Shown: piece after piece, positions 1 to 64,000 of the stretch | Numbering within the stretch: the first letter of the stretch is position 1 | How the letters are laid out: each line of letters starts with the position of its first letter | Assembly: GCA_038065455.1 (NCBI GenBank) | Contig: JBBTQX010000004.1 | Location: forward strand, 5,157 to 69,156 | Reading direction: 5' to 3' | DNA length: 64,000 nt | Source of the DNA: Patescibacteria group bacterium | Lineage (GTDB): Bacteria; Patescibacteriota; Minisyncoccia; UBA6257; GWB1-50-10 | Notes under the pieces: model-generated | Seen by the model: the letters and a program-made list of their open reading frames with translations, nothing else | Told to the model about the DNA's origin: nothing | Database searches by the model: none | Made by a program: the position numbers and the translations under genes

Positions 1-636
1 ATCTCGAACGAAAGTGATAACACCGCCGAAAGTGAAATAAAAACCCAACTCCAGAAGCTTCTCGGCTTCGTTTTCCGTGCCGGTAAAAAAATGAATAATA
101 CCCGGATTAGAACCTAGAAGCCGGAATCTAAAATCTAGAATACTTATTAAATCCGGAAAAGCGTTGCGACAATGAATCATTAGGGGCTTATTAACTTCAT
201 GAGCCAATTTTATTTGTTCTTCAAACGCCCATTTCTGTTTTTCCTTAATTCCTAATTCATTATCTGCGATTCTAAAGTAGTCCAACCCGCATTCGCCAAT
301 CGCAACTACTTTCGAGTCCAGTGCCAATTTCTTGTAGTACCCGTAATCAAATACCTCGCCTCGGCTCGTGAATTCCTTGGCCGCTTCGCCTCCGCCAAGT
401 TCGTTCACGTCGTGAAAAGATTTGTCCGTATGCACGGGATGCAGACCGATAGCGGCGAAGACCGGCTCACTCGCGAATTCCAGGGCGATTTCCACAGCCC
501 GCAAAGAAGTGTCTTTCTGTGTGCCGACATTCACCATTCCCACGCCGGCGGAAAGCGCGCGGTTCACGACTTCCTTATAATCCTCTTTGAATGCAGAGAG
601 ATTGGCATGCGTATGGGCGTCGAAAAACTTGAGCAT
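1..636 (-). CDS. TatD-family metal-dependent hydrolase/DNase. Partial: the C-terminus runs past the window start.
   Basis: The reverse translation starts MLKFFDAHTHANL..GLHPVH..GECGLDY, which matches TatD/YchF TIM-barrel hydrolase motifs. The ATG is at 634-636. Confidence 0.65.
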   Translation of the reverse strand, partial: MLKFFDAHTHANLSAFKEDYKEVVNRALSAGVGMVNVGTQKDTSLRAVEIALEFASEPVFAAIGLHPVHTDKSFHDVNELGGGEAAKEFTSRGEVFDYGYYKKLALDSKVVAIGECGLDYFRIADNELGIKEKQKWAFEEQIKLAHEVNKPLMIHCRNAFPDLISILDFRFRLLGSNPGIIHFFTGTENEAEKLLELGFYFTFGGVITFVRD

Positions 637-658
637 AATTTTTTATTATATGTGGATC

Positions 659-2116
659 TTAAGAAAAGCGCGGAAACAAAATCGCGCTTTTTTTATTCGC
701 AAGCACGGCTTTTTTTATCTTCGCGCCCGTATCGGGCATAAAAGGCTCAAGCAAACGGGCGATGAAATACAGTTCCTCCGCGAGTTCGGCAATAATCTTT
801 TTGCCGGCCTCCGGATCGGTTTTCACCAGCCGGAATGGTTCCTTCTCATTTATCTTCTGGTCCATGGCCCGCGCACGCGCTAAAATATAGCCCGTCGCCC
901 GGTTGAATTCGAATTTTCCCATCGCTTCTCTGTATTCAGGGGGCAATTCCGCGGCCTCCGGCCGAACGGCCTTCTCGAGATTATCCTCGGCCAGCTTCAT
1001 CACGCGGGCGGCCAAGTTTCCGATGCCGTTCGCCAAATTGGCATTGTAGGCTTCTTTGAATCTATCCCAAAAAAAATCACTGTCTTCAAACGGGCTCATG
1101 TTATGTGCCAGAAAAAATCGGAGCGCATCCGTTCCGTATTTTTCCACGATTTCAAACGGATTCACCACATTCCCCAAACTCTTGCTCATCTTCTGCCCGT
1201 CGCTTGTGATAAAACCATGGATGATTATCTGCCGGGAAGGTGGCAAGCCGGCGGATAGGAGCATCGCCTGCCACATTGCGGACTGCTGGCGCAGATTGTC
1301 CTTGCCGGCAATCTGGAGCGCGTTCGGTTTTTCTTTCGTACCCCAAAAATCACCGAATTTTTTATCGTCTTCGGGCCAGCCCAAGGTCGAAATATAATTC
1401 GTCAAGGCATCGAACCAAACATACATTATTTGCATATCGTCTCCGGGCACCGGCACGCCCCACGGCATCTTGCTTTTTAGGCGCGAAACGCTGAAATCTT
1501 GAAGCCCGCTCGCAACGAAGTTTCTTATTTCAGTCAGTCGATGGGCCGGTACCACAAAATCCGGATATTTTTCGTAAAGTTCCAAAAGCGGTTTTTGATA
1601 TTTCGAAAAACGGAAGAAGTAATTTTCCTCGTCGATAAGTTCCAATTCAAGATTGGGATGAATCGGACACTTGCCGTCCGCAAGCTCGGAATCGGTTTTT
1701 TCGAGTTCGCAGCCGACGCAATATTTCACCCGGTAATTCTTTTTGTAAATATCGCCGCTGTTCTCGCATCGCCGCCAGAATTCTTGCGCCGCCGCCATAT
1801 GATGCGGATCGGTCGTACGGATAAAATTTGTGAAGTCCAAATTCAAAGATTTTTTCAATTTGCCGAATTTGGCGGCATTCTCGTCCGCATATTTTTGAGT
1901 TTCTTTGCCCTCTTCCAAGGCTTTCCGATAAATTTTTAACCCGTGCTCATCGGTACCCGTATTAAAAACAACTTCTTCGCCGAGAAACTTATGATGACGG
2001 GCAATAATATCCGCCTGGACGACTTCGAGCGCAAAGCCGATATGCGGATCCGCATTCACATAAGGCAGGGTGGTAGTAATATAGAATTTGCCAATTTTAT
2101 TCATGAGCCCGCCCAT
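659..2116 (-). CDS. metG: methionyl-tRNA synthetase (short form)
   Basis: The N-terminus reads YITTTLPYVNADPHIGF (the class I HIGH region) and a KMSKSLGN motif is present. It is 485 aa. Confidence 0.9.
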   Translation of the reverse strand: MGGLMNKIGKFYITTTLPYVNADPHIGFALEVVQADIIARHHKFLGEEVVFNTGTDEHGLKIYRKALEEGKETQKYADENAAKFGKLKKSLNLDFTNFIRTTDPHHMAAAQEFWRRCENSGDIYKKNYRVKYCVGCELEKTDSELADGKCPIHPNLELELIDEENYFFRFSKYQKPLLELYEKYPDFVVPAHRLTEIRNFVASGLQDFSVSRLKSKMPWGVPVPGDDMQIMYVWFDALTNYISTLGWPEDDKKFGDFWGTKEKPNALQIAGKDNLRQQSAMWQAMLLSAGLPPSRQIIIHGFITSDGQKMSKSLGNVVNPFEIVEKYGTDALRFFLAHNMSPFEDSDFFWDRFKEAYNANLANGIGNLAARVMKLAEDNLEKAVRPEAAELPPEYREAMGKFEFNRATGYILARARAMDQKINEKEPFRLVKTDPEAGKKIIAELAEELYFIARLLEPFMPDTGAKIKKAVLANKKSAILFPRFS

Positions 2117-2219
2117 AGTTTCAACTCACGACTGAGGAATTGAACAGAGCATATTATTATCTTTCCTTTTTCATTACTATCCATATATTTATTGAAACTA
2201 TAGGCGGGGTATCAAGCCC

Positions 2220-3233
2220 TTACATATCGAGCACCGGGCGGCGCTCTTTCCTTTCGGTCAGATAATTGAAGATTTCTTGGACTAAGACAGCAAGCGGAAC
2301 ACTTAAGATTATCCCCACAAAACCGGCGATTTGGGCCCCAGCCAAAAGGGAAACAACCACGATTACCGGGTGTACTCTCATACTCTTACCCATTATGATC
2401 GGAATGAGTATATGATTCTCAAATTGCTGGACAACAAAAAAGAATGCTAAAGCATACATACCCAACGCCGTGGAATCGGCGATAGCGATAACGAAGGCAA
2501 TAAGCCCAATCATTATAGGACCGATGATCGGCACCACCTCGAATATGGCGGCGAGAATACCCAAAATCAGAGCGTAGCGAACGCCAATAAACCACATTCC
2601 CAATCCCACCGCGAAACCGACGAATAGACTCAATACCAGCTGAGTGCCGAGCCAGCGGCGCATTTTTATCTTGAATCCGTCGAAAATGGATAGAATCGGC
2701 CGTTCGTAATCATCCGGGATGATAACCCGTATCATTTTTTCCGCTCCGTCTTTTTCAATACTCAAATAAAGTGTGACAAAAATCGAGGAGAAGAAAAGAA
2801 TGGCGTTTCCGAAGAGTTTAGTAATCGCGCCGGGAACGGAATTGCCCGCGCCCGAAATCAAATTCAATATCTGATCCGCTCCGATATTCAAACTTTCCAA
2901 ACTCAAGCTGAAATTGCCGAAACGAAAAACCGAAGTAACGAATTGAGTAAAATGGAAAAGGAAGCCGGCCAGTTCCTCGAAGATAACCGGCGCTATGATG
3001 TATATTCCGCCGGCAAAAACGGAAATAATGGCGAGAATCACGATGATGGAGGCGAAGACCCGACCGATTCTGGCTTTCTCGGCGAGAAAAGTGACGAATG
3101 GGTCTATTCCCATCGAAATCACAACACCCACAAGAAGAACGGTGAAAGCATCCCAGGCGAAATAAACGAGCGCGATGCCCGCCAGAAAGATAAAAATCCT
3201 CCATAAAGTCCCCCAAGCCACTTCCGTTTTCAT
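2220..3233 (-). CDS. AI-2E family transporter (PerM/YhhT-like)
   Basis: This is a polytopic membrane protein with an AI-2E-like core (RRWLGTQLVLSLF..VPIIGPIMIGLIAFVIA). The start is probably the ATG at 3231-3233 (MKTEVAWG), which overlaps the inverted repeat of the element at 3231-3361. Confidence 0.55.
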   Translation of the reverse strand: MKTEVAWGTLWRIFIFLAGIALVYFAWDAFTVLLVGVVISMGIDPFVTFLAEKARIGRVFASIIVILAIISVFAGGIYIIAPVIFEELAGFLFHFTQFVTSVFRFGNFSLSLESLNIGADQILNLISGAGNSVPGAITKLFGNAILFFSSIFVTLYLSIEKDGAEKMIRVIIPDDYERPILSIFDGFKIKMRRWLGTQLVLSLFVGFAVGLGMWFIGVRYALILGILAAIFEVVPIIGPIMIGLIAFVIAIADSTALGMYALAFFFVVQQFENHILIPIIMGKSMRVHPVIVVVSLLAGAQIAGFVGIILSVPLAVLVQEIFNYLTERKERRPVLDM

Positions 3234-3361
3234 CCCGTTAGAAACAGGATACGCCGCTTTGGCGCATCCGTTGGGAATCAAGCGACCTCCGAGATTTGAT
3301 TTTTCTCATAATTACCTTCATTTTTATATCTTTAGAATACACCGGTTTCTAACGGGATTCA
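3231..3361. mobile_element. small element bounded by inverted repeats (copy a)
   Basis: The ends are CATCCCGTTAGAAAC ... GTTTCTAACGGGAT, a 14-bp inverted repeat. Inside, next to the left arm, is the hairpin GGATACGCC..GGCGCATCC, and the rest is AT-rich. The flanking pentamers TTCAT/TTCAT form a possible direct repeat. Confidence 0.6.
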
Positions 3362-4627
3362 TACTTTCACTATATCAAGAAAACTCCTCTTCTTAAAGGG
3401 CCCGATGAGCGCCAGATTCAAGCCGTCGTTTCTTACCACTTCCCGCATAACTTTTCTTACGTCATTCGCGGTTATTCCGTTTACCTTCCGAGCCAGCTCC
3501 TGAGGCGAGGTGAGCTTCAGTCCCAGCATTTCCTGGCCGCCGTAGAAATAAGCCAATTCATCCGAGGTTTCGAGCGAGAGATAAAGATTGCCTATCAGAT
3601 GTTCTTTGGCTTTTTTGAGATCTTTTTCGCTCACCAATTCGTTCCGCAAACGGTTGAATTCTTCCAAACCGGCCCTAATAACCGTTTCGATTTTTGTATG
3701 CTCGATTCCCGCCGCCATCGTCAAAAGGCCGTGATCGGAATAAAGGTCGGCATCGGCCCGCACATAATAGGCGGCGCCGAGCTCTTCCCGAATTCTTTGA
3801 AAAAAGCGCGAGCTCATTCCCCCGCCCAGGATTTCGGCCGCGACCTGGAGGGCGATTCGCCGCTCGTCGTGGACGCCGAAAGCGCGGAACCCGAGAACCA
3901 AGTGGGTCTGGTCCGATTTTTTGAATTGAATGAGTTCCCGCGGCCTGGCCTGAATCTCTTTAACTTTGAGTTTTTTGCTTTTGGGTCCGGGCTTCAAAAC
4001 CGAAAAATATTTTTCGATTCTTTTCGCGATGTCTTTCTCGCCGAAAGCGCCCGCGACCGTCACAATCGTGGCTTGAGGCACGTAGTGTTTCGCCCGATAT
4101 TTCATGAAGTCGTTCCGGGTGATGCTCCGAATAACTTCTTTACGGCCGAGAATATCCCAACCCGCCGGCTGATTGCCGTAGACGAGATTCATAAAAAGGC
4201 TCTGAACCTTCCGAGAAGGCGTATCCTCGTACATATTGAACTCCTGGATAATGACGCCTTTTTCTTTTTCGATTTCCCGGGAATCAAATGTCGGATTCAG
4301 ATACATATCGGCCACCACGTCCAATATCTCGTTCACATTCTCTTTTTTCGCTTTTGCATAATAGCTCGTGGATTCCTGACTCGTGAAAGCATTGGATTGC
4401 GCCCCAAGCCCGTCCATCTCCGCCGCAATATCAATCGGCTTCGGCCGCTTTGCCGTACCTTTGAAGCACATATGCTCCAGAAAATGCGAGATGCCGCTTA
4501 TGTCTTTCGTTTCGTATTTCGAGCCGGCCTCCACCGACACCATTACGGTCGCCGCCAGACTGCCCGATTGGGGCGCGAGAATAATCCGCAGACCGTTTTT
4601 TAATTTAATTCTTCTGATATTTTTCAT
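3359..4627 (-). CDS. M16-family zinc peptidase (insulinase-like)
   Basis: HFLEHMCFKGT carries the inverted zinc-binding HxxEH motif. It is 422 aa. Confidence 0.85.
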   Translation of the reverse strand: MKNIRRIKLKNGLRIILAPQSGSLAATVMVSVEAGSKYETKDISGISHFLEHMCFKGTAKRPKPIDIAAEMDGLGAQSNAFTSQESTSYYAKAKKENVNEILDVVADMYLNPTFDSREIEKEKGVIIQEFNMYEDTPSRKVQSLFMNLVYGNQPAGWDILGRKEVIRSITRNDFMKYRAKHYVPQATIVTVAGAFGEKDIAKRIEKYFSVLKPGPKSKKLKVKEIQARPRELIQFKKSDQTHLVLGFRAFGVHDERRIALQVAAEILGGGMSSRFFQRIREELGAAYYVRADADLYSDHGLLTMAAGIEHTKIETVIRAGLEEFNRLRNELVSEKDLKKAKEHLIGNLYLSLETSDELAYFYGGQEMLGLKLTSPQELARKVNGITANDVRKVMREVVRNDGLNLALIGPFKKRSFLDIVKV

Positions 4628-6026
4628 ATATGTAATTTTTTAGTTCTTTGATTTTTACGCGTTCCTGTTTCATCGTATCGCGGTCCCGCACCGTCACGTC
4701 TTCAGTTTCCAGGCTTTCGAAATCCACCGTGATGCAGTAAGGCGTGCCGGCTTCGTCCTGCGCCCGATAGCGCTTGCCCACATTTCCCCTGTCGTCCCAC
4801 GCCACCGTGTACTCTTTCCTCAATTCTTCGTAGATTGTCCGTGCCAGTTTTACCAGCTCCAGCTTATTAGCCAGAAGCGGAAAAACCGCGGCTTTGTAGG
4901 GCGCTAATTTGGGATGTAATTTCAATACAATCCGTTTTTCCATTTCGTTGTTTTCTTTATTTGAATTTTGGGGCTTGTTTAGGATTTCGGATTTCGGATT
5001 TAGGATTTCTTCCGTATACGCATCCATTAGAAAGAAAAGGGTTGCGCGGTCTACGCCGCCCGAGGTCTCGATGATATAAGGCAGAAAGCGTTCCTTGGAT
5101 TCCTCGTCGAAATAGGTCAGATCCTGCTTGGAAAATTCCTGATGGCGCCGCACATCCCAATCGCCCCGATGGTGGATTCCCTCCATCTCCTTCCAGTCGC
5201 CTTCCGCGTTATACTCGATATCGAATGCCGCCTGGGCGTAGTGCGCCAACTGCTCGTGTTCCTTGAAACGGAGATTTTTCTTCGTCATTCCGAGGGACAG
5301 ATACCACTTCATCCGTTCTTCTTTCCAATATTCCATCCACTTCATCGATTCTTTTTTGTCCGGTTTCGTATAGAACTGCAATTCCATCTGCTCGAATTCA
5401 CGGGAGCGGAAAGTGAGTCCGCCGGGCGTTATCTCGTTCCGGAAGGCCTTGCCGACCTGGACGACGCCGAACGGGATTTTAACGCGGGTGGAATCCAGAA
5501 CATTTTTGAAATTCACGTGCACGCCCTGGGTGATTTCGCCGCGGAGATATGTCTTGAGCTTCTCTCCCTCTATTGAGCCGAGATAGGTCTCGACCATCAG
5601 ATTGAATTGCTTCGGTTCGGTTATTTCTCCGCCGCAATCGGGACATCCGCCAGCCGGCGGATTTTTCTCCAATTGGTCGGCGCGAAAACGATGGTGGCAT
5701 TTTTTGCACTCGACGAGCGGGTCGGAAAAAGAATCCAGATGGCCCGATGCCTCCCAAACCTTCGGATTCATTATTATGGCGGCATCCAGGCCCACGATAT
5801 TCTCGTGCTCCTGCGTCATGTTCTTCCAAAACTCGTTCTTGATATTCCGCTTCAATTCCGCCCCGAGCGGGCCGTAATCCCAAGTACCCGCGAGGCCGCC
5901 GTAGATTTCGGAGCCCGGATAAATAAAGCCGCGCCGCTTGGCCAGAGAAGTAATCTTCTCGAAAATATCCTTCTTTTCTTCCTTCTTCATATATGAACCT
6001 ATTGTAAACCGTAAACAACTCTTCAC
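4605..6026 (-). CDS. glyQS: glycyl-tRNA synthetase, class II (GlyQS type)
   Basis: YGGLAGTWDYGPLG and class II aaRS motifs are present. The protein contains an in-frame heptamer-repeat insertion that encodes EILNPKSEILNKP. Confidence 0.9.
   Translation of the reverse strand: MKSCLRFTIGSYMKKEEKKDIFEKITSLAKRRGFIYPGSEIYGGLAGTWDYGPLGAELKRNIKNEFWKNMTQEHENIVGLDAAIIMNPKVWEASGHLDSFSDPLVECKKCHHRFRADQLEKNPPAGGCPDCGGEITEPKQFNLMVETYLGSIEGEKLKTYLRGEITQGVHVNFKNVLDSTRVKIPFGVVQVGKAFRNEITPGGLTFRSREFEQMELQFYTKPDKKESMKWMEYWKEERMKWYLSLGMTKKNLRFKEHEQLAHYAQAAFDIEYNAEGDWKEMEGIHHRGDWDVRRHQEFSKQDLTYFDEESKERFLPYIIETSGGVDRATLFFLMDAYTEEILNPKSEILNKPQNSNKENNEMEKRIVLKLHPKLAPYKAAVFPLLANKLELVKLARTIYEELRKEYTVAWDDRGNVGKRYRAQDEAGTPYCITVDFESLETEDVTVRDRDTMKQERVKIKELKNYIYEKYQKN
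4974..5009. repeat. tandem heptanucleotide repeat (GGATTTC/GGATTTA, 4 units) inside the glyQS coding sequence
   Basis: The + strand reads aggatttcggatttcggatttaggattt. On the coding strand this is GAAATCC units. Confidence 0.85.
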
Positions 6027-6041
6027 TCAAGTTATCAAAAA

Positions 6042-7850
6042 CTATTTAACCACATCGGATTCCCCTGAGATTGCTCCTACTACTGCGCTCGTGACGGAGC
6101 CCGCAACGCTTTGCAAATCGAGTCCGGTAAAATTGTCCAAGGCCTTGAGGCGGGCCGCTCTCAGGAGAAGCTGAGAAGCACCCAACATATCGTCATTCGG
6201 CGTTCCTTCGATTTGAAAGACCGCCTCGGCCGGCTCGCTCAAAACCCCCTTGGTCGCCGCCACTCGGTCGATTCTCCAAACCACCTCGTTCTCCTTCTCG
6301 TCGAAGACGGGCGATTCGCCCAAATTGGCCTTGACCGCGCCACTCCATTTCACCCCGGCGGCGAGCGCCGCCCTTACCTCGACATTATTCAAATCATTGG
6401 AAAAATTCTTTATCACCCAATGGACGGAGTATTGGGTGGATTCGCCCACTTTGGGCGGCAGATTGCCCGCATCCGTTATTCCGCTTTCTTTGTTATTATG
6501 GAAAGTTTGGGCGGTTAGGAGCACCAAGCCGGAAATCTTCGTATCCGACGCCACGCTCACCGACGTCTGGCCGGCCGAAAGATAGTAAGGCACCGAAGGC
6601 GAAGTCACAATCGCGTTCATCCGAACGGAAAAATTGCGGTCGTTCAGCCTCGTAAGATTGAACGAGCTTCTTATCTTCGCCTGGAAATTCACCTCGCCGT
6701 TCGCGCCCGGATCAAGCATCTTCAAAGCCGGCAAATTCGAGAAATTCCAATAAAAAGATTTGGCCGCCGCCGGATCGAGCATTTCTCCGGTCAAAGACGC
6801 GTTCAATTTCACGTCGGCTAAAACAATGCCGCTGTCATTCCGATAACGGATGGAATAATTGAGGGTTTCGCCGACTTTCGCGGTGTAATCTTCCCGACCG
6901 TTCACCGAAACTTCCAGAAAAATCGGCGAAGCGGAAGGCGAGAGATTTACCGTTCCTTCCGCGATTGGATATTCGTTCCCACCCAGTTCGGCCGAAATTT
7001 TAACGGGAATGACGGCAGTCGCCCCATAGGTCAAATCAAGCCGACCAGAAATAACAAGTTTACCCTTCGCCCCGGGAGCCAAAACGCCCAACTTCCAATA
7101 ATTATTGAGCGAAGCCGGCGGAACGCTCGCCGAATCGAATTTGAACGAGTTGGGATACTCCGCCTGCAAGATTAATTCCGAAAAGCTGAAATCGCTCTCA
7201 TTTTTGTAATTCACTTCCAGCTGAAAGCCCGAACCGCTCAATATTTGGCCGGGATTTTTTATTTCCATCGATACGGCCGAGCCTTTTATTTTCACTTCTC
7301 CGGCCGATCGAACTTCGAAACGGGTGCCTGTCCCGATCGAGTAGGATACCGAGGCCGATATTTTCCCGACCGAATTGTCTTCGCCTGTTGCCAAGAGGGA
7401 AAAAGTTTTTTTAACCAGGTTTCCCGAAGCGATGTCACCCGCGCTTTCCGTCGCCAAATTACGGCCTGCGGGAAAACCAGGCACGGCGATGCCCTCGGGA
7501 AGATTGAGGGTAATCACGGCTTTATTAATAACCCCGCCTGAATTATTCGCCATACTAACTTCAACGGAAAAAGGGGTACCCCGTGAAACGCTCTTGGGAA
7601 CGGATACCTCTAGTGTCACATCCCGGGAAACGGAAGTATAGGAAAAGATGAAAAATAAGCCGGCGCCGACTATGAGGAGTGCAATAATACTGCCGATAAG
7701 AAGTATTTTTTTGAGCCACCTGTGATGATCTTCGATATCATCCTCAAATTCGCGGATTTTTTCGGCGAAAGGCTCGATCCCGGCTTTTTTTGCGGTGGGA
7801 AACTTTTTTTGGAAAGTTTTGAGCCTTTTCTCGAGGTTATTCAGGGCCAT
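6042..7850 (-). CDS. membrane-anchored surface protein with repeated beta-sandwich domains (DUF11/CARDB-like)
   Basis: The N-terminus has a TM segment (ILLIGSIIALLIVGAGLFFIF). It is followed by Thr/Ser/Asn-rich repeated modules of about 100 aa. Confidence 0.4.
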   Translation of the reverse strand: MALNNLEKRLKTFQKKFPTAKKAGIEPFAEKIREFEDDIEDHHRWLKKILLIGSIIALLIVGAGLFFIFSYTSVSRDVTLEVSVPKSVSRGTPFSVEVSMANNSGGVINKAVITLNLPEGIAVPGFPAGRNLATESAGDIASGNLVKKTFSLLATGEDNSVGKISASVSYSIGTGTRFEVRSAGEVKIKGSAVSMEIKNPGQILSGSGFQLEVNYKNESDFSFSELILQAEYPNSFKFDSASVPPASLNNYWKLGVLAPGAKGKLVISGRLDLTYGATAVIPVKISAELGGNEYPIAEGTVNLSPSASPIFLEVSVNGREDYTAKVGETLNYSIRYRNDSGIVLADVKLNASLTGEMLDPAAAKSFYWNFSNLPALKMLDPGANGEVNFQAKIRSSFNLTRLNDRNFSVRMNAIVTSPSVPYYLSAGQTSVSVASDTKISGLVLLTAQTFHNNKESGITDAGNLPPKVGESTQYSVHWVIKNFSNDLNNVEVRAALAAGVKWSGAVKANLGESPVFDEKENEVVWRIDRVAATKGVLSEPAEAVFQIEGTPNDDMLGASQLLLRAARLKALDNFTGLDLQSVAGSVTSAVVGAISGESDVVK

Positions 7851-8383
7851 TAGAGATATATTAACTCATCACTCTTCGTTTTTAAACCGCAATTCCGGCA
7901 AAAAAATGACTGGTCTTTCGCACGGAAAAAAGCGGCAGGTCTTCCCGCGCAAATATCGCACTCCGCCTCCTGCGGATCGTAGCCGAGCGCCTTGAGAAAA
8001 ACTTTGACGTCTCCATCCGCCGAAGCCAGACCCTTCACAATCAAATGCCATAGGCGCAAATCGGGCACTCCTTTGGGAGTGAGCGCCCGCACCAGGGATA
8101 TTATCCTGAAAGCCGAGGGATAGAATTTCGGATCTTGCCGATTTTTCCGAAAACTTTCATCAGTCAAAGCATCCGTGAGAATAATGCGATTTTTTTCCGC
8201 CAAACGCACTATTATTACATTGAATAAATTCAAATGCGGGGAGAGCTTCGAAAGAATCCGCCGCCCGCCCACGACATTCGATTCCAAACGGCCGAAATCT
8301 CTGGTATAAAGATCGACTACTCGGTCGCTTTCTTTATGCGGACGAAGCCCAAGAACCACCGCTTGAGTGAGATATTCCGTCAT
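7850..8383 (-). CDS. recO: DNA repair protein RecO (short)
   Basis: MTEYLTQAVVLGLRPHKESDRVV resembles the RecO N-terminal OB fold. The C-terminus has the zinc finger CDICAGRPAAFF..FFCRNCG. The start is the internal Met at 8381-8383, which abuts the stop of the upstream gene. Confidence 0.75.
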   Translation of the reverse strand: MTEYLTQAVVLGLRPHKESDRVVDLYTRDFGRLESNVVGGRRILSKLSPHLNLFNVIIVRLAEKNRIILTDALTDESFRKNRQDPKFYPSAFRIISLVRALTPKGVPDLRLWHLIVKGLASADGDVKVFLKALGYDPQEAECDICAGRPAAFFRAKDQSFFCRNCGLKTKSDELIYL

Positions 8384-9870
8384 CGGGATGCGGGCAGATT
8401 GTCTTTCGGGGTCCGCCAATACCCCAAACGGAATCGGCCGCCGAGCATTAGCCGCGTTTGGGCGTCCAATGCCGGAAACGCCGAGAAAACTATGAAAACC
8501 AGCGGAGTGAGCAGCCACTCGAGAAAATACCAGATCAAATACCACCGCTTGAAGCCTTTGAGCCGCGGATAAAGAATGATAATGCTCAAAAAAGCCGAGG
8601 TAATAATGCCGATGGAGCTCAAATTCAATATCCAGCCGGTCAGGCGGGGAAGATTGTACGAGATGACTGAGGTCCGAAACGCCTCGTCTCCCAATAAATT
8701 CGGGAACCAGCCGAAAAGAAAGATGATAAAAGAGCTTGTGGACCAGGAATATACGCCGTCAAAAAGCGTCCATTTCCAAAAACGCCCGACTTTGGCCGGA
8801 AAAGATTTATCTTTCGAAAAATCATTCGCCGCCCGGGCCAAATTCTCGGCACCCCAGGCCCAGCGCCTCTGTTGTTTATAAAGATTCTTGAGCGCCGCGA
8901 AAAAAGTTTCGCCGGCCACCGCGTCCATGTAAACGGGATAAAGAAGCGGTTCGGCCCGCCAATCGCCCTTATAATGCGCGAGGCATTGGAAAAATATTCT
9001 CGAATCTTCGGAAACGATATCGGTCTCCCAAAACCCGACTTCGACCAAGGCCTTGAGCGGCATACTATGGGAAGAGAATGATACCAATTGCTCCGGCCGC
9101 GACTCCTGCATTAATTGCCAGAAAGAGCCGGAAAATCCGACCAAGCGGGCGAAAAACGGGGCTTCATGGACGTTATTGATAAAAAGCGGAATTGGCTGGA
9201 AACTCGAGCGATATGGATGGGACGAATTCAGGAATTTATAGGCGAGTATTCCGAAATAATCCTGATCGGTGCGCGTATCGATATCGAAAACCGAGACCAG
9301 AACGTCGTCGTAAGAAATACTTAAAGGGTTAATGAGTTTTGAAAGCGCTTCTTTGGCCGCCCAAGCCTGATTCGATCCCTTGCCGGCCAGCTCACCCGGC
9401 AAATCGGCCGGATGACGGGTTATTAGAAAACCCTTGAAAGCGGCGCCGAACTCTTCTTCGATTTTCAAAGCGGTTTCCCGGTCGGTTTCTCCTCCCCTTT
9501 CTTCGGTCGCAAGAACGACGAAAAATTTTTCTTTCGGATAATTGGCTTCTATGAGATTTGAAAATGCCTGTTTTATTATCCCATAGCTTTCCCGATAGAC
9601 CGGCAATATCACCAAGTGGCGGATTTTCTCCCAATTTTCCGGATTATCTTTTTTCAACTTCGCGAGCCAATCCATCTTCAGATTGGCATTCATCTTGGTG
9701 AACGACGAACGGAGGTGAAAAAAGAGATAGATTAGCTTTAAAAACCAATAAAGATCGTAAAGAAGGATGAAAACGACCACGGCGACGGGCGCGCGCCAAG
9801 AAAGAAATGCGAGACCGAAAAGAGTAAGCCAGGCCAGGGCGCCAGGCATTATTTCCCAAAATCGAATCAT
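8380..9870 (-). CDS. family 2 glycosyltransferase, processive type (QxxRW motif), membrane-bound
   Basis: VILPVYRE..FFVVLATEERGGETD is a GT-A DxD-like region. QQRRWAWGAENL is the QxxRW motif. Several TM segments are present. Confidence 0.7.
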   Translation of the reverse strand: MIRFWEIMPGALAWLTLFGLAFLSWRAPVAVVVFILLYDLYWFLKLIYLFFHLRSSFTKMNANLKMDWLAKLKKDNPENWEKIRHLVILPVYRESYGIIKQAFSNLIEANYPKEKFFVVLATEERGGETDRETALKIEEEFGAAFKGFLITRHPADLPGELAGKGSNQAWAAKEALSKLINPLSISYDDVLVSVFDIDTRTDQDYFGILAYKFLNSSHPYRSSFQPIPLFINNVHEAPFFARLVGFSGSFWQLMQESRPEQLVSFSSHSMPLKALVEVGFWETDIVSEDSRIFFQCLAHYKGDWRAEPLLYPVYMDAVAGETFFAALKNLYKQQRRWAWGAENLARAANDFSKDKSFPAKVGRFWKWTLFDGVYSWSTSSFIIFLFGWFPNLLGDEAFRTSVISYNLPRLTGWILNLSSIGIITSAFLSIIILYPRLKGFKRWYLIWYFLEWLLTPLVFIVFSAFPALDAQTRLMLGGRFRLGYWRTPKDNLPASR

Positions 9871-9883
9871 AAAAAGAGGCTAT

Positions 9884-10285
9884 TTAGTATATGAGGATAC
9901 CGAGGAAATTCTCCAAACTGTAAGCTCCGCCGCCGAGAACCGCAAGCGCGATTGCCGCGGCGAAAATAATGAGGTCGAATTCATAGCCGTCCGCCAATCC
10001 TTTCTTCATTTTCATCTTCAAAATTATGACGGCAAATTGAATCGCGATTAATACCGCGACGAGCTGGACGAGAAATCCGGCCAGCAAAAATATTCCGCCG
10101 ACGAACTCCAATATTGAAACGACGGCCGCCCAAAAGATTCCCGGCTTAAATATCTGTCCCATCCACTCCGCCGTTCCTTTGATGTTTTTTATCTTCGGCC
10201 AGCCATGGGCGATTAAAATGATGCCCAATATCACCCTTAAAAAAGCTATCCCGATGCCCCCGAATACAAATAAAGGTTGAATCAT
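9884..10285 (-). CDS. DoxX-family membrane protein
   Basis: MIQPLFVFGGIGIAFLRVILGIILIAHGWPKI is a DoxX-like sequence. The start is taken at the internal ATG (10283-10285) so the gene does not run across the tsaD start. Confidence 0.55.
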   Translation of the reverse strand: MIQPLFVFGGIGIAFLRVILGIILIAHGWPKIKNIKGTAEWMGQIFKPGIFWAAVVSILEFVGGIFLLAGFLVQLVAVLIAIQFAVIILKMKMKKGLADGYEFDLIIFAAAIALAVLGGGAYSLENFLGILIY

Positions 10286-10330
10286 GCCTGTAAGTATACA
10301 ACCGCCGGATTTATCCGTAAAATGGTTGGA

Positions 10331-11437
10331 ATGAAGATACTCGCAATCGAAACGTCCTGCGATGAAACCGCGCTCGCGCTTCTCAAAGCAAGCGGGGGCT
10401 TGCGCGCTCCGAAATTTAAAGTCATTAAGAATCTGGTCTCTTCCCAGATAGAAGTGCATCGGCCCTGGGGTGGCGTCGTGCCGAACCTCGCCAAACGAGA
10501 ACACATTAAAAATTTGCCGATTGTGTTTGAGCAAATTTTTTCAAATCCTAAATACCGATTTCATCGAGTATCCTCGACAAAGTCGGGACAAATTCAAAAT
10601 TCTAAAATCCAAATTCCAAAAATTGATCTGCTGGCCGTAACAGTGGGACCGGGACTGGAGCCGGCACTTTGGACCGGCGTCGAATTCGCAAAAGAATTGA
10701 AAAAAAATATTTTTCCGAAAGTTCCGCTAATCGGCGCAAACCATTTGGAGGGACACCTATACAGTTTTTTGCTATCGCAAAAAACTGCAAATCCTAAATC
10801 CAAAATCCTAAATCCTAAAATATTTCCCGCAATTGCGCTTATAGCAAGCGGGGGTCATACCATTCTTCTCAAGATGGAATCACTCATAAAATGGAAAAAA
10901 TTGGGTGAAACGCGGGATGACGCGGTGGGCGAGGCTTTCGATAAAGCGGCAAGAATACTCGGCCTTCCCTACCCTGGCGGACCGGAAATTCAGAAGCTCG
11001 CAGCTAACGGCAATCCCGAAGCCGTCGCCTTCCCTCGTCCGATGATTTACGACAATTCGCCGACTGGCAAATATGAATTCAGTTTCTCTGGTTTGAAAAC
11101 TTCCGTCCTTTATTATCTGCGGGATAATCCGAAAGCCGACAAAGCGAATGTAGCCGCCTCATTCCAGAAAGCTGCGGTGGACGTTCTGATATCGAAAACC
11201 GCCCGCGCCGTTCGGGAATTTAAGGCGAAATCGGTAATGCTTTCGGGCGGCGTCGCGGCCAACGCGTATCTTAGAGACAGACTGCGAGAGGCAAGCGACA
11301 AGATGGGTGTAAATTTCCTGGTGCCGCCGATGGATTTCAATACCGATAACGCCGTGATGATCGCGGCCGCGGCCTATATCCAAAATCTGCGCAAAAAGAA
11401 ATACGCCATTCGCGCCCAAGGGAATTTGAATTTATAA
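10331..11437 (+). CDS. tsaD: tRNA N6-adenosine threonylcarbamoyltransferase TsaD (Kae1/Gcp family)
   Basis: MKILAIETSCDETALAL, LIASGGHT and GVAANAYLR are all present. Two low-complexity heptamer-repeat insertions are also present. Confidence 0.9.
   Translation: MKILAIETSCDETALALLKASGGLRAPKFKVIKNLVSSQIEVHRPWGGVVPNLAKREHIKNLPIVFEQIFSNPKYRFHRVSSTKSGQIQNSKIQIPKIDLLAVTVGPGLEPALWTGVEFAKELKKNIFPKVPLIGANHLEGHLYSFLLSQKTANPKSKILNPKIFPAIALIASGGHTILLKMESLIKWKKLGETRDDAVGEAFDKAARILGLPYPGGPEIQKLAANGNPEAVAFPRPMIYDNSPTGKYEFSFSGLKTSVLYYLRDNPKADKANVAASFQKAAVDVLISKTARAVREFKAKSVMLSGGVAANAYLRDRLREASDKMGVNFLVPPMDFNTDNAVMIAAAAYIQNLRKKKYAIRAQGNLNL
10589..10623. repeat. degenerate heptamer repeat (AAATTCA/AAAATCC ...) in tsaD
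   Basis: The sequence is aaattcaaaattctaaaatccaaattccaaaaatt. It encodes QIQNSKIQIPK. Confidence 0.7.
10789..10816. repeat. heptamer repeat AAATCCT/AAATCCA, 4 units, in tsaD
   Basis: The sequence is aaatcctaaatccaaaatcctaaatcct. It encodes ANPKSKILNPK. Confidence 0.85.
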
Positions 11438-11444
11438 TTGGAAT

Positions 11445-13709
11445 ATGAACGCTGATTTTTCAAAGCCCTATGACCCGAAGATAACCGAAGAAAAAATATA
11501 CCAGCTTTGGCTTGATTCCGGCTATTTCAATCCGGACAACCTGCCTGCGCAGGCAGGCCTGCCTGTCGCAAAAATCAAAAATTCAAAAATTAAAAATTAC
11601 GTGGTATATATGCCCCTCCCGAACGTGACGGGCACGCTCCATATGGGCCACGCCTTGAACAACACCATTCAGGATATTCTCATCCGTTATCATCGGATGA
11701 AGGGATATAAAACGCTCTGGCTCCCCGGCACAGACCACGCCGGCATCGCCACGCAGTACGTGGTGGAAAAAGACCTGCGAAAACAAAATATTTCCCGTTT
11801 CGAACTCGGCCGGGAAAAATTCGTGGAGAAGGTCTGGGAATGGAAGAAAAAATATGGCGACGCGATCTTAAACCAGCTCAAAAAAATTGGCATCTCGGCC
11901 GATTGGTCCCGCACGCGCTTCACGATGGACGAAGCCTATAGCCAAGATGTTTTAAAAGTCTTCGTTCATTACTACGAGAAGGGCTGGCTTTATCGCGGAC
12001 TCCGCACCGTGAACTGGTGCCCGAAGGATGGCACAAGCCTCTCCGAGCTGGAACTGGAATACGAGGATACCGAAACCAAACTCTGGTATATCAACTATCC
12101 GCTTACGGATAGTAAATCCGAAATCCGAAATCCGAAATCCGAATTCATAACAGTGGCGACAACGAGACCCGAAACGATGCTGGGCGATACCGCGATTGCC
12201 GTGAATCCCGCCGACAAGAGATACAAGCATCTTATCGGAAAGACCGTCGTCCTTCCGATTCAAAATCGAGAGATACCGATTGTGGGCGATATCGCGATAG
12301 ACCCTAAGTTCGGCACGGGCGCGGTCAAGGTGACGCCGGCCCACGATATTCTCGATTTCGAAATCGGCCAACGGCACAAACTGGAAACGATTCAGGTAAT
12401 AGACGAACGGGCCAAAATGACGGTGATAGCCGGAAAGTATGCCGGACTAAAAGCCGTTGAAGCCCGCGAAAAAATCGTGAACGACCTCAAAGAAATGGGG
12501 CTTCTGGTAAAAGAAGAAAAATATCAAACCCGCGTCGCGAAGTGCTACCGTTGCGGCACGATTATTGAGCCTATCCCATCCAATCAATGGTTTTTGAAGA
12601 TGGATAAATTGGGAGCGATGGCGAAGCAGGCCGTGAAATCCAAAAAAGTGAGAATTCAGCCGAAAAATTTCGAGAAAACCTACTTGAATTGGCTTGAAAA
12701 CGTCCGCGACTGGTCGGTCTCCCGCCAAATTTGGTGGGGACACCGGTTGCCGGTTTGGTTTCACGAGCCGAAGTGCGTTCCCAAAAAGGGCCGCGAAAAG
12801 GATTCCGCCAAGTGCGAGGAGATGGTGGTTTCGCTCACCGAACCGGAGTGTAAATATTGCGAAGGGAAATATATCCAATCGGAAGACGTGCTTGATACCT
12901 GGTTTTCCTCCGCTCTTTGGCCATTTGCCGGGCTTTCTAAAGAAGATGCAGAAAAATATTATCCCGGAAACGTCCTCGTAACCGCCCGCGACATCATTAA
13001 TTTATGGGTCGCGCGGATGATCTTCTCCGGCTTAGAATTCAAGAAAAAGGTTCCCTTCACTGATGTCTTCATTAACGGCACCATCCTTGCCAAGGACGGC
13101 CGGCGAATGTCCAAAAGCCTCGGCACTGGCATTGACCCGCTGAATTACATCGGACTGCATGGAGCGGACGCGACACGTTTCGCTATCATCTGGCAGGCCT
13201 CCGGCCAGGATATCCGCTGGGACGAGGCGGCCGTCATGGCCGGCCGGAAATTCTGCAATAAAATCTGGAACGCATCCCGCTTTGTTATAGAACAAAGCGG
13301 AAATCCGAAATCCGAAATCCGAAATCCGAAACCTCGAACGGCAGCGGATAAAAAGATTCTTAAGAAGCTCGCGGCGGTGAAAAAACAAACCGGAAAAAAC
13401 ATAGAAAAATTCGAGTTCTCGAAAGCGCTCCACGATATTTACGATTTCTTCTGGCATGAGTTCTGCGACATTTACATCGAGGAGACAAAAAAAATTCACC
13501 CCGTTAGAAATAGCCCGCCCCAAGGCCCGGAGGGCGCGCGCCGCGCGGGCGAGATTTCTAACGGGGCAGGAGGAAATTCGGCAGAAATATTGATGTATGT
13601 ATTAAAAGAATCCCTTAAAATGCTCCATCCATTCATGCCATTCATCACGGAAGCGATCTATGGAAACATGGCCGAAAAAAATGGGCTTTTAATGGTTGAA
13701 AAATGGTAG
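11445..13709 (+). CDS. valS: valyl-tRNA synthetase (C-terminally short)
   Basis: PNVTGTLHMGHAL is the HIGH region, DGRRMSKSLG is the KMSKS motif, and LHPFMPFITE is present. The protein is 754 aa. It contains two GAAATCC repeat insertions and a 69-bp element inserted in frame. Confidence 0.9.
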   Translation: MNADFSKPYDPKITEEKIYQLWLDSGYFNPDNLPAQAGLPVAKIKNSKIKNYVVYMPLPNVTGTLHMGHALNNTIQDILIRYHRMKGYKTLWLPGTDHAGIATQYVVEKDLRKQNISRFELGREKFVEKVWEWKKKYGDAILNQLKKIGISADWSRTRFTMDEAYSQDVLKVFVHYYEKGWLYRGLRTVNWCPKDGTSLSELELEYEDTETKLWYINYPLTDSKSEIRNPKSEFITVATTRPETMLGDTAIAVNPADKRYKHLIGKTVVLPIQNREIPIVGDIAIDPKFGTGAVKVTPAHDILDFEIGQRHKLETIQVIDERAKMTVIAGKYAGLKAVEAREKIVNDLKEMGLLVKEEKYQTRVAKCYRCGTIIEPIPSNQWFLKMDKLGAMAKQAVKSKKVRIQPKNFEKTYLNWLENVRDWSVSRQIWWGHRLPVWFHEPKCVPKKGREKDSAKCEEMVVSLTEPECKYCEGKYIQSEDVLDTWFSSALWPFAGLSKEDAEKYYPGNVLVTARDIINLWVARMIFSGLEFKKKVPFTDVFINGTILAKDGRRMSKSLGTGIDPLNYIGLHGADATRFAIIWQASGQDIRWDEAAVMAGRKFCNKIWNASRFVIEQSGNPKSEIRNPKPRTAADKKILKKLAAVKKQTGKNIEKFEFSKALHDIYDFFWHEFCDIYIEETKKIHPVRNSPPQGPEGARRAGEISNGAGGNSAEILMYVLKESLKMLHPFMPFITEAIYGNMAEKNGLLMVEKW
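11541..11603. repeat. GC palindrome plus AAAAATN heptamer run in the valS N-terminal region
   Basis: The GC palindrome is cctgcctgcgcaggcaggcctgcctg. It is followed by aaaaatcaaaaattcaaaaattaaaaatt, which encodes AKIKNSKIKN. Confidence 0.6.
12114..12141. repeat. tandem heptamer AAATCCG x4 in valS
   Basis: The sequence is aaatccgaaatccgaaatccgaaatccg. It encodes KSEIRNPKSE. Confidence 0.9.
13301..13328. repeat. tandem heptamer AAATCCG x4 in valS
   Basis: The sequence is aaatccgaaatccgaaatccgaaatccg. It encodes NPKSEIRNPK. Confidence 0.9.
13498..13566. mobile_element. small element bounded by inverted repeats (copy d), inserted in frame in valS
   Basis: The ends are CCCCGTTAGAAAT ... ATTTCTAACGGGG, a 13-bp inverted repeat. 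The core is GC-rich. At 69 bp it adds 23 codons (PVRNSPPQGPEGARRAGEISNGA). Confidence 0.6.
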
Positions 13710-14383
13710 CCGCACTCAACTTAGCCGTTATCCTTGCGCTCGCCTTCCTGCCTTCCATCGTCTGGCTCATTTTCTTTCTCAAGGAAGACCGCCATCCCGA
13801 ACCGAAGAAATTGATATTTTTGGTCTTCTGCGCGGGCGCGCTCGCGAGCGTTCCGGCGATTGTTTTTCAATTCGGATTCCAGAGATTTGTGAGCAACCCT
13901 CTTCACCTTTTTATCGTTACCATTCTCGGACTGGCGCTCATTGAGGAAATTTTCAAGTTTTCCGCGGCTTATTTCAGCGTCCGAAAAGAGCCGGCCTTCA
14001 ACGAGCCGGTGGACGCGATGATTTATTCCATCGTCGCCGCCCTGGGCTTCGCCACGATAGAAAATTTGTTCATTATGGGGGACAAGATGCAATATTTGAC
14101 CGTAAACAGCCTAATCGTGAGCGTGAGCACGCTCGGTTTCCGCTTCGTGGGTGCTACCCTGCTCCATACTCTCGCCTCGGCCTTCGCTGGCTACTATTGG
14201 GCCAGGCGGAAAATTTTCCTCGGTCTCGCGGCGGCCACACTCTCTCATTTCATCTTCAATTATCTCGTTTATCGATTCGAAAGCGTGAGTCTGCTTTACC
14301 CCTCCATTTTCCTCGTTTTTCTCGCAATCTTCATCTTCAATGATTTTTCAAAATTGGACAGGCAACAAAATTCATCGGACTAA
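13703..14383 (+). CDS. PrsW-like intramembrane protease family protein
   Basis: A multi-TM protein with EEIFKF, GFATIENLF and LLHTLASAF, which resemble the PrsW motifs. Confidence 0.45.
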   Translation: MVAALNLAVILALAFLPSIVWLIFFLKEDRHPEPKKLIFLVFCAGALASVPAIVFQFGFQRFVSNPLHLFIVTILGLALIEEIFKFSAAYFSVRKEPAFNEPVDAMIYSIVAALGFATIENLFIMGDKMQYLTVNSLIVSVSTLGFRFVGATLLHTLASAFAGYYWARRKIFLGLAAATLSHFIFNYLVYRFESVSLLYPSIFLVFLAIFIFNDFSKLDRQQNSSD

Positions 14384-14395
14384 CCTCTCCGCAAT

Positions 14396-14404
14396 TGGTA
14401 TAAT
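14396..14404 (+). promoter_or_regulatory. extended -10 promoter (TGgTATAAT) placing the transcript start at or next to the hsp20 ATG (leaderless)
   Basis: TGGTATAAT sits at 14396-14404 and the ATG at 14411, which is 7 nt after the -10. No Shine-Dalgarno sequence is present. Confidence 0.45.
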
Positions 14405-14410
14405 AAACTT

Positions 14411-14875
14411 ATGTTCCAAGAAAAAAATGGAAATAAAAAAAATGAGCCCAGGAGGGATATTTTCGCGGAGCTCGCCAAAATAAAAACCGAGCCGGCGCCG
14501 CTTATCAAAGTAAGAACCGGGGACGGAAAAGGACCGGAAGAAGACGAAGGCACTTTGACCGTGGATGTCTTTGAAGACGGCGACTACTTCATCGTCGAAT
14601 CCACTATTGCCGGCGCGAAGGACGAGGATTTGGAGATAAATATCACGAACGAATCGGTCACTATCAGGGGCCGGCGCGAACGCAAGGAAGAGGTGAAAGA
14701 AAAAGATTATTTCTATCAGGAACTCTTCTGGGGCGCTTTTTCCCGCTCCATTATCCTCCCCCAGGAAGTGGATCCCGAAAATTCCACCGCCGCTTTGAAA
14801 AACGGCATTCTCACGATAAGGATGCCGAAAATGAACAGGCAAAGATCAAAAAAACTAAGAGTGGGCTTAGATTAA
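14411..14875 (+). CDS. Hsp20/alpha-crystallin family small heat-shock protein
   Basis: The alpha-crystallin domain reads LTVDVFEDGDYFIVES..ITIRG...GILTIRMPK. Confidence 0.8.
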   Translation: MFQEKNGNKKNEPRRDIFAELAKIKTEPAPLIKVRTGDGKGPEEDEGTLTVDVFEDGDYFIVESTIAGAKDEDLEINITNESVTIRGRRERKEEVKEKDYFYQELFWGAFSRSIILPQEVDPENSTAALKNGILTIRMPKMNRQRSKKLRVGLD

Positions 14876-14882
14876 AAAGAAG

Positions 14883-14912
14883 TCCCGCCAAAAGCAATTG
14901 GCGGGATTTTTT
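14883..14912. terminator. bidirectional rho-independent terminator between hsp20 (+) and the ORF at 14919..15224 (-)
   Basis: The hairpin is TCCCGCC-aaaagcaatt-GGCGGGA. It is followed by TTTTTT on the + strand and an A-run on the other side. Confidence 0.7.
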
Positions 14913-14918
14913 ATTGAA

Positions 14919-15224
14919 TTATTCTCTTATGTACGGAGCGGATCTGAACATGTCGGAAATAACCTCGCAATCGCATCCGGAATCAAGCGAAGCTATTATC
15001 TCCTTAAATTCTTCGCGGCGGAATTCTATGTCAAGATCAAGCCCTAATACATTCGCTATTTTATCACGCAGGGAATCAAAAAAACGAAATGCTTCAGTCG
15101 TATCTCTTGGACTATTGGGGGCAAAATTCATTCCCAACTTGCATAAACTTTTTAGATACTGCTCGCTTCCTAACTCATGGATGCTTAATTCATCCAGTTT
15201 TTCTTGAAAATCTTTTGAGCCCAT
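14919..15224 (-). CDS. hypothetical protein (101 aa)
   Basis: The ORF sits in a lower-GC stretch. On the minus strand GGAGG lies upstream of the ATG. No recognisable motif was found. Confidence 0.4.
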   Translation of the reverse strand: MGSKDFQEKLDELSIHELGSEQYLKSLCKLGMNFAPNSPRDTTEAFRFFDSLRDKIANVLGLDLDIEFRREEFKEIIASLDSGCDCEVISDMFRSAPYIRE

Positions 15225-15323
15225 ATTTCCTCCAATATTTTTAATTGTTAAGCAAAAACGTGAATAATAACTGTCTATAAAATATGCCTCCTTTCTTATA
15301 AAGTCAAAGCGGCCCCCGCCCGG

Positions 15324-16703
15324 CTAACGGCGCTTGAAAATTTTCTTGCAATAGAGATTGAATTTTTCTCCCCTATCGAACTCGTTCTTGAACTTCTCAA
15401 AGCTGGCCGCCCCCGGCGAAAAAATAATCATCCATTTCGTCTTTTTCTCTTTTTTTTCATAAATCACTTGGGTGGTATACTTAAGTATACCACCTAGATC
15501 TTCGTAGAAGTTTATTTTTTTGTTTTTAGAATATCCGATTTTCTCGAGCGCCGCGATCATTTTTTTGGTGGCGCTGCCGTTCAAAAGGAAAAGGTTTTCC
15601 GGTTTCACGAAGCGCTTTACTGTTTTCGCCCATCCGCCATATTCCAAGTTTTTATCCGTTCCACCGGAGATGAGGATAATATTTTCTTTTCCGAACCTCC
15701 GAAGAGCGGCTATCGTCCCATCGGGCGAGGTCGCCGTCGTGTCATTCACCACCGTAAGCTTCGGCGATTTGAAGACGATCTCCTCCCGGAATTTTATTCG
15801 CGGCAAACGCCAGGCCGCTCGTCGGAGAGCCGAAACGGGCACGCCGGCAAGTTTGGCGGCGAGATATGCGGCTTTGAAATTCTCCAGATTATGCGGACCG
15901 GAGATTTTGGAGAATTTCTTTTCATTTATACCGGTTTTTGCGGATGAATAGAGCATCTTTGAGCCGACCCTCCAATTGGAGAATTTTTTAAGGAAAAATT
16001 TCGTCCATTCGTTCCGGCAATTCAGAATCAAAAAATCTCCCTTCTTCTGGTTTTTGAATATATTCGCCTTCGCAGAAGCATAGCTGACAAGCGTCCGGTA
16101 GCGGTTCATATGGTCACGGTAGATATTGGTGATTACAGCCACTTCCGGACCCCGGCCGGATTGGCTTAAAAGCTCCAGGTGCCAGGACGAAAGTTCCGCG
16201 ACGACGGGCGACTTGCCGTCTAAGCCGTCCAGAATGCCGAGCAGGGGCTGGTCCGAGGAGTTGCCGGTAAGTTTCGCCTTCGGAAACTTTTGCTTCAATA
16301 AAAACAATATCCAGTTCACGGTTGTCGTCTTCCCCCGGGTGCCGGTCACGGCGATAATCGGATTTTTGCAGTATCGGAAGAACAAGCTCGCTTCATTCTC
16401 CAAACGCGCACCGTGTTTTTTGGCAATGGCGAGATACTTGCTCTCGCGCGGCACGGCTGGATTCACCACGATAATTTTATTGGTCTTGAAATCAGCTCTG
16501 CGGTGTTTGCCCAAAACGAAAATAATTTTTTTCGCCGCCGCGCCCAATTTATTTATCGAGTCTTTTAATTCCCCGCGCGAACGCAAATCCGTCACGGTCA
16601 CATTCGCGCCGTGCAGAATGAGCCACTTCGTGGTCGCAATCCCCCCGCCGAGCAGACCCAGGCCCATTACCAGTACTTTTTTGTTTTTTAACTCAATGGC
16701 CAT
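15324..16703 (-). CDS. murD: UDP-N-acetylmuramoylalanine--D-glutamate ligase MurD
   Basis: KKVLVMGLGLLGGG is the Rossmann-type N-terminus and IAVTGTRGKTTT is the P-loop. The C-terminus carries a 24-bp palindrome within the coding sequence. Confidence 0.85.
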   Translation of the reverse strand: MAIELKNKKVLVMGLGLLGGGIATTKWLILHGANVTVTDLRSRGELKDSINKLGAAAKKIIFVLGKHRRADFKTNKIIVVNPAVPRESKYLAIAKKHGARLENEASLFFRYCKNPIIAVTGTRGKTTTVNWILFLLKQKFPKAKLTGNSSDQPLLGILDGLDGKSPVVAELSSWHLELLSQSGRGPEVAVITNIYRDHMNRYRTLVSYASAKANIFKNQKKGDFLILNCRNEWTKFFLKKFSNWRVGSKMLYSSAKTGINEKKFSKISGPHNLENFKAAYLAAKLAGVPVSALRRAAWRLPRIKFREEIVFKSPKLTVVNDTTATSPDGTIAALRRFGKENIILISGGTDKNLEYGGWAKTVKRFVKPENLFLLNGSATKKMIAALEKIGYSKNKKINFYEDLGGILKYTTQVIYEKKEKKTKWMIIFSPGAASFEKFKNEFDRGEKFNLYCKKIFKRR

Positions 16704-16780
16704 TTAGAAACATTATTCCCTGTTTACAGATTTTTCACAAACAAAAAACTCATTTTGTGAGGAATTTTCAATATATTAAG

Positions 16781-18754
16781 TTAAAGAAACGGAACGATGA
16801 GGAGCGCCACAATGTTTATCACTTTGATAAGCGGATTGATGGCCGGACCGGCGGTGTCTTTGTAGGGATCACCCACCGTGTCGCCCGTGACCGCCGCCAA
16901 GTGCGCGTCCGAACCCTTGCCGCCGTGATTCCCTTCCTCAATATGCTTCTTTGCATTATCCCAGGCCGCGCCGCCCGAAGTCATCGAGATACCGATGAAA
17001 AGCCCCGAAATAATCGTGCCTATCAGGAATCCGCCCAGAGATTCTTTGCCGAGACCAAATCCCACCGCCAAGACCGCCACGATAGGCAGAAGCGCCGGCA
17101 CAATCATTTCCTGCAAAGCCGCCTTCGTCACAATATCCACCGCCTTTTGATATTCGGGCCTGGCCGTGCCTTCCATTAATCCCTTGATTTCGCGGAATTG
17201 CCGGCGGATTTCGTCCACAATCGCGCCCGCCGCCTTGCCGACGGATTTCATCGCGATGGCAGCGAATAAATTCGGAATGGCCGCACCCAACAGGAGCCCA
17301 ATTAAAACATAAGGATTCTGAAGATCGAACGAAATGGAAGAATAAGATTTCAAAAGCTCTTCGGTATAGCCGGCGAAAAGCACGAGCGCCGCGAGGCCGG
17401 CCGAAGCAATAGCATAGCCTTTTGTGACCGCCTTCGTGGTGTTCCCCACCGCGTCCAGCGAGTCGGTTATCTGCCGAACGCTTTCGGACGCGCCCGACAT
17501 TTCGGCAATACCGCCCGCGTTATCGGTAATCGGCCCGAACGAATCTATCGCCACGATAATCCCAGCAACCGAAAGCATCGAAACCGCCGCGATTGCCACG
17601 CCGTAAATTCCGGAAAGAAGAAAAGCGCCGAGTATCCCCGCCACAATCACGATAATCGGCAGGAAGGTCGCCTCCATTCCGACCGAAAGGCCCATAATAA
17701 TATTCGTGCCGTGGCCGGAATTAGACGCGTCCGAAATGCTTTGCACCGGCCGGTAGCCCTTCGCCGTGTAGTAATCGGTAATGACGACCATCAGGGCCGT
17801 AACCGCGAGTCCGATAAGACTCGAAGCAAAAATACCGCCGAATTCCGTCGGGAAAAAATACTTGGCGGCGAAATAAAAGAGGATTGCGGAGACGACAAGC
17901 GAAGCGATGAGCCCTTTGTAAAGCGCCTTCATTATTCCTTGATCATTGGGGTCTTTTCCGAGTCGAACAAAAAGACTGCCGATGATTGAGGCAATAATAG
18001 CGAGCGCTCCCAAAACCAGCGGGAATAAAAGCACGGGACCGGACATTGTGAGCGCCCCAAGAAGCATCGCCGCCGTGAGCGTCACAGCGTAAGTTTCGAA
18101 AAGATCGGCGGCCATGCCGGCGCAGTCGCCGACATTATCGCCCACATTGTCGGCAATGACGCCGGGATTCCTCGGATCGTCCTCCGGAATGCCCGCCTCA
18201 ACCTTGCCGACGAGATCGGTGCCCACGTCGGCCGCCTTTGTGAAGATACCGCCACCCAAACGGGCAAAGACCGAAATCAAGCTCGCACCGAAGCCGAGGC
18301 CGATGAGTGCGTTCGCATCATTCGTCAAAAGATAGAAACCGGCGACCGACAACAATCCCAGAGCCACCACCAAAAATCCGGTAACCGAACCGGCCCTGAA
18401 AGCCAAAGAAAGAGCGGGGCCCAAACCCTTGCCGGCCGCCTCCGCTGTTTTTGAATTGGAACGGACGGCTACATTCATTCCTAGATAGCCGGCGAGCGCC
18501 GAAGCGGCCGCCCCTACCAGAAATCCCAAAGCCATTAAATAACCCAAGGCAAAATAAATTATCAAAAAAAGAACCGACGCGACGACGGCCACCGTCCGAT
18601 ACTGCCGGCTGAGATATGCCGAAGAACCCTCCTGAATAGCCTTCGAAATCTCCACCATTTTTTCGTTTCCTGCCGGCTGCTTTTTGAGCCATAAAGCCAG
18701 ATAGGCTGTGTAGGCGACTGCGACCACTACAGAACCAAAAATTAAATACAACAT
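16781..18754 (-). CDS. hppA: membrane-bound proton-translocating pyrophosphatase (H+-PPase)
   Basis: [18 protein letters not shown] and [21 protein letters not shown] are present. It is 657 aa with many TM segments. Confidence 0.9.
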
Positions 18755-18786
18755 ATTATTGAATGTTTTAAAAAATTAAATTTTAT

Positions 18787-20010
18787 TTATTTCTCGACTT
18801 GTTTTTCTTCCTCTCCGAAATCATTCTGACCTTCCTCTACCGCCGCCACGGCTACACCGCCTTCCTGCACCTCGTCCGGATTGGATTGCGAGCGCACATC
18901 TATCTTCCAACCCGTAAGTTTAGCCGCGAGCCGCACATTCTGTCCGCCTTTGCCGATTGCGAGGCTCAACTGGTCTTCGGAAACGAGCACCCGCGCTTCG
19001 CGCCGTTCCAATATTTCCACGAGCTTCGCCTTGGCGGGCGAAACGGAATTGCCGATGAACTTCGCCGGGTCATCGGACCACTCTATAATGTCTATTTTTT
19101 CGTTGCCGAGCTCGTTCGTCACCGCCATCACGCGCGTTCCGCGCTGGCCGACCGCCGAGCCGACGGGGTCCACGCCGTCTTCCTTCGAAGCGACCGCGAT
19201 TTTGGTGCGGCTGCCCGCTTCCCGCGCGATTTCTTTTACCTCCACCGTGCCTTCGGCAATCTCGGGCACCTCAAGTTCGAAAAGCTTTTTCACGAAATTC
19301 GGGTGCGAACGCGAAAGCACGATACCCGGCCGGCGCGGATCGTCCTGAACGGCCAAAACATAAAAGCGCATCCGGTCGCCCACGCGATAGTGCTCACCCG
19401 GAATGCTTTCGTTCGGATACATAATGCCCACCGCGCGCCCGAGATTCACGAAAACATTGCCCCGGTCGAAACGCTGAACTACTCCGCTCATAATCATTCC
19501 CTCTTTGTCCGCAAATTCGTCTTTTATTGACGAGCGCTCCGCCTCGCGGAGATTCTGCAAAATCACCTGCTTGGCCGTCTGCGCCGCGATGCGGCCGAAA
19601 TCGGCCTGTACCTCGAGCGGAAATTCCAATTCCTCTTCTATCTGGACATCCGATTTTATTTTTTTGGCATCCTCGAGGAATATGTGCCGGTCGGGATTAT
19701 ATCGCGGGAACTCTTCTTTTTCCTCCGCTCCCTGAGCCATGGGCGGCTGATTCTGAATCTGTTCTTCCTCTTCCGATTCGCTCACAATGCGCACTTGAGC
19801 GGGATCAACCACTGCCTTTACCTGCGAGAAATCCACATCCCCCGTTTTCAGGTTAAATTTGGCACGAATTATTTCCGAACGCTTCCGGTATTCTTTTTTA
19901 TAGGCGGCGGCGATGGCCGCTTCGATAGCGCCCAAAACTTTTTCCGCCGGTATTCCTTTTTCCGCGGCAATTTGTTCCGCCGCGCTCGCTAATGTTTTTA
20001 AATCCATCAT
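18787..20010 (-). CDS. nusA: transcription termination/antitermination factor NusA
   Basis: An N-terminal domain, an S1 domain and two KH domains are present (LSLAIGKGGQNVRLAAKLTGWKIDV). There is an acidic insertion in the middle. Confidence 0.85.
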   Translation of the reverse strand: MMDLKTLASAAEQIAAEKGIPAEKVLGAIEAAIAAAYKKEYRKRSEIIRAKFNLKTGDVDFSQVKAVVDPAQVRIVSESEEEEQIQNQPPMAQGAEEKEEFPRYNPDRHIFLEDAKKIKSDVQIEEELEFPLEVQADFGRIAAQTAKQVILQNLREAERSSIKDEFADKEGMIMSGVVQRFDRGNVFVNLGRAVGIMYPNESIPGEHYRVGDRMRFYVLAVQDDPRRPGIVLSRSHPNFVKKLFELEVPEIAEGTVEVKEIAREAGSRTKIAVASKEDGVDPVGSAVGQRGTRVMAVTNELGNEKIDIIEWSDDPAKFIGNSVSPAKAKLVEILERREARVLVSEDQLSLAIGKGGQNVRLAAKLTGWKIDVRSQSNPDEVQEGGVAVAAVEEGQNDFGEEEKQVEK

Positions 20011-20086
20011 GTTTGTTTAAAATTTTACCGCTCTCGAGGAGCGGATTACATATCAATAATATCCCAACCGATAAAACAATCAAGTA

Positions 20087-20115
20087 TTGACGTATTTATA
20101 TTATTATGATATACT
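20087..20115 (+). promoter_or_regulatory. sigma70-type promoter TTGACG-17-TATACT
   Basis: The -35 is at 20087-20092 and the -10 at 20110-20115. An AGGAGG Shine-Dalgarno sits at 20163-20168, before the ATG at 20175. Confidence 0.5.
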
Positions 20116-20174
20116 ACAATTAGCATAGAAAATTAACGATTTAATTTTTATTCACAATTTAATAGGAGGTTGTT

Positions 20175-20639
20175 ATGAAAAGAGAATTAAAGGCATTTTG
20201 GGTATCTTTATTCATCATTATTGCCATTCTAGTACTGATGATATTATTGAAAGTCACGGGTTATCGGGAATTTGATTTCGACCGCTCTGATAATCCTCTG
20301 CCGCCGAATCCTGTTATTAATTCTTCCCTTTGCGCCGAACTCGAAAAGGCTAAGGAGGGTGATTTTGTTGAATTCGATAGTCAGTGGCATGTTATAACCA
20401 ACATAAATTTCATTAACGATGGCGATGACCGGGATTATTATGTCATGCTCCTAAAATATGGCGGTATGATCAATATACCGGTTTACTATAATCGAGTCGA
20501 TGACAATGCACGGATTAGTCGGGTTATCCGGTGGGAAGAGGGCAATGAATCATCATTATCAATGATGAGTGATGTGCCGATCGGCCAAATAAAATGGAAG
20601 GCCGCGGCAAGGGAGTTTTTCAAAACAAACAAGCAGTGA
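20175..20639 (+). CDS. hypothetical N-terminally anchored protein (154 aa)
   Basis: A strong Shine-Dalgarno sequence precedes the ATG and the N-terminus has one TM helix. The gene is in an AT-rich region. Confidence 0.55.
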   Translation: MKRELKAFWVSLFIIIAILVLMILLKVTGYREFDFDRSDNPLPPNPVINSSLCAELEKAKEGDFVEFDSQWHVITNINFINDGDDRDYYVMLLKYGGMINIPVYYNRVDDNARISRVIRWEEGNESSLSMMSDVPIGQIKWKAAAREFFKTNKQ

Positions 20640-20958
20640 AATCCGAGTTAGTATGATAATGGCGACCAATTCATCGGCCGCCATTTTTATTTCCTAAAAC
20701 CGTTTAGATATATAACTAAAAAAACAAGGTAGTATAATTGACTATACCACCTGGTAATTAATCCTTGAGTAATTCTATTTTAAAGCAGGCCTTTTCTCTT
20801 AATTCCTGACTTATATTCTTTTTGTTCACCCGTGTCATATTGATTTCTTTTTATTCTAGCATATATAAATAGTTCGACATGCTATACCATCTGGTAGTCT
20901 AATTGATTAGACTACCCATTATAATATGTGAAATTAGGGACATATTCAAACATTTTCT

Positions 20959-21336
20959 TTAAATGTTTTCGTAGTGGCGGATTTCGAAAGCATCGGCTTC
21001 GGCAAACCCATTACTCTTCTTAACAAGAGCCACGAGATCCAGACGCCAGCCCCTTTTGTCGCTTATGAGCTCTTCGTGGGAACCCGCGTATATTTCCGCC
21101 GTCCGGCGGAATTTTTTCATCTTAGCTCCGGACATCTGGTCTTCCGGTTTCAATATCCCCGGCCTCATAGTCTTAACTTCCACAAAAACCAGGGTCTTAT
21201 CCGGTGCTATTACCACAATATCCAACTCGCCCCATTTCTCCCGCTTATTTCGTTCAATTACCCCATAACCCTTTCTTTTCAGATATTCGGCCGCAAAATC
21301 CTCCCCCTCCCGCCCCAATTCAGATTTTTGAGTCAT
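20959..21336 (-). CDS. YraN-family (UPF0102) putative endonuclease
   Basis: GREGEDFAAEYLKRKGYGVIERNKREKWGELDIVV...LVFVEVKTMR matches the YraN signature. The start is taken at the internal Met (MTQKS). Confidence 0.65.
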   Translation of the reverse strand: MTQKSELGREGEDFAAEYLKRKGYGVIERNKREKWGELDIVVIAPDKTLVFVEVKTMRPGILKPEDQMSGAKMKKFRRTAEIYAGSHEELISDKRGWRLDLVALVKKSNGFAEADAFEIRHYENI

Positions 21337-21772
21337 AGTAAGCAAATTTCCCGAATTTCCCCTGTTTGTGCAAATTGAATATTCTTCTATATGGATATGG
21401 GACGTTGGTATTCCCAATCTTCTCTATCCATTCCTGAAATTGAACTCCTTTGTAACCACGGAGTTTTCCATAAAAGAACGGAACGACCACATTTATAAGC
21501 GACAAATAATCCCTAACTATTAATGTCGCCATTTTACCCCTATTAACCCCGTCTTTTCTGTATGGACCACTAACATAAATACTATTACTGTTTATTTTTG
21601 GCAGCTTCATTGATGTTCTCATGAGCCTCAAAAGCTCTTCATCTCGTTGATGCATAGAAATAATAAAAGTTGGAACTTTTAGTTTTTCTTCTCTTTTTAC
21701 TCTTGTATCAAAGGTGAAGCAACCCTCTCCTTCTACTAATCCTCTGATATATTCATCAGAAAGTAGTTCCAT
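21320..21772 (-). CDS. free-standing single-motif LAGLIDADG homing endonuclease
   Basis: LSDEYIRGLVEGEGCF is the LAGLIDADG dodecapeptide. The protein is 150 aa. The island is AT-rich. A TGATATAAT -10 lies directly upstream. Confidence 0.75.
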   Translation of the reverse strand: MELLSDEYIRGLVEGEGCFTFDTRVKREEKLKVPTFIISMHQRDEELLRLMRTSMKLPKINSNSIYVSGPYRKDGVNRGKMATLIVRDYLSLINVVVPFFYGKLRGYKGVQFQEWIEKIGNTNVPYPYRRIFNLHKQGKFGKFAYYDSKI

Positions 21773-22042
21773 ATATAAATAATTATATCAAAAAATATTT
21801 GATAAAGTGTTTATGCACAAACACTTTTGACCCTTATTTTTCTCAAAATCCTAAAAACGTAATGCCAGTATGACTACCAGGTTTTGGAGTTATCAACAGT
21901 GTTTTACAATGTTTTACAAGATTCGTCAAAAGAGTAGCATTCATCGCGCTACCCGATAACCGCATGAAACCTACATATGTAGGTTTCATCGCATTATCGG
22001 GTTTTTCGGGTTTTACAGGTTTTTCAATTTAATCAAATAAAA

Positions 22043-22080
22043 GACCCTTTACCGAAAAACCGGCAAAAGGTCTAAAACAG
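22043..22080 (-). terminator. rho-independent terminator downstream of the ORF at 22090..22461
   Basis: On the minus strand the hairpin GACCTTTTGCCGG-ttttt-CGGTAAAGGGTC is followed by CTTTTATTT. Confidence 0.5.
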
Positions 22081-22089
22081 ATATATCAA

Positions 22090-22461
22090 TTAGACAGTAC
22101 GGGGAGTGGGGGAATTTCCGGAATATTTTGGTATTCTCTTCACCTTTTTCACGATATTCGACGCTTTTTTAAAAGCATACTCTGCACAATAACGCTGGGT
22201 TTGCAGATAATCATTATCCAAGATGTTTTTTGGATCAGATTCAAATATCACACATTCATTTTTTCGCGCGAAATCATCACATTTCTTTTTTGCCTCTCTC
22301 CATTTATAGCTCAATTCATTCAATTTATTCCTGATTTCATAATCAGAAACCTGCGCCGGCCATTTCCCGAAAATCTTCCGAAAACGCCAAGCCGGACTGA
22401 ACAAAAATGCTACTGGCAAAAATAGGGCGATTAAAGCCAAAAGATACAAAAGATTTGACAT
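22090..22461 (-). CDS. hypothetical membrane-anchored protein (123 aa)
   Basis: The N-terminus has one TM helix (LLYLLALIALFLPVAFLF). No recognisable motif was found. Confidence 0.45.
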   Translation of the reverse strand: MSNLLYLLALIALFLPVAFLFSPAWRFRKIFGKWPAQVSDYEIRNKLNELSYKWREAKKKCDDFARKNECVIFESDPKNILDNDYLQTQRYCAEYAFKKASNIVKKVKRIPKYSGNSPTPRTV

Positions 22462-22535
22462 AAGACCTCCTTAAAAATGAAAGTTAGGTTTTGAAATATT
22501 GGTTTATAAAGCTATCTGATTCAATTAAACAACTA

Positions 22536-23282
22536 CTATAGAACTCTGTCAATAAACCTCTTTGTCTCTTCCGGACCGGATACTTTTACGCATTTTATTC
22601 CGGCTTTCTTAGCCGAATAGTCATTCCCGCCGGGAAAGAGGGTGTCGCCGAAAAAAACAACATCTTTTTTTGAAATCTTAAAGAACTTCATCAGTTTTTT
22701 TATAGCATAGCCTTTATCGATGCCTTTCTTGGTGATATCAATCGAGGTGAGCCCGCCTTGGCGAACTTCGAAATTCGGCAGGATTTTTTTCATAAATTTT
22801 ACGATCCTGGGCCGAATATCTCGCCGGCGGTTCCATTCTTTTTTAAACGGCAGGGGAGCGCGGTCGCCCAAAGCCGAGAATGTCACCTGAGTTCCGCGAT
22901 TCTCAATCGTGACTCCGAATATGCGTTTGGGATATTCAAAATCGGCTTCAAAAAGCCCTTTATTCAAGGCTTTTTTTATTCTCGCCAAGTCTTTTCGGTT
23001 AAGCCTTATCTCATACTCTTTCCGCCAACCTTTCCTATAGGAGAAGAACGAAGCGCCATTGGTGGGGAAAAGGAACAAATTATGGAGATTTATCGACTCT
23101 TTTTCGAGCGGTTTCAAAAGTTGTTCCTTGAAAAGTGCCAATTTGCCGCCGCCCACAACCGCCACCTTGGTTTTTTGGGTCAGTTTGGCGAGAATTTTGG
23201 CCATACCGCGATCGATCGGCATCTTACTTTTCGCAAGCGTTCCATCCAAATCGAAAATGAAGACTTTTTTGTCCTTGAGCAT
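22536..23282 (-). CDS. HAD-IIB family hydrolase, phosphomannomutase-like
   Basis: FIFDLDGTL is HAD motif I. FFGDTLFPGGNDY resembles the eukaryotic-type phosphomannomutase C-terminal motif. Confidence 0.6.
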   Translation of the reverse strand: MLKDKKVFIFDLDGTLAKSKMPIDRGMAKILAKLTQKTKVAVVGGGKLALFKEQLLKPLEKESINLHNLFLFPTNGASFFSYRKGWRKEYEIRLNRKDLARIKKALNKGLFEADFEYPKRIFGVTIENRGTQVTFSALGDRAPLPFKKEWNRRRDIRPRIVKFMKKILPNFEVRQGGLTSIDITKKGIDKGYAIKKLMKFFKISKKDVVFFGDTLFPGGNDYSAKKAGIKCVKVSGPEETKRFIDRVL

Positions 23283-23368
23283 GGGCTGGTTAACCAGGCA
23301 GTAGAAACTCGATTAGGGTATGGATTCCGGCCGCGCCGCAATCGAGTTTTCACTACCTGGTTAATTGA
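23283..23368. repeat. inverted pair of the CGAGTTTCTACTACCTGGTTAA repeat, with a CTGGTTAACCAG palindrome
   Basis: The reverse copy is at 23283-23311 (ctggttaaccaggcagtagaaactcgatt). The forward copy is at 23340-23368 (aatcgagttttcactacctggttaattg). A third copy is at 33112-33140. Confidence 0.6.
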
Positions 23369-23405
23369 ATTCTAGTCTATTTTCGTCTTTAATAGAATAA
23401 GTCTT

Positions 23406-25487
23406 ATGACAAAAATGAAATCAAAACAAAAGAAAGGAGAGATAACACCTCTTCATCCCGATACGATGAAAAGTATTTGGTTCGTGATTCTCTTTGGTCT
23501 TGCGATAATTTTTATTTTGGCCGGCACCGGCCAGGCGGGTCCCATCGGCAACGGCTTTTACGGATTTTTCGGAAAACTTTTCGGCTGGGGCTATTGGCTT
23601 CTACCCGCGCTTTCGCTTCTTGTCGGTTTTGTTTCGCTTGCAAGCGACAGACGGAAATTGCTCGGCTCGGTGCTTATGGGCGGCATCATCTTTATTCTTT
23701 CCGCTTTGGGACTGATAGATATTATTTCGCCCGGAAACGGCGGTTGGGCGGGTATAGCCGTGGGCGCGCTTAAGATTCCTTTCGGCACTCCGGCTTCGGT
23801 TGTCATTACCATAACCGCGCTCGTGGTTTCTTTTCTCGTTATCGTGAACCGGCCGCTTAAACTGAATCTTTTGAACGGCAAAAAAGACAATGAGGAAGAT
23901 GAGTTGGAAATAAACATACCCGAAGAACCGCCGGCTGCGCCTAAAAATGAAAAGAATCTGCCGACTGGCGGAAAAAAAGAGAATAGTCCGCCAGCTGGCG
24001 GAGAGGAAAATCTGGTAATAGAATCGAAAATGGAAATGCCAAAAACGGGGGTTCTCGCTCGGCCGATAAAGAATTATGTCGCGCCGCCGCTCGACCTTTT
24101 AACCTCGACTACCGAGAAGCCGACTATCGGTGACCTGCGGGCAAACGCGAACGTCATTAAACGGACTTTGGACGGCTTCGGTATCCCGGTCGAGATGGGA
24201 GAAATCAACGTCGGACCAACCGTTACCCGCTACACCTTAAAACCAGCCGAGGGAATCAAACTCTCCAGAATAACGGCTTTAAGCCAGGATTTAGCCATGT
24301 CTTTGGCCGCCCATCCTATTAGGATTGAAGCGCCGATTCCCGGCAAATCGCTCGTAGGCATCGAGGTGCCAAACAAAGCGGCGGCCGTCGTGCGGCTTGG
24401 TAGCCTTCTCTTGTATCCCGATTCCAAAAAATCCGGCCAGCTTTCTTTTGCCCTCGGACGGAATGTGAGTGGCGAGCCGATTTTCAAAGATATCGAAAAA
24501 ATGCCCCACCTTTTGGTCGCAGGCGCGACCGGCTCCGGCAAATCCATCATGATTCACTCCATTATAATGTCTCTGCTCTATAAAAACTCGCCGGATATGC
24601 TCCGTTTTATAATGATTGACCCGAAACGCGTGGAACTTTCAATTTATAACGGCATTCCGCATCTTTTATCTCCCGTCATCACCGAGAATAAAAAATCAAT
24701 CGCCGTCCTCCGCTGGGCCATTCAGGAAATGGATCGGCGCTACAAGCTCCTTCTGGGCGAGGGCTCGCGCGATATTACAAGTTACAATAAGTCCGGTAAG
24801 AATTCGCTACCTTATCTCGTAATCGTGATAGACGAATTGGCGGATCTAATGACTTCCTACGGCCACGAAGTGGAGGGTTCAATTATCCGCCTAGCACAGA
24901 TGGCCCGCGCGACCGGCATCCATCTCATTGTTTCCACCCAGCGGCCGTCGGTCGAGGTCATCACTGGCCTCATCAAAGCCAATATTACCTCGCGCATCGC
25001 GCTCCAAGTGGCGAGCCAGATAGATTCGCGGACGATACTGGATGCCGCCGGCGCGGAAAAACTTTTGGGGAGCGGCGACGCGCTCTTTACCTCCGCCGAA
25101 CTTTCAAAACCTCTGCGCGTCCAGGGCGCGTATCTCACGGAGGAAGAAATAAAGAAGGTAACCGAATTTATCAAAAAGAATAATGAGAGCGCCGATGAGG
25201 GCATAAATGTTTCGGGTAATAACGGCACCGGAGAAGAAACCTCGGTGAATCTCAACTTCGACGACTTCGATACCGATGGCGCCGACGAACTTCTCGAAGA
25301 AGCGATTGAAACCGTCCGGGCCGCGAAAAAAGCTTCGGCTTCTCTCCTTCAGAGACGGCTTAAAGTCGGCTATGCCCGGGCCGCGAGACTCTTGGATATA
25401 ATGGAGGAAAAAGGCATAATCGGGCCGGGGGACGGAGCGAAACCCCGGGAAGTGTTTTATAATGACGGGGAAGGAAATGGAGAATGA
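23406..25487 (+). CDS. ftsK: DNA translocase FtsK/SpoIIIE
   Basis: The N-terminus has TM segments. The Walker A motif is GATGSGKS. The C-terminal gamma domain is winged-helix-like (LLQRRLKVGYARAARLLDIMEEKGIIGP). Confidence 0.9.
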   Translation: MTKMKSKQKKGEITPLHPDTMKSIWFVILFGLAIIFILAGTGQAGPIGNGFYGFFGKLFGWGYWLLPALSLLVGFVSLASDRRKLLGSVLMGGIIFILSALGLIDIISPGNGGWAGIAVGALKIPFGTPASVVITITALVVSFLVIVNRPLKLNLLNGKKDNEEDELEINIPEEPPAAPKNEKNLPTGGKKENSPPAGGEENLVIESKMEMPKTGVLARPIKNYVAPPLDLLTSTTEKPTIGDLRANANVIKRTLDGFGIPVEMGEINVGPTVTRYTLKPAEGIKLSRITALSQDLAMSLAAHPIRIEAPIPGKSLVGIEVPNKAAAVVRLGSLLLYPDSKKSGQLSFALGRNVSGEPIFKDIEKMPHLLVAGATGSGKSIMIHSIIMSLLYKNSPDMLRFIMIDPKRVELSIYNGIPHLLSPVITENKKSIAVLRWAIQEMDRRYKLLLGEGSRDITSYNKSGKNSLPYLVIVIDELADLMTSYGHEVEGSIIRLAQMARATGIHLIVSTQRPSVEVITGLIKANITSRIALQVASQIDSRTILDAAGAEKLLGSGDALFTSAELSKPLRVQGAYLTEEEIKKVTEFIKKNNESADEGINVSGNNGTGEETSVNLNFDDFDTDGADELLEEAIETVRAAKKASASLLQRRLKVGYARAARLLDIMEEKGIIGPGDGAKPREVFYNDGEGNGE

Positions 25488-26136
25488 AAAGAAAAAATTA
25501 AACAATCTCATCCTTGAAGCTTTGAAACTCAAAGGGATGAATCTGGAAAAGCTTTCCCAGCTGACCGGGGTTTCCGAACATTCGCTCGCTCTGCTTCTTG
25601 AGGAGCAATTCGACAAATTGCCGCCCGCGCCCTATGTCCGCGGCTATTTGCTCAAGATCGCCGAGGTTCTGAACCTGGACGGCCGGGAACTTTGGCGGGA
25701 ATATCTTAAAAATAACGAGGAAATCCGCCGTTCCGGCAAAGAAGATATCTTGCCGTTGAACCGGTTCGCCATACCGAAACTCAATAAAAAAATTGTCGCA
25801 ATTTCCGGAGCGGTTATTTTGTTCGTCGCGCTCGTCATTTTCCGCCTGCCGGCTTTTTTCGGCCAGCCGGAACTCGAAATTTCGAATATTGACGAGAATC
25901 CGACCATTGTCCGCGAGGCCACGTTCGCCGTCCGTGGTATAATGAATCCGACTGATGAACTTATGATAAACGGCGAGGTCATCTATCCTCAAAAAGACGG
26001 AAACTTCGAAAAAAACATATTGCTTCAGCCCGGCTTCAATAATGTAGTGTTCCAAATAAAAAAATTGCTTGGTCGAGTCTATATGGTAGAAAAACAAATT
26101 TTCTATCAAACCAAAGAAAAAAATGAAACCCAATAA
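25462..26136 (+). CDS. RodZ-like helix-turn-helix membrane protein
   Basis: The N-terminal helix-turn-helix region reads [43 protein letters not shown]. It is followed by one TM helix and then a beta-rich C-terminal domain. Confidence 0.5.
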
Positions 26137-27166
26137 ACAGGAAAAGGAAAAAGCCGGCGAGAGCATTGATTCACTCATCGAATCCATCCAGTCGCGCTTC
26201 GGCGACGGCTCCATAATGAGGTTAGGAGAAAATCATCATTCCAAGGTGGCGGTCGTGCCTTCCGGTTCGTTCTCGTTGGATATCGCCCTAGGCGGAGGAT
26301 TGCCCAAAGGAAGAGTAATCGAAATATTCGGACCGGAATCTTCCGGCAAGACGACGCTCGCGCTCCACGCGGTCGCCGAAGCACAGAAGCGCGGCGGCAA
26401 GGCTGCTTTTATAGATGCCGAACACGCCCTTGATCCGGAATATGCCGCGCGCATCGGCGTGAAGGTGAAAGACCTCATTATTTCCCAGCCGGACAACGGC
26501 GAAGAGGCGCTGAATATCCTGGAAAGCCTCGTGCGCTCCAACATTATAGACGTGGTGGTAATAGATTCCGTCGCGGCCCTCACCCCGAAGGCCGAAATCG
26601 AGGGCGAGATGGGTCAATCGCATATGGGGCTCCAAGCGCGCCTCATGTCCCAAGCCCTCCGCAAACTCACCGCTATCGCGGACAAATCCGGCACGATAGT
26701 TATTTTCATAAACCAGACTCGGATGAAGATCGGCCTCGTCTTCGGCAATCCTGAAACGACGACCGGCGGAATGGCTTTAAAATTCTATGCCTCCGTTCGC
26801 ATCGATATCCGCCGCATCGCCCAGGTAAAAAAGGGGGAGGATATTATCGGCAACCGGGTGAAGGCCAAAATAGTCAAAAATAAAGTGGCACCGCCTTTCC
26901 GCATTGCCGAATTCGACATTATGTATGGCGAGGGCATTTCCTACGAAGCCGATGTGATGAACACCGCCTTGAAATACGAAGTAATGAAAAAGAACGGCGC
27001 GAGTTTTTCTTTCGGCGAAGAGAAGTTGGGAGTCGGATTCGACAATGTCCGGCTGAAACTCAAAGAAGACAAAAAACTCCTTGAATCGATAAAGAAAAAG
27101 ACCCAGGAGGCAGCCGACAAAAAGATTATAATTGGAGCTAGTCCTTCAACTGTTAGCGAAGAATAA
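26123..27166 (+). CDS. recA: recombinase RecA
   Basis: [19 protein letters not shown] is the Walker A region. The L1 and L2 loop regions are conserved. Confidence 0.95.
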
Positions 27167-27171
27167 ATAAA

Positions 27172-27200
27172 AATCCGACATAATGTCGGATTTTTATTTT
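27172..27200. terminator. bidirectional rho-independent terminator between recA (+) and folD (-)
   Basis: The hairpin is TCCGACA-taa-TGTCGGA. It is followed by TTTTTATTTT, and the folD stop codon lies inside that T-tract. Confidence 0.7.
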
Positions 27201-28009
27201 AAATTGAGCTTGAAGAAATTTTCAAAAAGCTTGGCGACGAGAATCGGGCCGGTGCCGCCGGGAGTCGGCGTATAACAAATAGATTCGGAAACGCTCATCG
27301 GATTGAAATCGCCGGAAATTTTATCTCCACTCATCCCATATCCGAAATCAATTACGAGCGCATCATTTTTCACCATTTCTGATTTTATCAATCCGGCTTG
27401 CCCAGTACCCAAAATGATCAGATCGGCCTGTTTTAAAATCTTTAGATCACTTCCTATATCTAAACAATATAATTCGGCGCACTTGCCTTTGAGCCAAACG
27501 GATACCGGCTTACCCACTAAAAATCCCAAACCTACTACCGCTACGCGATAATTTTCAATCCGCCAGTCGGCGGACAATATACAATTTTCAACTATTTCTT
27601 GAACAACGCCGACGGCGGGAGGTAAAACCGGATTCCGACCGGTGTAGAAAGCGCCGAGCGCCCGTTCGCCCAAAACATCGATGTCCTTTTCTCGCGAAAT
27701 GGCGTTCAAAACATATTGGCAGTCGATATGGGCCGGAAGCGGCAACTGGACTATCGCTCCGCCGCACGTTTTATGTTTCGCGATTTTCAAAATCTCCTTC
27801 CGCAAGCCGTCCTGACCGATGCTTTCGGAAAATTTATAGAGCCGAAAATCCACACCAATCTCTTTCGCAATTTTTTCCTTTTGTTTTACAAAACTGGCCG
27901 ACGCCGCGTCATCTCCGATTAAAAAAACCGCCATAAATTTATTCGGTTTTTCCGATTTTTTCAAATTCTCCAATATCCCTTCCGCGATTTTCTTCCCGTC
28001 TATTACCAT
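27194..28009 (-). CDS. folD: bifunctional methylenetetrahydrofolate dehydrogenase/cyclohydrolase FolD
   Basis: The N-terminus MVIDGKKIAEGI... is followed by the FolD fold motifs PGGTGP and GPIL. Confidence 0.85.
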   Translation of the reverse strand: MVIDGKKIAEGILENLKKSEKPNKFMAVFLIGDDAASASFVKQKEKIAKEIGVDFRLYKFSESIGQDGLRKEILKIAKHKTCGGAIVQLPLPAHIDCQYVLNAISREKDIDVLGERALGAFYTGRNPVLPPAVGVVQEIVENCILSADWRIENYRVAVVGLGFLVGKPVSVWLKGKCAELYCLDIGSDLKILKQADLIILGTGQAGLIKSEMVKNDALVIDFGYGMSGDKISGDFNPMSVSESICYTPTPGGTGPILVAKLFENFFKLNLK

Positions 28010-28054
28010 TGATTTAGCAAAAGAAACGTGTTGTGGATAAGAGGAGGATAAGCC

Positions 28055-29275
28055 CTATTTAATAGGGAAATCCTTGCAGATTCGGCCTACTTCTTTTTTG
28101 AGGATTTCCGGTTTTTTCTCTTTCAAAAGCGCTTCGGAAATGAGCCGCCCGATTATTTTCATCTGCCTTTCTTTTAAACCGCGGGTCGTGAGCGCGGCCG
28201 TTCCCAGCCGGATGCCCGACGGGCTCATTGGCGTGCGTGTGTCGTGCGGAATGGTGTTTTTGTTCGCGATAATACCGATATCTTCCAGAAGCTCGCTGGT
28301 TTCCTGTCCGCTCAAACCGCGCGCCCAAGTATCCAAAAGTATAAGATGCGAATCCGTGCCGCCCGAAACTATTTTCCAATGAAGTTTTTTCAGAGTCTCC
28401 GCGAGAGCTTTGGCATTTCTGACCGTCTGCTTCGCATACTTCCTAAAGCCAGGTTCGGCCGCTTCTTTCAGAGCCACGGCTGTCGCGGCGATCTGATTGC
28501 CGTGAGGGCCGCCCTGAAGGCCGGGGAAAACGCTTTTATCTATCGCTTCCGAGAATTTATTGCGCGAGAAGATGAGCGCCGCTCTCGGTCCGCGCAAAGT
28601 TTTGTGCATTGTGGTCGTAACCACGTCGGCCGAAGAAAATGGCGAAGGATAAGCGCCGCCCGCGATCAAGCCCGCGAAATGGGACATATCCACCATAAAA
28701 ATCGCACCGGAAGATTTGGCGATTCTCTGGAATTTTTTGAAATCGATTATCCGAGAGTAAGCGGTGTAGCCGGCCACAATTAGTTTCGGCCGTTCTTTTT
28801 TCGCGATTCCGGAAACTTCGCCGTAATCGAGTTGGCCACTGCCTTTTTGGACAACGTAAGGAATAATCTTCCACAACTTTCCCGTCACGCTCACCTTGTG
28901 GCCATGGGTAAGGTGGCCGCCCATATCCAAACGCAACCCCATAATCTTTTCTCCGACCGGAACGAGCGCGAGATAAACGGCGAGATTGGCGGGGGAGCCG
29001 GAATAAGGCTGGATATTCACGGACCATTCTTTGGGTGAAAGCCGGAAAAGCTTCAAGGCGCGCTCTTTCGTAAGGTCTTCCAGCTTGTCCATCACTTCGT
29101 TCCCGCCATAATACCTCATTTTAGAGTAGCCTTCCGCGTATTTATTGGTAAAAACGGAGCCTAGGGCAGCCAAAACATCGTCGGAGACGTAATTTTCCGA
29201 AGCAATCAGATTCAAAGTGTCGTTTTGCCGCTTAGCCTCGCTGTTTATGAGATTTTCGACGATTTTATCGTTCAT
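28055..29275 (-). CDS. glyA: serine hydroxymethyltransferase
   Basis: LIASENYVSDDVLAALGSVFTNKYAEGY is present. The PLP-binding region reads TTTMHKTLRGPR. Confidence 0.95.
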   Translation of the reverse strand: MNDKIVENLINSEAKRQNDTLNLIASENYVSDDVLAALGSVFTNKYAEGYSKMRYYGGNEVMDKLEDLTKERALKLFRLSPKEWSVNIQPYSGSPANLAVYLALVPVGEKIMGLRLDMGGHLTHGHKVSVTGKLWKIIPYVVQKGSGQLDYGEVSGIAKKERPKLIVAGYTAYSRIIDFKKFQRIAKSSGAIFMVDMSHFAGLIAGGAYPSPFSSADVVTTTMHKTLRGPRAALIFSRNKFSEAIDKSVFPGLQGGPHGNQIAATAVALKEAAEPGFRKYAKQTVRNAKALAETLKKLHWKIVSGGTDSHLILLDTWARGLSGQETSELLEDIGIIANKNTIPHDTRTPMSPSGIRLGTAALTTRGLKERQMKIIGRLISEALLKEKKPEILKKEVGRICKDFPIK

Positions 29276-29317
29276 TGTTTCTTTAGTATAATCTTAAAAA
29301 ATCAAAAACACAAAGAA

Positions 29318-29347
29318 AAAGCGGGTGGTATACTCAAGTATACCACC
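29318..29347 (-). terminator. palindrome GGTGGTATACTCAAGTATACCACC plus T-run, acting as terminator for the ORF at 29378..29665
   Basis: On the minus strand the palindrome is followed by CGCTTTTTCTTTG. A near-identical palindrome lies at 15471-15494 inside murD. Confidence 0.5.
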
Positions 29348-29377
29348 CTGTTTTTTAATCAAAGTAATCAGTCCGAA

Positions 29378-29665
29378 CTATTTATTCAGTAAATCGTTCA
29401 GATCATTCAGCGAGTTCTGTTCATCTTGAAGCCCGGAAAAACTGTCGGGAAGAGAGGTTTTGGCCGGCGTGCTTGTGGGCGTTGTAGTCGCAATATTATT
29501 TTCCGCCGGCAATTGGGCGTTGTAGTCATCTTCGGTCAGATTGGCCGCCGGGAACACTTCGGCCGGAGGAGGAAATATCATCGGAATGTAGGCGGCCATA
29601 AGTCCGATTGCCATTAAAATAGCGAAGGTTGCCAACACCACCCGATTATTTTTGAAGCTGTTCAT
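29378..29665 (-). CDS. hypothetical small membrane-anchored protein (95 aa)
   Basis: The N-terminus has a TM helix and the C-terminus is Thr/Pro-rich. No recognisable motif was found. Confidence 0.4.
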   Translation of the reverse strand: MNSFKNNRVVLATFAILMAIGLMAAYIPMIFPPPAEVFPAANLTEDDYNAQLPAENNIATTTPTSTPAKTSLPDSFSGLQDEQNSLNDLNDLLNK

Positions 29666-30228
29666 AAAAGCTGATTTTGAGCCGATAGTTCTTCCTTATA
29701 TTCTATCGCAAGTTTGGTCATTCGGGAAGAATAGCGCTCCGGTATCCAGAGATAGCCTTGTTTTTTGATGAGTTCATACAGCTCTTTCGTCACCTTCACA
29801 TCCTGCAGGCAATAATCCTTGAGTTCTTGGATCTCCCCTCGCCGATACATTTCTATCGCCTCTAGCCCGTGGCTGGATTTGCCGATACCGAGATTCGCCT
29901 CGGCCAGAATTCCCAAACCGATGCGCCGGCCGAGATTCTTTTCCACTTCTTCGAGAATGTCGAAGTGCTCGATGGAATTGAAATTAAAGCTGAAATATTT
30001 TTCGAGGACCGGCAAATCGAAACGCACGCCGGCAAAGGTAACGATAAGCTGAGTGCGCTTTAAAAGCTCGCCCAGTTTTTCCATCTCGTGCTCGTCAAAA
30101 GCGAAATATTTGTCTTCGTCGTAGGAGTAAACGCCTACTACCGACACCGACAAATCTTTCAGGTGGTCGCGGCCGCCCACATCCTCGAAGGAGTTTTTCG
30201 TCTCGATGTCCAATATAATACGGTCCAT
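29662..30228 (-). CDS. DEDD-type 3'-5' exonuclease domain protein
   Basis: MDRIILDIETKN is a DEDD Exo I-like motif. The start is taken at the internal Met at 30226-30228. The C-terminus reads YCLQDVKVTKELY. Confidence 0.5.
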   Translation of the reverse strand: MDRIILDIETKNSFEDVGGRDHLKDLSVSVVGVYSYDEDKYFAFDEHEMEKLGELLKRTQLIVTFAGVRFDLPVLEKYFSFNFNSIEHFDILEEVEKNLGRRIGLGILAEANLGIGKSSHGLEAIEMYRRGEIQELKDYCLQDVKVTKELYELIKKQGYLWIPERYSSRMTKLAIEYKEELSAQNQLL

Positions 30229-30229
30229 G

Positions 30230-30733
30230 TTAAACGTGTCGGTCCGCAACTTTGGAGGCGGCATAGCTGTCGGGCTTGGTTTTTGCCTCGAAATTGTTGG
30301 CCCGCACCATTCCCACGACTTCCTGAATGAGATTTTTGGTCGGGCCGTTTTCGCCCACGTCCACGTGGATTTCGAAATCCCAGTTCAATTTCACGCCTTG
30401 CGCCGCCTGCTCTTTCGTAACTTTTTCCAAGTCGGTCAGAATGGCTTTCGCGGTATCGATGGAGAGCATTACTTCCTGGATGATGCGGTCGTGGAGATTG
30501 TAGAATTTGCCCATATCAAGCCGGCGCCAGAAATACCGGCCGCCATTCCCCACGCGGTGCACCACAATTGCGGTTACGAAGTCTGCATCGTTGTCCTGCA
30601 AACGCAAAGAATCGCTTCCGATAATCACTTTGTAATGCGCGTTCGGCTTTATTTTTATGAAATCTAAAATCTCCCGCACAACCTGGTCGGCATCAATTTT
30701 TAATCCGTATGATGTGTTGAAAACCGTATTCAT
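30230..30733 (-). CDS. DUF458/YkuK-like RNase H-fold protein
   Basis: YKVIIGSDSLRLQDNDADFVTAIVVHRVGNGGRYF resembles the YkuK family pattern. Confidence 0.45.
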   Translation of the reverse strand: MNTVFNTSYGLKIDADQVVREILDFIKIKPNAHYKVIIGSDSLRLQDNDADFVTAIVVHRVGNGGRYFWRRLDMGKFYNLHDRIIQEVMLSIDTAKAILTDLEKVTKEQAAQGVKLNWDFEIHVDVGENGPTKNLIQEVVGMVRANNFEAKTKPDSYAASKVADRHV

Positions 30734-30738
30734 TGTTG

Positions 30739-30766
30739 ATATAAAAATACGCCCCAGGAAGGGGCG
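30739..30766 (-). terminator. rho-independent terminator (CGCCCC-aggaa-GGGGCG then T-run on the minus strand)
   Basis: The hairpin is at 30750-30766. On the minus strand it is followed by TATTTTTATAT. The likely function is to end the ftsH-tRNA transcript. Confidence 0.45.
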
Positions 30767-30803
30767 GTGTCAAATGAAACTCTATTTTTTTCTTCAGGAC
30801 TTC

Positions 30804-30950
30804 TTAACGTCGGCCCAAAAGAAACAATAGCCCCAACAGAACGAATATCGCCGCCTCCAGCCAATTTTGTTTTTGAAAAGCTTCAATTAAAGCTAATCCG
30901 AAAAATAATACAAATACCGCGAAGTTGGCGCCGAACTTAATCTTTTTCAT
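30804..30950 (-). CDS. small hydrophobic ORF (48 aa), speculative
   Basis: The translation is MKKIKFGANFAVFVLFFGLALIEAFQKQNWLEAAIFVLLGLLFLLGRR, which has two TM helices. It lies directly downstream of the tRNA pair and is too short for the ORF track. Confidence 0.25.
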   Translation of the reverse strand: MKKIKFGANFAVFVLFFGLALIEAFQKQNWLEAAIFVLLGLLFLLGRR

Positions 30951-30953
30951 TTG

Positions 30954-31025
30954 TGGGCGATGAGGGATTTGAACCCCCGGCCTTCATCGTGTAAAGATGT
31001 TGCTCTACCACTGAGCTAATCGCCC
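30954..31025 (-). tRNA. tRNA-Val (anticodon UAC)
   Basis: The cloverleaf reads GGGCGAT-TA-GCTCAGTGGTAGAGC-A-ACATC-TTTACAC-GATGA-AGGCC-GGGGG-TTCAAAT-CCCTC-ATCGCCC-A. CCA is not encoded. Confidence 0.85.
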
Positions 31026-31032
31026 TGGATTG

Positions 31033-31106
31033 TCGGCCCGGAAGGACTCGAACCTTCGAATAGACGAGGTATAAGCTCGTTGCATTAGCCGCTATGCTAC
31101 GGGCCG
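31033..31106 (-). tRNA. tRNA with anticodon UAU, putative tRNA-Ile2(UAU) reading AUA
   Basis: The cloverleaf has acceptor CGGCCCG/CGGGCCG, D-arm GCAT-AGCGGCTA-ATGC, anticodon arm ACGAG-CTTATAC-CTCGT, a 6-nt variable loop, T-arm GAAGG-TTCGAGT-CCTTC and discriminator A. It directly abuts the ftsH stop codon. Confidence 0.65.
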
Positions 31107-32951
31107 TTAGGCCTTCAATCCTACTTGCTTCAGATTAAAGCTTTTTATGATTTTGTAAAACTCTTCCTGTTCCAAGGTCTCTTTTTCCATGAGCGCCTTA
31201 GCGATGGTATCCAGAACGGTGCGGTGGGCCGTCACGATTTTTTTGGCGATGTTTAAGGTCTTCTCGATTATCTTATTCACCTCGGCATCTATTTCAGTAC
31301 CGACGGTTTCGGAATAATCTTTTTCAGTCGTCATCTCGCGGCCCAAAAAAATCAGTTCTTGGGTCTTGCCAAAGGTGCGCGGCCCGAGTTTTTCACTCAT
31401 GCCATATCTGGTCACCATCCGATGGGCATCGTCCGTCGCATTCTTGATATCACTCGAGGAGCCGGTCGTAATGTCTTTGAAAACCAATTGCTCCGCCACA
31501 TATCCGCCGAAGGATACGGCGAGGTCGGCCAAAAACTGCGTCTTGGTGCGGAGATGGGTTTCTTCAAGCGGCAATTTTATCGTATAACCGCCGGCCATTC
31601 CTCGGCTGATAATGGAAACCTTGTGTATCGGGTCGGCATCTTTCAAAGCCGCCGCGACAAGCGCGTGGCCGGCCTCGTGATAGGCGGTGATTTTCTTTTC
31701 GTTGTCGGAGATGACGCGGCTTCGGCGCGCGGGTCCGAGCATCACTTTCTCGATGGAACTCAAAAAATCTTCCTGGTCGACAATTTTCTTATTCTCCCGG
31801 GCGGCTTTGATGGCCGCTTCGTTTATGAGATTCGCCAAGTCCGCTCCGGCGAAGCCCGGCGTGCGCACCGCCACCACTTTCAAATCGACATTTTTCGCGA
31901 GCGGCTTTCCGATGGCGTGGATTTTCAAAATCTCTTCCCGGTCTTTGATGTCGGGACTGTCCAGAACCACGCGCCGATCGAATCGGCCGGGTCTCAAAAG
32001 CGCGGCGTCCAAAACATCCGGGCGATTTGTTGCCGCCATCACGATAACATTGGAGTTCCGTTCAAAGCCATCCATTTCAACGAGAATTTGATTCAAGGTC
32101 TGTTCGCGCTCGTCATGGCCGCCGCCCATCCCGGTGCCGCGCTCGCGTCCCACCGCATCAATCTCATCTATGAAAATAATGGAAGGCGCGGCTTTCTTGG
32201 CTGTCATAAACAAATCCCGCACGCGGCTTGCACCCACGCCCACGAACATTTCGACGAATTCCGAAGCGGAGATATGAAAAAAAGGAACATTGCTCTCGCC
32301 CGCCACCGCCCGGGCCAAAAGGGTTTTGCCCGTGCCCGGCAGACCCATCAGAAGCACGCCGCGGGGAATACGCGCGCCGATATCCAGAAATTTCTTGGAA
32401 TTTTTCAAAAAATCCACTACTTCGCGCAATTCTTCTTTGGCTTCTTTCAATCCCGCCACATCCTTGAAGGTCACCTTGTCCTTACTTCGGGAAAAGAGCT
32501 TGATGTTCATTTTGCCGAATGAAAAGGCCTGATTCGCTCCGGTCTTCGCTTGGCGGAATATCCACCAAAAAATCAAAACCATAACGATTATGGGCAGGAT
32601 AATCGGAACAAGAATACCCATCCAATATTTGAAACCACTCTCGTCTTGGACGCTCAGTTGCAGTTTTATCAAAGCTTCTTTCGTTACGCCGTAACCGGTG
32701 AGCGTTTCGATTATTCCCGTCTCGTTCTCCTTGCGCGAATGGGCGTTCGTCCCATCGTTCAATTTTATTTCCAAATCATTGCCATTCACATTCACGCTCT
32801 TCACCTCGCCTGCGATTATTTTTTGGGCCAGAGCGTCAATTGTGAGCTTCTGCGAATCCGTACCGGCCGGCGCCGAAAAAAGCGAAAAGATAAAAGCGAC
32901 GAAAAATAAAAGGATTATGGCGCCCGTGAAATTTTTGGTAAACTTTTTCAT
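31107..32951 (-). CDS. ftsH: ATP-dependent zinc metalloprotease FtsH
   Basis: The Walker A motif is GLPGTGKT. The second region of homology is present. HEAGHAL is the zinc-binding site. The N-terminus has TM segments. The ATG overlaps the inverted repeat of element copy b. Confidence 0.95.
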
Positions 32952-33064
32952 CCCGTTAGAAACAGGATGCGCTTTTTAAGCGTATCCGTATTATTAAACT
33001 TATTTATTTCTTTATTTTTCATGGAATATTCTATATTATACTTAGCAAATTTCTAACGGGATGA
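32949..33064. mobile_element. small element bounded by inverted repeats (copy b)
   Basis: The ends are CATCCCGTTAGAAAC ... ATTTCTAACGGGATG. The internal hairpin is GGATGCGC..GCGTATCC and the core is AT-rich. The left repeat arm contains the ftsH start codon. Confidence 0.6.
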
Positions 33065-33125
33065 ATATTTTATATCATAACAAAAAAACAAACCGCCCTC
33101 AAATGAGAGCGGGTTCGAGTTTCTA

Positions 33126-34217
33126 CTACCTGGTTAATTTCAAAACAATTCTCTTTTCCTGCGTTTTCACTTCGTGGACTGTGAAATCGTAGGCTTGGCC
33201 GATTGTCAGTTCTTTTCTCATTTCCGGCAAGCCGCCGAAATCCGTCACATGCACCTGACCCTGCAAACCGTGCTCCAGATTCACAACCGCGCCGAAAGGA
33301 TTGAAGACGTAGACCGTGCCCTTTACCGCATCGCTTTCCTTGAAAAGCTCTTCGACTTTGGTCCAGGGATCTTCTTTCAGAACCTTGAGCGAAAGCGAGA
33401 TACGGCCGTCCTTGATATCCACTATCTTGGCCTTAATCACTTCGTCTATTTTGACAAATTCCTTGGGGTTGTCGATTACGCGATGGTCAATTTCGGAAAC
33501 ATGGATGAATCCTTCAAGGGCCGGATTGTCGGTAAATCGGATAAAAATGCCGAAGTCCGCCACACCCGAGACCACTCCCTCGATATCCTGGCCAACCGAA
33601 TAGTTCTTGGCGAGCTCCTTGGCGCTCAATTCTTGGGCCGCCCGTTCGGAAACGATTAATTTGTTGGTGCGCGAGTTCGCATCGATTATTTTCACTTCGA
33701 ATTCCTGGCCCACAAAAGCCTGAAGCGCTTCGAGAATCTTGCCCTTTTCCTCCGCGCCGACTTTCGGATAGTGCTCGTTCGCCAATTGGGAAACTGGCAG
33801 GAAAGCTCCCAAGCCCCTGAGCTCGGCCATCAGCCCGCCTTTATTGAAACCGGTTATCTTCACTTTAATGGGCTCCTCTTTGCCCATCAATTCCTGAACA
33901 TCGGTCCAGGCTTTTTGTTTATCGGCTTGCGAAAGCGAGAGTTCTATTAATCCTTCTTCATTATCTATATTGACTACTTTGGCGTGCACCGGCTCGCCCA
34001 CATTCAAACTCTTCACAATTTCCTTCGCATTCTGAAGTTCGCCGCGATAAACGGCGCCCGTGCCGAAGCGGCCCAAATCTACCGTGAGCATTTTGGAACT
34101 TTTCTCCATTACTTTCCCTTCCACGAGATCGCCCGTCTTCAGGGTCGGCAAAAAATTCGGGTCCGTTTTCAAAAACTGGCCGATGAGGGTGTTCGCGCTC
34201 GGTTTCACTTTATCCAT
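33126..34217 (-). CDS. rpsA: 30S ribosomal protein S1-like (four S1 domains)
   Basis: Four tandem S1 / OB-fold modules are present. It is 363 aa, a short form of rpsA. Confidence 0.7.
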   Translation of the reverse strand: MDKVKPSANTLIGQFLKTDPNFLPTLKTGDLVEGKVMEKSSKMLTVDLGRFGTGAVYRGELQNAKEIVKSLNVGEPVHAKVVNIDNEEGLIELSLSQADKQKAWTDVQELMGKEEPIKVKITGFNKGGLMAELRGLGAFLPVSQLANEHYPKVGAEEKGKILEALQAFVGQEFEVKIIDANSRTNKLIVSERAAQELSAKELAKNYSVGQDIEGVVSGVADFGIFIRFTDNPALEGFIHVSEIDHRVIDNPKEFVKIDEVIKAKIVDIKDGRISLSLKVLKEDPWTKVEELFKESDAVKGTVYVFNPFGAVVNLEHGLQGQVHVTDFGGLPEMRKELTIGQAYDFTVHEVKTQEKRIVLKLTR

Positions 34218-34253
34218 ACTTGACGAAGATTATCATAAAAGCGCGTTGAAAAT

Positions 34254-34331
34254 CAATCCCGTTAGAAATCACGCCCGCGCGCAAGCGCGCCCCGCAGGGG
34301 CCTGCGGGGCGGGCTATTTCTAACGGGATCA
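34254..34331. mobile_element. small element bounded by inverted repeats (copy c), with a GC-rich hairpin core
   Basis: The ends are ATCCCGTTAGAAAT ... ATTTCTAACGGGAT, a 14-bp perfect inverted repeat. The core is GCCCGCCCCGCAGG-GGCC-CCTGCGGGGCGGGC. The flanks are ATCAAT and ATCAAC. Confidence 0.6.
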
Positions 34332-34387
34332 ACCCCTAAATTCATTGCTGAACATCAGAAACAATGATAAAATAGGATAAATTCAGT

Positions 34388-34960
34388 ATGATCATCAACT
34401 ACTACGGCGGAGATTACTTCAAAATCCAGGCCGGAGACCTCGCCATTCTCATCGACCCGGAAAACCAGCGCTCGTTCAAGGGCGCGACATTGGCGTTGAA
34501 CACCATAAGGCCGAGTTTGGCAGAAGCGCCTCTTGAAGCTTCTCCGGCATGGATAGACCACCAAGGGGAGTATGAGGTGAACGGAATAAGGGTAGAGGGC
34601 CGGACATTGGGTGAAGAGGAAAAAAAGGAAAAGACGGCTTATCGAATCGAGTTCGACGAGGTTCGCATCGGCGTTTTGGGCCATCTCGCGAAAGATCCCG
34701 ATCCGAAGATGCAGGAGTTTTTGATGGATTGCGATGTGCTGATTATTCCGGCCGGAGAAAAGCCTTTTATTTCTTCCGCGGCGGCGGCTAAACTCATCCG
34801 CCAGCTCGAACCTTCGATTGTCATTCCGTCTTTCGCCGAGAATCCCAAACCGTTTCTCAAAGAGATGGGGCAGGAAAAAATAACAGCGGAAGAGAAATTC
34901 GTCTTTAAAAAGAAAGATCTTGCGCCGAAAGCGATGATCGTAAAATGGCTGGCTTCCTGA
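34388..34960 (+). CDS. metallo-beta-lactamase-fold hydrolase family protein (tentative)
   Basis: YFKIQAGDLAILIDP..VLIIPAG resembles the UPF0173 / MBL-fold pattern. No HxHxDH motif is visible, so the call is weak. Confidence 0.35.
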   Translation: MIINYYGGDYFKIQAGDLAILIDPENQRSFKGATLALNTIRPSLAEAPLEASPAWIDHQGEYEVNGIRVEGRTLGEEEKKEKTAYRIEFDEVRIGVLGHLAKDPDPKMQEFLMDCDVLIIPAGEKPFISSAAAAKLIRQLEPSIVIPSFAENPKPFLKEMGQEKITAEEKFVFKKKDLAPKAMIVKWLAS

Positions 34961-35310
34961 AAAAAATCAGCGAATTCCTGCGGCGGGTCCGTCGCTCGGA
35001 CGACCGCGAGAAAAAACGCTGGATGATTTTTTTCTCCGCTATCGGGATGATTGCCGTCGTCGCCCTTTGGATGGCTTATCTGAATATCACTCTTCCTAGA
35101 AGCTCCGCGGACGAAACGAGCGCGACCCCCGAAGAAATTGGAACATCGCCATCTTTCTTTAAAATTCTCGGAACGGGCTGGGAATCCGTTTGGAAAAGCA
35201 TCGAGAACAACGCGAATAATATCGGCAGAAATTTGGAAAATCAATGGCTGAATCTGATGGAGCAGGCAAAACGCACGAATGACGTGAACCTGGAAAAACC
35301 TTCGAATTAG
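34945..35310 (+). CDS. hypothetical membrane-anchored protein (121 aa)
   Basis: It has one TM helix (WMIFFSAIGMIAVVALWMAYL). No recognisable motif was found. Confidence 0.4.
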   Translation: MAGFLKKISEFLRRVRRSDDREKKRWMIFFSAIGMIAVVALWMAYLNITLPRSSADETSATPEEIGTSPSFFKILGTGWESVWKSIENNANNIGRNLENQWLNLMEQAKRTNDVNLEKPSN

Positions 35311-35335
35311 GATATATTAATTAAAGGAATAATTT

Positions 35336-38300
35336 ATGAATAAAGAAAAAGAAATACCGGAAGAAAGAAGGGACAAGATTCAGGCGCAGGAGATTACCTC
35401 CGAGCTCCGCGATTCCTATCTGGACTACGCGATGTCCGTCATCGTCTCGCGGGCTTTGCCCGACGTGCGCGACGGCCTGAAGCCGGTTCAGCGGAGAATT
35501 CTCTGGGCGATGTGGGACGACAGCCTGACGCACAGCGCCAAGTTCCGGAAATCGGCCAATGTCGTGGGTGCGGTCTTAGGGCGCTATCATCCGCACGGCG
35601 ACATCGCACTTTACGACGCGATGGCCCGAATGGCCCAGGATTTTTCCCTGCGCTATCCGCTAGTTGACGGGCAAGGCAATTGGGGATCGATCGACGGGGA
35701 TTCTCCCGCAGCAATGCGTTACTGCGTAACCGGAAACACTTTAATCATTACCGAAAAAGGACTGGTTCCGATTGAAAGTTTAGGAGATTCAAAAAATCTG
35801 GACGGCGAAGAAAAAAATATTCAAATAAAAATACTTTCTAAAAATAGGGGGGTTAACAAAGCCGTGAAATGGTTTGACAGCGGCAGACATCCAACGATTA
35901 AAGTGGAAACGAATCACGGATTTTCCTTGACGGGCAGTGAAAATCATCCGATTCTCACTTGGATAAAAAATCCCGCCACTGGCGCTCCTTCTTTCTCGTG
36001 GAAACTTTTAAACGATGTAAAAGAAGGAGATTTTGCCGTTATTGAAAGAACTTCCGATTTGTTATGGCCGGAAAAAAATATCAACCTGGCTTCTTATTGG
36101 CCAAATGAAAATAGGCGCTGGGATAAAAAAATCCTACCCAGAGAGTTGGATGAAAATTTAGCGTTCGTGCTTGGGGCGTTAATAGCGGAGGGAACAATCA
36201 AAGAAAATGAGATTGAATTCTGTAACAGCGATCCCGAATTCATAGATGAATTTAAGGCGAAATGGCGGAATGTTTTCCCCGATTGCCGCCTCCATCAGTT
36301 TTACCGCAAGCCGAATTCTTTTGGCAAAAAACCTTACCAAACGCTGGAGATACACTCCCGGCAAGTGGCGGCTCTATTGAGAAATGTCGGTCTTTTACCC
36401 GTGAAATCCGCCAAAAAAACGATTCCTAATCTGGTTCTTCAATCACCAAAGTCAGTTGTCGCTTCTTTCTTAAGGGCCTATTTCGAAGGAGACGGCAGTA
36501 TCAGCTGGAGCGGGAGAATGAACGAACTTAGCGCGGTTTCCACAAGCGAGAAACTTATTAAAGAAATTCAAATAGCACTTTTGAGATTTGGGATAGTATC
36601 CGCGAAAAGATTTGATAGATTAAAAAGCAATCACAAGCTCTATATTCGCGGCCTGAAAAACTACGCGCTTTTCAAAAAGCAGGTAGATTTTGCTGTTTCG
36701 GTCAAAAAAACAAAGTTGAACGGCTTATTGGAAAAAACCGAAAGAGATTCTTCATTGACGGACTTCGTGCCATTTTTATCAGAATTCATAAGGAAAAATA
36801 CGGAACGAGATTATAAAAAAGAAAGAATAACCAACCATTACAATTTTGACCGTTATTCAAACCTAAAAAACAGAGAAGCGGGCATATTAACTGCGGTTCG
36901 CTCCGAAATAAAAACCAAAACCGCCGGAGTCCTGGAATCCCTACTTTCAAACAATTACCTTTTTGACCCGATTGTAAAAGTGGAAAAAGGCGGAATTGAA
37001 AAAGTTTATTCGGTAAAAGTCGCCAGTGATTGCCACTCTTTCGTTGCGAACGGTTTTATAAATCACAACACGGAGGCGCGCCTTTCGCGGATAGCGGAGG
37101 AACTTCTCACGGATATCGAAAAAGAAACGGTGGATTGGCAGCCGAACTACGACGCCACCCGCGAAGAACCGAAATTCCTGCCGGCCCGGCTTCCGAATCT
37201 GCTTTTGAACGGCACGGTCGGCATCGCGGTCGGTATGGCGACATCCATTCCGCCCCATAATCTGGGCGAGATTGCGGACGCGACCGCTCATCTAATAGAG
37301 CACCCCGACGCCGATATAAAAGAATTGATGCAATTTATGCCCGGGCCGGACTTTCCGACCGGCGGAATCATCTACGACAAAAAAGCGCTCGAGGAAGCCT
37401 ACACGACCGGCAAGGGTTCGGTCACTATCCGCGCCAAAGCTGAGATAGAAGAAAGAACCCATTCAAAACACACCGGTCAGGCGTCATCGGGCAGCTTCCA
37501 GATAATCATCTCCGAAATTCCGTATCAGGTGAATAAATCCGATCTCATCACCAAGATGGCCGAACTCGTGACGGACAAGAAAATCGAGGGTATCCGCGAC
37601 ATTCGCGACGAATCCGACCGTGAAGGCCTCCGCATCGTCGTGGAATTAAAGAACGACTCCTCGCCCCAGAAAATACTGAATCAGCTCTATGAATATACCG
37701 AACTCCAGAAGAATTTTTATTACAACGTTCTCGCGCTCGTAAACGGCCTTCAGTCGGAGATACTATCGCTCAAAGACGTGCTCTCGGAATATCTGGAACA
37801 CCGGAAAATAGTAATTCGCCGCCGAACGGAATTCGACCTCAAAAAAGCCCAGGACCGCGCCCATATTCTCGAAGGCCTCGTTAAGGCACTCGATAACATA
37901 GACAAAATAATCTCGACCATCAAGAAATCGAGAGACCGCGAAACGGCGAAACAGAGTCTGGTCAAGAATTTCAAACTCTCACCTCTCCAAGCCGACGCCA
38001 TTTTGGAAATGAAACTTCAAAGTCTTGCCGCCCTCGAACGGGAAAGACTGGAGAACGAGCTTAAGGAAAAAAGAAAGCTTATCGCTGAGCTCGAGTTGAT
38101 ATTAAAACAGCCGAAGAGGATATTAGGCATCATTAAAGATGATCTTCTGGATCTCAAAAAAATCTTCGCTGACCCGCGCCGGACGAAAATCATCGCGACC
38201 GGACTTAAAGAATTCAAGGAAGAGGATCTAATTCCTCAAGAAGAGGCTATTATCACCTTCACTCAAGACGGCTATGTGAAAAGGATGCCGCCGACGACCT

Positions 38301-39172
38301 TCCGCGTGCAGAAGCGCGGCGGCAAGGGTCTTATCGGTTCCGATCTCAAGGATGAAGACTTGATCAACCAACTCCTTTCGGCCGACACGCACGATAACAT
38401 TATCTTCTTCACGACCGGCGGAAAAGCCTTTCAAACAAAAGTTTACGAAATACCGGTGGCCGCTCGCACCGCGAAAGGCAAATCAATCCATAACTTCTTG
38501 GAGATTCCGCCGAACGAAAAAGTGAGTGCGATTGTCACCTATCCGCAGGCGCACGCCGACGGCAAGCACTTTATGGTAATGGTGACGAAAAGCGGCGTGG
38601 TGAAGAAAACCCCATTGGCGGATTTCGAAAATGTCCGCCGGAGCGGCATCATCGCCATCAAATTGAGCGCGGGCGACATTCTGGGCTGGATAAAGCTTTC
38701 CGAAGGCGATGATCAGATAATCCTCGTAAGCGCTCTCGGACAGGCTATCCGTTTCAAGGAAAAAGACATTCGGGGTATGGGTCGCGCGGCCGCGGGCGTA
38801 CGCGCCATCCATCTCAAGAAAAGCGACAGCGTGAGCGGGCTTGATATAATAAAGAAAGAGAATTCGGACAAATCAAGAATGGTGGCGGTGATGGCGAATG
38901 GCTTCGCTAAACAGACGGCGCTCAAAGAGTATAAAATCCAGCGCCGGGGCGGCTCGGGAACAAAGACGGCCAAGATTACGGATAAGACGGGGCCGGTCAT
39001 CGGAGCGCATATCGTGGACGATAAAGTAGAGGAGGTGTTGGCTTTTTCGACTAAGGGCCAAGCCATCCGGACACCGCTCAAAGATATCAGAGTATTGAGC
39101 CGCGCCACGCAAGGGGTGAAGATTATGAACCTGGAAAAGGGGGATAATCTGGTGGGAATAGTGTGCTTATAG
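35336..39172 (+). CDS. gyrA: DNA gyrase subunit A containing an intein
   Basis: The N-extein reads ..[22 protein letters not shown] 449-aa intein follows. The C-extein reads [11 protein letters not shown].., then the GyrA core and the beta-pinwheel C-terminal domain. The extein is 829 aa. Confidence 0.9.
35723..37069 (+). other. GyrA intein with LAGLIDADG homing endonuclease domain, inserted after the catalytic Tyr
   Basis: It begins CVTGNTLI (Cys1). [14 protein letters not shown] and [12 protein letters not shown] are the LAGLIDADG blocks. It ends ..VANGFINHN, followed by Thr at +1. It sits at the same site as the Mxe GyrA intein. Confidence 0.85.
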
Positions 39173-39176
39173 AATT

Positions 39177-40394
39177 ATGAATTTATCAAAAAACCAATTA
39201 ATAATCACAGTTGCTGTCGGGGTGGTGATATTGATATTTGCGCTGGTTTTTTCGGGCATTATTCCCGGCCTCCAGAATAAAACAACGGACTCGACAAAAA
39301 TAAATGCGACTTTGAGTTTCTGGGGAATTGGAGATATGAAAGACGCTTATGTAGGCATTTTCGGTTCTTTCAAAACAACCTATCCAAATGTTACGGTGAA
39401 TTACCGCGCTTTTACGGACGGCGCCGAATACGACACCGCGCTCCTTGAAGCGCTCGCGGCCGGCCAGGGCCCTGATATTTTTATGGTTCGGAACACGGAT
39501 CTCCCGAAACAAATAAACAAAATTGCGCCCTTTCCTCAAACACAGATTGCCGCCGCGCAATTCAAGCAATATTTCCCGCAGGCCGCAGGTCAGGACTTCA
39601 CGTTGGGTCAAAATGTTTATGCCTTACCGCTCTCAATAGACACGCTCGCGCTTGTTTATAATCGCGATATCTTCGACCAGGCGGCGATGCCGCTTCCGAC
39701 GAGCTGGCAAAGCTGGGAGGATTTCACGGCCGCGGCCTCCAAATTGGAAGCCAAAACTGAAACCAACGACCTTCTCTATCTCCTTATGATGCAGAACGGA
39801 ACGAAACTTTCGGACAATAGCGGCAAAGGACTAGTGTCTTTCGCCTCTCCGAACGGCGTCCAAGCTTTGAACTTTTATTCTCCGCTTTATAAAGCAGGAG
39901 CAATCGACGATTTCAGCCAGGGTAAGACAGCGATGACTTTTGCTTACGCGCGCGACCTTCCGCGAATAGCGTTAAAGAACGGGTTTTTGAACTTTGCCGT
40001 CGCGCCCGTACCTCAACCGAAGAACGCCGCGCTCTCAATTTCGTATCCGAGTTATTGGGGCTATGCCGTTTCGCGCCAAAGTCCGAACCAAGCACTCGCC
40101 TGGAATTTCATAATCGCGATGGCGGTGAACGAGGCGACGGCAAAAGATTATGTCGAAAAAACAGGCAATCCGCCGACCTTGAACTCGCTTATTTATAAAT
40201 ATCAAAATGACCCCGCCCTCGGCGTTTTCGCGAGACAGGCCCTGACCGCCCGCTCTTGGTACCAAGCGGACGCCGAATTCATAAACAAAACCGTTTCGGG
40301 TATGATTAATTCATTCGCAAAGGGCGGAATCCAAGCAATAGAAGCCTTAAATCAGGCTCAAAGCGCCATCAACCAATCTTTGAATAAAAGATAA
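39177..40394 (+). CDS. extracellular solute-binding protein-like (SBP family 1), N-terminally anchored
   Basis: An N-terminal TM helix is followed by a sugar-type SBP-like fold (FWGIGDMKDAYVGIF.., ..DIFMVRNTD). Confidence 0.45.
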   Translation: MNLSKNQLIITVAVGVVILIFALVFSGIIPGLQNKTTDSTKINATLSFWGIGDMKDAYVGIFGSFKTTYPNVTVNYRAFTDGAEYDTALLEALAAGQGPDIFMVRNTDLPKQINKIAPFPQTQIAAAQFKQYFPQAAGQDFTLGQNVYALPLSIDTLALVYNRDIFDQAAMPLPTSWQSWEDFTAAASKLEAKTETNDLLYLLMMQNGTKLSDNSGKGLVSFASPNGVQALNFYSPLYKAGAIDDFSQGKTAMTFAYARDLPRIALKNGFLNFAVAPVPQPKNAALSISYPSYWGYAVSRQSPNQALAWNFIIAMAVNEATAKDYVEKTGNPPTLNSLIYKYQNDPALGVFARQALTARSWYQADAEFINKTVSGMINSFAKGGIQAIEALNQAQSAINQSLNKR

Positions 40395-40399
40395 TAATT

Positions 40400-40774
40400 A
40401 TGAATAATTTCTCGGCCGCTATTTTCGACATTTGGAAGGGCGCTAGTTGCGGCGCTTCCGTTCCGATAACGTCCGGCAGTGGGCCAGCCGGCCCGTGCAG
40501 TCTCTGCGATGGCCTCCAGGTGGCGATAAATATAGTGAACGGCCTTACGACGGCCGCCATCGTCATCGCGACGGCGATGATAATCTATGGCGCGGTCCGC
40601 CTAATGCTCTCGGGCGGCTCGGAACAAATGTTTAAAGACGCAAAAGGCACTATCACGAGTGCTGTTATCGGGCTCGCTATCGTCCTCGGCGCCTGGCTTA
40701 TAATAAACACCGTCATCCATATCATCTCGGGCAATGTTAATTTCCCTTGGGCGAGCATTAAGTGTTTAATATAA
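40400..40774 (+). CDS. VirB2/TrbC-like pilin family protein (paralog 1)
   Basis: It has a leader peptide, then two hydrophobic helices separated by a SGGSEQMFKDAKG loop (IIYGAVRLMLSGG...). This is the VirB2-like topology. Confidence 0.5.
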   Translation: MNNFSAAIFDIWKGASCGASVPITSGSGPAGPCSLCDGLQVAINIVNGLTTAAIVIATAMIIYGAVRLMLSGGSEQMFKDAKGTITSAVIGLAIVLGAWLIINTVIHIISGNVNFPWASIKCLI

Positions 40775-41163
40775 ATAAAATGTTCAAAAAAATTATTTCA
40801 ATTGTGAGCCTAACAGCCTTCTTGTTGGTTTTATCGGTTGCGACGATTGCATCTGCTCAAAATCCTCAACCTCCTCCCCCTAGTGGTTTAATTAATCCAC
40901 TTTGCCCCGCAGGTAATCCGAATTGCGCCCGCTCCGACGCCGAAGGCCTCTTAAATTCCATCGTAAGCTGGCTTTTGATAATCGCAACTCCGATTGCAGT
41001 CGGAATGATAATTTACGGCGCTTTCCAGATGATTTTCGCCGGCGGCGACCCGGAAAAATTCAAGAACGGCAAGATGACGATTCTTTACACGGCAATCGGC
41101 TATGGTATAATCCTGATAGGTGAGGGTATCACCCTGATAATCAAGGACGTTCTGAGCAAATAA
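40762..41163 (+). CDS. VirB2/TrbC-like pilin family protein (paralog 2)
   Basis: The signal peptide ends ..ASA. The core reads MIIYGAFQMIFAGGDPEKFKNGKMTILYTAIGYGIIL. Confidence 0.55.
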   Translation: MFNINKMFKKIISIVSLTAFLLVLSVATIASAQNPQPPPPSGLINPLCPAGNPNCARSDAEGLLNSIVSWLLIIATPIAVGMIIYGAFQMIFAGGDPEKFKNGKMTILYTAIGYGIILIGEGITLIIKDVLSK

Positions 41164-41201
41164 GATACCCCATAAAAGGTCGCTTTTAGATATAAATAAA
41201 A

Positions 41202-41546
41202 ATGATAAAAAATAAAAAATTGATTAGCGGAGTTGCGTTTCTGGTTGTTTTATTGCCAGTTCTGGCTTTTGCTCAAATTTCTGGTCTCCCGGTTCAAATC
41301 ACGTCGGTAACTGAGGCTAGCACCAGATTAGGAGCCATTGTGGGTTTTTTCGTGATTTTATTTTGGGTTCTCACCGTTGCCATGTTAATCTGGGCTGCCA
41401 TAATTTATCTCACAGCCGGTGGCGATGAGGAAAAATTAAAGGAGGCTAAGAGCCGGATAATCTATGCCGTAATAGCGGCCGCTATCGCCTTACTATCTAC
41501 CAGTCTGAAATCCATTGTTACAAATCTAATCGGTGGTACCAGTTAA
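41202..41546 (+). CDS. VirB2/TrbC-like pilin family protein (paralog 3)
   Basis: The signal peptide ends ..AFA. The core reads IWAAIIYLTAGGDEEKLKEAKSRIIYAVIAAAIAL. Confidence 0.55.
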   Translation: MIKNKKLISGVAFLVVLLPVLAFAQISGLPVQITSVTEASTRLGAIVGFFVILFWVLTVAMLIWAAIIYLTAGGDEEKLKEAKSRIIYAVIAAAIALLSTSLKSIVTNLIGGTS

Positions 41547-41568
41547 TCGGGTTTTATAGATACTAAAA

Positions 41569-41597
41569 AACACTCTCACAAAGGAGGGTGTTTTTTT
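41569..41597 (+). terminator. rho-independent terminator
   Basis: The hairpin ACACTCTC-acaaag-GAGGGTGT is followed by TTTTTTT. Confidence 0.6.
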
Positions 41598-41627
41598 TAC
41601 AACAGTTAAAGTAATATAATATGTAAT

Positions 41628-41921
41628 ATGTTCAATAAAATCGTCACTGTGGTTTTTGCCGCAGATCCCCCAATAAAATCTATAACGGATGTGGAAAACA
41701 CTCTAGTCAAGATTGTAAATTTGATGTTTGGGATATTTTGGATAATTGCGGTCGTCGTTATTATTTGGGCCGCTTTTACGTTCCTTACGGCTGGCGATGA
41801 CAAAGAAAAGGTGGAGAAAGCTAAAAAGATTCTCCTTTACGCTTTGATCGCTGCCACTGTGGCGCTTTTAGCAAATAGCATTGGTCCGGTTTTGAGCAAT
41901 CTTCTTGGTGGAATATCCTAA
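41628..41921 (+). CDS. VirB2/TrbC-like pilin family protein (paralog 4)
   Basis: The core reads IIWAAFTFLTAGDDKEKVEKAKKILLYALIAATVALL. Confidence 0.5.
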   Translation: MFNKIVTVVFAADPPIKSITDVENTLVKIVNLMFGIFWIIAVVVIIWAAFTFLTAGDDKEKVEKAKKILLYALIAATVALLANSIGPVLSNLLGGIS

Positions 41922-43254
41922 GATAATTGGAGTTATGTTAACGAATATTTTTCAAAAACAATTAATTAAAATTGTTTTTTTCTCACTAATTATAATTAGT
42001 GCCTTAGCACATATCTATAAAATAAATTTGCCTGCAATTCCAGTCTTTGACGAGTCTTATTTTTCCACCTTTGCCGCCCAGAACGCCCTCGGCGAACCCT
42101 ACTTCGATATTCATCCTCCGCTCGGCAGACTAATATTTACCCTTCCGTTATTTTCAAAAAGCCGGGAAGCGCTTAAAGATGCGGACTTTGTAAGAACATA
42201 CCGAAGCCCGACGAGCAGCCAAATAATAACTGACTATAGGCCGGGGAGTTATAAAAGTTTTCCTTATTTGGATTTGAGATTAATAAGTGTTCTTTCGGGT
42301 TTGGCATTTCTTTCGGCGCTTTTCTTTTTCATCCGGGAGCTGGCAGGGGACAAGGTCGCTCTTCTTGCAATGTTTCTTGCAGCTTTGGAAAATGCGCTTC
42401 TGCTCCATACCCGCCTCATCTTAATGGATGGAATGTATCTGGCGCTCGGTTTATTCGGCCTCTACTTCTTCGTTAGAAAATATCCGAAACCTATTCTGGG
42501 CGGGTTGTTATTCGGCGCGGCCTTGGCTGTAAAACTCACTGCCATTGCCCTTATTGGGCCGGCTCTGGTTCTATGGATGCTTTCGGGCGACAAAAAAACA
42601 GCCGGAAAAAACTTTTTGAAATTCTGTCTTATATCTTTTGGAACTCTCCTGGTACTCTGGTTTTCCATAAACACCCTGCTTTCCCCCCCCGGAGAAAGGC
42701 TCGCCTCATTCAATGAAATTATGGGGACTAGCCTCGCGCCTGCTTTCTGGACGCCGATAATAATGTTTTTGAAAGATATTTTAGTATCATTCGTCGGTTA
42801 TACTTTCGGCGGAAATAACCCAATGATGAGCCCGTGGTATTTTTGGCCCATTCTTTTAGGAACTATCCATTACGATAATTCAGGGATGAACATAAGACTT
42901 GTCGGCAATATTTTCGTCTGGTATCTTTCAACACTCGCGGTTCTCGCGGCAATCGTGAAGTTCGCGAGAGACGGGATAAAAAAAATCAGCTTGAGCGAAG
43001 AATACAAACCGGCGCTTATCCTGCTTGGCGGATATATATTCGCCCTGGTTCCGTTTTTTACGATAATCCGCCGAGCGACTTTCCTGTACCACTACTTCCC
43101 CGCGCTTGCTTTTGCCATCGGTCTTGCGGCCTTTTTTATAATAAAATTCCTTGAGAATAAATCTAAGGGAATAAAAAACACGGCTATTTCCGCGATAATA
43201 ATTCTCACCGTCATCGGTTTCATCGTTTCCGCTCCCTATACCTACGGTTTATAA
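41905..43254 (+). CDS. PMT/ArnT-like (GT39/GT83) membrane glycosyltransferase
   Basis: VFDESYFSTFA...DIHPPLGRLIF matches the DE...HPPLGK signature of protein O-mannosyltransferase-like enzymes. It has about ten TM segments. Confidence 0.6.
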   Translation: MVEYPKIIGVMLTNIFQKQLIKIVFFSLIIISALAHIYKINLPAIPVFDESYFSTFAAQNALGEPYFDIHPPLGRLIFTLPLFSKSREALKDADFVRTYRSPTSSQIITDYRPGSYKSFPYLDLRLISVLSGLAFLSALFFFIRELAGDKVALLAMFLAALENALLLHTRLILMDGMYLALGLFGLYFFVRKYPKPILGGLLFGAALAVKLTAIALIGPALVLWMLSGDKKTAGKNFLKFCLISFGTLLVLWFSINTLLSPPGERLASFNEIMGTSLAPAFWTPIIMFLKDILVSFVGYTFGGNNPMMSPWYFWPILLGTIHYDNSGMNIRLVGNIFVWYLSTLAVLAAIVKFARDGIKKISLSEEYKPALILLGGYIFALVPFFTIIRRATFLYHYFPALAFAIGLAAFFIIKFLENKSKGIKNTAISAIIILTVIGFIVSAPYTYGL

Positions 43255-43269
43255 GAATTAAAAAAAACA

Positions 43270-43308
43270 GAGCCTCAACTCTGAATATTTCGGAGCGAGG
43301 CTCTTTGA
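43270..43308. terminator. bidirectional rho-independent terminator
   Basis: The hairpin is AGAGCCTC-aactctgaatatttcggagc-GAGGCTCT, with an A-run upstream and T-rich sequence downstream. It lies between convergent genes. Confidence 0.55.
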
Positions 43309-43368
43309 ATCTACAAACTAAAACTTGTAACTTACAACCGGGTCTTATGACCTCATTCCGAAAACCAG

Positions 43369-44256
43369 CTAATTCCAAGCTATTGAAGTGGCATCTACAT
43401 CACCGTCAAGCGCCGTCATCCAAAAGATGGCTTGCCGCTCAACTTTACCGCTTAAGCTTTTTCCAATGTCCACCGTATCAGTGGACCCATTTTGAAATTT
43501 AACAAGCGTTCTTCCGGTAACAATCACGTCAACCATACGTCGGTAATTATAATTGTAAAGATCTATCTTTTCGCTCCGCACGCCTTTTGTAAGGTGTATC
43601 GGAAAAGAAATCAGATCTTTTTTCTCCGGCTCTGTAGGGATGTTCGCAACGGAATTCTGATAAATTACCGTTGCTACAACCGGCGATTGTTTCACCGATG
43701 TAGTATCTAACAGCCAACCTGCCGTCTTCCCATCCCATCTGCTTACCGCCCCACCAACAGCATTTAAAGTTGATGGAATAACCGCGTACAAGAAGAAAAG
43801 AATTGTAATCCCGATTGCCAGAAAAGTTAACACACTTCTGGAACTGGTCACGAATTTTTCCATCCCATAGGGATCATACGATGGAAGAAATATTAATGCC
43901 AGAATAACAAGTAAAAATACCGGAATCAGTGATACAACACTTGTTATTGGAACTATTACCAAATAAAGAGCGAATAATAATTCGAATCCCAGCACCAATC
44001 CAATCAATGTCAGAAGACGCCTTCCTCCACTTATCAGTGCAACAGCGCCAATTAGCAGGGGATCAGCCACAACCATAAAGAATAGGAGAATCCCAATTAA
44101 AGCGAATGTGACTGTAAGCCATGGATATCCAAATAATGCGACGATAACAATTAAAAACGGATACAAAAAAGAGATAATAATTGCTATCTTTAAAATTAAC
44201 CAAACCATTAGTACCTGTGGGGTACGGAAAATTTCTACTATTGTTCTCATTGCCAT
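43369..44256 (-). CDS. hypothetical polytopic membrane protein (295 aa)
   Basis: It has at least five TM helices and a hydrophilic C-terminal domain. It overlaps the upstream ORF by 10 nt, so the two are probably an operon. Confidence 0.45.
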   Translation of the reverse strand: MAMRTIVEIFRTPQVLMVWLILKIAIIISFLYPFLIVIVALFGYPWLTVTFALIGILLFFMVVADPLLIGAVALISGGRRLLTLIGLVLGFELLFALYLVIVPITSVVSLIPVFLLVILALIFLPSYDPYGMEKFVTSSRSVLTFLAIGITILFFLYAVIPSTLNAVGGAVSRWDGKTAGWLLDTTSVKQSPVVATVIYQNSVANIPTEPEKKDLISFPIHLTKGVRSEKIDLYNYNYRRMVDVIVTGRTLVKFQNGSTDTVDIGKSLSGKVERQAIFWMTALDGDVDATSIAWN

Positions 44257-44828
44257 TCTCCTTTCTTTTCACCTCTGAATTTTCTTAACCAATTTGCGGC
44301 ATTTTTATCCGCCTCATTGAAGCTTTCCCAAAAACCTTTTCCTTTGGGTTTGTCGTCAGCAATAACCGGTTCTTCTTTCTTACCGAAGAAGATATCATCA
44401 AAGAGTTGGAGCTCTTTCTTTATCTTCTCCGCTTCTTTTTCCATGTCCATATCACCGGCTTTTTCCAGACGTTCGAATATTTTACCAACAAAAGCTGCTC
44501 TAGTGCTTTCTGCGGCTTTAGAGGAAATATCCTTTTTTTGTTTTTTTCCAGACACGTCTCCTTCTTTTTTGTTATCCAGTCTATCTGAAACATATTCCAA
44601 AAAATCGGAGCTTTTTTCCATTATCGCCGAAAGAAATGGATTAGAAACTTTCTCTGCTCTTCCTTCTATCCAACTGGTAAAAAGATCGAAACCTCTCTTT
44701 AAGATAGGGTTATTTCTTAATTTACTATCCTCCGGGATAAATTTTTCAACGAACAAGTCGGCAAGTTTTTCCAACTCTGTATTGAAGAAACTCAATGCCT
44801 CATTTACGTGTTGTTTTTTAACAGCCAT
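44247..44828 (-). CDS. hypothetical protein (193 aa), Lys/Glu-rich
   Basis: A strong Shine-Dalgarno sequence (GGAAAGGAG) and a promoter lie upstream. The gene is in a low-GC region. No recognisable motif was found. Confidence 0.45.
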   Translation of the reverse strand: MAVKKQHVNEALSFFNTELEKLADLFVEKFIPEDSKLRNNPILKRGFDLFTSWIEGRAEKVSNPFLSAIMEKSSDFLEYVSDRLDNKKEGDVSGKKQKKDISSKAAESTRAAFVGKIFERLEKAGDMDMEKEAEKIKKELQLFDDIFFGKKEEPVIADDKPKGKGFWESFNEADKNAANWLRKFRGEKKGEWQ

Positions 44829-44904
44829 TTTTACATCTCCTTTCCTTCCTTTCGGAAGAATCTAGTTATAAGTTAGTTATTTATTATGACAATATTCTGC
44901 TTAT

Positions 44905-44933
44905 ATCTTAGCATAGAACAAATTAGTTGTCAA
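44905..44933 (-). promoter_or_regulatory. sigma70-type promoter TTGACA-17-TAAGAT (minus strand)
   Basis: The -35 is the reverse complement of tgtcaa at 44928-44933. The -10 is the reverse complement of atctta at 44905-44910. Confidence 0.5.
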
Positions 44934-44950
44934 TTACTCGTAAGGCACAT

Positions 44951-45326
44951 TCAACCCTCAAGTGCAACACTCATCACCTCCTGGGGTGTTCTCCACCCCA
45001 GACGTTTTCTTGGTCTTGAATTTAATGCGCGTTCGACATACGCGATATCTTCTTCCTGTATCATAGTGAAATCAGTCTTCTTGGGGAAGTAGTCTCGGAT
45101 GAGGCCATTCGTGTTTTCGTTCGTGAGCCAGACGAGGGGTATATACTCTGCGCTCCCCGGGAAAGTTTCTCTGCAGCTCCCTGGAGACTGACGATGGAGA
45201 GCGATTCAAAACAAAAGCAATAGAACGGACCGATTCCCTTTTCCACCTCATCACCTGAATGATTTCCCTCTCTTCGATTGAAAAATGTTGATATGACATA
45301 CACTTCATTTTACCGAAGTGTTGCAC
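44951..45326 (-). pseudogene. IS30-family transposase pseudogene (core deleted, frameshifted)
   Basis: The evidence is as for the element above. The two homologous segments are in different reading frames and together cover about 145 of the roughly 340 aa expected. Confidence 0.65.
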
Positions 45327-45335
45327 TTACTTGTT
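44951..45335 (-). mobile_element. internally deleted IS30-family element (remnant) with 12-13 bp terminal inverted repeats
   Basis: The inverted repeats are AAGTGCAACACT at 44959-44970 and AGTGTTGCACTT at 45320-45331. The transposase N-terminal helix-turn-helix region (HFSIEEREIIQ..RSPSSVSRELQRN) is present. The C-terminal tail (PLVWLTNENTNGLIRDYFPKK..LNSRPRKRLGWRTPQEV) is present in a different frame. The DDE catalytic core is missing. Confidence 0.7.
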
Positions 45336-45385
45336 GAACTAACTAAATCGCGGTATTATGCGATAAATAAAGGGTATTTTAGCAT

Positions 45386-45469
45386 GGGCAGGTGGCGAAA
45401 TTGGCAGACGCACCAACTTTAGGAGTTGGCGATCGCAAGGTCTTGTGGGTTCAAGTCCCACCCTGCCCA
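45386..45469 (+). tRNA. tRNA-Leu (anticodon UAG), type II with long variable arm
   Basis: The acceptor stem is GGGCAGG/CCTGCCC. The anticodon arm is CCAAC-TTTAGGA-GTTGG. The long variable arm is CGATCGCAAGGTCTT. The T-arm is GTGGG-TTCAAGT-CCCAC. Confidence 0.85.
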
Positions 45470-45496
45470 CTAGATAATTATTAATTCTCCGTATTG

Positions 45497-45530
45497 GGGC
45501 CTGAAACCGATTATTTATCGGTTTGTTTTT
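45497..45530 (+). terminator. rho-independent terminator after tRNA-Leu
   Basis: The hairpin AAACCGAT-tattt-ATCGGTTT is followed by GTTTTTGTT. Confidence 0.55.
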
Positions 45531-45550
45531 GTTCCTATGTTTTATCATTA

Positions 45551-45584
45551 CTATCCTATTTATCCGACCGGATAAATAGGATAG
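45551..45584. promoter_or_regulatory. 15-4-15 perfect palindrome CTATCCTATTTATCC-gacc-GGATAAATAGGATAG (operator-like)
   Basis: It lies downstream of the PaaX-like gene at 45644..46231. A related ATCCTATC-ggaaa-GATAGGAT palindrome lies upstream of the same gene. Confidence 0.5.
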
Positions 45585-45643
45585 TAAGAAGACAAAATAA
45601 AAAACGTGGAAATAACAATATTGGAAATCGGCAAAAACGAATC

Positions 45644-46231
45644 TTAGTTGATTTGTTTTAAACTTCCCGCCTTGCTGATTTCAAAAATTTCGACAAAATC
45701 AACCATATTAAACTTATCCAAATCATCGATGAATTGTTTTGGGATTTTTACTTTGCCAACCCATACGCTTTTCTGAATCATTTTCAAGTCCAGGTTTTTT
45801 AAAACTTCTCTAATCCAGGCTCGCTTTGATCTTTCTTTTTCCGGAATATCGAAAACAACAATGGTAAATTGACCCTTTTCTTTCGAATAGCTCATAGGCC
45901 GAGGCAATCTTTTTATATTATCCAATTTCAATTTTTCAAGTTTTTCTTTTCCTTTTCCGGTAATGGAGAAGAAATTTGTCTTGTTTCTCGCTTCAACTTT
46001 TATAAGGCCGTCTTCTTTTAGTTTATAAAGAAGGTTGTAATATTTTTGTTTAATTTCCGCTTCTTTTTTTCTTCCGGCTCTATCGTCTTTTATTTTATAT
46101 GTCTCGTGTTCCATTCTACCAATGGAGGCACCGTAACCGGCATTCAAGAAAGCATTGAAAAAATCAAAACTATTAATTGTCATATCTCCTAAAACCTCCA
46201 AAACCTTCAATAAAATATCTCCTTTAGCCAT
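45644..46231 (-). CDS. PaaX-like transcriptional regulator family protein
   Basis: FTIVVFDIPEKERSKRAWIREVLKNLDLKMIQKSVWVG resembles the PaaX C-terminal domain pattern W.G.W.lv..ipe..R..R..lr..L...Gf..lq.SVw. It is a paralog of the gene at 55294..55863. Confidence 0.5.
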   Translation of the reverse strand: MAKGDILLKVLEVLGDMTINSFDFFNAFLNAGYGASIGRMEHETYKIKDDRAGRKKEAEIKQKYYNLLYKLKEDGLIKVEARNKTNFFSITGKGKEKLEKLKLDNIKRLPRPMSYSKEKGQFTIVVFDIPEKERSKRAWIREVLKNLDLKMIQKSVWVGKVKIPKQFIDDLDKFNMVDFVEIFEISKAGSLKQIN

Positions 46232-46254
46232 ATTTTTATTATACTATCTTATTA

Positions 46255-46275
46255 ATCCTATCGGAAAGATAGGAT
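46255..46275. promoter_or_regulatory. palindrome ATCCTATC-ggaaa-GATAGGAT overlapping the -35 region of the PaaX-like gene promoter
   Basis: It is followed on the minus strand by TAGTATAAT and an AAGGAG Shine-Dalgarno before the ATG at 46231. Confidence 0.5.
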
Positions 46276-46316
46276 AGTGATTCTATTAATAAAATAAATA
46301 GAAGAATATCTTCTTA

Positions 46317-47210
46317 CTATTTGCGGCGGCGGGCGTGGAAGGTCTGATGGATTTCCTTGAGCTCCTTATTGGTCAGGTGGGTATAGACCTGGGTGGTCGA
46401 AATATTGGCGTGGCCCAGAAGCGACTGGACCGAACGCAGGTCGGCGCCGTTTATAAGAAGGTCGGTGGCAAACGAGTGTCGGATTTGATGGGGGTGGACT
46501 TTTTTCGGGATGCCGGCTTTTTTGGCGTAGAAAGAAGTTAATCTCTGAACGGAACGGGGATTTATCCGGCCGATTACCTTGTTCTTTTTGGTCAGGCTCG
46601 CGAAAAGGTATTCCTCGGTATCGCTTCTTTTTTCCAAATAGTTTTTAATGGATTTTTTGGCCCCCTCCGACAGAAAAACCACCCGGAGCTTGTCGCCTTT
46701 TCCGCGCACGGATATTTCGCCCCGCTCCAAATCCAGATAGCGGGGGAGGGCGCAAAGTTCGGAGAGCCGGAGACCGGTCGAGAAAAATGTTTCCAAAATT
46801 GCCCGGTCCCGAAGCGAGCGCAAATCCTTCCCGTCGGGAGCCGAAACCAGGCGCTCCAATTCTTTATAGTCCAGGGTTTCAATGTCGCGTCGGGAAACCC
46901 TCGGCAACTCTATTTTTTCCGGAGCGAGCACTTTTATATCGCGCTTCAGGAGATATTTCAAAAGATTGCGAATGGCGATTACGTAATAACTCTGGGTATT
47001 TTTTTTCAAATCTTTGCGGGAAAGATTTACCCGGAAGTCGCGCACCGCATCCTCCGTAATATCCTTAATGGAACGGATTTTCTGGTTTTCCAGAAAAAAT
47101 TTCAGGTAGCGCCCATAGTTCTCGCGCGTCTTCCGCGAGCGGTTTCTTTCCACCTCCAGATAGTCCAGATAATCCTTGAGATATTTTTCCGCTTCGGTCA
47201 TTTGTTTCAT
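46317..47210 (-). CDS. tyrosine recombinase (XerC/XerD-like phage-integrase family)
   Basis: The C-terminal catalytic motifs are present (HQIRHSFATDLL, LLGHANISTTQVYTHL). The N-terminus has a SAM-like domain. It is 297 aa. Confidence 0.8.
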   Translation of the reverse strand: MKQMTEAEKYLKDYLDYLEVERNRSRKTRENYGRYLKFFLENQKIRSIKDITEDAVRDFRVNLSRKDLKKNTQSYYVIAIRNLLKYLLKRDIKVLAPEKIELPRVSRRDIETLDYKELERLVSAPDGKDLRSLRDRAILETFFSTGLRLSELCALPRYLDLERGEISVRGKGDKLRVVFLSEGAKKSIKNYLEKRSDTEEYLFASLTKKNKVIGRINPRSVQRLTSFYAKKAGIPKKVHPHQIRHSFATDLLINGADLRSVQSLLGHANISTTQVYTHLTNKELKEIHQTFHARRRK

Positions 47211-47225
47211 CTTACCACTTCTGTC

Positions 47226-47437
47226 GCAAAAGGTTTGGGGGTATCCCTAGTTCCCTCAAAAAACACGCTATCAAATTCCCCAGTGCCGATAACCTCCGGT
47301 TATCGAGCATCCACGATTGCTTTCGCAATCGGGACGTGGAATTTGCGCTCGCTCTCGGCCTCGCTCTTCCGCTTCGCGGAAACCATGCCCACTCGGCCTG
47401 CGAGACGGTTTTCTTGAGGAAATTAGGGATACCCCAT
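47226..47437. ncRNA. candidate structured RNA: long closing stem enclosing a three-way junction (possible S15-binding leader or 6S-like RNA). The strand is unknown.
   Basis: GGGGTATCCCTAGTTCCCTCAA at 47226-47247 pairs with TTGAGGAAATTAGGGATACCCC at 47416-47437. Inside are the nested helix CAAATTCC/GGAATTTG and the hairpins CGATAACC-tcc-GGTTATCG and CGATTGC-ttt-GCAATCG. The region is GC-rich. It lies directly upstream of rpsO. Confidence 0.3.
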
Positions 47438-47543
47438 TAATAAAATAAAAAGGTGAGGTTTTTCTTCCCAAAGAAATATCTCGAAGCTAGGTTACGACTT
47501 TACGAGTGGTAATGAAGGGGATGCGGGAGAGGCGATAAAAACT

Positions 47544-47571
47544 TTACAAATTCAAAAACCTGAGATAGAAT
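47544..47571 (+). promoter_or_regulatory. candidate promoter TTTACA-16-TAGAAT directly upstream of the rpsO ATG
   Basis: The -35 is at 47544-47549 and the -10 at 47566-47571. The ATG is at 47581 and no Shine-Dalgarno is present, so the mRNA would be nearly leaderless. Confidence 0.35.
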
Positions 47572-47580
47572 GGAAAAACC

Positions 47581-47847
47581 ATGTTAACCAAGAGACAAAA
47601 GCAGAATGTCATCAAAGAGAGTGCCAAGCACGATACCGATACCGGCTCCGAGGAGGTCCAAATTGGCCTTCTTTCTAAGCGAATTAAGCTTCTGGCCGAT
47701 CACCTCAAAAAGAACGCCAAAGATAATCACTCTAGGCGGGGTCTTTTGATAATGGTGGGCAAACGGCGCCGCTTTCTCCAAGCCCTCAAAGTGGATGACG
47801 AGAAGCGCTATACGCAAGTTATGAAGAAGCTCGCAATCGAGGCGTAA
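47581..47847 (+). CDS. rpsO: 30S ribosomal protein S15
   Basis: LTKRQKQNVIKE..DTGSEEVQIGLLSKRIKLLADHLKKNAKDNHSRRGLL is an S15 sequence. Confidence 0.9.
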   Translation: MLTKRQKQNVIKESAKHDTDTGSEEVQIGLLSKRIKLLADHLKKNAKDNHSRRGLLIMVGKRRRFLQALKVDDEKRYTQVMKKLAIEA

Positions 47848-47851
47848 ACAG

Positions 47852-48370
47852 ATGGTTAATAACAATCCAAACCAGAGAGTGGGCGTCTTCATAGATGTCC
47901 AGAATATTTACCATTCGGCAAAAAATCTCTACCGTTCCCGCGTCAATTTCAAAGAATTGATGAAGGCGGTCGTAGGCCGGCGCCAGCTGGTCCGCTCGAT
48001 GGCTTATGTCATCAAAACGGAAAATACCGAAGGAGAGAGTTCTTTTTTCGAGGCCCTGCGCCAAGCCGGAATGGAATTAAGAGTGAAAGACCTTCAGATA
48101 TATCCGGATGGAACGAAAAAAGGCGACTGGGATGTGGGTCTGGCGGTGGACGCCATGCGGATGGCTTCGACCCTGGATGTCATCGTGCTCGTGACGGGCG
48201 ACGGCGATTTCGTGCCCCTCGTGGAATATCTGAAGCTCGGAATGGGCAAAGCAGTGGAAGTCGCGGCTTTCAGCCGGACGGCTTCAGGAAAACTCAAAGA
48301 AACTACCGACACCTTCGTCGAGGTGGAACACATTCCCCGGGCGCTCTTGAGAATAAAGAGCCGGGAATAA
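47852..48370 (+). CDS. NYN-domain (LabA-like) protein
   Basis: VGVFIDVQNIY..VIVLVTGDGDFVPLV matches the NYN / PIN-like fold signature. Confidence 0.65.
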   Translation: MVNNNPNQRVGVFIDVQNIYHSAKNLYRSRVNFKELMKAVVGRRQLVRSMAYVIKTENTEGESSFFEALRQAGMELRVKDLQIYPDGTKKGDWDVGLAVDAMRMASTLDVIVLVTGDGDFVPLVEYLKLGMGKAVEVAAFSRTASGKLKETTDTFVEVEHIPRALLRIKSRE

Positions 48371-48391
48371 ATTTTTAATAAAACAACTAAT

Positions 48392-50443
48392 ATGGACTTA
48401 GCGAGAAAAATATACAAAACAAGTATGAAAGGCGAGGAGGTTTCGTTTGAAGTTTCGAAAATAGCCGGCCAGGCGAATGCGGCCGTCATAGGCCGGCATG
48501 GCGATACGGCCGTTTTGGCAGCCGTTGTAATGAGTGAGCAGGACAAGAGCGGGGATTTCTTTCCGCTCACAGTTGATTATGAAGAAAGATTTTATGCCGC
48601 CGGAAAAATCCTCGGTAGCCGTTTCGTGCGTCGCGAAGGCAAAGCCACAGATGATGCCGTACTCTCCGCCCGCGTCATCGACCGTACCATCCGCCCGCTC
48701 TTCGACCCCCGCCTCCGCCGCGAAGTCCAGGTAGTTATCACTATTCTTTCTTACGAAGAAAAAAATGATCCGGATTTTATCGCGCTTCTATCGGCTTCGG
48801 CCGCGCTCGCCATCTCCGACATTCCCTGGAACGGCCCAGTGGCCGGAATGAAGATTATTTCTCCGGAAAATGGAGATATTGCGAGTTATCAGGCTTATTT
48901 CGCCGGAACGGATAAGAAAATTAATATGATAGAGTTCGAGGGGAAAGAGATTTCCGAGAGCGTGGCGGAAAAAGTTTTCGCCGAATGTTTCGAAGAAATC
49001 AAAAAATTGGTGGCTTTTCAGAGAGATATCGCGAAGGAAATAGGAAAACCCAAGGCCCAAGTGGCTCTGGCAACCGCCGATCCGAAAACCCAATCCGTCG
49101 TGAATGAATTTTTGAAAGAAGATTTGGAGGAAGCTCTTGCGGCTAAGCACACCGAAGGGTTACGGAAAAAAATATTGGAACATCTCGAAAAAGCCGGCGA
49201 GAATGAGAGCGTGCTCAATTCCGCCGAGGTCTTCTTCGAGGAAGAGGTGGACAAATATGTCCATACTTTGGCAATAGAAAAAGATAAGCGGGTTGACGGA
49301 AGAAAAATGGATGAGGTTCGCGATCTTCATGCCGAAGCCGGTCTTTTTAAAAGAGTTCATGGCTCGGCGCTCTTCTGCCGAGGTGAAACTCAGGTTTTGG
49401 CGATGACAACTCTTGCGACGCCCGAAGGCAAACAACTTGTTGAGAGCATGGAGGGCACAATCAAGAAGCGTTTTATGCTGAACTATAATTTCCCGGGTTT
49501 TGCAACCGGAGAAACAGGACGCTCCAATCGGGGACCCGGCCGCCGAGAAATCGGCCACGGCGCATTGGCTGCGAAAGCCGTCGTTGCGATGCTGCCCTCC
49601 GAAGAAGAATTTCCTTATGCAATCCGCGTCGTTGCCGAAACTCTTTCCTCGAACGGCTCCTCCTCTATGGCTTCAACCTGCGCAACCTCGCTCTCGCTTA
49701 TGGATGCCGGCATACCGCTCAAAAAACAAGTGGCTGGAATTTCCATCGGATTGATGAGTGATGAAAGCGGCCGCTACAAACTCCTAACCGACATTCAAGG
49801 ACCGGAAGACCATTACGGAGATATGGATTTCAAGGTGGCCGGCACGCGCGACGGAATAAATGCCATTCAGATGGATGTGAAAGTAGACGGTATTACGCTT
49901 CAAATTTTCAAAGAAGCTTTAATGGCCGCGAAGACCGCACGCTTCCAAATACTGGATGTTATGGATAAAACGCTTTCCGCACCCCGCGCAGATCTTTCGC
50001 CTTTTGCGCCCCGTATCACAACCATCCAAATCCCCATTGAAAATATCGGGCAAATTATCGGTCCGGGCGGAAAAACAATTAACGGCATTCTGGCTCAGAC
50101 CCAAAATAAGGTAACGATAGATATCGAAGAAGACGGAAGAATATTTATCGCCGGCACCGATTCGGCTCTCGTCGCTCAAGCGGTTTCGATAATCAAAGGA
50201 ATTGCGAAGGATGTGAATATCGGAGAAATGGTTGAAGGAACGATAATTAAAATATTGGATTTTGGAGCAATTGTGGATCTCGGCGGCGGCAAAGATGGAA
50301 TGATCCATGTTTCCGAACTCAAAGAAGGTTTTGTTAAAAAAGTGGAAGATGTCGTCAAGGTGGGCGATTTTGTAAGAGCGAAAGTAATCCGATCGGAGGA
50401 CGGAAAAATCGGACTTTCTCTGAAGCAGGTGGCGGCGAAGTAA
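48392..50443 (+). CDS. pnp: polyribonucleotide nucleotidyltransferase (PNPase)
   Basis: There are two RNase PH domains, a KH domain and an S1 domain. Recognisable segments are GRHGDTAVL, GETQVL, RFMLNYNFPGF and GDMDFKVAGT. Confidence 0.95.
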   Translation: MDLARKIYKTSMKGEEVSFEVSKIAGQANAAVIGRHGDTAVLAAVVMSEQDKSGDFFPLTVDYEERFYAAGKILGSRFVRREGKATDDAVLSARVIDRTIRPLFDPRLRREVQVVITILSYEEKNDPDFIALLSASAALAISDIPWNGPVAGMKIISPENGDIASYQAYFAGTDKKINMIEFEGKEISESVAEKVFAECFEEIKKLVAFQRDIAKEIGKPKAQVALATADPKTQSVVNEFLKEDLEEALAAKHTEGLRKKILEHLEKAGENESVLNSAEVFFEEEVDKYVHTLAIEKDKRVDGRKMDEVRDLHAEAGLFKRVHGSALFCRGETQVLAMTTLATPEGKQLVESMEGTIKKRFMLNYNFPGFATGETGRSNRGPGRREIGHGALAAKAVVAMLPSEEEFPYAIRVVAETLSSNGSSSMASTCATSLSLMDAGIPLKKQVAGISIGLMSDESGRYKLLTDIQGPEDHYGDMDFKVAGTRDGINAIQMDVKVDGITLQIFKEALMAAKTARFQILDVMDKTLSAPRADLSPFAPRITTIQIPIENIGQIIGPGGKTINGILAQTQNKVTIDIEEDGRIFIAGTDSALVAQAVSIIKGIAKDVNIGEMVEGTIIKILDFGAIVDLGGGKDGMIHVSELKEGFVKKVEDVVKVGDFVRAKVIRSEDGKIGLSLKQVAAK

Positions 50444-50508
50444 TTTACCGGGCCCGGTCTATCTTATCCACAACACAGAAAATTCTCAGGTGGTATAATA
50501 TAAGGACA

Positions 50509-51585
50509 ATGGCAAATGAAAACTTAATGGGTGCAGGCGAGGGCGAGTCTCCGTTGATGAAGCCGGCCGCTCCGAACGTCGACGTGCGGACGATGAGTTC
50601 CGACATGCAGTCGATTAATACCGGCAGTCCCACTCCGAAACCTTATGTTCCGCAAACAGCGCCCGAAAATATGGCTGTAGTTCCTCCGGTTCCGAATACT
50701 TCCGTTCCAGATCAATCATTCCAGATACCTCAGGCGGACACAACCTTCGGTTCGCCGATGCCAGAAATACCAGTCAAAAAAAGTGGTAAGGGGGTCTTCA
50801 CGGCTATCATAGTTTTCATTGCGGTCGTCGGCCTCGCGGCTCTCGGCTACTTCGTCATTTATCCGATTTTCTTCGCCAATCCGAATTCATTTCCGATTGC
50901 AATTCCGATTAATATGAATCCCAATCCGGCGCCGGCGCTTCCCGCAACCGAGCCGACCCCGATATCCGAACCGGCTCCGATTACCGAAGTCGTTTCTTCT
51001 ACCGCGCCCGTAGCGCCCGCTACGCCGGCACCAACCCACGTTTCGATTCTTACGATTCCGGCCGATAGTAAACTTGAATTAAGCACGGTACTGAAATACG
51101 GACCGGTGCTTTCCAATCTAGCCTTGAATACGACCGCCTCGCCCAGCCTTACTGAAATAATTTACAAGGACTCAAATGGAAATTTATTAGAAACCGCTGA
51201 TATTCTCAAAAACGTTTTGAAATTGGAAGCCTTAGCTTTCAATTACCAATTCAATGAGGGGGGAGCGGCTGGAATGGTTTATAATGACAGTAAAAATGTC
51301 CGCTCACTCGGTTTTGTTTTCCAATTGGCTGATAATACCGATTTGGAAACAAAAATAAGCGGTCTTCAATCTTTCATCGAAAAATTGGGTTTTAGCGGAA
51401 TTTTTTCGGGCAACCCGGGAGCGGAAAAAGCCTGGAAATCCAGCCAGGTTTCCGGCGCATCGAATCATCGCTATCTCACTTTCGAAAATCCTGGTTTTAC
51501 CATCGATTACGGCTGGGTCGGAAATAAACTGGTAATCGCTACCTCATTTGACGGCTTCAAAGAGATAATCAAGAGGCTTCAATAA
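50509..51585 (+). CDS. hypothetical Pro/Ala/Thr-rich membrane-anchored protein (358 aa)
   Basis: A single TM helix (VFTAIIVFIAVVGLAALGYFVIYPIFF) is followed by a Pro-rich linker and a C-terminal globular domain. Confidence 0.45.
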   Translation: MANENLMGAGEGESPLMKPAAPNVDVRTMSSDMQSINTGSPTPKPYVPQTAPENMAVVPPVPNTSVPDQSFQIPQADTTFGSPMPEIPVKKSGKGVFTAIIVFIAVVGLAALGYFVIYPIFFANPNSFPIAIPINMNPNPAPALPATEPTPISEPAPITEVVSSTAPVAPATPAPTHVSILTIPADSKLELSTVLKYGPVLSNLALNTTASPSLTEIIYKDSNGNLLETADILKNVLKLEALAFNYQFNEGGAAGMVYNDSKNVRSLGFVFQLADNTDLETKISGLQSFIEKLGFSGIFSGNPGAEKAWKSSQVSGASNHRYLTFENPGFTIDYGWVGNKLVIATSFDGFKEIIKRLQ

Positions 51586-51590
51586 TAATT

Positions 51591-51923
51591 ATGAACAAGG
51601 AAGATTTGAAAAAAATCGAAGAGAAGCTCCTCTCCGAAAAACTTGAAATTGAAAAAGACTTGGAAAAATTAAAAGAGGGATTGGATTTCGGAAGCGATGT
51701 GGATAATTTCGACGAAGAATCGGATGAAGCGGAAGAAATGGGCAACTATTTAGGCATTAAAAAAACCCAAGACGCCCGATTGAGCCAAATCGACAAAGCC
51801 ATCCAAAAAATAAAAGAGGGGACTTATGGTACTTGCGGAAAATGCGGAAAATTAATAGAAATGGAAATTTTGGAGATAGACCCGGAATCGTTCCTTTGTA
51901 AAAACTGCAAGCGCGGAGCCTAA
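51591..51923 (+). CDS. DksA/TraR-family C4-type zinc-finger protein
   Basis: The C-terminus has the C4 zinc finger GTCGKCGKLIEMEILEIDPESFLCKNC and the N-terminus is coiled-coil. Confidence 0.7.
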   Translation: MNKEDLKKIEEKLLSEKLEIEKDLEKLKEGLDFGSDVDNFDEESDEAEEMGNYLGIKKTQDARLSQIDKAIQKIKEGTYGTCGKCGKLIEMEILEIDPESFLCKNCKRGA

Positions 51924-51932
51924 AAATAAACG

Positions 51933-53471
51933 ATGCCGGCGGTTCCCAAACTTTATTCCGCAGAATTGGATGGTGTAAACGCCGAACTTATCGAAGTGGA
52001 GGCCGACTTGAATGTCGGCCTCCATTCTTTCAACATCGTCGGTCTCGCCGACAAGGCCCTAACGGAAGCGAAGGAGCGGGTTAATTCCGCCCTCAAAAAT
52101 TCCGGCATTAAGCCGCCCTCAAAAGAGAATCGGCGCATCACCATAAATCTCGCGCCGGCCGACGTGAAAAAAGTCGGCTCGAGATTCGACCTGCCTGTCG
52201 CGCTCGCTTATCTTTTGGCAAGCGAGCAATTAAAAAGTTTTGAAACGAAAGATAAGATGTTTATCGGCGAGCTTTCGCTCGACGGCGCCTTGCGTCCGGT
52301 CGCGGGCGCTTTGAACGCGGCGCTTCTCGCCCAAAGAAAAGGTTTCAAAGAAATATTCGTTCCGGCGGGAAACGCGGTCGAGGCCGCGATTCTCGAAAAC
52401 ATCAAGGTTTTTGGCGTGAAAAATCTGGTCGAAATAATCGGGCACCTGGAAGGAACCGCGCCCATCGCTCCGCAAATAAAGACCGAGATGACTCCCGGAT
52501 ATTCGGGGGTTTTCGTGAAACTGAGCGAGGTCAGGGGCCAGGCGGCGGCCAAACGGGCGCTTATAATCGCCGCGGCGGGCGGCCACAATCTGCTCTTCTC
52601 GGGTCCGCCCGGCACAGGAAAAACAATGCTGGCCCAGGCGATGAATTCGATTATTCCACCGCCCTCCCTCGAAGAAACAATCGAAATAACGGAGATTTGG
52701 AGCGCCGCCGGCCTTTTGAATCGGGCGAGTCCGGTTATCGATTTCCGCCCTTTTCGGGCGCCGCATCACAACGCCTCGCTTATATCCATTATCGGGGGCG
52801 GTTCGATTCCTAAACCGGGCGAGATAAGTCTGGCTCACCGGGGCGTGCTCTTCTTGGATGAGATGCCGGAATTCCATCGCGACGCGCTCGAGAGCCTGCG
52901 CCAACCGCTCGAATCCGGCTCGGTAAGCATCGCCCGTTCCAAAAAATCGCTGGTTTTTCCGGCCCGATTCATCCTTGTTGCCGCGATGAATCCCTGCCCC
53001 TGCGGATATTTCAACGACCCGGAAAAAGAATGCCGGTGCACGGCGAACGAGGTATTCCGCTACCACAAAAAGATTTCCGGGCCACTAATGGACCGGATTG
53101 ATATCCAACTTGAAGTGCCAAGGATACCCGTCGAAGAACTGCGACGAGAAGAAAACAGCGAAAACGATGAACCAGTCAGAAAAAAAATTAGGGAGGTGAG
53201 AGATGTTCAGCGGGAAAGATTTAAAAAAAACGGCTTCAAAATATTCACGAATGCCGAAATGTCTTCGCGCCAGACGGAACAAATTGCGAAACTCGAGACT
53301 GGAGCGGAAAATTTCCTCAAGGAAACTTTGGAAAAGAATTTCATTTCCATCCGCGGCTATTACCGCATCCTCAAAGTTTCCCGAACCATCGCCGATCTCG
53401 AAGAAAGTTTGGAAATAAAAACGGACCACTTGGCGGAAGCGTTCCAGTATAGGCTGAAAATTGGGGAATAA
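51933..53471 (+). CDS. comM: YifB/ComM family Mg-chelatase-like AAA+ ATPase
   Basis: The N-terminal domain resembles the Lon protease domain. The Walker A motif is GPPGTGKT. VLFLDEMPEF is present. Confidence 0.85.
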   Translation: MPAVPKLYSAELDGVNAELIEVEADLNVGLHSFNIVGLADKALTEAKERVNSALKNSGIKPPSKENRRITINLAPADVKKVGSRFDLPVALAYLLASEQLKSFETKDKMFIGELSLDGALRPVAGALNAALLAQRKGFKEIFVPAGNAVEAAILENIKVFGVKNLVEIIGHLEGTAPIAPQIKTEMTPGYSGVFVKLSEVRGQAAAKRALIIAAAGGHNLLFSGPPGTGKTMLAQAMNSIIPPPSLEETIEITEIWSAAGLLNRASPVIDFRPFRAPHHNASLISIIGGGSIPKPGEISLAHRGVLFLDEMPEFHRDALESLRQPLESGSVSIARSKKSLVFPARFILVAAMNPCPCGYFNDPEKECRCTANEVFRYHKKISGPLMDRIDIQLEVPRIPVEELRREENSENDEPVRKKIREVRDVQRERFKKNGFKIFTNAEMSSRQTEQIAKLETGAENFLKETLEKNFISIRGYYRILKVSRTIADLEESLEIKTDHLAEAFQYRLKIGE

Positions 53472-54335
53472 TTATTTGCTGACTGCAAAGGGATTTTTCG
53501 CGCCGAAAACCTCGAAATGAAGATGGCATCCCGTCGGGCCGTGCGTGTTGCCGGTATTTCCCATTATGCCAACTTCTTCGCCGCGGCTTACGTATTGCCC
53601 AATCTTCACGAGAACCTTATCCAAGTGAGCGTAGCGGGTTTTCACGCCGTTTGGATGTTCAAGAAGAACAAAGGTTCCGTAGCCGTTGTTCCAGCCGCTC
53701 GCGCCATCTCCCAAAACACTGTCCGAAATCACAAGACCTTCCGCCGCAGCATGCACAGACGTACCGCACTGATTCGCGATATCCACCGCATTAGCATTAT
53801 GGAGCTGGCCCCAATTCCAGCCGATTGCCGGCAAAGCGAAATAATCCTTGAGATCGGGGAGAATACCATCCACGGAAACGGCTTGAATCGCCGACTTGTC
53901 CTCCAGAGGCGAAACCACGATTGTATCGCCTTGTTTTATCGTCTTCACTCCCGGATTAAGCTTCTTGAGAGCGTCCGCCGAAAGGCCGAGGTTCGCGGCA
54001 ATCTTCTGGAAAGTATCACCCTTTCTCACTTTGTATTTTTTGAGGCCGTCGCCCAGGAATATCAGATTGGTAAGAGGATCCGAGGCGCCGGAAACAGCCG
54101 TACCCTCCGCCAAAAAAACGTTGTTTTCGGCCGTGTCGGCCGGAGCGCCCGGATAAACGACATCACCCGAAGCAGAGGAGCGTCCGGCCCCCAATTCCTC
54201 TACCGGACCGCCCGAACTCCAGGCCGCCGGCCTCTCATAGGCTTCGGTGTTGCGCCAAAACCAGAAAACGGACGCGTTCAAAACCAGGAAAGCGGGGATA
54301 AAAAGGAGCGACCAGAAACTGGTCGTTTTGAACAT
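53472..54335 (-). CDS. M23-family peptidase with LysM domain
   Basis: The LysM domain reads YKVRKGDTFQKIAANLGLSADALKKLNPG. The M23 active site reads HLHFEV, and GNTGNTHGPTGCH is present. Confidence 0.85.
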   Translation of the reverse strand: MFKTTSFWSLLFIPAFLVLNASVFWFWRNTEAYERPAAWSSGGPVEELGAGRSSASGDVVYPGAPADTAENNVFLAEGTAVSGASDPLTNLIFLGDGLKKYKVRKGDTFQKIAANLGLSADALKKLNPGVKTIKQGDTIVVSPLEDKSAIQAVSVDGILPDLKDYFALPAIGWNWGQLHNANAVDIANQCGTSVHAAAEGLVISDSVLGDGASGWNNGYGTFVLLEHPNGVKTRYAHLDKVLVKIGQYVSRGEEVGIMGNTGNTHGPTGCHLHFEVFGAKNPFAVSK

Positions 54336-54398
54336 CCCCTTAAAAAGGGGCTTAAATTGAAGTAAAATCGTACTAATAGGGGTATTATACCAAAACGA

Positions 54399-55196
54399 AT
54401 GGAAAAATCAAAGAAAAGCCTCGGTCAGAATTTCCTGTTAAACAAGGAGAAAATAAAAGAGATTGTTGGGGCGCTGGACATAAAATCCGGCGATGTGGTG
54501 GTTGAAATCGGTCCCGGACACGGGGAGCTGACGAAAGAACTGATAACTAATGACAAATTACGAATAATCGCAATTGAGAAAGACGAGGGGTTGGTGGAAA
54601 AACTTGGAGATGAAATGAAGAAACATGGAGATAAAATCGAAATTATAGCCGGCGATGCGTTAAAAATGCTTCCGGACGTAGTTTCGGGTTATGGGTCAAA
54701 AACAAGTTATAAGTTAATTGGAAATATTCCCTATTACATCACCGGCTTCCTTTTGAGAACGATAAGCGAATTGGAGCACAAGCCGAAAATCACCGTTCTC
54801 ACGGTCCAAAAAGAGGTGGCCAAGCGTATCTGCGGAGAAATGAATTTGCTCTCCGCGAGTGTCCGATACTGGGCGGAACCGGAAATCATCGGTATTATTC
54901 CCAAGTCGGATTTTTCTCCCCAACCCAAAGTGGACTCGGCGATTATCAGGTTAAAAACCATAAACAAAAAACGAGAAACGGGGGATGAGGCGAAAAGTGC
55001 CGAGAATTATCATAAATTCATAAAAATTCTCTTCAAACAACCCCGAAAAACCATATTGAACAATTTGCTTGGAATGGGGAAAAACAAGGTGGAAATTGAG
55101 AAAATCCTAAAAGAAAATAGTATAGACCATAACAGCCGGGCCCAAAATCTCAATGTGTCTCAAATAAGAGAACTGGCTCGGATTTTTACCGCTTAA
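54399..55196 (+). CDS. rsmA: 16S rRNA (adenine1518-N6/adenine1519-N6)-dimethyltransferase RsmA/KsgA
   Basis: SLGQNFLLNKE is present. The SAM-binding motif is VVEIGPGHGELT. NIPYYIT is present. Confidence 0.9.
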   Translation: MEKSKKSLGQNFLLNKEKIKEIVGALDIKSGDVVVEIGPGHGELTKELITNDKLRIIAIEKDEGLVEKLGDEMKKHGDKIEIIAGDALKMLPDVVSGYGSKTSYKLIGNIPYYITGFLLRTISELEHKPKITVLTVQKEVAKRICGEMNLLSASVRYWAEPEIIGIIPKSDFSPQPKVDSAIIRLKTINKKRETGDEAKSAENYHKFIKILFKQPRKTILNNLLGMGKNKVEIEKILKENSIDHNSRAQNLNVSQIRELARIFTA

Positions 55197-55257
55197 AAAC
55201 AAGCAAAAACCGTAAAAACAGAAAAATATTAGTAATTCATTATAATTTAGAATATTG

Positions 55258-55288
55258 CAAAGTTATACTGTCATGACATAATAACTTA
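55258..55288. promoter_or_regulatory. imperfect palindrome CAAAGTTATAcTGTCATGACAtaATAACTTaG overlapping promoter-like TATAAT/TAGAAT elements upstream of the second PaaX-like gene
   Basis: It is about 26 bp with an ATGTCATGACAT core. Its perfect twin lies downstream of the gene at 55876-55909. Confidence 0.5.
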
Positions 55289-55293
55289 GTAAA

Positions 55294-55863
55294 ATGCGAA
55301 TTAGGAGAAACTCACAACCCTATCGCCTTCTTAAATACCTTGCTATAGGCACCGGTGTTTTGACACTCTCTCTTATAGCGCCGGTAAGCGGCGCGATGCT
55401 GGTGAAAAATTTTATCCGCTATTATTTCAGGAATAAAAAGTTTCAAAAATATCGATTTCTAAATGATTTGAAAAATCTCCAAAGTAGAGAATTGGTATCG
55501 TATAAAGAGGAGGGGAGAGGAGTGGTGAAAATCACCCTTACTAAGAACGGCCGGGAGAAAATACTGCGGTACCAAATTGATGAAATAAAAATAAAAAAGC
55601 CCGCCCGCTGGGATGGGCAATGGCGGCTGATAATGTTTGATATACCGCATTACAAACGCATTGCCCGCGACGCTTTTCGGACAAAGCTGAAAAATTTGGA
55701 ATTCTATCCTATTCAGAAAAGCGTATTTATCACTCCTTATCCCTGCGAGAATGAGATAGATTTTATAGCGTCTATTTTTGATGTAAGAAAAGAGGTTCTT
55801 ATCCTTTATGTGAGCCGATTTGAAGGGGAGGAGAAATTCAAAAATCACTTCAAAATATACTAA
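55294..55863 (+). CDS. PaaX-like transcriptional regulator family protein (paralog)
   Basis: WDGQWRLIMFDIPHYKRIARDAFRTKLKNLEFYPIQKSVFITP resembles the PaaX C-terminal domain pattern. Confidence 0.5.
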   Translation: MRIRRNSQPYRLLKYLAIGTGVLTLSLIAPVSGAMLVKNFIRYYFRNKKFQKYRFLNDLKNLQSRELVSYKEEGRGVVKITLTKNGREKILRYQIDEIKIKKPARWDGQWRLIMFDIPHYKRIARDAFRTKLKNLEFYPIQKSVFITPYPCENEIDFIASIFDVRKEVLILYVSRFEGEEKFKNHFKIY

Positions 55864-55875
55864 ATATTCGCTATT

Positions 55876-55909
55876 ACAAAGTTATTATGTCATGACATAA
55901 TAACTTTGT
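55876..55909. promoter_or_regulatory. perfect 34-bp palindrome ACAAAGTTATTATGTCATGACATAATAACTTTGT
   Basis: It is read directly from the sequence and lies downstream of the PaaX-like gene. Confidence 0.5.
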
Positions 55910-56018
55910 AAAAATGTAGAAAAAAGGGAGAGGGGGAATGAAGGAGAAAGATGGTGATAGAGGAGGATGGGGAGTGGGGAGAGAGAAAGAAAAAAGGAAA
56001 AAGTGGGGGCTGTTTGAT

Positions 56019-56381
56019 TTAAAATAAACTAACTCCTGCTTTCCAGATGGTACCTTCCGCCGTAATGGGTACCGGAAGCACGCAAACCCCTCCCGGGATG
56101 GCGGTTCCCAAGACTTTCGCGCCGGGTTTAAGAATGAAATTTTCGTAAATCACGGAAACACCCGGCTGATAAAGAAAAACTCCGGGTCTAGGTTGCCCAA
56201 CCGTAATAAGAATGCCATTAGTGCAAGGAACGGCGACTAAGATATTGCCCCCGAAAGGAATGATCAGTCCTATTGCTGAAGCGAATTGAGGGAAAATAAG
56301 CATACCGACAGCAAGAAAAAAGAAAGAAAAAGAAGATATAATAAAAAACATTTTCACTCCTCTGTAAAACATGTTAGGCAT
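56019..56381 (-). CDS. hypothetical secreted or membrane-anchored protein (120 aa), Gly/Pro-rich
   Basis: The N-terminus has a hydrophobic signal or anchor segment. No recognisable motif was found. Confidence 0.4.
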   Translation of the reverse strand: MPNMFYRGVKMFFIISSFSFFFLAVGMLIFPQFASAIGLIIPFGGNILVAVPCTNGILITVGQPRPGVFLYQPGVSVIYENFILKPGAKVLGTAIPGGVCVLPVPITAEGTIWKAGVSLF

Positions 56382-56462
56382 TGTTCAAAAAGGCTTATTT
56401 AAGCCAAAAACATTATAACATCCGGCGGCAAAATATAGTATACTGATAACATCTCGAATTAT

Positions 56463-57260
56463 ATGAAAAAAAGGAAAATAATCTCCGCCATTATTTTATT
56501 GAGCGGTTTGGCATTTTTTCTGCTAATCGTCAATTCCACCGGAAAAAATCAAGAATTTCCGGCCATGGTAGCCCTGAATAAGAATAACTCTGAATCCGGT
56601 TTTGACTACCGAACCGATAAAAATCGGGACATTATCCCGAGCGCGATTTCCGGAACAAATATGTCTCCCGCGACCGACAATTTAACCGAATTGCTCGCTA
56701 AAAACATTTCCAGTGGAATTCTCACGGTAAACAGTAAACTAGTATCCGAACAAGGAACTTCTTCCATTGCCCTTCCTTCATCTAATTCGTTGGGCAACTC
56801 CATAGAGCAGTCTATCGAGCAAAATATGAAATTCCCGGTCTTCGGCTTAAAAGATATCAGAATCGGCTCTGATAATTCGCCGGAGGCCCAACTCGCTTAT
56901 TTCAACACAATCGGGGAAATATCCAAGAAAAACTTTGGGAATTTCAAAACCTCCATCGTGACAATGCTCAATAATTTAATTGAAAATAACGATTCCACCG
57001 CACTCGCCAAATACGCTAGAATTGCAAATAAACAAGTCGCTGATTTTCTTGCGCTTAAAGTCCCGGAACAACTTTCCGCTTGGCATCTACAAAACCTGAA
57101 TTTATGGCAGAAGAAATTCACGGCCTATTCCGCGATGGCTAATTTGAGTTCCGATCCGCTCAAAATGATTATCGCCTTCAAAGAGGTTCCGAATATCGTG
57201 CAGGAAACATTGAATTTGGATTCAGTGATGAAAGAAAAATATTTAAAATTGATACCATAA
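56463..57260 (+). CDS. hypothetical N-terminally anchored exported protein (265 aa)
   Basis: The signal or anchor segment reads IISAIILLSGLAFFLLIV. It lies in a T4SS-like neighbourhood. Confidence 0.45.
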   Translation: MKKRKIISAIILLSGLAFFLLIVNSTGKNQEFPAMVALNKNNSESGFDYRTDKNRDIIPSAISGTNMSPATDNLTELLAKNISSGILTVNSKLVSEQGTSSIALPSSNSLGNSIEQSIEQNMKFPVFGLKDIRIGSDNSPEAQLAYFNTIGEISKKNFGNFKTSIVTMLNNLIENNDSTALAKYARIANKQVADFLALKVPEQLSAWHLQNLNLWQKKFTAYSAMANLSSDPLKMIIAFKEVPNIVQETLNLDSVMKEKYLKLIP

Positions 57261-58981
57261 TGGATTTATTGATGAAAAAAATTATTTCTTTGGTTCTTTT
57301 AACGTCTGTTTTGGCGGGAACCGCATTAATGGTTCCTCAAAAAGCTCAAGCGGCTGATCCGATAACCTGGGCGGTTTGCGGAGCATATGAAGCAACAATA
57401 GGGAAATTGTTCGGGGCTGCTGAAGATACAGTGAGTGGAACCATATCGGGTGCTGCGAATAAAATAGTGAACAAAGTAGTGAGCATTGATGCTGTTCCAG
57501 TTTCCGATAGTGCAGTTCAAAGCGGTCAAAAAGCGCAGGTCGCGAGCGATAAAAAAACGGAATGTGAGCGTTTTGTAGCGGATGTCGCGCTTGCCGCTTT
57601 GAAAAAACGACTTTTAAATATTATGACCCAGGATGTCGTAGAGTGGATAAATAATGGGTATGGGCCAGAAGGACCTAAATTCACCCAAGACTTCGAAAAA
57701 GTTTTCACCGACGCCGGGGACCAAGCTATAGGTGATATTCTTCAAGAATATGCCTTCACTGCTCCGCTTTGTAAACCTTTTTCTTTTGATATCACTTTCC
57801 AACTCCAGCAGCCGGCTCCGCTCGCCGAAAGAGCCCAATGTACGCTCACGAGCGTCATTAAAAGCTTTGAAAGCTACCGGGACGACTTCAAGAACGGCGG
57901 CTGGATCGGCTATCAGGAGCTTCTAAAACCTCAAAACAACCAATGGGGAGTGGAGCTTCTGACTCAAAGCGAGATAACGAGCCGCACGGCTCTTAAGATA
58001 AATTCCAGCGCTCTAAAAGAAACTGTTAATGTTGGATTCGATTCTTCGGAATGCACCGGCGGATGGGATTTAATGGATAAAATAACTAAACAGCTGGCAA
58101 AAGCTGGTTCCGAAATAGACCAAAATACAATAAATTTTTATGGTCATATAAATAAGGGTGATGTTTATCATGGGAAGACTTGGGACGATCCAAAATTAGC
58201 ACCTCCTTCTCCGACGAAAAGTAGTAAAAATTTCTTTTATAGTTGTGCTGGTACCACAATCACGACACCCGGTCGGACGATTGCGGCCGCTTTGGAAAAA
58301 TCCATTCTTCCAGAATTTGATCTTATAATAAACTCAAAAGACCTTACCAATTCTCTCGCTATTATCGCCGACGCGGCTATCAATGACATTATAAAAAGAG
58401 GGGTAAGAGGAATACAGAATTTCAATAAACCCGTTCCGAAAAATCCAGAAAATGAGAAGTTTTCCGATTCCCAAAGAAACAGGGTTAATCAGGCATCCGG
58501 GGATTACGATAAAATCCAAGGGCAGATAAGCAACAGTAAAACGACAGGTGCTTATCTTGACCAGATTAATCCGGCCGCCAACACCATTCTCGCCGCCTCA
58601 TCGATTCTCAAAAATGCTTCCGATAAAAACGAAGAAGCGATAAAAACCGGTCAAGATACTCTTGCCTGTATTGCCCAATCAAATACTCACGCCGATAGAC
58701 CTGCCATTCAAGCCGCCGTGGACAAAGCGAATTTAAACCCCGTGCTCATCACCGCAAAATCAACAGAAATTAAAACTAATTCCGCTTCCATACAAACCCT
58801 TATTTCCCAAATTAACGCGGGTAATTGTGATACCTATTACCAACCTCAATCTTGCCAATCTCAAATAGATGGCAAAAGATCTGCCGCCGGACAACTTAAT
58901 ATCGACGCTAATAACCTTCTAAATTCTGTTCAAGATACACTAACCAATCTGGAAGAATTAAAAAAGAAAGTTTGCTCTTAA
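57260..58981 (+). CDS. hypothetical secreted protein (573 aa)
   Basis: The signal peptide ends ..AQA-AD. The protein is Gln/Asn/Thr-rich and shows no enzymatic motif. Confidence 0.45.
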   Translation: MDLLMKKIISLVLLTSVLAGTALMVPQKAQAADPITWAVCGAYEATIGKLFGAAEDTVSGTISGAANKIVNKVVSIDAVPVSDSAVQSGQKAQVASDKKTECERFVADVALAALKKRLLNIMTQDVVEWINNGYGPEGPKFTQDFEKVFTDAGDQAIGDILQEYAFTAPLCKPFSFDITFQLQQPAPLAERAQCTLTSVIKSFESYRDDFKNGGWIGYQELLKPQNNQWGVELLTQSEITSRTALKINSSALKETVNVGFDSSECTGGWDLMDKITKQLAKAGSEIDQNTINFYGHINKGDVYHGKTWDDPKLAPPSPTKSSKNFFYSCAGTTITTPGRTIAAALEKSILPEFDLIINSKDLTNSLAIIADAAINDIIKRGVRGIQNFNKPVPKNPENEKFSDSQRNRVNQASGDYDKIQGQISNSKTTGAYLDQINPAANTILAASSILKNASDKNEEAIKTGQDTLACIAQSNTHADRPAIQAAVDKANLNPVLITAKSTEIKTNSASIQTLISQINAGNCDTYYQPQSCQSQIDGKRSAAGQLNIDANNLLNSVQDTLTNLEELKKKVCS

Positions 58982-58996
58982 AATAGGAGTAATAAA

Positions 58997-60985
58997 ATGG
59001 AAAAAATAATTAGAAATAAAAAAATTGTATTATTCTCGCTTGGAACAATTTTTTTTGTTTCTTTGTTTATCATTCCCCATTTTGCCGGAGCGCAAACCTC
59101 GATTATTACCGACGCGGCAGTCGGAATTTTCGTCACGGCCTTCAAGGTTTTCGCCTATATTTTAAACACCATCCTCGGCTTCCTTTTTATGCTTGCCGGC
59201 GGGCTCGTGAATATCGCGATGGATTTGAACGCCAAAATTTTGGATAAAACGAACACGCTGGTCAGTATCGGCTGGACAATCACCCGAGATGTGGCGAACC
59301 TCGGCTTCGTCCTGATTATGATAGTGATGGCAGTCGCGACCATCGTCCGCTACGAAAAATATAGCGTTCAGAAGCTCTTACCGCTCCTGATCGGCGCCGC
59401 CATTCTCGTGAACTTCAGCCTTACGATTGCGGGGGTTTTTATCAGCTTCTCGGATACAGTTTCGAAAGTTTTTTTGAAGAGACTGGTCGTGGAGGGCGCT
59501 ACCGGCCGGAACCTCACCGATGCCATCGCCGGCGCTTTCAGTCCTCAACGACTGCTGATGAAAAATACCGACAATCCGGAGCCGCCCGATCCAGCCTCGC
59601 AGGGGAATTTTTTGAGCGACGTATCGGCGGCGGCCCTTATCAGCATCTCCGGATTGGTTTTCAACGTTATCTTCATGGCCATCGCGGTGATTTCAATGGC
59701 CGCTTTAGCGCTTATGCTCCTTTACCGCTATATTTATCTTTCCTTCCTACTTATCCTTTCGCCGCTCGCCTGGATGTTCTGGGTCTTTCCCGACTTGGAA
59801 TATCTCTATAAGAAATGGTGGGAGAATTTCATAAAGTGGTGCTTCTTCCTGCCAGCTGTCACTTTCTTCCTCTATTTGGCGGTGGAGACTGCCTTCCAGA
59901 TGGAAAAAAACTCGATTTTCATCAACGCGACCGGCTTTACGGGCGCATTGACATCTATTATGCAGCAAGGCGCGCAGATGATAGTGCTCGCGGGACTGCT
60001 TCTGGGCGGATTGATTGTGGCCCAAACTCTAGGGATTAAGGGGGCAGAAGGATCTATGAAGCTAGCCGCGAAAATGGGCGAAGGAGCAAGATCGATGGCT
60101 GGACGAAAAGCCTTGCAATATGGAAGTTATGCTTTGCGGAGAAAGGGAGAGAAGCCGGATTCCAAATCTGCCGCAGAATGGCTGGTTGATAAAGCTAAGA
60201 GCGTGAAAATCCCCGTTGTAAAACAAGCGGTCGGCTATTTAGCCCGCGGAGCCACCAGAATTTCAACCGCGGGAGGAGAAGATATTTTGAAGGGACACGA
60301 TAGCGCCGTGAGTAAAATGTCTACTGCCGATGCCACGGCGGCCCTACTGACTGCTTCCGGACCGCGCCGAATAGCCCTTGTTAAAAAACTTTCCAAGGAA
60401 AAACAGTTGGGTAATCTGGATATGGGAGAAATAATAAACGGGGGCACGAGATCTCTTTTTACAAGATTCAATCAAGGAAGAGAATTCGGCGACGTTGAGA
60501 AGAACGGCCTAATGACGGTGGATATGATGGAGGCGCTGAAAAACAATAACGAGGAGGGTCTTCAGATAGCCACAGATAAACTAGTTGGCAGCATGACCAG
60601 AAAAGACTTGGAAACCGCTGCGGTAAAAGATTTGTTCAGCGGCAAAAAGAAGTTTGGCTTTGAAATAAACGACGTAAAAAACCTTGCCCAAAATTTTGCC
60701 CGGGCTCTGGAGTCGGAAAATCCTGCTCTCGTACCGAGCATGATACCGAAATTTGATTCTCCCTCCAGAAAAAACTTTACCGACACCTATAATGATGTCT
60801 TGGATGAAAGCTTGAAAATGGCTACTCCGGGCAGCCCGGCATACGATGAGATAAAAAAGATGAAAAAACAATTTGATACGGTGCTTGCCAACTATACAAT
60901 GGGGTTTTCTCCCGTCGAAGAGACAAGCGGCGGAGGAACAACCGCCAGCACGCCACCGCCAAGCGGAGGGGCTCCGAAACCCTGA
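58997..60985 (+). CDS. polytopic membrane protein, possible VirB6/TrbL-like T4SS channel component
   Basis: It has about six TM helices in the first 340 aa. The C-terminal domain is long and hydrophilic and ends in a Gly/Pro/Thr tail. The call rests on topology and gene context only. Confidence 0.35.
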   Translation: MEKIIRNKKIVLFSLGTIFFVSLFIIPHFAGAQTSIITDAAVGIFVTAFKVFAYILNTILGFLFMLAGGLVNIAMDLNAKILDKTNTLVSIGWTITRDVANLGFVLIMIVMAVATIVRYEKYSVQKLLPLLIGAAILVNFSLTIAGVFISFSDTVSKVFLKRLVVEGATGRNLTDAIAGAFSPQRLLMKNTDNPEPPDPASQGNFLSDVSAAALISISGLVFNVIFMAIAVISMAALALMLLYRYIYLSFLLILSPLAWMFWVFPDLEYLYKKWWENFIKWCFFLPAVTFFLYLAVETAFQMEKNSIFINATGFTGALTSIMQQGAQMIVLAGLLLGGLIVAQTLGIKGAEGSMKLAAKMGEGARSMAGRKALQYGSYALRRKGEKPDSKSAAEWLVDKAKSVKIPVVKQAVGYLARGATRISTAGGEDILKGHDSAVSKMSTADATAALLTASGPRRIALVKKLSKEKQLGNLDMGEIINGGTRSLFTRFNQGREFGDVEKNGLMTVDMMEALKNNNEEGLQIATDKLVGSMTRKDLETAAVKDLFSGKKKFGFEINDVKNLAQNFARALESENPALVPSMIPKFDSPSRKNFTDTYNDVLDESLKMATPGSPAYDEIKKMKKQFDTVLANYTMGFSPVEETSGGGTTASTPPPSGGAPKP

Positions 60986-60994
60986 TAATACAAA

Positions 60995-61843
60995 ATGATT
61001 AATCCTTTAAAAATAACCCAGGGGCAATTCGACCGGCGATGGGATGAAATGCCAGAAAGTCTTCGTGAACTTCTTTATTCTCCGGAACACGCCGAAATAA
61101 TCAGACTCATCTGCGAAAATCACCACCTGAGTGAAGAAAAAATAGAGACGGTTCTTGGTGTTGTTGGGAGTATTATTGCTGGATTTATTCATATTCAAGA
61201 TCTGGATCATCAAATTGTGGTTGTTCTTGATTTAAATCCCGAGTTGGCGAAAACGCTAGCTCTCGAAATCAATGAGCGGGTATTGGTTCGTTTCGAAAAA
61301 GAAATTGAGGATGTTTTTCAGCCGGTTTTGACGACTGGGGGAGCAAAAAAGAAAGAGAAAGAGAATAATAATTTAACGAACGTTAAGATTGTGGACGAAG
61401 ATGTACCTGGGCCCGTTTCTTTGTCGGAAAAGCCTTTTATTCTTCATCAAGAAAAATCCGAGGCTCCGGAAGAGAAGAAATCGTCTTTCAAAGGATTTTC
61501 GATGCCGTTCGGATTTTTCAAATCTAAAAATCAGCCAACTCCCGCCGGAAAATCGACAAAGGTGGAAATAGAAACTTCCGGCGACTCTCCGAAAAACGAA
61601 AAAAGAACGGTGAACTACAATGAGCTCCGTACCTCGCTCTCGCCCTTTGAAGTTGAACAAAATTTCATCAATCCCGTTAAAAATGAACCGGTTTCCGCGC
61701 TAATCGTTCCGATTCCGGAAATAAAACCCGTTCCGGCGGCGCCGGAAATATCCCCGCTCTCGGAAGAAAAGAAAAGCGAGATATTCGGCACCATCAAAAA
61801 GCCCCAGCCGAAAACGGAGGGAAATACCATCGATCTGCGATAA
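60995..61843 (+). CDS. hypothetical protein (282 aa)
   Basis: No recognisable motif was found. The C-terminus is Pro/Glu/Lys-rich. Confidence 0.4.
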   Translation: MINPLKITQGQFDRRWDEMPESLRELLYSPEHAEIIRLICENHHLSEEKIETVLGVVGSIIAGFIHIQDLDHQIVVVLDLNPELAKTLALEINERVLVRFEKEIEDVFQPVLTTGGAKKKEKENNNLTNVKIVDEDVPGPVSLSEKPFILHQEKSEAPEEKKSSFKGFSMPFGFFKSKNQPTPAGKSTKVEIETSGDSPKNEKRTVNYNELRTSLSPFEVEQNFINPVKNEPVSALIVPIPEIKPVPAAPEISPLSEEKKSEIFGTIKKPQPKTEGNTIDLR

Positions 61844-61853
61844 TTTTATAACC

Positions 61854-62336
61854 ATGAATTTCCAAGTCCCGCAATTTATAGAACAAAAGCCCAAAATCGT
61901 CGGGTTTCTGACCCTGCCCCAATTTCTCTATGTCGCGGGAGCCGCTATCTTAGGCTACATATCTTTCTATGTTTTCAATTTCTTCTTTGCCATTATTATC
62001 ACTGTTTTTGCCGGGCTTATCGGCATCGCTTTCGCTTTCGTAAAAGTGAACGGCCAAGAATTTCCCAAAATCATCGTGTCGGTCTTCGGTTATTTATGGG
62101 GACCCCGCCTTTATACCTGGCAAAGACAAACAGCCCGCGAATCCGTGAATATCAACGAGGTGGAGGAACTGCGGGGCAAGATGAGCCTCCAGGAAAAATT
62201 GAAATCCGTCGCTTTGAAAATCACTACCGGCAAATTCTTCAAGCCGGCGGACGAAGTTAGCGGGGACGGTGAAAAATACGAAACGGTGATGTATCTGACG
62301 GGAGAAAGACGAAGAGCTAAAAAAGTGGACTACTAG
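61854..62336 (+). CDS. small two-TM membrane protein, VirB3-like candidate
   Basis: KIVGFLTLPQFLYVAGAAILGY resembles the VirB3 (L)FKGLTRP..F motif. It sits directly upstream of the VirB4-like gene. Confidence 0.4.
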   Translation: MNFQVPQFIEQKPKIVGFLTLPQFLYVAGAAILGYISFYVFNFFFAIIITVFAGLIGIAFAFVKVNGQEFPKIIVSVFGYLWGPRLYTWQRQTARESVNINEVEELRGKMSLQEKLKSVALKITTGKFFKPADEVSGDGEKYETVMYLTGERRRAKKVDY

Positions 62337-62395
62337 GCAATTTTTAATTTTTGAATTTTTAAATAAATTATAATGTCTGAATTTTTAAACACTTT

Positions 62396-62740
62396 ATGAA
62401 ATATGATTTGGAAGAGAGGACGGCTAAATTTGGAGAAAGTGTCATATTTTTCATTAAGAAAATTCCTGAAAATCGGATAAACCAGCCACTAATAAACCAA
62501 GTCATAAGGTCTGCTACGAGCATTGGGGCTAATTATATGGAGGCTAACCAGGCAAGCTCTAAAAAGGATTTTAGAAATAAAATAAGAATTTCCCAAAAAG
62601 AATCTAATGAAACTAAGCATTGGATTAGAATGATGGCCGCCGCGAACCAGAACCATAAAGAAGAGTGTATGGTTTTATGGAAAGAGGCCCACGAATTAAC
62701 CTTGATTTTTGCTAAAATATCAAAAAATTGCGGTGTTTAA
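62396..62740 (+). CDS. four-helix-bundle protein (23S rRNA intervening-sequence protein family)
   Basis: RSATSIGANYMEANQASSKKDFRNKIRISQKESNETKHWIRM resembles the family pattern. It lies in an AT-rich islet. Confidence 0.55.
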   Translation: MKYDLEERTAKFGESVIFFIKKIPENRINQPLINQVIRSATSIGANYMEANQASSKKDFRNKIRISQKESNETKHWIRMMAAANQNHKEECMVLWKEAHELTLIFAKISKNCGV

Positions 62741-62803
62741 AAACTAGAATTTAGACATTATTTAAAAATTACAAAAATTACAAAATTATAATACAATAAG
62801 GAT

Positions 62804-63439
62804 ATGTCCGATACACCGCAACCATCCCAGCAATTCGTTCCGATAAAAGAGATTCGGGACGGCGTCGTTTATCTTAAAAATGGCGGGCTTCGCCAGCTCC
62901 TGATAGTGAGCGGGGTGAATTTTGAATTGAAATCCGAGGCCGAACAAAACCTGATTCTCGGCGGCTTCCAGAACTTCATCAACTCGCTCGATTTTTCCGT
63001 TCAAATCTTCGTCCATTCCCGCAAAGTGAATGTGGATAATTATCTGGCAAAAATGGACATGCGGAAAAAAGACGAGCAGAATGAGCTTTTAAAAATCCAA
63101 ATAGAGGAGTATGCGAATTTCATCCGGAGTTTCGTGGACCAGAACGCCATTATCAGCAAGAATTTTTTCATAGTGGTGCCCTACGACCCGATTGCCGCTC
63201 CGGCCGCCGCGAAAGGATTTCTCGGCCTTTTCGGCAAAAAAACTTCCGATAACGAGAAGAATGTTATGGAGAAAGAAAACTTGGAACAGCTCCGCCACCG
63301 GACGGAGCAGGTGATAGAAGGATTAAGCCAGACCGGAATCCGAGCCGCTATTTTGGAAAACGAAGAAGCAACGGAACTTTTTTATAATCTGTACAATCCC
63401 CAGCTCGTCGAGAAAAGAACTTTGGATATAGCCAAATAA
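62804..63439 (+). CDS. VirB4/TrbE-like conjugation ATPase, N-terminal segment (split gene)
   Basis: VPIKEIRDGVVYLKNGGLRQLLIVSGVNFELKSEAEQNLILGGFQNFINSLDFSVQIFVHSRKV...ELFYNLYNP resembles the N-terminal region of the Gram-positive VirB4 type (PrgJ/TcpF/ConE-like). Confidence 0.55.
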   Translation: MSDTPQPSQQFVPIKEIRDGVVYLKNGGLRQLLIVSGVNFELKSEAEQNLILGGFQNFINSLDFSVQIFVHSRKVNVDNYLAKMDMRKKDEQNELLKIQIEEYANFIRSFVDQNAIISKNFFIVVPYDPIAAPAAAKGFLGLFGKKTSDNEKNVMEKENLEQLRHRTEQVIEGLSQTGIRAAILENEEATELFYNLYNPQLVEKRTLDIAK

Positions 63440-63440
63440 A

Positions 63441-63572
63441 ATGAATCCCGTTAGAGACATAAGCCTTATGAAAAATATGATTACCAAACAATCAATGAAA
63501 TCCAATAAAGTCGAGTTAACTAATCCATCACGGATGCGCTTTTTGAGCGCATCCTGTCTCTAACGGGATGAA
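63441..63572. mobile_element. small element bounded by inverted repeats (copy e), lying between the two halves of the VirB4-like gene
   Basis: The ends are ATCCCGTTAGAGAC ... GTCTCTAACGGGAT. The hairpin GGATGCGC-tttttga-GCGCATCC sits next to the right arm. ATGAAT is directly repeated on both flanks. The right flank supplies the ATG of the downstream ORF. Confidence 0.6.
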
Positions 63573-64000
63573 TATTAAAATTCCTAAAGCGTACAAGCCG
63601 GGCGCCGAAGATATTCCGAACGTAATCGCTCCAGCGGGGCTGGAGATCGCGAGCAATTATATTAAGATAGGCGATTATTATTCCAAAACTTTTTTCGTTT
63701 TTACCTATCCCAGATATATTTCGACCGGCTGGTTCTCGCCGCTCGTAAATCTTCCGGAAATGATGGATATTTCCATATTCATCCACCCGATGGATACCGC
63801 GCTCGCGCTCCGAAACCTCCGAAAGAAAGTGGCTCAAGTTGAAGCTGAAATAAGCGAAAAAGAGGAAAAAGGTATTGTCCGCGACCCCGTACTCGAAACG
63901 GCCTATCAGGACATAGAATCGCTCCGGGATTCTCTTCAACAAGCACGGGAAAAACTCTTTGAGGTGGGTGTTTATATCACGATTTACGGGAAAAACCTGG
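63568..64000 (+). CDS. VirB4/TrbE-like conjugation ATPase, continuing segment (partial at window end)
   Basis: It begins MNIKIPKAYKPG. IKIGDYYSKTFFVFTYPRYISTGWFSPLVNLPEMMDISIFIHPMDTALALRNL resembles the VirB4 N-domain core. Confidence 0.55.
   Translation, partial: MNIKIPKAYKPGAEDIPNVIAPAGLEIASNYIKIGDYYSKTFFVFTYPRYISTGWFSPLVNLPEMMDISIFIHPMDTALALRNLRKKVAQVEAEISEKEEKGIVRDPVLETAYQDIESLRDSLQQAREKLFEVGVYITIYGKNL

Follow-up and report, generated by a model that had tools for sequence, protein, structure and literature searches.

A candidate free-standing LAGLIDADG homing endonuclease gene in a repeat-bearing slot upstream of yraN in Patescibacteria

The window, a stretch of 64,000 nucleotides from a Patescibacteria contig, contains an AT-rich segment at 20040-22500 with a GC content of 0.371 versus a window mean of 0.468, confirming the composition given in a preliminary description of this DNA; 0.2% of 2460-bp segments are equally low in GC, and this one is the AT-richest of its size. 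Composition is uneven inside it, with GC of 0.481 in yraN, 0.358 in a LAGLIDADG gene, 0.38-0.41 in two small ORFs and 0.26-0.33 in the intergenic parts. The minus strand carries a single-motif LAGLIDADG ORF of 150 aa (21320-21772), which overlaps the 125-aa yraN (UPF0102; 20959-21336) as had been described. The neighbouring ORFs, one of 154 aa on the plus strand (20175-20639) and one of 123 aa on the minus strand (22090-22461), had been taken for small membrane-protein genes. Both are ORFs with AGGAGG ribosome sites and N-terminal hydrophobic segments, but neither matched a family in profile searches including Pfam: the former has a single homologue (80%) and the latter a sole, 99% self-like match among 5.8 billion proteins. 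They are missing from the 78%-identical locus L001, where different small genes lie at those positions. The two are lineage-specific, unrelated ORFans that neighbour the element and lie outside it.

The preliminary description further held that the whole of 20040-22500 was a horizontally acquired islet and that nusA and a HAD hydrolase gene would be adjacent in relatives. Low GC across the segment favors such a single insertion between these two genes, but yraN is found at this position in all relatives, with or without the endonuclease gene, and the gene order FtsK-(HAD)-YraN-NusA is common to relatives free of the LAGLIDADG gene (L018, L020, L029 and L030), leaving yraN between FtsK/HAD and NusA. 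Given this synteny and its genome-average GC, yraN is a core host gene, and for this gene the preliminary description's own ground for rejection, presence in all relatives, applies. Moreover, the ORFans are absent from the closest endonuclease-carrying relatives, the components differ in distribution, no convincing flanking direct repeats surround 20040-22500, and no tRNA or integrase lies near it, making acquisition as one unit highly improbable. The 'island' is a composite in which the core gene yraN and two unrelated ORFans accompany a mobile endonuclease gene, with AT-rich spacers that contain repeats.

The 150-aa ORF matches Pfam PF00961 with E=3.3e-9. Its LAGLIDADG motif is YIRGLVEGEGCF (IRGLVEGEG), in which E16 occupies the catalytic position and aligns with the catalytic Glu of the I-PanMI/I-OnuI-type GEG. 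The preliminary description had named loss of the catalytic acidic residues as grounds for rejection; E16 is kept, and its position is acidic in 32/32 aligned homologues, down to 43% identity, among which the YIRGLVEGEGCFTF motif is almost invariant. An AlphaFold2 model of the monomer reached a pLDDT of 90.5 and displayed an alpha-beta-beta-alpha-beta-beta-alpha core (H6-16, E17-26, E29-41, H42-54, E63-68, E81-86 and H89-100). The top Foldseek matches of this model were the I-OnuI family and I-TnaI, with a probability of 1.00 to I-OnuI, I-TnaI and I-SmaMI, and I-TnaI (PDB 5gkk) was the best single-domain structural match (TM ~0.58). Because the protein is single-domain, it would need to form a homodimer. 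At the locus, neither a group I intron nor any other Rfam family was detected, whether gathering thresholds or a cut-off of E<=10 was used. The ORF splits no host gene, lying between genes or overlapping the start of yraN, which indicates that it is encoded by neither an intron nor an intein, as proposed earlier. With the catalytic acid kept and the signatures of mobility described below, the gene is probably a free-standing, site-specific homing endonuclease gene, a reading to which we give a probability of roughly 0.68. Membership in a defence system was considered as well and rejected, as PADLOC returned just weak generic 'HEase' models (E>=6e-5) and no system.

The YraN protein matches PF02021 (E=2e-19; 70.2 bits versus a cut-off of 23.6) with invariant D39, E53 and K55, the catalytic residues of a PD-(D/E)xK nuclease, and is a family-level member only, scoring 84.2 versus the NCBIfam equivalog cut-off of 109. 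YraN is known as a partner nuclease of ComM in the processing of transformation D-loops (Hardy et al., bioRxiv 10.1101/2024.02.06.579203), and the two co-occur here, a ComM-type Mg_chelatase protein being encoded at 51933-53471 of the window. RecA is encoded at 26123-27166; LexA/SOS boxes (TGTT-N8-AACA) were sought and dismissed, with one in the whole window and none near recA. The 17-nt overlap ATGACTCAAAAATCTGA (21320-21336, minus strand) joins the LAGLIDADG 3' end to the yraN start codon, an operon fusion common to the window, L001 and L002, and the LAGLIDADG ORF in the window's lineage is oriented opposite to that of most relatives. Since the LAGLIDADG stop overlaps the yraN start, yraN lacks a proximal promoter of its own and is probably expressed from that of the endonuclease gene, which would make it the second cistron of a LAGLIDADG-yraN operon in this lineage. 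Such coupling would penalise loss of a selfish gene.

A candidate for this promoter is the extended -10 element TGATATAAT (21782-21790, minus strand), whose end is 9 nt upstream of the LAGLIDADG start codon; homologues are preceded by equivalent TGnTATAAT elements. The homing-endonuclease promoter had been called canonical; it consists of this extended -10 with no good -35, and TGATATAAT is the predicted promoter of a near-leaderless LAGLIDADG-yraN transcript. Downstream of yraN the operon likely ends at a terminator-like hairpin with a trailing T-run (20727-20752, minus strand), and a second terminator-like hairpin (22042-22073, minus strand) closes the ORFan at 22090-22461 and parts it from the LAGLIDADG-yraN unit. 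The island promoter reported at 20087-20115 does read TTGACG-17-TATACT, but promoter-like sites are no commoner than in shuffled sequence (8 vs 9.9).

Judged from sequence comparison, the LAGLIDADG family is compact and confined to one Parcubacteria/Paceibacterota-type clade of Patescibacteria. In a sample of phylogenetically non-independent loci, many on short contigs, 80 metagenome loci were anchored on the endonuclease gene; yraN adjoins it in 71, and only 2 of the remaining 9 have an upstream flank longer than 700 bp. The gene sits at the yraN 5' end in 13/13 further loci; yraN is adjacent in 6/6 directly looked-up contexts, and adjacent and divergent in 7/7 positive GTDB (genome_contigs) loci. 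Presence at this fixed site is sporadic: among the 25 closest species-level genomes, chosen by closest yraN loci, 7 carry the gene and 18 lack it, yet the latter keep yraN and its repeat arrays. Neither the closest locus, L017 (YraN 66% identical), nor the syntenic L018, L020, L029 and L030 has it, and the empty sites of these loci contain no degraded LAGLIDADG remnant at E<=1. Occupied and empty alleles differ by ORF-sized indels (489 vs 71 bp in L003/L024, 598 vs 182 bp in L007/L023, and 523 vs 154 bp in L015/L037). In L137 and L032, alleles from Hainich groundwater metagenomes with flanks 98-99.7% identical, the LAGLIDADG segment is swapped for an IS200-like Y1 transposase (in L032), the one observed exception to occupation of the slot by this family alone. 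Replacement boundaries fall in repeats or at the yraN ATG. A phage-borne vector was rejected, as a scan of viral contigs found no copy of the family.

The palindromes and short direct repeats of the preliminary description proved real, but as part of a conserved non-coding host repeat region, present upstream of yraN also in endonuclease-free relatives, and not as island boundaries. An imperfect parS-like palindrome with 12-nt arms (21804-21827) has the core TGTTTATGCACAAACA at 21808-21823, the sole match of its motif class in 64 kb (1 vs 0.26 expected), and homologous sites flank the LAGLIDADG gene in relatives. Its central bases differ from those of canonical chromosomal parS, the 16-bp palindrome TGTTTCACGTGAAACA (PMC5450999). 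A pair of direct TGTTTTACA half-sites spaced 10 bp apart lies on the plus strand at 21899-21918, and in relatives the same heptamer builds the 'direct-type' 16-mers TGTTTCACGTTTTACA. Across the window, GTTTTACA is present 8 times versus 1.29 expected, three of these at 21901-22017 and the third at 22010-22017. Relatives carry exact canonical parS in tandem arrays upstream of yraN, with up to 10 units at 48-49 bp spacing and exact 16-mers in L026, L031, L038, L040 and L041, and many of the sites have altered central bases or direct instead of inverted half-sites. The yraN-upstream region in this clade is a dense parS-like array, apparently not described before, and the endonuclease slot lies inside it. 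Genome-wide repeats of REP/RayT type, brought to mind by the IS200-like gene in L032, were rejected because the motif is confined to the locus, with 1 match in 64 kb and 33/34 matches within ~650 bp of the gene.

The history of the LAGLIDADG gene departs from that of its neighbor. Between L003 and L101, dS is 0.14 for LAGLIDADG and 1.12 for yraN, and L003:5968-6357 forms a tract 98-100% identical to L101 against a background of ~80%, while in the pairs L012/L151, L150/L160 and L120/L132 the LAGLIDADG protein is 54-62% identical versus 82-88% for YraN. The overall Spearman correlation with yraN is 0.15. These comparisons show a LAGLIDADG phylogeny decoupled from that of the adjacent yraN: copies have been exchanged laterally in recent time, and others have been replaced by different lineages. 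Sporadic occurrence at one fixed site and discordance with the flanks together form the pattern of a homing gene. In composition the gene is foreign to all hosts examined, with GC below the rest of the locus in 38/38 relatives (mean difference -0.108). It is under purifying selection (dN/dS 0.05-0.18, about 0.1), and mean pairwise identity is 52% for the family versus 49% for yraN. Decayed copies are few: L118 has a single-nucleotide CGA>TGA nonsense change and L158 a TGA at Gly17.

Parts of this pattern could arise passively if the ORF were gained and lost through homologous or short-homology recombination between bracketing 16-mers, with no homing and with the repeats serving as portable homology in natural transformation. 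Such 16-mers do bracket the ORF in 19-31 of 78 unique loci, often 0-15 nt from ATG and stop, and the positions of the replacement boundaries and the RecA, ComM and YraN encoded in the window agree with this explanation. However, it leaves the conserved catalytic Glu, the fold and the low dN/dS unexplained for a roleless gene, and the slot is held by one gene family save for the single transposase; we regard it as improbable.

Domestication, in which the protein would serve the host in connection with yraN, the repeat array or both, would be retained by selection and would be patchy through repeated loss, deserves more weight, although we judge it unlikely. The protein might then bind, nick or regulate the parS-like sites in a site-specific way, or work together with the YraN nuclease. 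Purifying selection as strong as that on yraN, deep persistence in one slot, the fewness of decayed copies, the operon fusion with its 17-nt overlap in three loci, and the similar cis-elements (the same 16-mer) that precede the start codons of yraN and the LAGLIDADG gene are all in its favor. It is opposed by the 18 of 25 closest genomes that dispense with the gene while keeping yraN and the arrays, by the transposase found in its place in a strain with flanks 98-99.7% identical, by exchange and lineage replacement independent of yraN, and by the foreign GC in 38/38 hosts. The catalytic residue is also kept, unlike in known domesticated LAGLIDADG regulators such as WhiA, where it has been lost.

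The best explanation overall, at the probability given above, is a site-specific homing endonuclease gene in the yraN-upstream slot that would move by intronless homing. A LAGLIDADG homodimer would cleave alleles of the repeat region that lack the endonuclease gene, at a (pseudo)palindrome of ~16-22 bp, and recombinational repair from an endonuclease-bearing copy, plausibly arriving by natural transformation, would then copy the ORF in. Intronless homing has been described for free-standing endonuclease genes (PMC3984707), and single-domain LAGLIDADG enzymes of the CPR dimerise and cut their own insertion site (PMC11270868). Two observations count against this scheme. The family is as conserved as yraN and has few pseudogenes, whereas endonuclease genes that are purely selfish should decay once they are fixed. 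The cis-elements common to yraN and the LAGLIDADG gene, and the operon fusion, fit a host-beneficial or co-regulated role equally well.

Which sequence the homodimer would recognize can be addressed tentatively. Of the sites in loci that carry the LAGLIDADG gene, 6% are perfect palindromes, versus 27% in loci that lack it, and perfect canonical parS is present in 0/78 unique LAGLIDADG loci versus 5/18 endonuclease-free clade loci. In L020, an endonuclease-free relative of the window, a perfect TTGTTTGTCGACAAACAA stands 77 nt ahead of yraN; the window's counterpart is degenerate. This depletion where the gene is present makes perfect palindromes a candidate target, and it is possible, though doubtful, that the homodimer acts on the perfect palindromes of parS type (16-20 bp) in the centromere-like array upstream of yraN, a reading to which the bracketing of the ORF by such sites lends a further hint. 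The endonuclease would then parasitise the ParB-binding sites of the chromosome, and carriers would survive since their own sites have turned asymmetric or degenerate. Alignments of occupied and empty junctions gave no clear recognition sequence, and no obvious palindrome was seen in the 60-105 bp that fill the slot in empty alleles such as L024. Intact parS-like sites adjoin the LAGLIDADG gene in many carrier genomes, which is awkward for parS as the target.

The LAGLIDADG endonucleases known in bacteria come mostly from introns and inteins, and in Patescibacteria from introns in rRNA and tRNA genes; a literature search for a LAGLIDADG protein linked with yraN found none. The single-domain enzymes of CPR rRNA introns (such as I-ShaI; Tsurumaki et al. 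2024, PMC11270868) share the phylum-level host group, Pfam family, expected dimeric state and single domain of ~150 aa, but lie within group-I-like insertions of 16S/23S rRNA genes and have the rRNA gene as their target, whereas the yraN-slot family is intergenic, intron-free and placed in the repeat region upstream of yraN. Free-standing homing endonucleases of phages (T4 Seg/Mob, cyanophage F-CphI; PMC3984707, PMC6083498) are likewise AT-rich ORFs between conserved genes with presence/absence polymorphism at a fixed site and co-conversion-like mosaic tracts; they are GIY-YIG, HNH or EndoVII enzymes in phages, whereas this is a LAGLIDADG gene in a bacterial chromosome. The fold, with a palindromic target expected, is shared with the homodimeric I-CreI, I-MsoI, I-CeuI and I-TnaI and the monomeric I-OnuI family, whose catalytic Glu in GxxEGEG resembles that seen here, but these are intron-encoded and 16-25% identical to the yraN-slot protein. 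A chromosomal, intron-less family with signatures of gain, loss and exchange in one intergenic slot would be a tractable case for learning how selfish nuclease genes spread among bacteria that are uncultured, naturally competent and reduced in genome size; its position by yraN and centromere-like repeats raises links between homing, transformation and chromosome segregation sites, and it could yield compact dimeric meganucleases with palindromic targets.

The exact TGTTTCACGTGAAACA units in tandem arrays of relatives recall chromosomal parS and plasmid centromere arrays, of which F sopC comprises 12 x 43 bp. Chromosomal parS is usually dispersed, unlike these tight intergenic arrays with many altered or direct half-sites and a degenerate copy in the window. 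A CRISPR-like array or uptake sequences, suggested by the 48-bp periodicity and phased T-tracts, were discarded because the repeats are 16-20 bp and degenerate, no cas gene is adjacent and the motif is not genome-wide, and a replication origin was excluded, the GC skew having no extremum at 21-22 kb. An inverted 'X-box' pair CCGATAATGCGATGAAACCTACA with 26-nt arms lies at 21951-22002 (minus-strand copy at 21978-22000); it was rejected as an intrinsic terminator or structured RNA, since a hairpin is present just where copies are inverted and they are single or direct elsewhere. The X-box is 80-95% identical across loci with and without the endonuclease gene, and beside it the minus strand carries phased GAAAAAC(C) tracts with a period of ~10-11 bp (22001-22030).

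The window is part of a metagenome-assembled genome of Patescibacteria (CPR). Against its overall GC content of 0.468, that of 20040-22500 is 0.371, and only 0.2% of same-length windows are this low. NusA (18787-20010) lies on one flank and a HAD/PMM-type hydrolase (22536-23282), followed by FtsK, an HTH_25 protein and RecA, on the other. Four ORFs are found in between, encoding a 154-aa protein (20175-20639, +), the UPF0102 nuclease YraN (20959-21336, −; PF02021, E=2e-19), a 150-aa LAGLIDADG_1 protein (21320-21772, −; E=3.3e-9) and a 123-aa protein (22090-22461, −), with an overlap of 17 nucleotides between the LAGLIDADG gene and yraN. Composition, family matches and overlap thus agree with the preliminary description of an AT-rich region carrying both genes. 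Its palindromes and GTTTTACA repeats were also found in the sequence, and its reading that a group I intron is missing is supported by an Rfam search, which found no intron or other Rfam family in the region. By contrast, its expectation that nusA and the HAD gene are adjacent in relatives failed, as FtsK-(HAD)-YraN-NusA-pyrophosphatase synteny, with YraN in between, is retained in four relatives without the LAGLIDADG gene (L018, L020, L029 and L030). A scan anchored on yraN, in which each species was represented by a single genome, gave 80 loci. By HMM, 7 of the 25 closest of these carry the LAGLIDADG gene, and no locus beyond that clade does. In the YraN tree, occupied and empty loci are interleaved within one clade, and no LAGLIDADG remnants were detectable in the empty sites. 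This distribution indicates that yraN is core and the endonuclease gene accessory. Neither small ORF had a homologue among the fetched loci, the protein database contained next to none, and other small genes occupy their positions in the related locus L001. Because a core gene, an accessory gene and ORFs without homologues are combined here and L001 differs, the AT-rich 'island' is a composite, and its interpretation as an acquired islet is only partly right: it holds for the accessory, mobile LAGLIDADG gene, but not for core yraN or the small ORFs.

For homologues of 45-78% identity, all contexts examined show a UPF0102 gene directly alongside. In a metagenome set of 80 loci, selected by their LAGLIDADG gene, yraN was divergent in 69, mostly with 20-120 bp between the two start codons, and tandem in 2. 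No yraN was found in the other 9, of which only L131 and L143 have an upstream flank longer than 700 bp. The LAGLIDADG gene was always 5' of yraN, the tandem orientation being the rarer one (the window, L001, L002 and L097). Of the two members away from yraN, that of L131 (2995-3417) sits between dksA-like and ftsH genes and has its catalytic Glu replaced by Arg (E16R, EGRG), while that of L143 (1744-2211) is intact and lies beside rpsT/holA-like genes.

Occupied and empty loci differ by about the size of the ORF (489 bp in L003 vs 71 bp in L024, 598 bp in L007 vs 182 bp in L023, and 523 bp in L015 vs 154 bp in L037). In L137 and L032, whose flanks are 98-99.7% identical, a LAGLIDADG segment and an IS200-like Y1 transposase, respectively, occupy the same place, with divergence starting exactly at the yraN ATG and stopping in the repeat array. 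The differing alleles, L032:1710-2417 and L137:2730-3680, come from two Hainich groundwater strains. Selfish genes of different kinds share this hotspot upstream of yraN. Pairwise identities of LAGLIDADG and YraN proteins correlated poorly (Spearman 0.15). Between L003 and L101, dS was 0.14 for LAGLIDADG vs 1.12 for yraN, and the tract L003:5968-6357 is 98-100% identical while the surrounding DNA is about 80% identical. By contrast, YraN is 82-88% identical but LAGLIDADG just 54-62% in the pairs L012/L151, L150/L160 and L120/L132. The LAGLIDADG dN/dS of 0.05-0.18 is similar to that of yraN, and in all 38 of the relatives compared, LAGLIDADG GC was lower than GC elsewhere in the locus. Combined, these signatures fit a site-specific homing endonuclease gene exchanged among lineages and do not fit a vertically fixed host gene. 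Intronless homing has been described (PMC3984707). The genes probably form a family of free-standing LAGLIDADG homing endonucleases on the chromosome, whose conserved slot lies at the 5' end of yraN inside parS-like arrays.

In the motif YIRGLVEGEGCF, Glu16 holds the catalytic position and corresponds in alignment to the Glu of GEG in I-PanMI/I-OnuI-type enzymes, and this position was acidic in 32 of 32 aligned homologues with identity down to 43%. An AlphaFold2 model (pLDDT 90.5) shows the canonical core fold, and Foldseek matched the I-OnuI family and single-domain I-TnaI. Since it has a single domain, the protein would have to dimerise for two-strand cutting; like it, CPR enzymes such as I-ShaI are single-domain, and these were shown to be homodimers (PMC11270868). 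The family is small and distinct, with 36 clusters in a search of 5.8 billion proteins, 39 representative clusters at E<=1e-30, beyond which ordinary two-domain LAGLIDADG proteins mix in, and 169 relatives on JGI metagenome contigs; no member was found on viral contigs. Two copies carry nonsense changes: L118 (2998-3450) has a single CGA>TGA difference from L109, and in L158 (240-710) the Gly17 codon of the motif is TGA, through nonsense mutation or else by recoding of UGA as Gly.

Upstream of the LAGLIDADG gene, 16-bp elements composed of TGTTTnnC half-sites are shared among loci. The 64 kb contain a single instance of this motif class (21808-21823; expected 0.26), 35 nt upstream of the gene, and 33 of 34 strict matches in 77 unique occupied loci are no farther than about 650 bp from the gene start. 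With one mismatch permitted (background 0.019 per kb), a site ends within 40 nt before the LAGLIDADG ATG in 31 of 78 unique loci, starts within 40 nt past its stop in 23, and is present on both sides in 19. Such elements also lie upstream of yraN in 18 of 18 endonuclease-free clade loci, 66 of 75 sites there being within 1.3 kb, in arrays of up to 10-11 units (L026:4538-4995, period 48-49 bp; L036:4730-4992, about 81 bp; also L019, L027 and L031). The unit is exactly TGTTTCACGTGAAACA in L026, L031, L038, L040 and L041, which is the canonical chromosomal parS (PMC5450999), and the array looks centromere-like, with a density unusual for a chromosome. In other genomes the central bases are changed, or the half-sites are direct instead of inverted, as in TGTTTCACGTTTTACA; this second form explains the GTTTTACA repeats of the window. 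Perfect canonical parS was found in 0 of 78 unique occupied loci but in 5 of 18 endonuclease-free ones, and perfect palindromes made up 7 of 112 sites compared with 20 of 73, kinship among loci being ignored in these counts. The pattern fits a dimeric enzyme that cuts perfect palindromes and leaves carriers with only asymmetric, resistant sites, a reading of rather low probability in which these palindromes are the candidate target; some carriers of the gene retain perfect variant palindromes. A GTT(T/C)GCCGGCAAAC palindrome inside yraN of one subclade (L007:5727, L023:5176 and L037:5173) encodes LPAN in a variable YraN loop, and its resemblance to the upstream 16-mers may be coincidence.

Alternating with the parS-like sites is a highly conserved non-coding X-box, CCGATAATGCGATGAAACCTACA, with GAAAAAC tracts after it that show 10-11 bp phasing (window 21951-22030; L017:2311-2477; L020:4761-4874; L018:2655-2717), without an Rfam match. 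The box is nearly identical in loci with and without the LAGLIDADG gene, and this near-identity spans genomes whose proteins are just 50-80% identical. The 52-bp palindrome of the window is an inverted X-box pair. Because these boxes and the parS-like sites are kept whether or not the gene is present, the palindromes of the preliminary description are host features and not island ends.

Toward yraN, the window is ordered as the X-box pair (21951-22002), half-site repeats, a degenerate parS-like palindrome (21804-21827), an extended −10 TGATATAAT (21782-21790), the LAGLIDADG gene (ATG at 21772), yraN, whose ATG (21336) falls within the last five LAGLIDADG codons, and a terminator-like hairpin (20727-20752). 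In endonuclease-free L017, yraN begins with the same MTQKSELG and is directly preceded by a TATAAT-like sequence of its own, a position occupied by LAGLIDADG coding sequence in the window, where yraN expression now probably depends on the endonuclease-gene promoter. YraN has been reported as a ComM-partner nuclease resolving the transformation D-loop (bioRxiv 10.1101/2024.02.06.579203). Because RecA (26123-27166) and a ComM-type helicase (51933-53471) are encoded in the same 64 kb, the recombination set of transformation is present, and with it the route that homing by transformation would need.

Elsewhere in the window, a tRNA-Ile with anticodon TAT (UAU) at 31032-31106 (−) adjoins tRNA-Val(TAC); AUA is read in most bacteria by a lysidine-modified CAU tRNA. 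The minimum of the cumulative GC skew falls near 45.5 kb. The AT-rich stretch around it (43500-47300), which contains a tRNA-Leu (45386-45470) and encodes a PaaX/Cas2-like protein (45644-46231) as well as a tyrosine recombinase of the XerC/D type (46317-47210), may lie close to an origin or represent an integrated element.

Follow-up and report, generated by a model that had tools for sequence, protein, structure and literature searches.

The start codons of ftsH and of an AI-2E transporter gene in the window, the whole 64,000-nt stretch of a Patescibacteria genome that was analysed, were found to be composed of the end of a mobile element and of the target into which it had inserted. Insertion duplicates a 4-bp target (T-N-N-A, mostly TGAA); at start-codon targets the left copy retains the native start, as well as the upstream stop where two genes overlap by ATGA, and the new host start consists of the terminal purine of the element followed by the TG of the right copy. 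Presence or absence of the element varies between strains that are 97-99% identical, and copies occur in many phyla with a fixed orientation to the host gene. We consider these parts of the element, together with the derivation of its short copies from a form of about 277 nt encoding a GIY-YIG nuclease, to be highly probable. The boldest reading, to which we give a probability of about 35%, is that the element would represent a new class of prokaryotic transposable element, present in many bacterial phyla, in which a Slx1-like GIY-YIG nuclease of about 85 residues would be the mobility enzyme, and which would land on start codons, capture the initiation site, return ribosomes to the host gene through an ATGA overlap and leave MITE-like derivatives that enter coding sequences in frame. 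No description of the arm sequence in a relevant context, or of inverted repeats flanking a GIY-YIG gene, was found in the literature outside subscription journals, and the element is apparently undescribed.

Element copies in the window

Five copies with ends of the form Y-CCCGTTAGAAA…TTTCTAACGGG-R were found in the window, flanked by the T-N-N-A duplication. The paired-arm pattern was detected four times, against 0.00 in 100 shuffles, and the inverted repeats described in the original prediction at the ftsH and transporter starts are real and do not pair by chance; the fifth copy, at 63446-63568, is an A-to-G arm variant. The plus strand reads CATCCCGTTAGAAAC at 32949-32963 and ATTTCTAACGGGATGA at 33049-33064, and again CATCCCGTTAGAAAC at 3231-3245 and GTTTCTAACGGGATTCA at 3345-3361. 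As had been proposed, the CAT of an arm coincides with the ATG of ftsH (32949-32951) and with that of the AI-2E transporter gene (3231-3233), and both genes open with ATGAAAA. A third gene (63568 onwards, plus strand), absent from that prediction, likewise begins on an arm. Terminal inverted repeats Y-CCCGTTAGA(A/G)A at both ends characterised the 5 window copies and 123 copies elsewhere (among the matches listed). The window copies appear to be internally deleted, non-autonomous relics, and no GIY-YIG homologue was found encoded in the window, so that a trans-acting source in this genome is an assumption.

Insertion at the ftsH start codon

The copy directly upstream of ftsH showed the following features:

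32951-33061, minus strand: short element copy 3, 111 nt with T...A ends, directly upstream of ftsH (arms 32952-32962 and 33050-33060)
32949-32951, minus strand: ftsH start codon, in which A is the terminal base of the element (32951) and TG belongs to the target 4-mer, according to the ORF, the orthologue N-termini and the empty site of strain L002
32947-32950, minus strand: gene-side target 4-mer of copy 3, TGAA on the minus strand
33062-33065, minus strand: distal flank of copy 3, with TTCA in place of the expected TGAA (minus-strand reading; comparison with L002)
32948-33022, minus strand: 24-codon mini-ORF within copy 3, whose TGA overlaps the ftsH ATG and whose C-terminus matches that of the nuclease (...KRFLSLTG, stop)
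33074-33102, minus strand: sigma-70-like ftsH promoter TTGAGG-17-TGnTATGAT, the element now lying between promoter and ATG

The FtsH ORF (31107-32951, minus strand) encodes 614 aa with Pfam AAA and Peptidase_M41 matches. Its ATG is the earliest possible start, because an in-frame TAA lies at 32976-32978, and there is no alternative start codon before the first transmembrane segment. The comparison with orthologues proposed in the original prediction bore this start out: FtsH N-termini of the form MK(K/N)(F/L)xKN were found at the matching position. A true ftsH start located upstream inside the element was thus ruled out by the in-frame stop together with the orthologue N-termini.

Copy 3 is missing from the same S1-ftsH spacer of the 97%-identical strains L002-L004, and the empty site of L002 reads ...AAATA/TGAA/AAAGTTTACC, with the target between slashes. 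Two substitutions in the distal flank have removed the duplicate ATG and lengthened the inverted repeat to 16-17 bp, and folding pairs the two arms over 17 bp, the AUG being part of the stem. Copy 3 belongs to the class with TTYA on one side of the element and TRAA on the other, represented by 12 copies against none with the opposite arrangement (among the matches listed). Beyond the arm, 11 of 13 nt are the same as in a full-length element. In L002 the same promoter sequence is found 14 nt from the ftsH ATG.

Insertion at the AI-2E transporter start codon

Copy 1 and the features associated with it were located as follows:

3233-3357, minus strand: short element copy 1 (125 nt), which occupies the junction between the M16 peptidase and AI-2E transporter genes, with an exact empty site in L133 and also in L132
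3229-3232, minus strand: right TGAA copy, which gives the TG of the transporter start (3231-3233, A being element base 3233), from the comparison with L133
3358-3361, minus strand: left TGAA copy, within which the M16 peptidase gene (3359-4627) has its TGA stop (3359-3361)
3238-3342, minus strand: 34-codon ORF ending ...RMRQSGVSCF at the TAA of the arm, 4 nt ahead of the transporter ATG

The transporter has a Pfam match over residues 11-324 of 337. Its homologue in L133 is 99% identical and shows the empty site ...GATA/TGAA/AACGG, where the window has ...GTA/TGAA/T-arm...arm-A/TGAA/AACGG; from this comparison, the A of the transporter ATG is the last base of the element and its TG is duplicated target. 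An ancestral ATGA stop/start overlap has thereby been duplicated, with the left TGAA retaining the upstream stop. Beyond the arm, 11 of 12 nt of copy 1 match a full-length element.

The orthologue comparison again favoured the proposed start, since the empty-site strain L133 uses the same ATG, which also rules out a true transporter start upstream in the element. In more distant orthologues an unrelated 15-nt indel makes the N-terminus 3-5 residues longer; the element was discarded as the cause of the transporter's N-terminus being 5 residues shorter, since that of L133 is equally short. A TTG at 3281, which the ORF finder offered as a start candidate for the transporter, falls within the element.

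At both genes, the empty sites in 97-99% identical strains show that the ATG-AAA starts are native. At their initiation sites the ftsH and transporter mRNAs now have a stable hairpin together with a short upstream ORF, so that expression of the two genes is probably unlike that in sister strains without the element.

Copies 2, 4 and 5

The remaining copies of the window were the following:

13499-13566, plus strand: short GC-rich copy 2, translated in frame within the ValRS anticodon-binding domain (...HPVRNSPPQGPEGARRAGEISNG...)
34257-34328, no strand assigned: short GC-rich copy 4, in the divergent spacer between the S1 and metallo-beta-lactamase-fold genes, with a TCAA duplication at 34253-34256 and 34329-34332
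63446-63568, plus strand: short element copy 5, 123 nt, with the arm variant CCCGTTAGAGA as in full-length elements, between the ORF 62804-63439 and the gene starting at 63568
63441-63563, plus strand: 40-codon ORF MNPVRDISL...RMRFLSASCL, running from the retained native ATG across copy 5

The insertion formed by copy 2 is missing from 11 ValRS orthologues (alignment A1). At the site of copy 4, L002 has a single TCAA and L002-L004 are empty; at that same TCAA, L006 carries a related copy and L005 an unrelated inverted-repeat element. This GC-rich short type (copies 2 and 4) has only the arms and the duplication in common with the coding form. Copy 5 retains the nuclease start region CCTTATG. 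The start of its 40-codon ORF is composed of A63441 and the left TGAA copy (63442-63445), and the stop is the TAA of the arm, 4 nt before the host ATG (63568-63570), a layout identical to that of the in-frame fusions found in full-length copies.

Short copies in other genomes

The scans for short and full-length copies required exact arms and their figures hold among the matches listed, so that arm conservation is partly built in. The 123 short copies found in this way came from many phyla and flanked unrelated genes. Among these matches, the base adjoining each arm was complementary to its counterpart (Y with R) in 120 of 123 copies, and the next 4 nt formed a direct repeat whose positions were identical in 102, 88, 90 and 101 of the 123; the 4-bp duplication was perfect in 75 and imperfect in 48. 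A 6-bp duplication RTNNAY was rejected, as its outer positions matched in just 64 and 48 of the 123 copies, compared with 120 in which they were Y/R complementary.

The original prediction had offered a preference for TTTCAT/ATGAAA targets and a contribution of the element end to the start codon as two possibilities. Both are supported and they are mutually compatible: the target is a T-N-N-A duplication, with TGAA/TTCA the commonest (29 of the 75 perfect duplications, among the matches listed), and the terminal A of the element joins the TG of the duplicated target to form the start. In elements with C...G ends, the native ATG has become GTG (six examples). The RTG of one end was the start of a long ORF in 56 of the 123 copies (46%), that is, in 56 of 76 RTG ends (74%, among the matches listed), against a null of approximately 11% that was built on crude gene calls. 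Together with the shuffles, this places the overlap of CAT with ATG far above chance, and coincidence was ruled out as its cause.

Spanning ORFs that continue in frame through the element were found for copy 2 in ValRS and for seven further ORFs. The short copies were also polar: a hairpin adjoined the gene-proximal arm in 11 of 11 cases, an internal arm-tip motif was forward in 12 and reverse in none, and, among ORFs with 20 or more codons that stop at the arm TAA, 16 were sense and 3 antisense. An upstream ORF ending on the host ATG is not universal, since the +4 frame was suitable in 16 of 49 short copies; when the frame ending at the arm TAA was included, a suitable ORF was kept in 34 of 56 (among the matches listed), suggesting that it is frequent. 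Phage carriage as the main vehicle was discarded, with just 3 matches in the viral collection, and so was a composite transposon or autonomous IS between the two copies of L022, where the intervening ORF is a lipoprotein-like gene.

The full-length element and its nuclease

The full-length form, of about 277 nt, has the same ends, 12-nt terminal inverted repeats (Y-CCCGTTAGARA) and one gene, and was found at no fewer than 120 metagenome loci (at least 120). A GIY-YIG nuclease was encoded by 88 of 113 elements of this size (78%) and no other protein was found between their arms (among the matches listed); an intact ORF of 84-90 aa was recovered by phmmer in 83 of the 113, with the same scope. 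The ORF matches Pfam PF01541 (E = 3.6e-16 and 5.7e-14) and comprises the catalytic domain only. Its median pairwise identity was 63% (among the matches listed), and the catalytic positions Y, Y-x-G, R, H-N and E were near-invariant. The closest solved relative is UPF0213 BH0048 (1zg2, E = 2.1e-13), followed by 1ywl (E = 8.6e-5) and SLX1 (E = 0.49), and a weak NCBIfam match to a group I intron endonuclease was obtained.

The nuclease ORF is co-oriented with the host gene. Its stop is either the duplicated TGA overlapping the host ATG or a TAA in the arm, and lay in the duplication in 54 and in the arm in 18 of 83 ORFs (among the matches listed). In the 83 oriented full-length copies the 3'-side 4-mer was TGAA in 45 and TAAA in 10 and never the complement, and 39 of 79 copies stood at start codons, against 1 at the opposite end (both among the matches listed). 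In 17 of 29 full-length copies the nuclease was fused in frame to the retained native start, and a Shine-Dalgarno-like motif for the nuclease ORF was found in none of the 29. The short copies are linked to this form by the common arms and duplication, by 9-11 identical nt of 12-13 past the right arm, and by the nuclease ATG retained in copy 5.

Proposed mechanism and alternative explanations

The complete element would have no ribosome-binding site of its own and would depend for translation on the native start that it has captured, in many cases as an in-frame MNPVRD... fusion; the nuclease ORF would stop either at the TGA overlapping the host ATG or at a TAA that precedes this ATG by 4 nt. 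With a stop at or near the host ATG, ribosomes would reinitiate on the host gene, which would make the insertion tolerable while the nuclease is expressed. We regard this translational coupling, suggested by geometry, as an even chance. The nuclease would, with low confidence, recognise the arms or the arm hairpin, and would make 4-nt staggered cuts at the element ends and at TGAA-type targets, after which host ligation or repair would join the cohesive ends. Such cuts followed by host joining would explain why the target is duplicated, why empty sites are precise and why the orientation is fixed. To our knowledge, GIY-YIG enzymes hydrolyse DNA and strand transfer is not among their activities, and the nuclease of about 85 residues has no separate DNA-binding domain; mobility driven by it, in the mode suggested here, is a tentative proposal. 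Mobilisation in trans is proposed for the short copies at ftsH, at the transporter and at the third gene; these copies would be selfish DNA that reshapes 5' leaders by adding short upstream ORFs and a stem of 14-17 bp at the AUG.

The placement at start codons may reflect selection instead of targeting, an explanation that we take seriously and judge to be somewhat short of even odds. Insertion would then occur at any TNNA, and the survivors would be those that leave a functional unit intact (an RTG start, an ATGA overlap or the edge of a -35 box), with autonomous copies expressed only after capturing a host initiation site. There is little flank information past about 6 nt, the genomes are compact, the GC-rich short copies are mostly away from starts, and a second class of sites was found at the 5' edge of -35 boxes: a -10 lay at 16-18 nt for 9 of 14 R-TTGAC ends, compared with 57 of 526 other ends. 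The enrichment of in-frame capture of the native start (17/29) also points to an expression advantage. However, intergenic RTGRR sites outnumber gene starts by approximately 8:1 in the same loci, yet 74% of the RTG ends are gene starts (among the matches listed). Insertion at a start removes the ribosome-binding site and should therefore harm more than insertion into a spacer, and the strict orientation persists in short copies that have no intact ORF.

A second explanation, which we find improbable, is that the copies are ordinary MITEs and depend for their movement on a classical DDE/DDD transposase (IS1380/piggyBac-like, for example) encoded elsewhere, the GIY-YIG ORF being a passenger or domesticated cargo. 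GIY-YIG enzymes are not known as transposases, and piggyBac excises seamlessly, which matches the precise empty sites. The (Y)CCC termini and the 4-bp T-N-N-A duplication also resemble those of piggyBac, whose termini are CCC and whose duplication is TTAA or a variant of it (TAAA, TCAA, TATG); the prokaryotic outgroup of piggyBac is IS1380 (PMC10813416). On the other hand, about 0.95 Mb of element-bearing loci contained no transposase-sized ORF between arms separated by 0.4-5 kb, the start and stop of the nuclease are built into the arms and the duplication, and 78% of the copies carry the nuclease with conserved catalytic residues (among the matches listed), which is not what one would expect of a passenger.

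It is very unlikely that the arms and interior constitute a host regulatory RNA (leader, attenuator or translational switch) and not selfish DNA, in spite of the 14-17-bp arm stem that encloses the AUG or has it at its base (z about -3), the hairpin followed by a U-rich run immediately before the ATG, the polarity fixed relative to the gene, and the many copies in which the arm tip occurs a third time internally and might allow alternative pairing. The interiors are unrelated at the same gene (window versus L006), presence varies among 97-99% identical strains, the flanked genes are unrelated and belong to many phyla, a protein-coding parent exists, and copies lie in frame inside ValRS and seven other ORFs; as an origin, this explanation is refuted by the target-site duplications and the empty sites. 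Rfam gave no match at the gathering score, and the E-value mode returned only chance-level hairpin matches.

The equally faint idea that the elements are mobile promoters driving the downstream gene, suggested by the distal-arm TAGAAA/TAGAGA of copies 3 and 5 with TAGAAT/TATGAT after 16-18 nt (a sigma-70 pattern toward the gene), was dropped because sense equalled antisense: in 56 gene-oriented copies among the matches listed, a -10-like box at the right spacing occurred 10 times toward and 10 times away from the gene (at least 4/6 matches), at a threshold of at least 5/6 the counts were 6 away against 3 toward, and interior -10-like hexamers numbered 59 sense and 73 antisense.

If the reading of a nuclease-mobilised element is true, the element would rank with the smallest mobile elements known to encode a protein (about 280 bp), with a nuclease fold that is not used by any recognised insertion-sequence family, and the interpretation of the widespread 'hypothetical GIY-YIG/UPF0213' genes, so far seen as repair enzymes, would change. 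It would also provide a route for selfish DNA in extremely compact genomes, by insertion at a start codon or ATGA, rebuilding of stop and start, and borrowing of host translation signals. The element accounts for annotation oddities in Patescibacteria and other uncultured phyla, such as GTG starts beside repeats, short insertions in ValRS-like essential proteins and over-extended ORFs that start within an arm. There could also be practical interest in a nuclease this compact whose ends and target are defined.

Comparison with known systems

The consensus of integron attC sites on the cassette strand is 5'-RYYYAAC ... GTTRRRY-3'; a relationship with attC was rejected, since on either strand GTTAGAA here precedes TTCTAAC, which reverses the attC core order.

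The seg genes of T4-like phages and the I-TevI-type endonucleases are also selfish GIY-YIG genes that lie between host genes and use host expression signals. I-TevI and Seg enzymes have at least 200 residues, with a separate C-terminal DNA-binding domain on a linker, and home to the cognate allele, with no terminal inverted repeats or duplication. In contrast, the nuclease described here has 84-90 aa and the catalytic domain only, its element occupies many unrelated loci with both inverted repeats and duplication, and it belongs to the Slx1/UPF0213-like lineage.

The likeness to piggyBac/IS1380 lies in the CCC termini, the 4-bp TNNA duplication and the seemingly seamless empty sites, and is a resemblance only; here an extra covarying base is found outside the CCC, the target is TGAA and not TTAA, and no DDE/DDD transposase gene was found between the ends in the element-bearing loci.

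Bacterial MITEs (Correia elements, RUP, Nezha) are likewise short, with terminal inverted repeats, target-site duplication and many copies per genome; they also share presence/absence between strains, origin by internal deletion of a longer coding element and effects on the expression of neighbouring genes. Inverted repeats, duplication with empty sites and a longer coding form were all found here, with the difference that the encoded protein is of no known transposase type: the parents of MITEs are insertion sequences with DDE-type transposases, whereas the sole gene here is a GIY-YIG nuclease of about 85 aa. Placement at start codons, fixed orientation and a start rebuilt from the last base are not mentioned in a 2024 review of prokaryotic MITEs (PMC10969869). 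Rickettsia palindromic elements (RPEs), which insert in frame into protein-coding genes (PMC10969869), are short palindromic repeats translated within essential genes, like copy 2 in ValRS; they are confined to Rickettsia, and a coding parent, a duplication and start-codon placement are not described for them.

The nuclease is clearly homologous to the standalone UPF0213, YhbQ and prokaryotic Slx1-like proteins (PDB 1zg2 and 1ywl; BH0048/EF2693), which share its minimal domain with no auxiliary domain. This family has been seen as one of vertically inherited repair enzymes, the selfish GIY-YIG members being assigned to the UvrC-like lineage (PMC1564403); the subfamily found here differs from it in being bounded by inverted repeats and duplications, polymorphic and multi-copy.

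Copies at the starts of ftsH and the transporter gene

The arm sequence CATCCCGTTAGAAAC (+ strand) was found at 32949 and 3231, each time facing a complementary arm 87-101 nt off, and its CAT fell exactly on the ATG of ftsH (copy 3) and of the AI-2E transporter gene (copy 1), as the original prediction had stated. The paired-arm pattern occurred four times in the window and not once in 100 shuffles, and an arm variant added another copy. The features concerned are as follows.

2220..3233, minus strand: AI-2E transporter gene, 337 aa (Pfam); the CAT is the complement of its ATG
31107..32951, minus strand: FtsH gene, 614 aa (Pfam); the CAT is the complement of its ATG
63446-63568: copy 5, an A-to-G arm variant and the fifth copy in the window

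Further contacts with genes had been missed in the original prediction: copy 5 has a gene start on its right end (ATG at 63568), copy 1 has at its far end the TGA (3359-3361) that stops the M16 peptidase gene upstream of the transporter, and copy 2 (13499-13566) is translated through in frame within the valyl-tRNA synthetase (ValRS) gene. The ValRS segment from copy 2, about 24 residues (IHPVRNSPPQGPEGARRAGEISNG), is located in a variable loop of the anticodon-binding domain and was absent from 11 of 11 aligned ValRS orthologues; open frames also run across seven further copies, in other genomes. Tandem AAATCCG heptanucleotides (3-4 units) were also noticed at 12114-12143, 13301-13330 (within ValRS), 10590-10819 and 4977-5012; those within ValRS are translated into KSEIRNPKSE-like segments and represent a further type of short repeat that an essential gene tolerates.

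Orthologues and empty sites

The window was assigned to Patescibacteria by its FtsH homologues. Nearly all of the best 120 start MK(K/N)(F/L)xKN at the same position and therefore the ATG-AAA start is ancestral, in line with the original idea that the insertion sits just upstream of an existing start. This ATG is the sole possible ftsH start: a TAA stands in frame 8 codons upstream of it, and the sequence up to the first membrane segment contains no other start codon. Among related loci of other genomes, L002-L004 (97% FtsH identity) have a 64-nt S1-ftsH spacer reading ...GTTATGATGAAGATTCAAATA-TGAA-AAAGTTTACC, which lacks the element, as do the spacers of L005 and L008 (87-90%). L006 and L007 (86%) bear a copy with the same arms and an interior unrelated to that of the window copy; it adjoins the ftsH ATG in the same manner, the left flank being ATGAAT and the right one ATGAAA.

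At the transporter, L133 (99% identity) gave the exact empty site, ...GTGAAGATA-TGAA-AACGGAAGTGG, the classic ATGA arrangement in which the peptidase stop overlaps the transporter start, whereas the window reads ...GTGAAAGTA-TGAA-T(CCCG...CGGG)A-TGAA-AACGGAAGTGG. From this comparison, the insertion added T, the arms and A and duplicated TGAA. Of the two TGAA, the left one preserves the peptidase stop, and the transporter ATG is made of the terminal A of copy 1 and the TG of the right TGAA, so that the element end does help to supply the start codon, as had been proposed. The anatomy of ends and duplication, the chimeric start codon and the preserved stop at ATGA overlaps are established. More distant transporter orthologues have an N-terminus longer by 3-5 residues; the element was rejected as the cause of the shorter one because L133 has the same short form.

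Mechanical ORF calling pushes host genes into the arm, as in 'MISNGM...' (4166-5473, minus strand) of L118, a locus with full-length and short copies, and in the TTG start of the transporter at 3281 (2220-3281); in public annotations, such genes probably have false N-terminal extensions encoded by the element.

At the site of copy 4, in the spacer between the S1 and metallo-beta-lactamase-fold genes, L002 has one TCAA and L006 a related copy, and L005 has an inverted-repeat element of another kind, flanked by the same TCAA duplication. A second inverted-repeat family, CCAGGYAGTAGAAACTCGA...TCGAGTTTYCACTACCTGG, was noticed at 23294-23360, also with a 4-bp TNNA duplication (TTAA at 23290-23293 and 23361-23364); L005 has a copy of it (~1330-1440) at exactly the TCAA of copy 4, and a solo arm (33113-33133) lies directly after the stop of the S1 gene, beside a terminator hairpin.

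Anatomy and placement of the short copies

A paired-arm scan of one genome per species yielded at least 120 loci, where by our own estimate only a few matches (~2) were expected by chance. The loci listed represent many classes of Patescibacteria and also include large contigs of other phyla (Planctomycetota, Desulfobacterota ('Deltaproteobacteria'), Omnitrophota, KSB1, WOR-3, an anammox bacterium and others). In the resulting set of 123 non-redundant short copies, with 64-128 nt between arm ends and diverse interiors, the bases just outside the arms covaried (T...A in 59, C...G in 60) and were complementary in 120/123. The next four bases form a direct repeat with consensus T-N-N-A (per-position identity 102, 88, 90 and 101 of 123), perfect in 75 copies (TGAA 15, TTCA 14, TAAA 10, TTGA 6, TTTA 5). 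Twelve copies, including that at ftsH, had the arrangement TTYA-element-TRAA, and none had the reverse. The distal 4-mer of the ftsH copy differs by two substitutions from the TGAA expected from L002, with loss of the duplicate ATG and lengthening of the inverted repeat; we infer from the sequence that only the 4-mer dispensable for the gene could change freely, possibly by palindrome-templated mutation.

R-T-G at one end starts an ORF of at least 80 codons in 56/123 copies, and 56 of the 76 ends reading ATG or GTG are such starts; as a null from the same loci, with crude gene calls, tolerable RTGRR sites (intergenic ones and gene starts pooled) are gene starts in 10.6%. Six C...G-ended examples have ATGAA-C at the left end and G-TGAA at the right, direct evidence that the new start codon takes its first base from the element. 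At the opposite end, the stop of an upstream gene lay within the duplication or arm in 18/123 copies, and the arm's own TAG was used as stop by 11 incoming ORFs; 8/123 copies were spanned by an open frame. The placement at start codons may reflect targeting or selection.

A second class of sites is the 5' edge of promoter -35 boxes, where the TTGA duplication keeps the promoter intact. A -10-like hexamer followed at 16-18 nt in 9 of 14 R-TTGAC ends (loci L026, L041, L061, L076, L106, L113, L136, L240 and L245; e.g. TTGACA-17-TATAAT in L061), compared with 57/526 (11%) of other ends. That the element is itself a mobile promoter was rejected because the internal control had no strand bias.

A coding form with a GIY-YIG nuclease

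Two arm pairs about 277 nt apart, in L069 (an Omnitrophota MAG) and L118, enclose ORFs of 89 and 84 aa that fill the interval; PF01541, the GIY-YIG catalytic domain, was matched by both (E = 5.7e-14 and 3.6e-16). A metagenome scan for arms 240-270 nt apart gave at least 120 loci; among the matches listed, 88 of the 113 non-redundant elements analysed had a homologous ORF, intact in 83. Median pairwise identity was 63%, with near-invariant hallmark residues, and the nearest relatives of solved structure are BH0048 and EF2693, uncharacterised proteins of UPF0213, then faintly SLX1.

The ORF starts 13-28 nt inside one element end. In 54/83 intact ORFs it ends ...KRFLSLTG*; the arm (CTA ACG GGR) encodes L-T-G, and the TGA of the duplication, overlapping the host RTG, serves as stop. 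Another 18/83 stop at the TAA of the arm, located 4 nt upstream of the host start. With elements oriented by this ORF, the 4-mer on the 3' side was TGAA in 45 and TAAA in 10 and never the complement; a host ORF begins exactly at the 3' junction in 39/79 copies and at the opposite junction in 1. In 29 elements the left 4-mer still forms a start codon; none of these has an SD-like motif of its own, and 17 of the 29 are in-frame fusions (native start, M-N-P-V-R-D..., nuclease). Presence and absence between near-identical strains, fixed orientation and a coding parent with a built-in stop are established as well.

L118 has a full-length (3870-4170) and a short copy (5459-5577) on one contig, the coding copy abutting another arm with a common TTCA, and L166 has two full-length copies (2132-2410 and 7873-8151) 5.7 kb apart.

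No GIY-YIG homologue is encoded within the 64-kb window. Past the right arm, copies 1, 3 and 5 match the 3' coding end of full-length elements at 9-11 of 12-13 nt. Copy 5 also retains the nuclease ATG, at the same offset as in full-length elements, and in all three a short sense ORF is kept that terminates next to the host start:

Copy 3: ...KKRILFLTG*, 24 codons, whose TGA stop overlaps the ftsH ATG
Copy 5: 40 codons; the surviving native ATG is the start, the frame traverses the element, and the stop is the TAA of the arm
Copy 1: 34 codons, again with the arm TAA as stop

Family-wide, ORFs of at least 20 codons stopping at the arm's TAA numbered 16 in sense and 3 in the antisense control, and polarity was strict (hairpin end 11:0, internal arm-tip motif 12:0). 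Arms and duplication are all that the GC-rich copies 2 and 4 share with the coding form.

Other features of the window

The GyrA-like ORF at 35336-39172 is 1278 aa long. GyrA of L002 (1-828) has 1093 aa and an intein domain match, and that of L005 and L006 has 821 aa and none, suggesting a polymorphic intein in gyrA adjoining the studied region. A tRNA-Ile (anticodon UAU; 31032-31106) immediately follows the ftsH stop and precedes tRNA-Val(UAC). A 45-nt inverted repeat, 84% complementary (55248-55292 and 55874-55918), brackets a 189-aa ORF (55294..55863) and could delimit an invertible segment or another small element. The 25-nt perfect palindrome GGGTGGTATACTYAAGTATACCACC has three intergenic occurrences (15470-15494, 20727-20751 and 29323-29347).

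Proposed mechanism and comparison with known systems

The nuclease would be translated from a captured host initiation site, and termination-reinitiation would hand ribosomes back to the host gene. In the RNA folds, the AUG lies within a stem of 14-17 bp or at its base. More speculatively, the nuclease itself might excise and insert the element via 4-nt cohesive ends.

A relationship to IS1380/piggyBac, with which the only likeness is the CCC ends and the 4-bp duplication (PMC10813416), is unlikely; such a transposase was not found in the loci examined. The element matched no known RNA family. We found no description of it in the full-text literature outside subscription journals, and an earlier one may exist; a 2024 review of MITEs mentions neither start-codon insertion nor a nuclease parent (PMC10969869). 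In the 2006 survey of GIY-YIG domains, prokaryotic Slx1-like standalone proteins were regarded as vertically inherited repair enzymes, and one domain was described as 'recently inserted' in an HsdR gene (PMC1564403).

What the first reader, a model, noticed from the sequence alone, without database searches (positions are those of the whole stretch)
35723..37069. Full-length intein with LAGLIDADG endonuclease domain in gyrA, directly after the catalytic tyrosine
GyrA is 1278 aa, and a 449-aa insertion splits it. The insertion begins at a Cys right after ..AAMRY (the active-site Tyr) and ends ..HN before TEARL. It contains the LAGLIDADG blocks [14 protein letters not shown] and [12 protein letters not shown]. 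This is the insertion site of the mycobacterial GyrA intein (Mxe GyrA). It points either to horizontal spread of a homing intein into this lineage or to ancient retention. The endonuclease domain looks intact, so it may still be active.
Basis: partly seen in the sequence, partly recalled or inferred. Interest (0 to 1): 0.55.

Follow-up and report, generated by a model that had tools for sequence, protein, structure and literature searches.

The report
Homing intein inside the gyrase A gene
The gyrase A gene of this uncultured ultra-small (Patescibacteria) bacterium is split, right after its catalytic tyrosine, by a complete self-splicing intein with an intact-looking homing endonuclease, which is a new host for a well-known and widespread mobile element, so the finding is correct but ordinary.

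Summary
ORF 35336..39172 (+) encodes a 1278-aa GyrA. Nucleotides 35723-37069 encode a 449-aa in-frame insert that starts with Cys right after the catalytic Tyr129 and ends His-Asn before Thr+1.

The insert is a canonical class-1 intein with a nested two-motif LAGLIDADG endonuclease:
- Its splicing lobes match the M. xenopi GyrA intein (PDB 1am2, E 2e-19).
- The AlphaFold model (pLDDT 93) matches endonuclease-bearing inteins (TliVMA, PI-PfuI, PI-SceI).
- Removing it restores a gapless GyrA.
- Both catalytic acids (E156, D257) are present.
- The endonuclease domain is under purifying selection (pN 0.13, pS 0.73 against locus L001).

The element looks mobile. Its GC is 40% against 52% for the exteins. 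Only 4 of 80 related genomes carry it. The closest relative (98% GyrA identity) lacks it and carries a different intein 10 codons upstream. An ~80-nt tract of excess divergence spans both insertion sites.

At least 40 of the best 150 database cluster representatives are GyrA proteins with an intein at this same junction, and Staphylococcus jumbo phages have one too. Verdict: a new member of a known kind, of low interest. Splicing and DNA cleavage are inferred, not shown.

The parts
35336..39172 (+). gyrA precursor ORF (1278 aa plus stop), preceded by an AAAGGAA ribosome-binding site
   Evidence: Pfam DNA_topoisoIV 3e-154 and DNA_gyraseA_C x6. NCBIfam gyrA TIGR01063 1056 bits, above the cut-off of 877.
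35336..35722 (+). N-extein (GyrA residues 1-129), ending in the catalytic Tyr129 codon TAC at 35720-35722
   Evidence: Gapless alignment to B. subtilis GyrA 4ddq.
35723..37069 (+). Intein, 449 aa (Cys1 ... His448-Asn449). GC 40.2% against 52.2% in the exteins.
35723..35761 (+). Splicing block A ([13 protein letters not shown]), with the Cys1 nucleophile
   Evidence: TIGR01445 intein_Nterm matches residues 1-79.
35918..35959 (+). Splicing block B ([14 protein letters not shown]), with S72, N74 and H75
   Evidence: Aligned to Mxe GyrA VTGTANHPLL. NHP is conserved in all same-site inteins.
36143..36712 (+). LAGLIDADG homing-endonuclease core (intein residues ~141-330), two alpha-beta-beta-alpha-beta-beta-alpha halves
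   Evidence: Pfam LAGLIDADG_3. AF2 secondary structure. Foldseek matches to I-DmoI (TMt ~0.71) and to PI-type inteins. pN 0.127 / pS 0.726 against L001.
36158..36199 (+). LAGLIDADG motif 1 (block [15 protein letters not shown]); putative catalytic Glu156
   Evidence: (E156 nearly invariant).
36455..36505 (+). LAGLIDADG motif 2 (block [18 protein letters not shown]); putative catalytic Asp257
36713..36952 (+). Helical region between the endonuclease core and the C-terminal splicing lobe (intein residues ~331-410); a probable accessory DNA-binding or linker module
   Evidence: AF2 helices 326-410 with pLDDT mostly above 88. The function is inferred only.
37001..37069 (+). Splicing blocks F and G ([23 protein letters not shown]), with His438, His448 and Asn449
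   Evidence: Aligned to Mxe GyrA VYSLRVDTADHAFITNGFVSHN. TIGR01443 intein_Cterm..
37070..39172 (+). C-extein (GyrA residues 579-1278 plus stop), starting with the Thr+1 codon ACG at 37070-37072

Best explanation
This is a genuine class-1 intein of the 'GyrA after the catalytic Tyr' allele, the same site as the mycobacterial GyrA inteins. It carries a nested monomeric two-motif LAGLIDADG homing endonuclease and sits in the single gyrA gene of a Patescibacteria (Paceibacteria/Minisyncoccia-type) bacterium.

Inferred mechanism. The 1278-aa precursor is translated. Cys1 performs an N-S acyl shift at the Tyr129-Cys130 bond, assisted by block B His75. Thr+1 attacks the resulting thioester. Asn449 cyclises, assisted by His448 and His438. 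The exteins are then ligated to give an 829-aa GyrA with a native ..AAMRY-TEARL.. active site. Until that happens gyrase A cannot work, because the insert lies next to the DNA-cleaving tyrosine.

The released 449-aa protein most likely (about 55-60%) still cuts intein-free gyrA alleles across the Tyr/Thr junction. It would then be copied in by recombinational repair, that is, by homing. That would account for its patchy distribution and for the recombination tract at the site.

Shown here: sequence anatomy, homology, fold, restoration of GyrA on in-silico excision, purifying selection, and sporadic distribution. Inferred: splicing itself, DNA cleavage and its specificity.
For: Anatomy and homology:
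- Exact junction residues and a continuous reading frame.
- Intein N- and C-terminal models above cut-off, and a LAGLIDADG_3 match.
- Mxe GyrA intein hit on both splicing lobes, E 2e-19, plus TliVMA/PI-PkoII hits on the endonuclease part.
- AF2 model with pLDDT 93.4 and pTM 0.93. Its best structural matches are endonuclease-bearing inteins 7qss (E 3e-25, TMq 0.71), PI-PfuI, PI-PkoII and PI-SceI, then Mxe GyrA (TMt 0.85) and I-DmoI.
- The spliced product aligns gaplessly with solved GyrA structures.

Signs of function:
- Blocks A, B, C, E, F and G are conserved across 14 same-site inteins.
- Against the L001 intein (76% identical, no indels), pN is 0.13 and pS 0.71. The endonuclease core scores 0.127/0.726, which is as constrained as the splicing lobes.

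Signs of mobility:
- GC is 40% against 52%, and GC3 41% against 64%. The same offset appears in four other hosts.
- Only 4 of 80 related genomes have the intein at this site. The closest relatives L004, L006 and L007 lack it.
- Intein identity to a Planctomycetia copy (54%) exceeds extein identity (49%). Within Patescibacteria it is lower than extein identity (55-58% against 67-70%).
- Window and L004 exteins are 90.5% identical at DNA level overall but 70% in an ~80-nt tract spanning the insertion sites: 31 differences in 120 nt against 11 expected, matched by 0 of 2000 permutations.
Against: - No experiment exists; splicing and cleavage are inferred.
- The full protein scores 1124.6 bits on NCBIfam NF038098 'GyrA_w_intein', below its cut-off of 1850. 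It is therefore not a member of that narrow curated lineage.
- Block B position 7 is Ser rather than the usual Thr. This is a conservative change, and S/T alternate within this clade.
- The window-L001 comparison is saturated at synonymous sites. Purifying selection is clear, but the timing of acquisition is not.
- The polarity of the divergent tract between window and L004 could not be assigned. It could stem from L004's neighbouring intein rather than from this one.
- No identical or near-identical copy (above 76% identity) was found, so no very recent transfer is documented.
Confidence: 0.9

Rival explanations
1. The intein is competent for splicing but its endonuclease no longer cuts DNA. 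On this view it is a late stage of the homing cycle. It is kept only because imprecise loss from an essential gene would be lethal, or because the domain stabilises the fold.
For: - Many inteins are in this state, which is established knowledge of the homing cycle.
- Same-site mini-inteins and endonuclease-eroded versions exist: P0033 is 177 aa with no endonuclease, and the phage Madawaska intein lacks motif 1.
- The closest copy is only 76% identical, so no fresh homing event is documented.
Against: - Both catalytic acids (E156, D257) and both LAGLIDADG helices are intact and conserved in all full-length relatives.
- pN/pS in the endonuclease core (0.127/0.726) is as low as in the splicing lobes and close to the extein value (0.086/0.664).
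- The model is confident throughout the endonuclease domain.
- A recombination tract lies at the site relative to the sister genome.
Confidence: 0.3
2. The intein has been co-opted as a post-translational switch (conditional protein splicing) that gates gyrase activity in response to redox state, metals or temperature. Purifying selection would then reflect host benefit rather than mobility.
For: - The position next to the catalytic Tyr means the precursor must be inactive.
- Inteins cluster in replication proteins, and conditional splicing has been described for other inteins (PMC4760082; abstracts of PMC4513877 and PMC7360933).
- A Cys (C437) next to the block F His is conserved in this clade alongside Cys1.
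Against: - There is no direct evidence.
- The closest relatives do well without it, which argues against a needed regulatory role.
- The distribution and the GC offset are those of a selfish element.
- The C1-C437 distance in the model could not be measured with the tools available.
Confidence: 0.08
3. The insert is not a functional intein. It would be a non-splicing insertion domain, a pseudogenised gyrA, or a chimeric assembly artefact.
For: The window comes from an uncultured organism and the exact protein is not on record in the assembly index. The GC differs from the flanks.
Against: - The reading frame is perfect, and all junction residues and every splicing block are intact.
- Five independent assemblies hold the same architecture at the same codon, as do at least 40 cluster representatives.
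- No second gyrA was seen among the large ORFs scanned.
Confidence: 0.02

Closest known systems
Mycobacterial GyrA inteins (Mxe GyrA mini-intein, PDB 1am2/4oz6; full-length M. leprae-type GyrA inteins; NCBIfam NF038098)
   Same: - Same host protein.
- Same insertion point directly after the catalytic Tyr, with Thr as +1 residue. The window's intein starts at profile position 117 of NF038098.
- Homologous splicing lobes: E 2e-19, NHP in block B, VYS..H.F..NGF..HN in blocks F/G.
- Structural match TMt 0.85.
- That the mycobacterial site is the Tyr/Thr junction rests on my own knowledge (Fsihi 1996; Telenti 1997). Those papers were not readable here.
   Different: - Host phylum is Patescibacteria, not Actinobacteria.
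- The sequence is distant: the whole protein scores 1124.6 bits, below the model's cut-off of 1850.
- Mxe has lost its endonuclease (198 aa), whereas this one is full length (449 aa).
- Ser instead of Thr at block B position 7, and Cys instead of Asp before the block F His.
Same-site GyrA inteins in metagenomic Patescibacteria, Planctomycetia, Acidobacteria and Armatimonadetes (L001, L002, L003, L005, P0001, P0042 and others)
   Same: Identical junction (..RY|C[VLI][TSA]G ... HN|TE..), length 400-453 aa, and the same LAGLIDADG architecture. Identity is 76% to L001 and 54-58% to the others.
   Different: None is closer than 76%. The window's copy is a separate lineage of the same allele.
GyrA intein of Staphylococcus jumbo phages Madawaska, MarsHill and Machias (annotated 'intein' in GenBank)
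   Same: Same junction: AASRY|CLTGEH ... FIHHN|TEMRL. This shows that the allele also travels in phage genomes.
   Different: Only ~28% identical, 374 aa, and the first LAGLIDADG motif is missing from the alignment.
Endonuclease-bearing archaeal and yeast inteins (TliVMA 7qss, PI-PfuI 1dq3, PI-PkoII 2cw7, PI-SceI 1vde)
   Same: Overall two-domain architecture, a HINT splicing domain with a nested LAGLIDADG endonuclease. Foldseek E 3e-25 to 6e-12. Sequence hit to 7qsu/7qss at E ~1e-12 on the endonuclease part.
   Different: Different host proteins and insertion sites, with 10-22% identity.

Membership tests
Class 1 intein (HINT splicing domain) | Nucleophilic Cys/Ser as first residue | tested here: met
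   Cys1, codon TGC at 35723. Invariant in 14 same-site inteins.
Class 1 intein (HINT splicing domain) | Block B T/S-x-x-H motif | tested here: met
   S72-E-N74-H75, with T70. Aligned to Mxe T72-A-N74-H75. Ser replaces Thr at B:7.
Class 1 intein (HINT splicing domain) | Blocks F/G with penultimate His and terminal Asn | tested here: met
   [23 protein letters not shown], with H438, H448 and N449. TIGR01443 scores 17.8-18.2 bits, above the cut-off of 15.6.
Class 1 intein (HINT splicing domain) | Cys/Ser/Thr as first C-extein residue | tested here: met
   Thr+1, codon ACG at 37070.
Class 1 intein (HINT splicing domain) | HINT fold formed by the N- and C-terminal lobes | tested here: met
   AF2 pLDDT 93.4. 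Foldseek to 1am2 TMt 0.85, and to 4oz6 rmsd 1.9 over 110 columns.
Class 1 intein (HINT splicing domain) | Pfam Intein_splicing PF14890 gathering score | tested here: not met
   29.6-32.6 bits against a cut-off of 35.8. The model is split by the 300-aa endonuclease insert. The NCBIfam N- and C-terminal models do pass.
Class 1 intein (HINT splicing domain) | Excision restores a contiguous functional host protein | tested here: met
   In silico only: the 829-aa product aligns gaplessly over the junction to GyrA 4ddq, E 1e-100.
Class 1 intein (HINT splicing domain) | Autocatalytic protein splicing | not testable with these tools
   Needs expression and SDS-PAGE or mass spectrometry.
LAGLIDADG homing endonuclease (monomeric, two-motif) | Two LAGLIDADG helices, each ending in an acidic residue followed by Gly | tested here: met
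   ..LIAE156-G and ..FEGD257-G. E156, E255, G256 and G258 are nearly invariant.
LAGLIDADG homing endonuclease (monomeric, two-motif) | Pfam LAGLIDADG_3 above gathering score | tested here: met
   70.8 bits against a cut-off of 22.5, with 2 matched stretches.
LAGLIDADG homing endonuclease (monomeric, two-motif) | Pseudo-dimeric alpha-beta-beta-alpha-beta-beta-alpha fold | tested here: met
   AF2 element order H144-156 E E H E E H / H243-257 E E H E E H. I-DmoI TMt ~0.71 and I-Tsp061I 0.67.
LAGLIDADG homing endonuclease (monomeric, two-motif) | Site-specific cleavage of the intein-free allele | not testable with these tools
   Indirect support only: purifying selection and a divergence tract at the site.
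GyrA intein allele at the catalytic-Tyr site (Mxe/Mle GyrA type) | Insertion between the catalytic Tyr and the Thr of ..RY|TE.. | tested here: met
   The intein start coincides with position 117 of NF038098. The same junction occurs in at least 40 cluster representatives and in a phage.
GyrA intein allele at the catalytic-Tyr site (Mxe/Mle GyrA type) | Sequence homology of the intein itself to known GyrA inteins | tested here: met
   1am2 E 2e-19. NF038098 over the intein alone E 5e-61, residues 1-449 on profile positions 117-537.
GyrA intein allele at the catalytic-Tyr site (Mxe/Mle GyrA type) | NCBIfam NF038098 'intein-containing DNA gyrase subunit A' curated cut-off | tested here: not met
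   1124.6 bits against 1850. The protein is outside that narrow curated lineage, though it has the same architecture.

The most novel reading that the evidence does not exclude
gyrA of Paceibacteria-type Patescibacteria may be a live multi-site intein battleground. Three insertion sites lie within ~60 codons: site c before the YHPHGD motif, site b at GNWG|S, and site a after the catalytic Tyr. The window and its sister genome L004 (98% identical GyrA) carry alternative inteins only 10 codons apart, and an ~80-nt co-conversion-like tract of divergence spans both sites. If the window's endonuclease is active and the two neighbouring inteins disrupt or reshape each other's target sites, this would be a natural bacterial counterpart of the haloarchaeal MCM-a/MCM-d interference system (PMC10643990), in an organism group where intein biology is essentially undescribed.
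Probability: 0.3. Interest if true: 0.4.

Novelty: new member of a known kind. Interest (0 to 1): 0.2.

Why it matters
Mostly for annotation. The true GyrA is 829 aa, and gene callers or phylogenomic marker pipelines should remove the 449-aa insert.

Beyond that, it extends a classical intein allele to Patescibacteria. A 2015 survey listed GyrA inteins only in Actinobacteria, Aquificae, Chloroflexi and Proteobacteria (PMC4760082).

It also supplies a full-length, probably active relative of the biotechnologically important Mxe GyrA mini-intein. Together with the sister genome's alternative intein, it offers a small natural data set on homing and co-conversion.

None of this would surprise an intein specialist.

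Tried and rejected
- Other inteins in the window: the ten largest other ORFs show none.
- Viral metagenome contigs, scanned for close relatives of the intein: none confirmed.
- Provenance by exact look-up of the precursor protein: not on record.
- Literature on inteins in CPR/Patescibacteria: only incidental mentions. Telenti 1997 is not held, so the statement about the mycobacterial insertion site rests on the NF038098 coordinates and on my own knowledge.
- Donor of the divergent tract between window and L004: neither genome is closer to any sampled relative within the tract, so polarity is unresolved.
- Suspected HNH endonuclease in the neighbouring site-b inteins of L010/L053, from an HHxDFNKxNNNP motif read by eye. 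Pfam confirms the intein (Intein_splicing E ~1e-22) but gives no HNH hit at E 0.01, so this stays a visual lead.
- Mutual exclusion of site-a and site-b inteins: rejected as a strict rule, because P0026 and P0049 carry both.
- dN/dS as a ratio: synonymous sites are saturated (pS ~0.7), so only pN against pS is quoted.
Full report
**Observation**

The region holds one uninterrupted ORF, 35336..39172 on the + strand, of 1278 aa. It is preceded by an AAAGGAA ribosome-binding site. Translation and motif search give these facts:
- AAMRY ends at Tyr129.
- The next residue is Cys (TGC at 35723).
- The insert ends His-Asn (AAC ending at 37069) and is followed by Thr (ACG) of TEARL.
- The insert is 449 aa.

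All coordinates and strings in the finding are exact.

**What the host gene is**

- Pfam finds DNA_topoisoIV (3e-154) and six DNA_gyraseA_C blades.
- NCBIfam gyrA models pass their curated cut-offs: TIGR01063 scores 1056 bits against 877, and NF004043 scores 1069 against 902.
- After in-silico removal of residues 130-578, the 829-aa product aligns without any gap across the junction to solved GyrA structures. The best is B. subtilis 4ddq at E 1e-100, with ..[18 protein letters not shown].. against ..DGDSAAAMRYTEARMSKI...
- That alignment places Tyr129 on chain residue 123. From my own knowledge, this is the catalytic tyrosine equivalent to E. coli Tyr122.

**What the insert is**

Sequence evidence:
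- NCBIfam intein_Nterm scores 39.6 bits (cut-off 24.5) on residues 1-79, and intein_Cterm scores 17.8-18.2 bits (cut-off 15.6) on the last 23 residues.
- Pfam LAGLIDADG_3 scores 70.8 bits (cut-off 22.5).
- The curated 'intein-containing DNA gyrase subunit A' profile NF038098 matches the intein alone at E 5e-61. Intein residues 1-449 fall on profile positions 117-537, so the intein begins exactly where that profile's intein begins.
- Against PDB sequences the best hit is the M. xenopi GyrA intein (1am2, E 2e-19), on both splicing lobes. Block B GSENHPIL aligns to GTANHPLL, and blocks [24 protein letters not shown] align to VYSLRVDTADHAFITNGFVSHN. The central part hits endonuclease-bearing VMA inteins and PI-PkoII.

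Structure evidence:
- An AlphaFold2 model built on a 25-sequence alignment (A1) is confident, with pLDDT 93.4 and pTM 0.93.
- Foldseek against the PDB returns TliVMA intein 7qss (E 3e-25, TMq 0.71), PhoVMA, PI-PfuI, PI-PkoII and PI-SceI. It then returns Mxe GyrA (TMt 0.85) and the monomeric LAGLIDADG enzyme I-DmoI (TMt ~0.71).

Key residues:
- A 14-sequence alignment of same-site inteins and residue numbering give Cys1, T70/S72-x-N74-H75, Glu156 at the end of LAGLIDADG helix 1, Asp257 at the end of helix 2, His438, His448-Asn449 and Thr+1.
- Two curated thresholds are not met. Pfam Intein_splicing scores 29.6-32.6 bits against 35.8, because the model is split by the endonuclease. NF038098 scores 1124.6 bits against 1850, because it is a narrow lineage model.
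- Neither failure contradicts intein identity.

**Is the endonuclease alive?**

The nearest copy is in locus L001, a Patescibacteria MAG. It is 449 aa, has no indels and is 76% identical. Nei-Gojobori counts:

| Region | pN | pS |
|---|---|---|
| Whole intein | 0.133 | 0.709 |
| Endonuclease core | 0.127 | 0.726 |
| N-terminal splicing lobe | 0.142 | 0.643 |
| C-extein | 0.086 | 0.664 |

Synonymous sites are saturated, so no ratio is quoted. The endonuclease is nevertheless clearly as constrained as the splicing domain. With both catalytic acids intact, I rate an active homing endonuclease at roughly 55-60%.

**Host and distribution**

A scan of one genome per GTDB species returned 80 loci. 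Nearly all are Patescibacteria MAGs labelled Paceibacterota, Minisyncoccia, Jorgensen-, Wolfe-, Harrison- or Liptonbacteria. tblastn with the spliced GyrA and reading of the ORFs show the following:
- Four loci carry an intein at this site: L001, L002, L003, and L005, which is a Planctomycetia MAG.
- Three loci carry a different intein 10 codons upstream, at GNWG|C...HN|S (site b): L004, L010 and L053.
- One locus, L013, carries a LAGLIDADG intein at a third site before YHPHGD (site c).
- No intein interruption was detected in the other 72 loci (a few are truncated or partly masked).
- Pfam confirms the site-b and site-c inserts as inteins.

The closest relative, L004, has extein identity of 98.4% at protein level and 90.5% at DNA level. 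It has an empty site a and an occupied site b. The next relatives, L006 and L007 (89% and 88% protein identity), have no intein.

**Evidence for mobility**

- The intein's GC is 40.2% against 52.2% in the exteins, and GC3 is 41% against 64%. A similar offset is seen in all four other hosts.
- Intein identity is flat at 54-58% whatever the host distance. It is below extein identity within Patescibacteria (67-70%) but above it for the Planctomycetia copy (54% against 49%).
- Window and L004 differ at 237 of 2523 aligned extein positions, but the differences cluster. There are 21 in 60 nt and 31 in 120 nt starting at the site-b junction and running across site a, against 5.6 and 11.3 expected. 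No codon-position-preserving permutation of 2000 reached this.
- Identity in that tract is 0.70, against 0.91 elsewhere. This looks like a co-conversion or recombination tract, or target-site escape, associated with intein traffic after the two lineages split.
- It could not be told which genome, and which of the two inteins, caused the tract.

**How common is it?**

- An exhaustive HMMER search of 1.84 billion cluster representatives gave 6930 hits at E <= 1e-3, 2598 at E <= 1e-10 and 229 at E <= 1e-30.
- Of the best 150, 51 have GyrA motifs and at least 40 show the identical ..RY|C..HN|TE.. junction, with inteins of 400-453 aa.
- The word-indexed search found copies labelled Patescibacteria, Woesebacteria, Acidobacteria, Armatimonadetes and 'Nanoarchaeota'.
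- Staphylococcus jumbo phages Madawaska, MarsHill and Machias carry an annotated GyrA intein at the same junction, AASRY|CLTGEH...FIHHN|TEMRL, at 28% identity.
- A 2015 survey counted 50 GyrA inteins in Actinobacteria, Aquificae, Chloroflexi and Proteobacteria (PMC4760082). A 2022 gyrase study set aside 23 intein-containing GyrA sequences when assembling its dataset (PMC9348778).

The allele is therefore well known and widespread. Patescibacteria is an additional host group, and public MAG annotations already contain such proteins.

**Verdict**

It is a textbook full-length class-1 intein with a LAGLIDADG homing endonuclease at the classical GyrA catalytic-tyrosine site. It is probably still mobile, and it is a new member of a known kind. 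Interest is low (0.2). The only mildly interesting aspect is the local population genetics: alternative neighbouring inteins in sister genomes, and the divergence tract between them.

Noticed in passing
L004:4583-5368 (JBBTRY010000040.1), also L010 and L053: The closest relative of the window's gyrA has no intein after the catalytic Tyr. It has a different intein 10 codons upstream instead (GQGNWG|CFTKDTEV...GIFVHN|SIDGD). That intein is 262 aa in L004 and 391 aa in L010. The long form has an HHxDFNKxNNNPxN...HWKIH motif that looks HNH-like by eye, and L004 has a ~129-aa deletion through it. Pfam confirms the intein but not an HNH domain.
   Followed up: partly
L013:6001-9930; P0033; P0026; P0049: There is a third gyrA intein site, before the YHPHGD motif (VVGE|CFVKNT...IVHN|CMGKYHPHGD). 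It holds a LAGLIDADG intein in L013 and a mini-intein in P0033. P0033 also has a 177-aa endonuclease-less mini-intein at the Tyr site. P0026 and P0049 carry the site-b and Tyr-site inteins together, so the two are not mutually exclusive.
   Followed up: partly
window 35699-35779 and 37070-37120 (extein flanks), compared with L004: An ~80-nt tract of the spliced gyrA, from the site-b junction across the Tyr-site junction, is only 70% identical to L004, against 91% elsewhere. Nearly all the differences are synonymous, and 0 of 2000 permutations matched the clustering. This is either a co-conversion tract or target-site escape, and the polarity is unresolved.
   Followed up: yes
window 31032-31106 (-) and 30953-31025 (-): There is a tRNA-Ile with anticodon TAT (UAU), adjacent to tRNA-Val(TAC). 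Most bacteria read AUA with a lysidine-modified CAU tRNA (my own knowledge), so a UAU tRNA-Ile is unusual.
   Followed up: no
window 6042-7850 (-), 57260-58981 (+), 58997-60985 (+): Three large ORFs (601, 573 and 662 aa) have no Pfam match at E 1e-5. Neighbouring large ORFs are ordinary housekeeping genes: a class I tRNA synthetase, H+-pyrophosphatase, FtsK, FtsH, PNPase and a Mg-chelatase-like ATPase.
   Followed up: no
L081 (Staphylococcus phage Madawaska MW349129.1, 232431-233552): This jumbo phage's GyrA carries an annotated 374-aa intein at exactly the same Tyr|Thr junction, with an eroded first LAGLIDADG motif. Phages are therefore a possible vehicle for this intein allele.
   Followed up: partly
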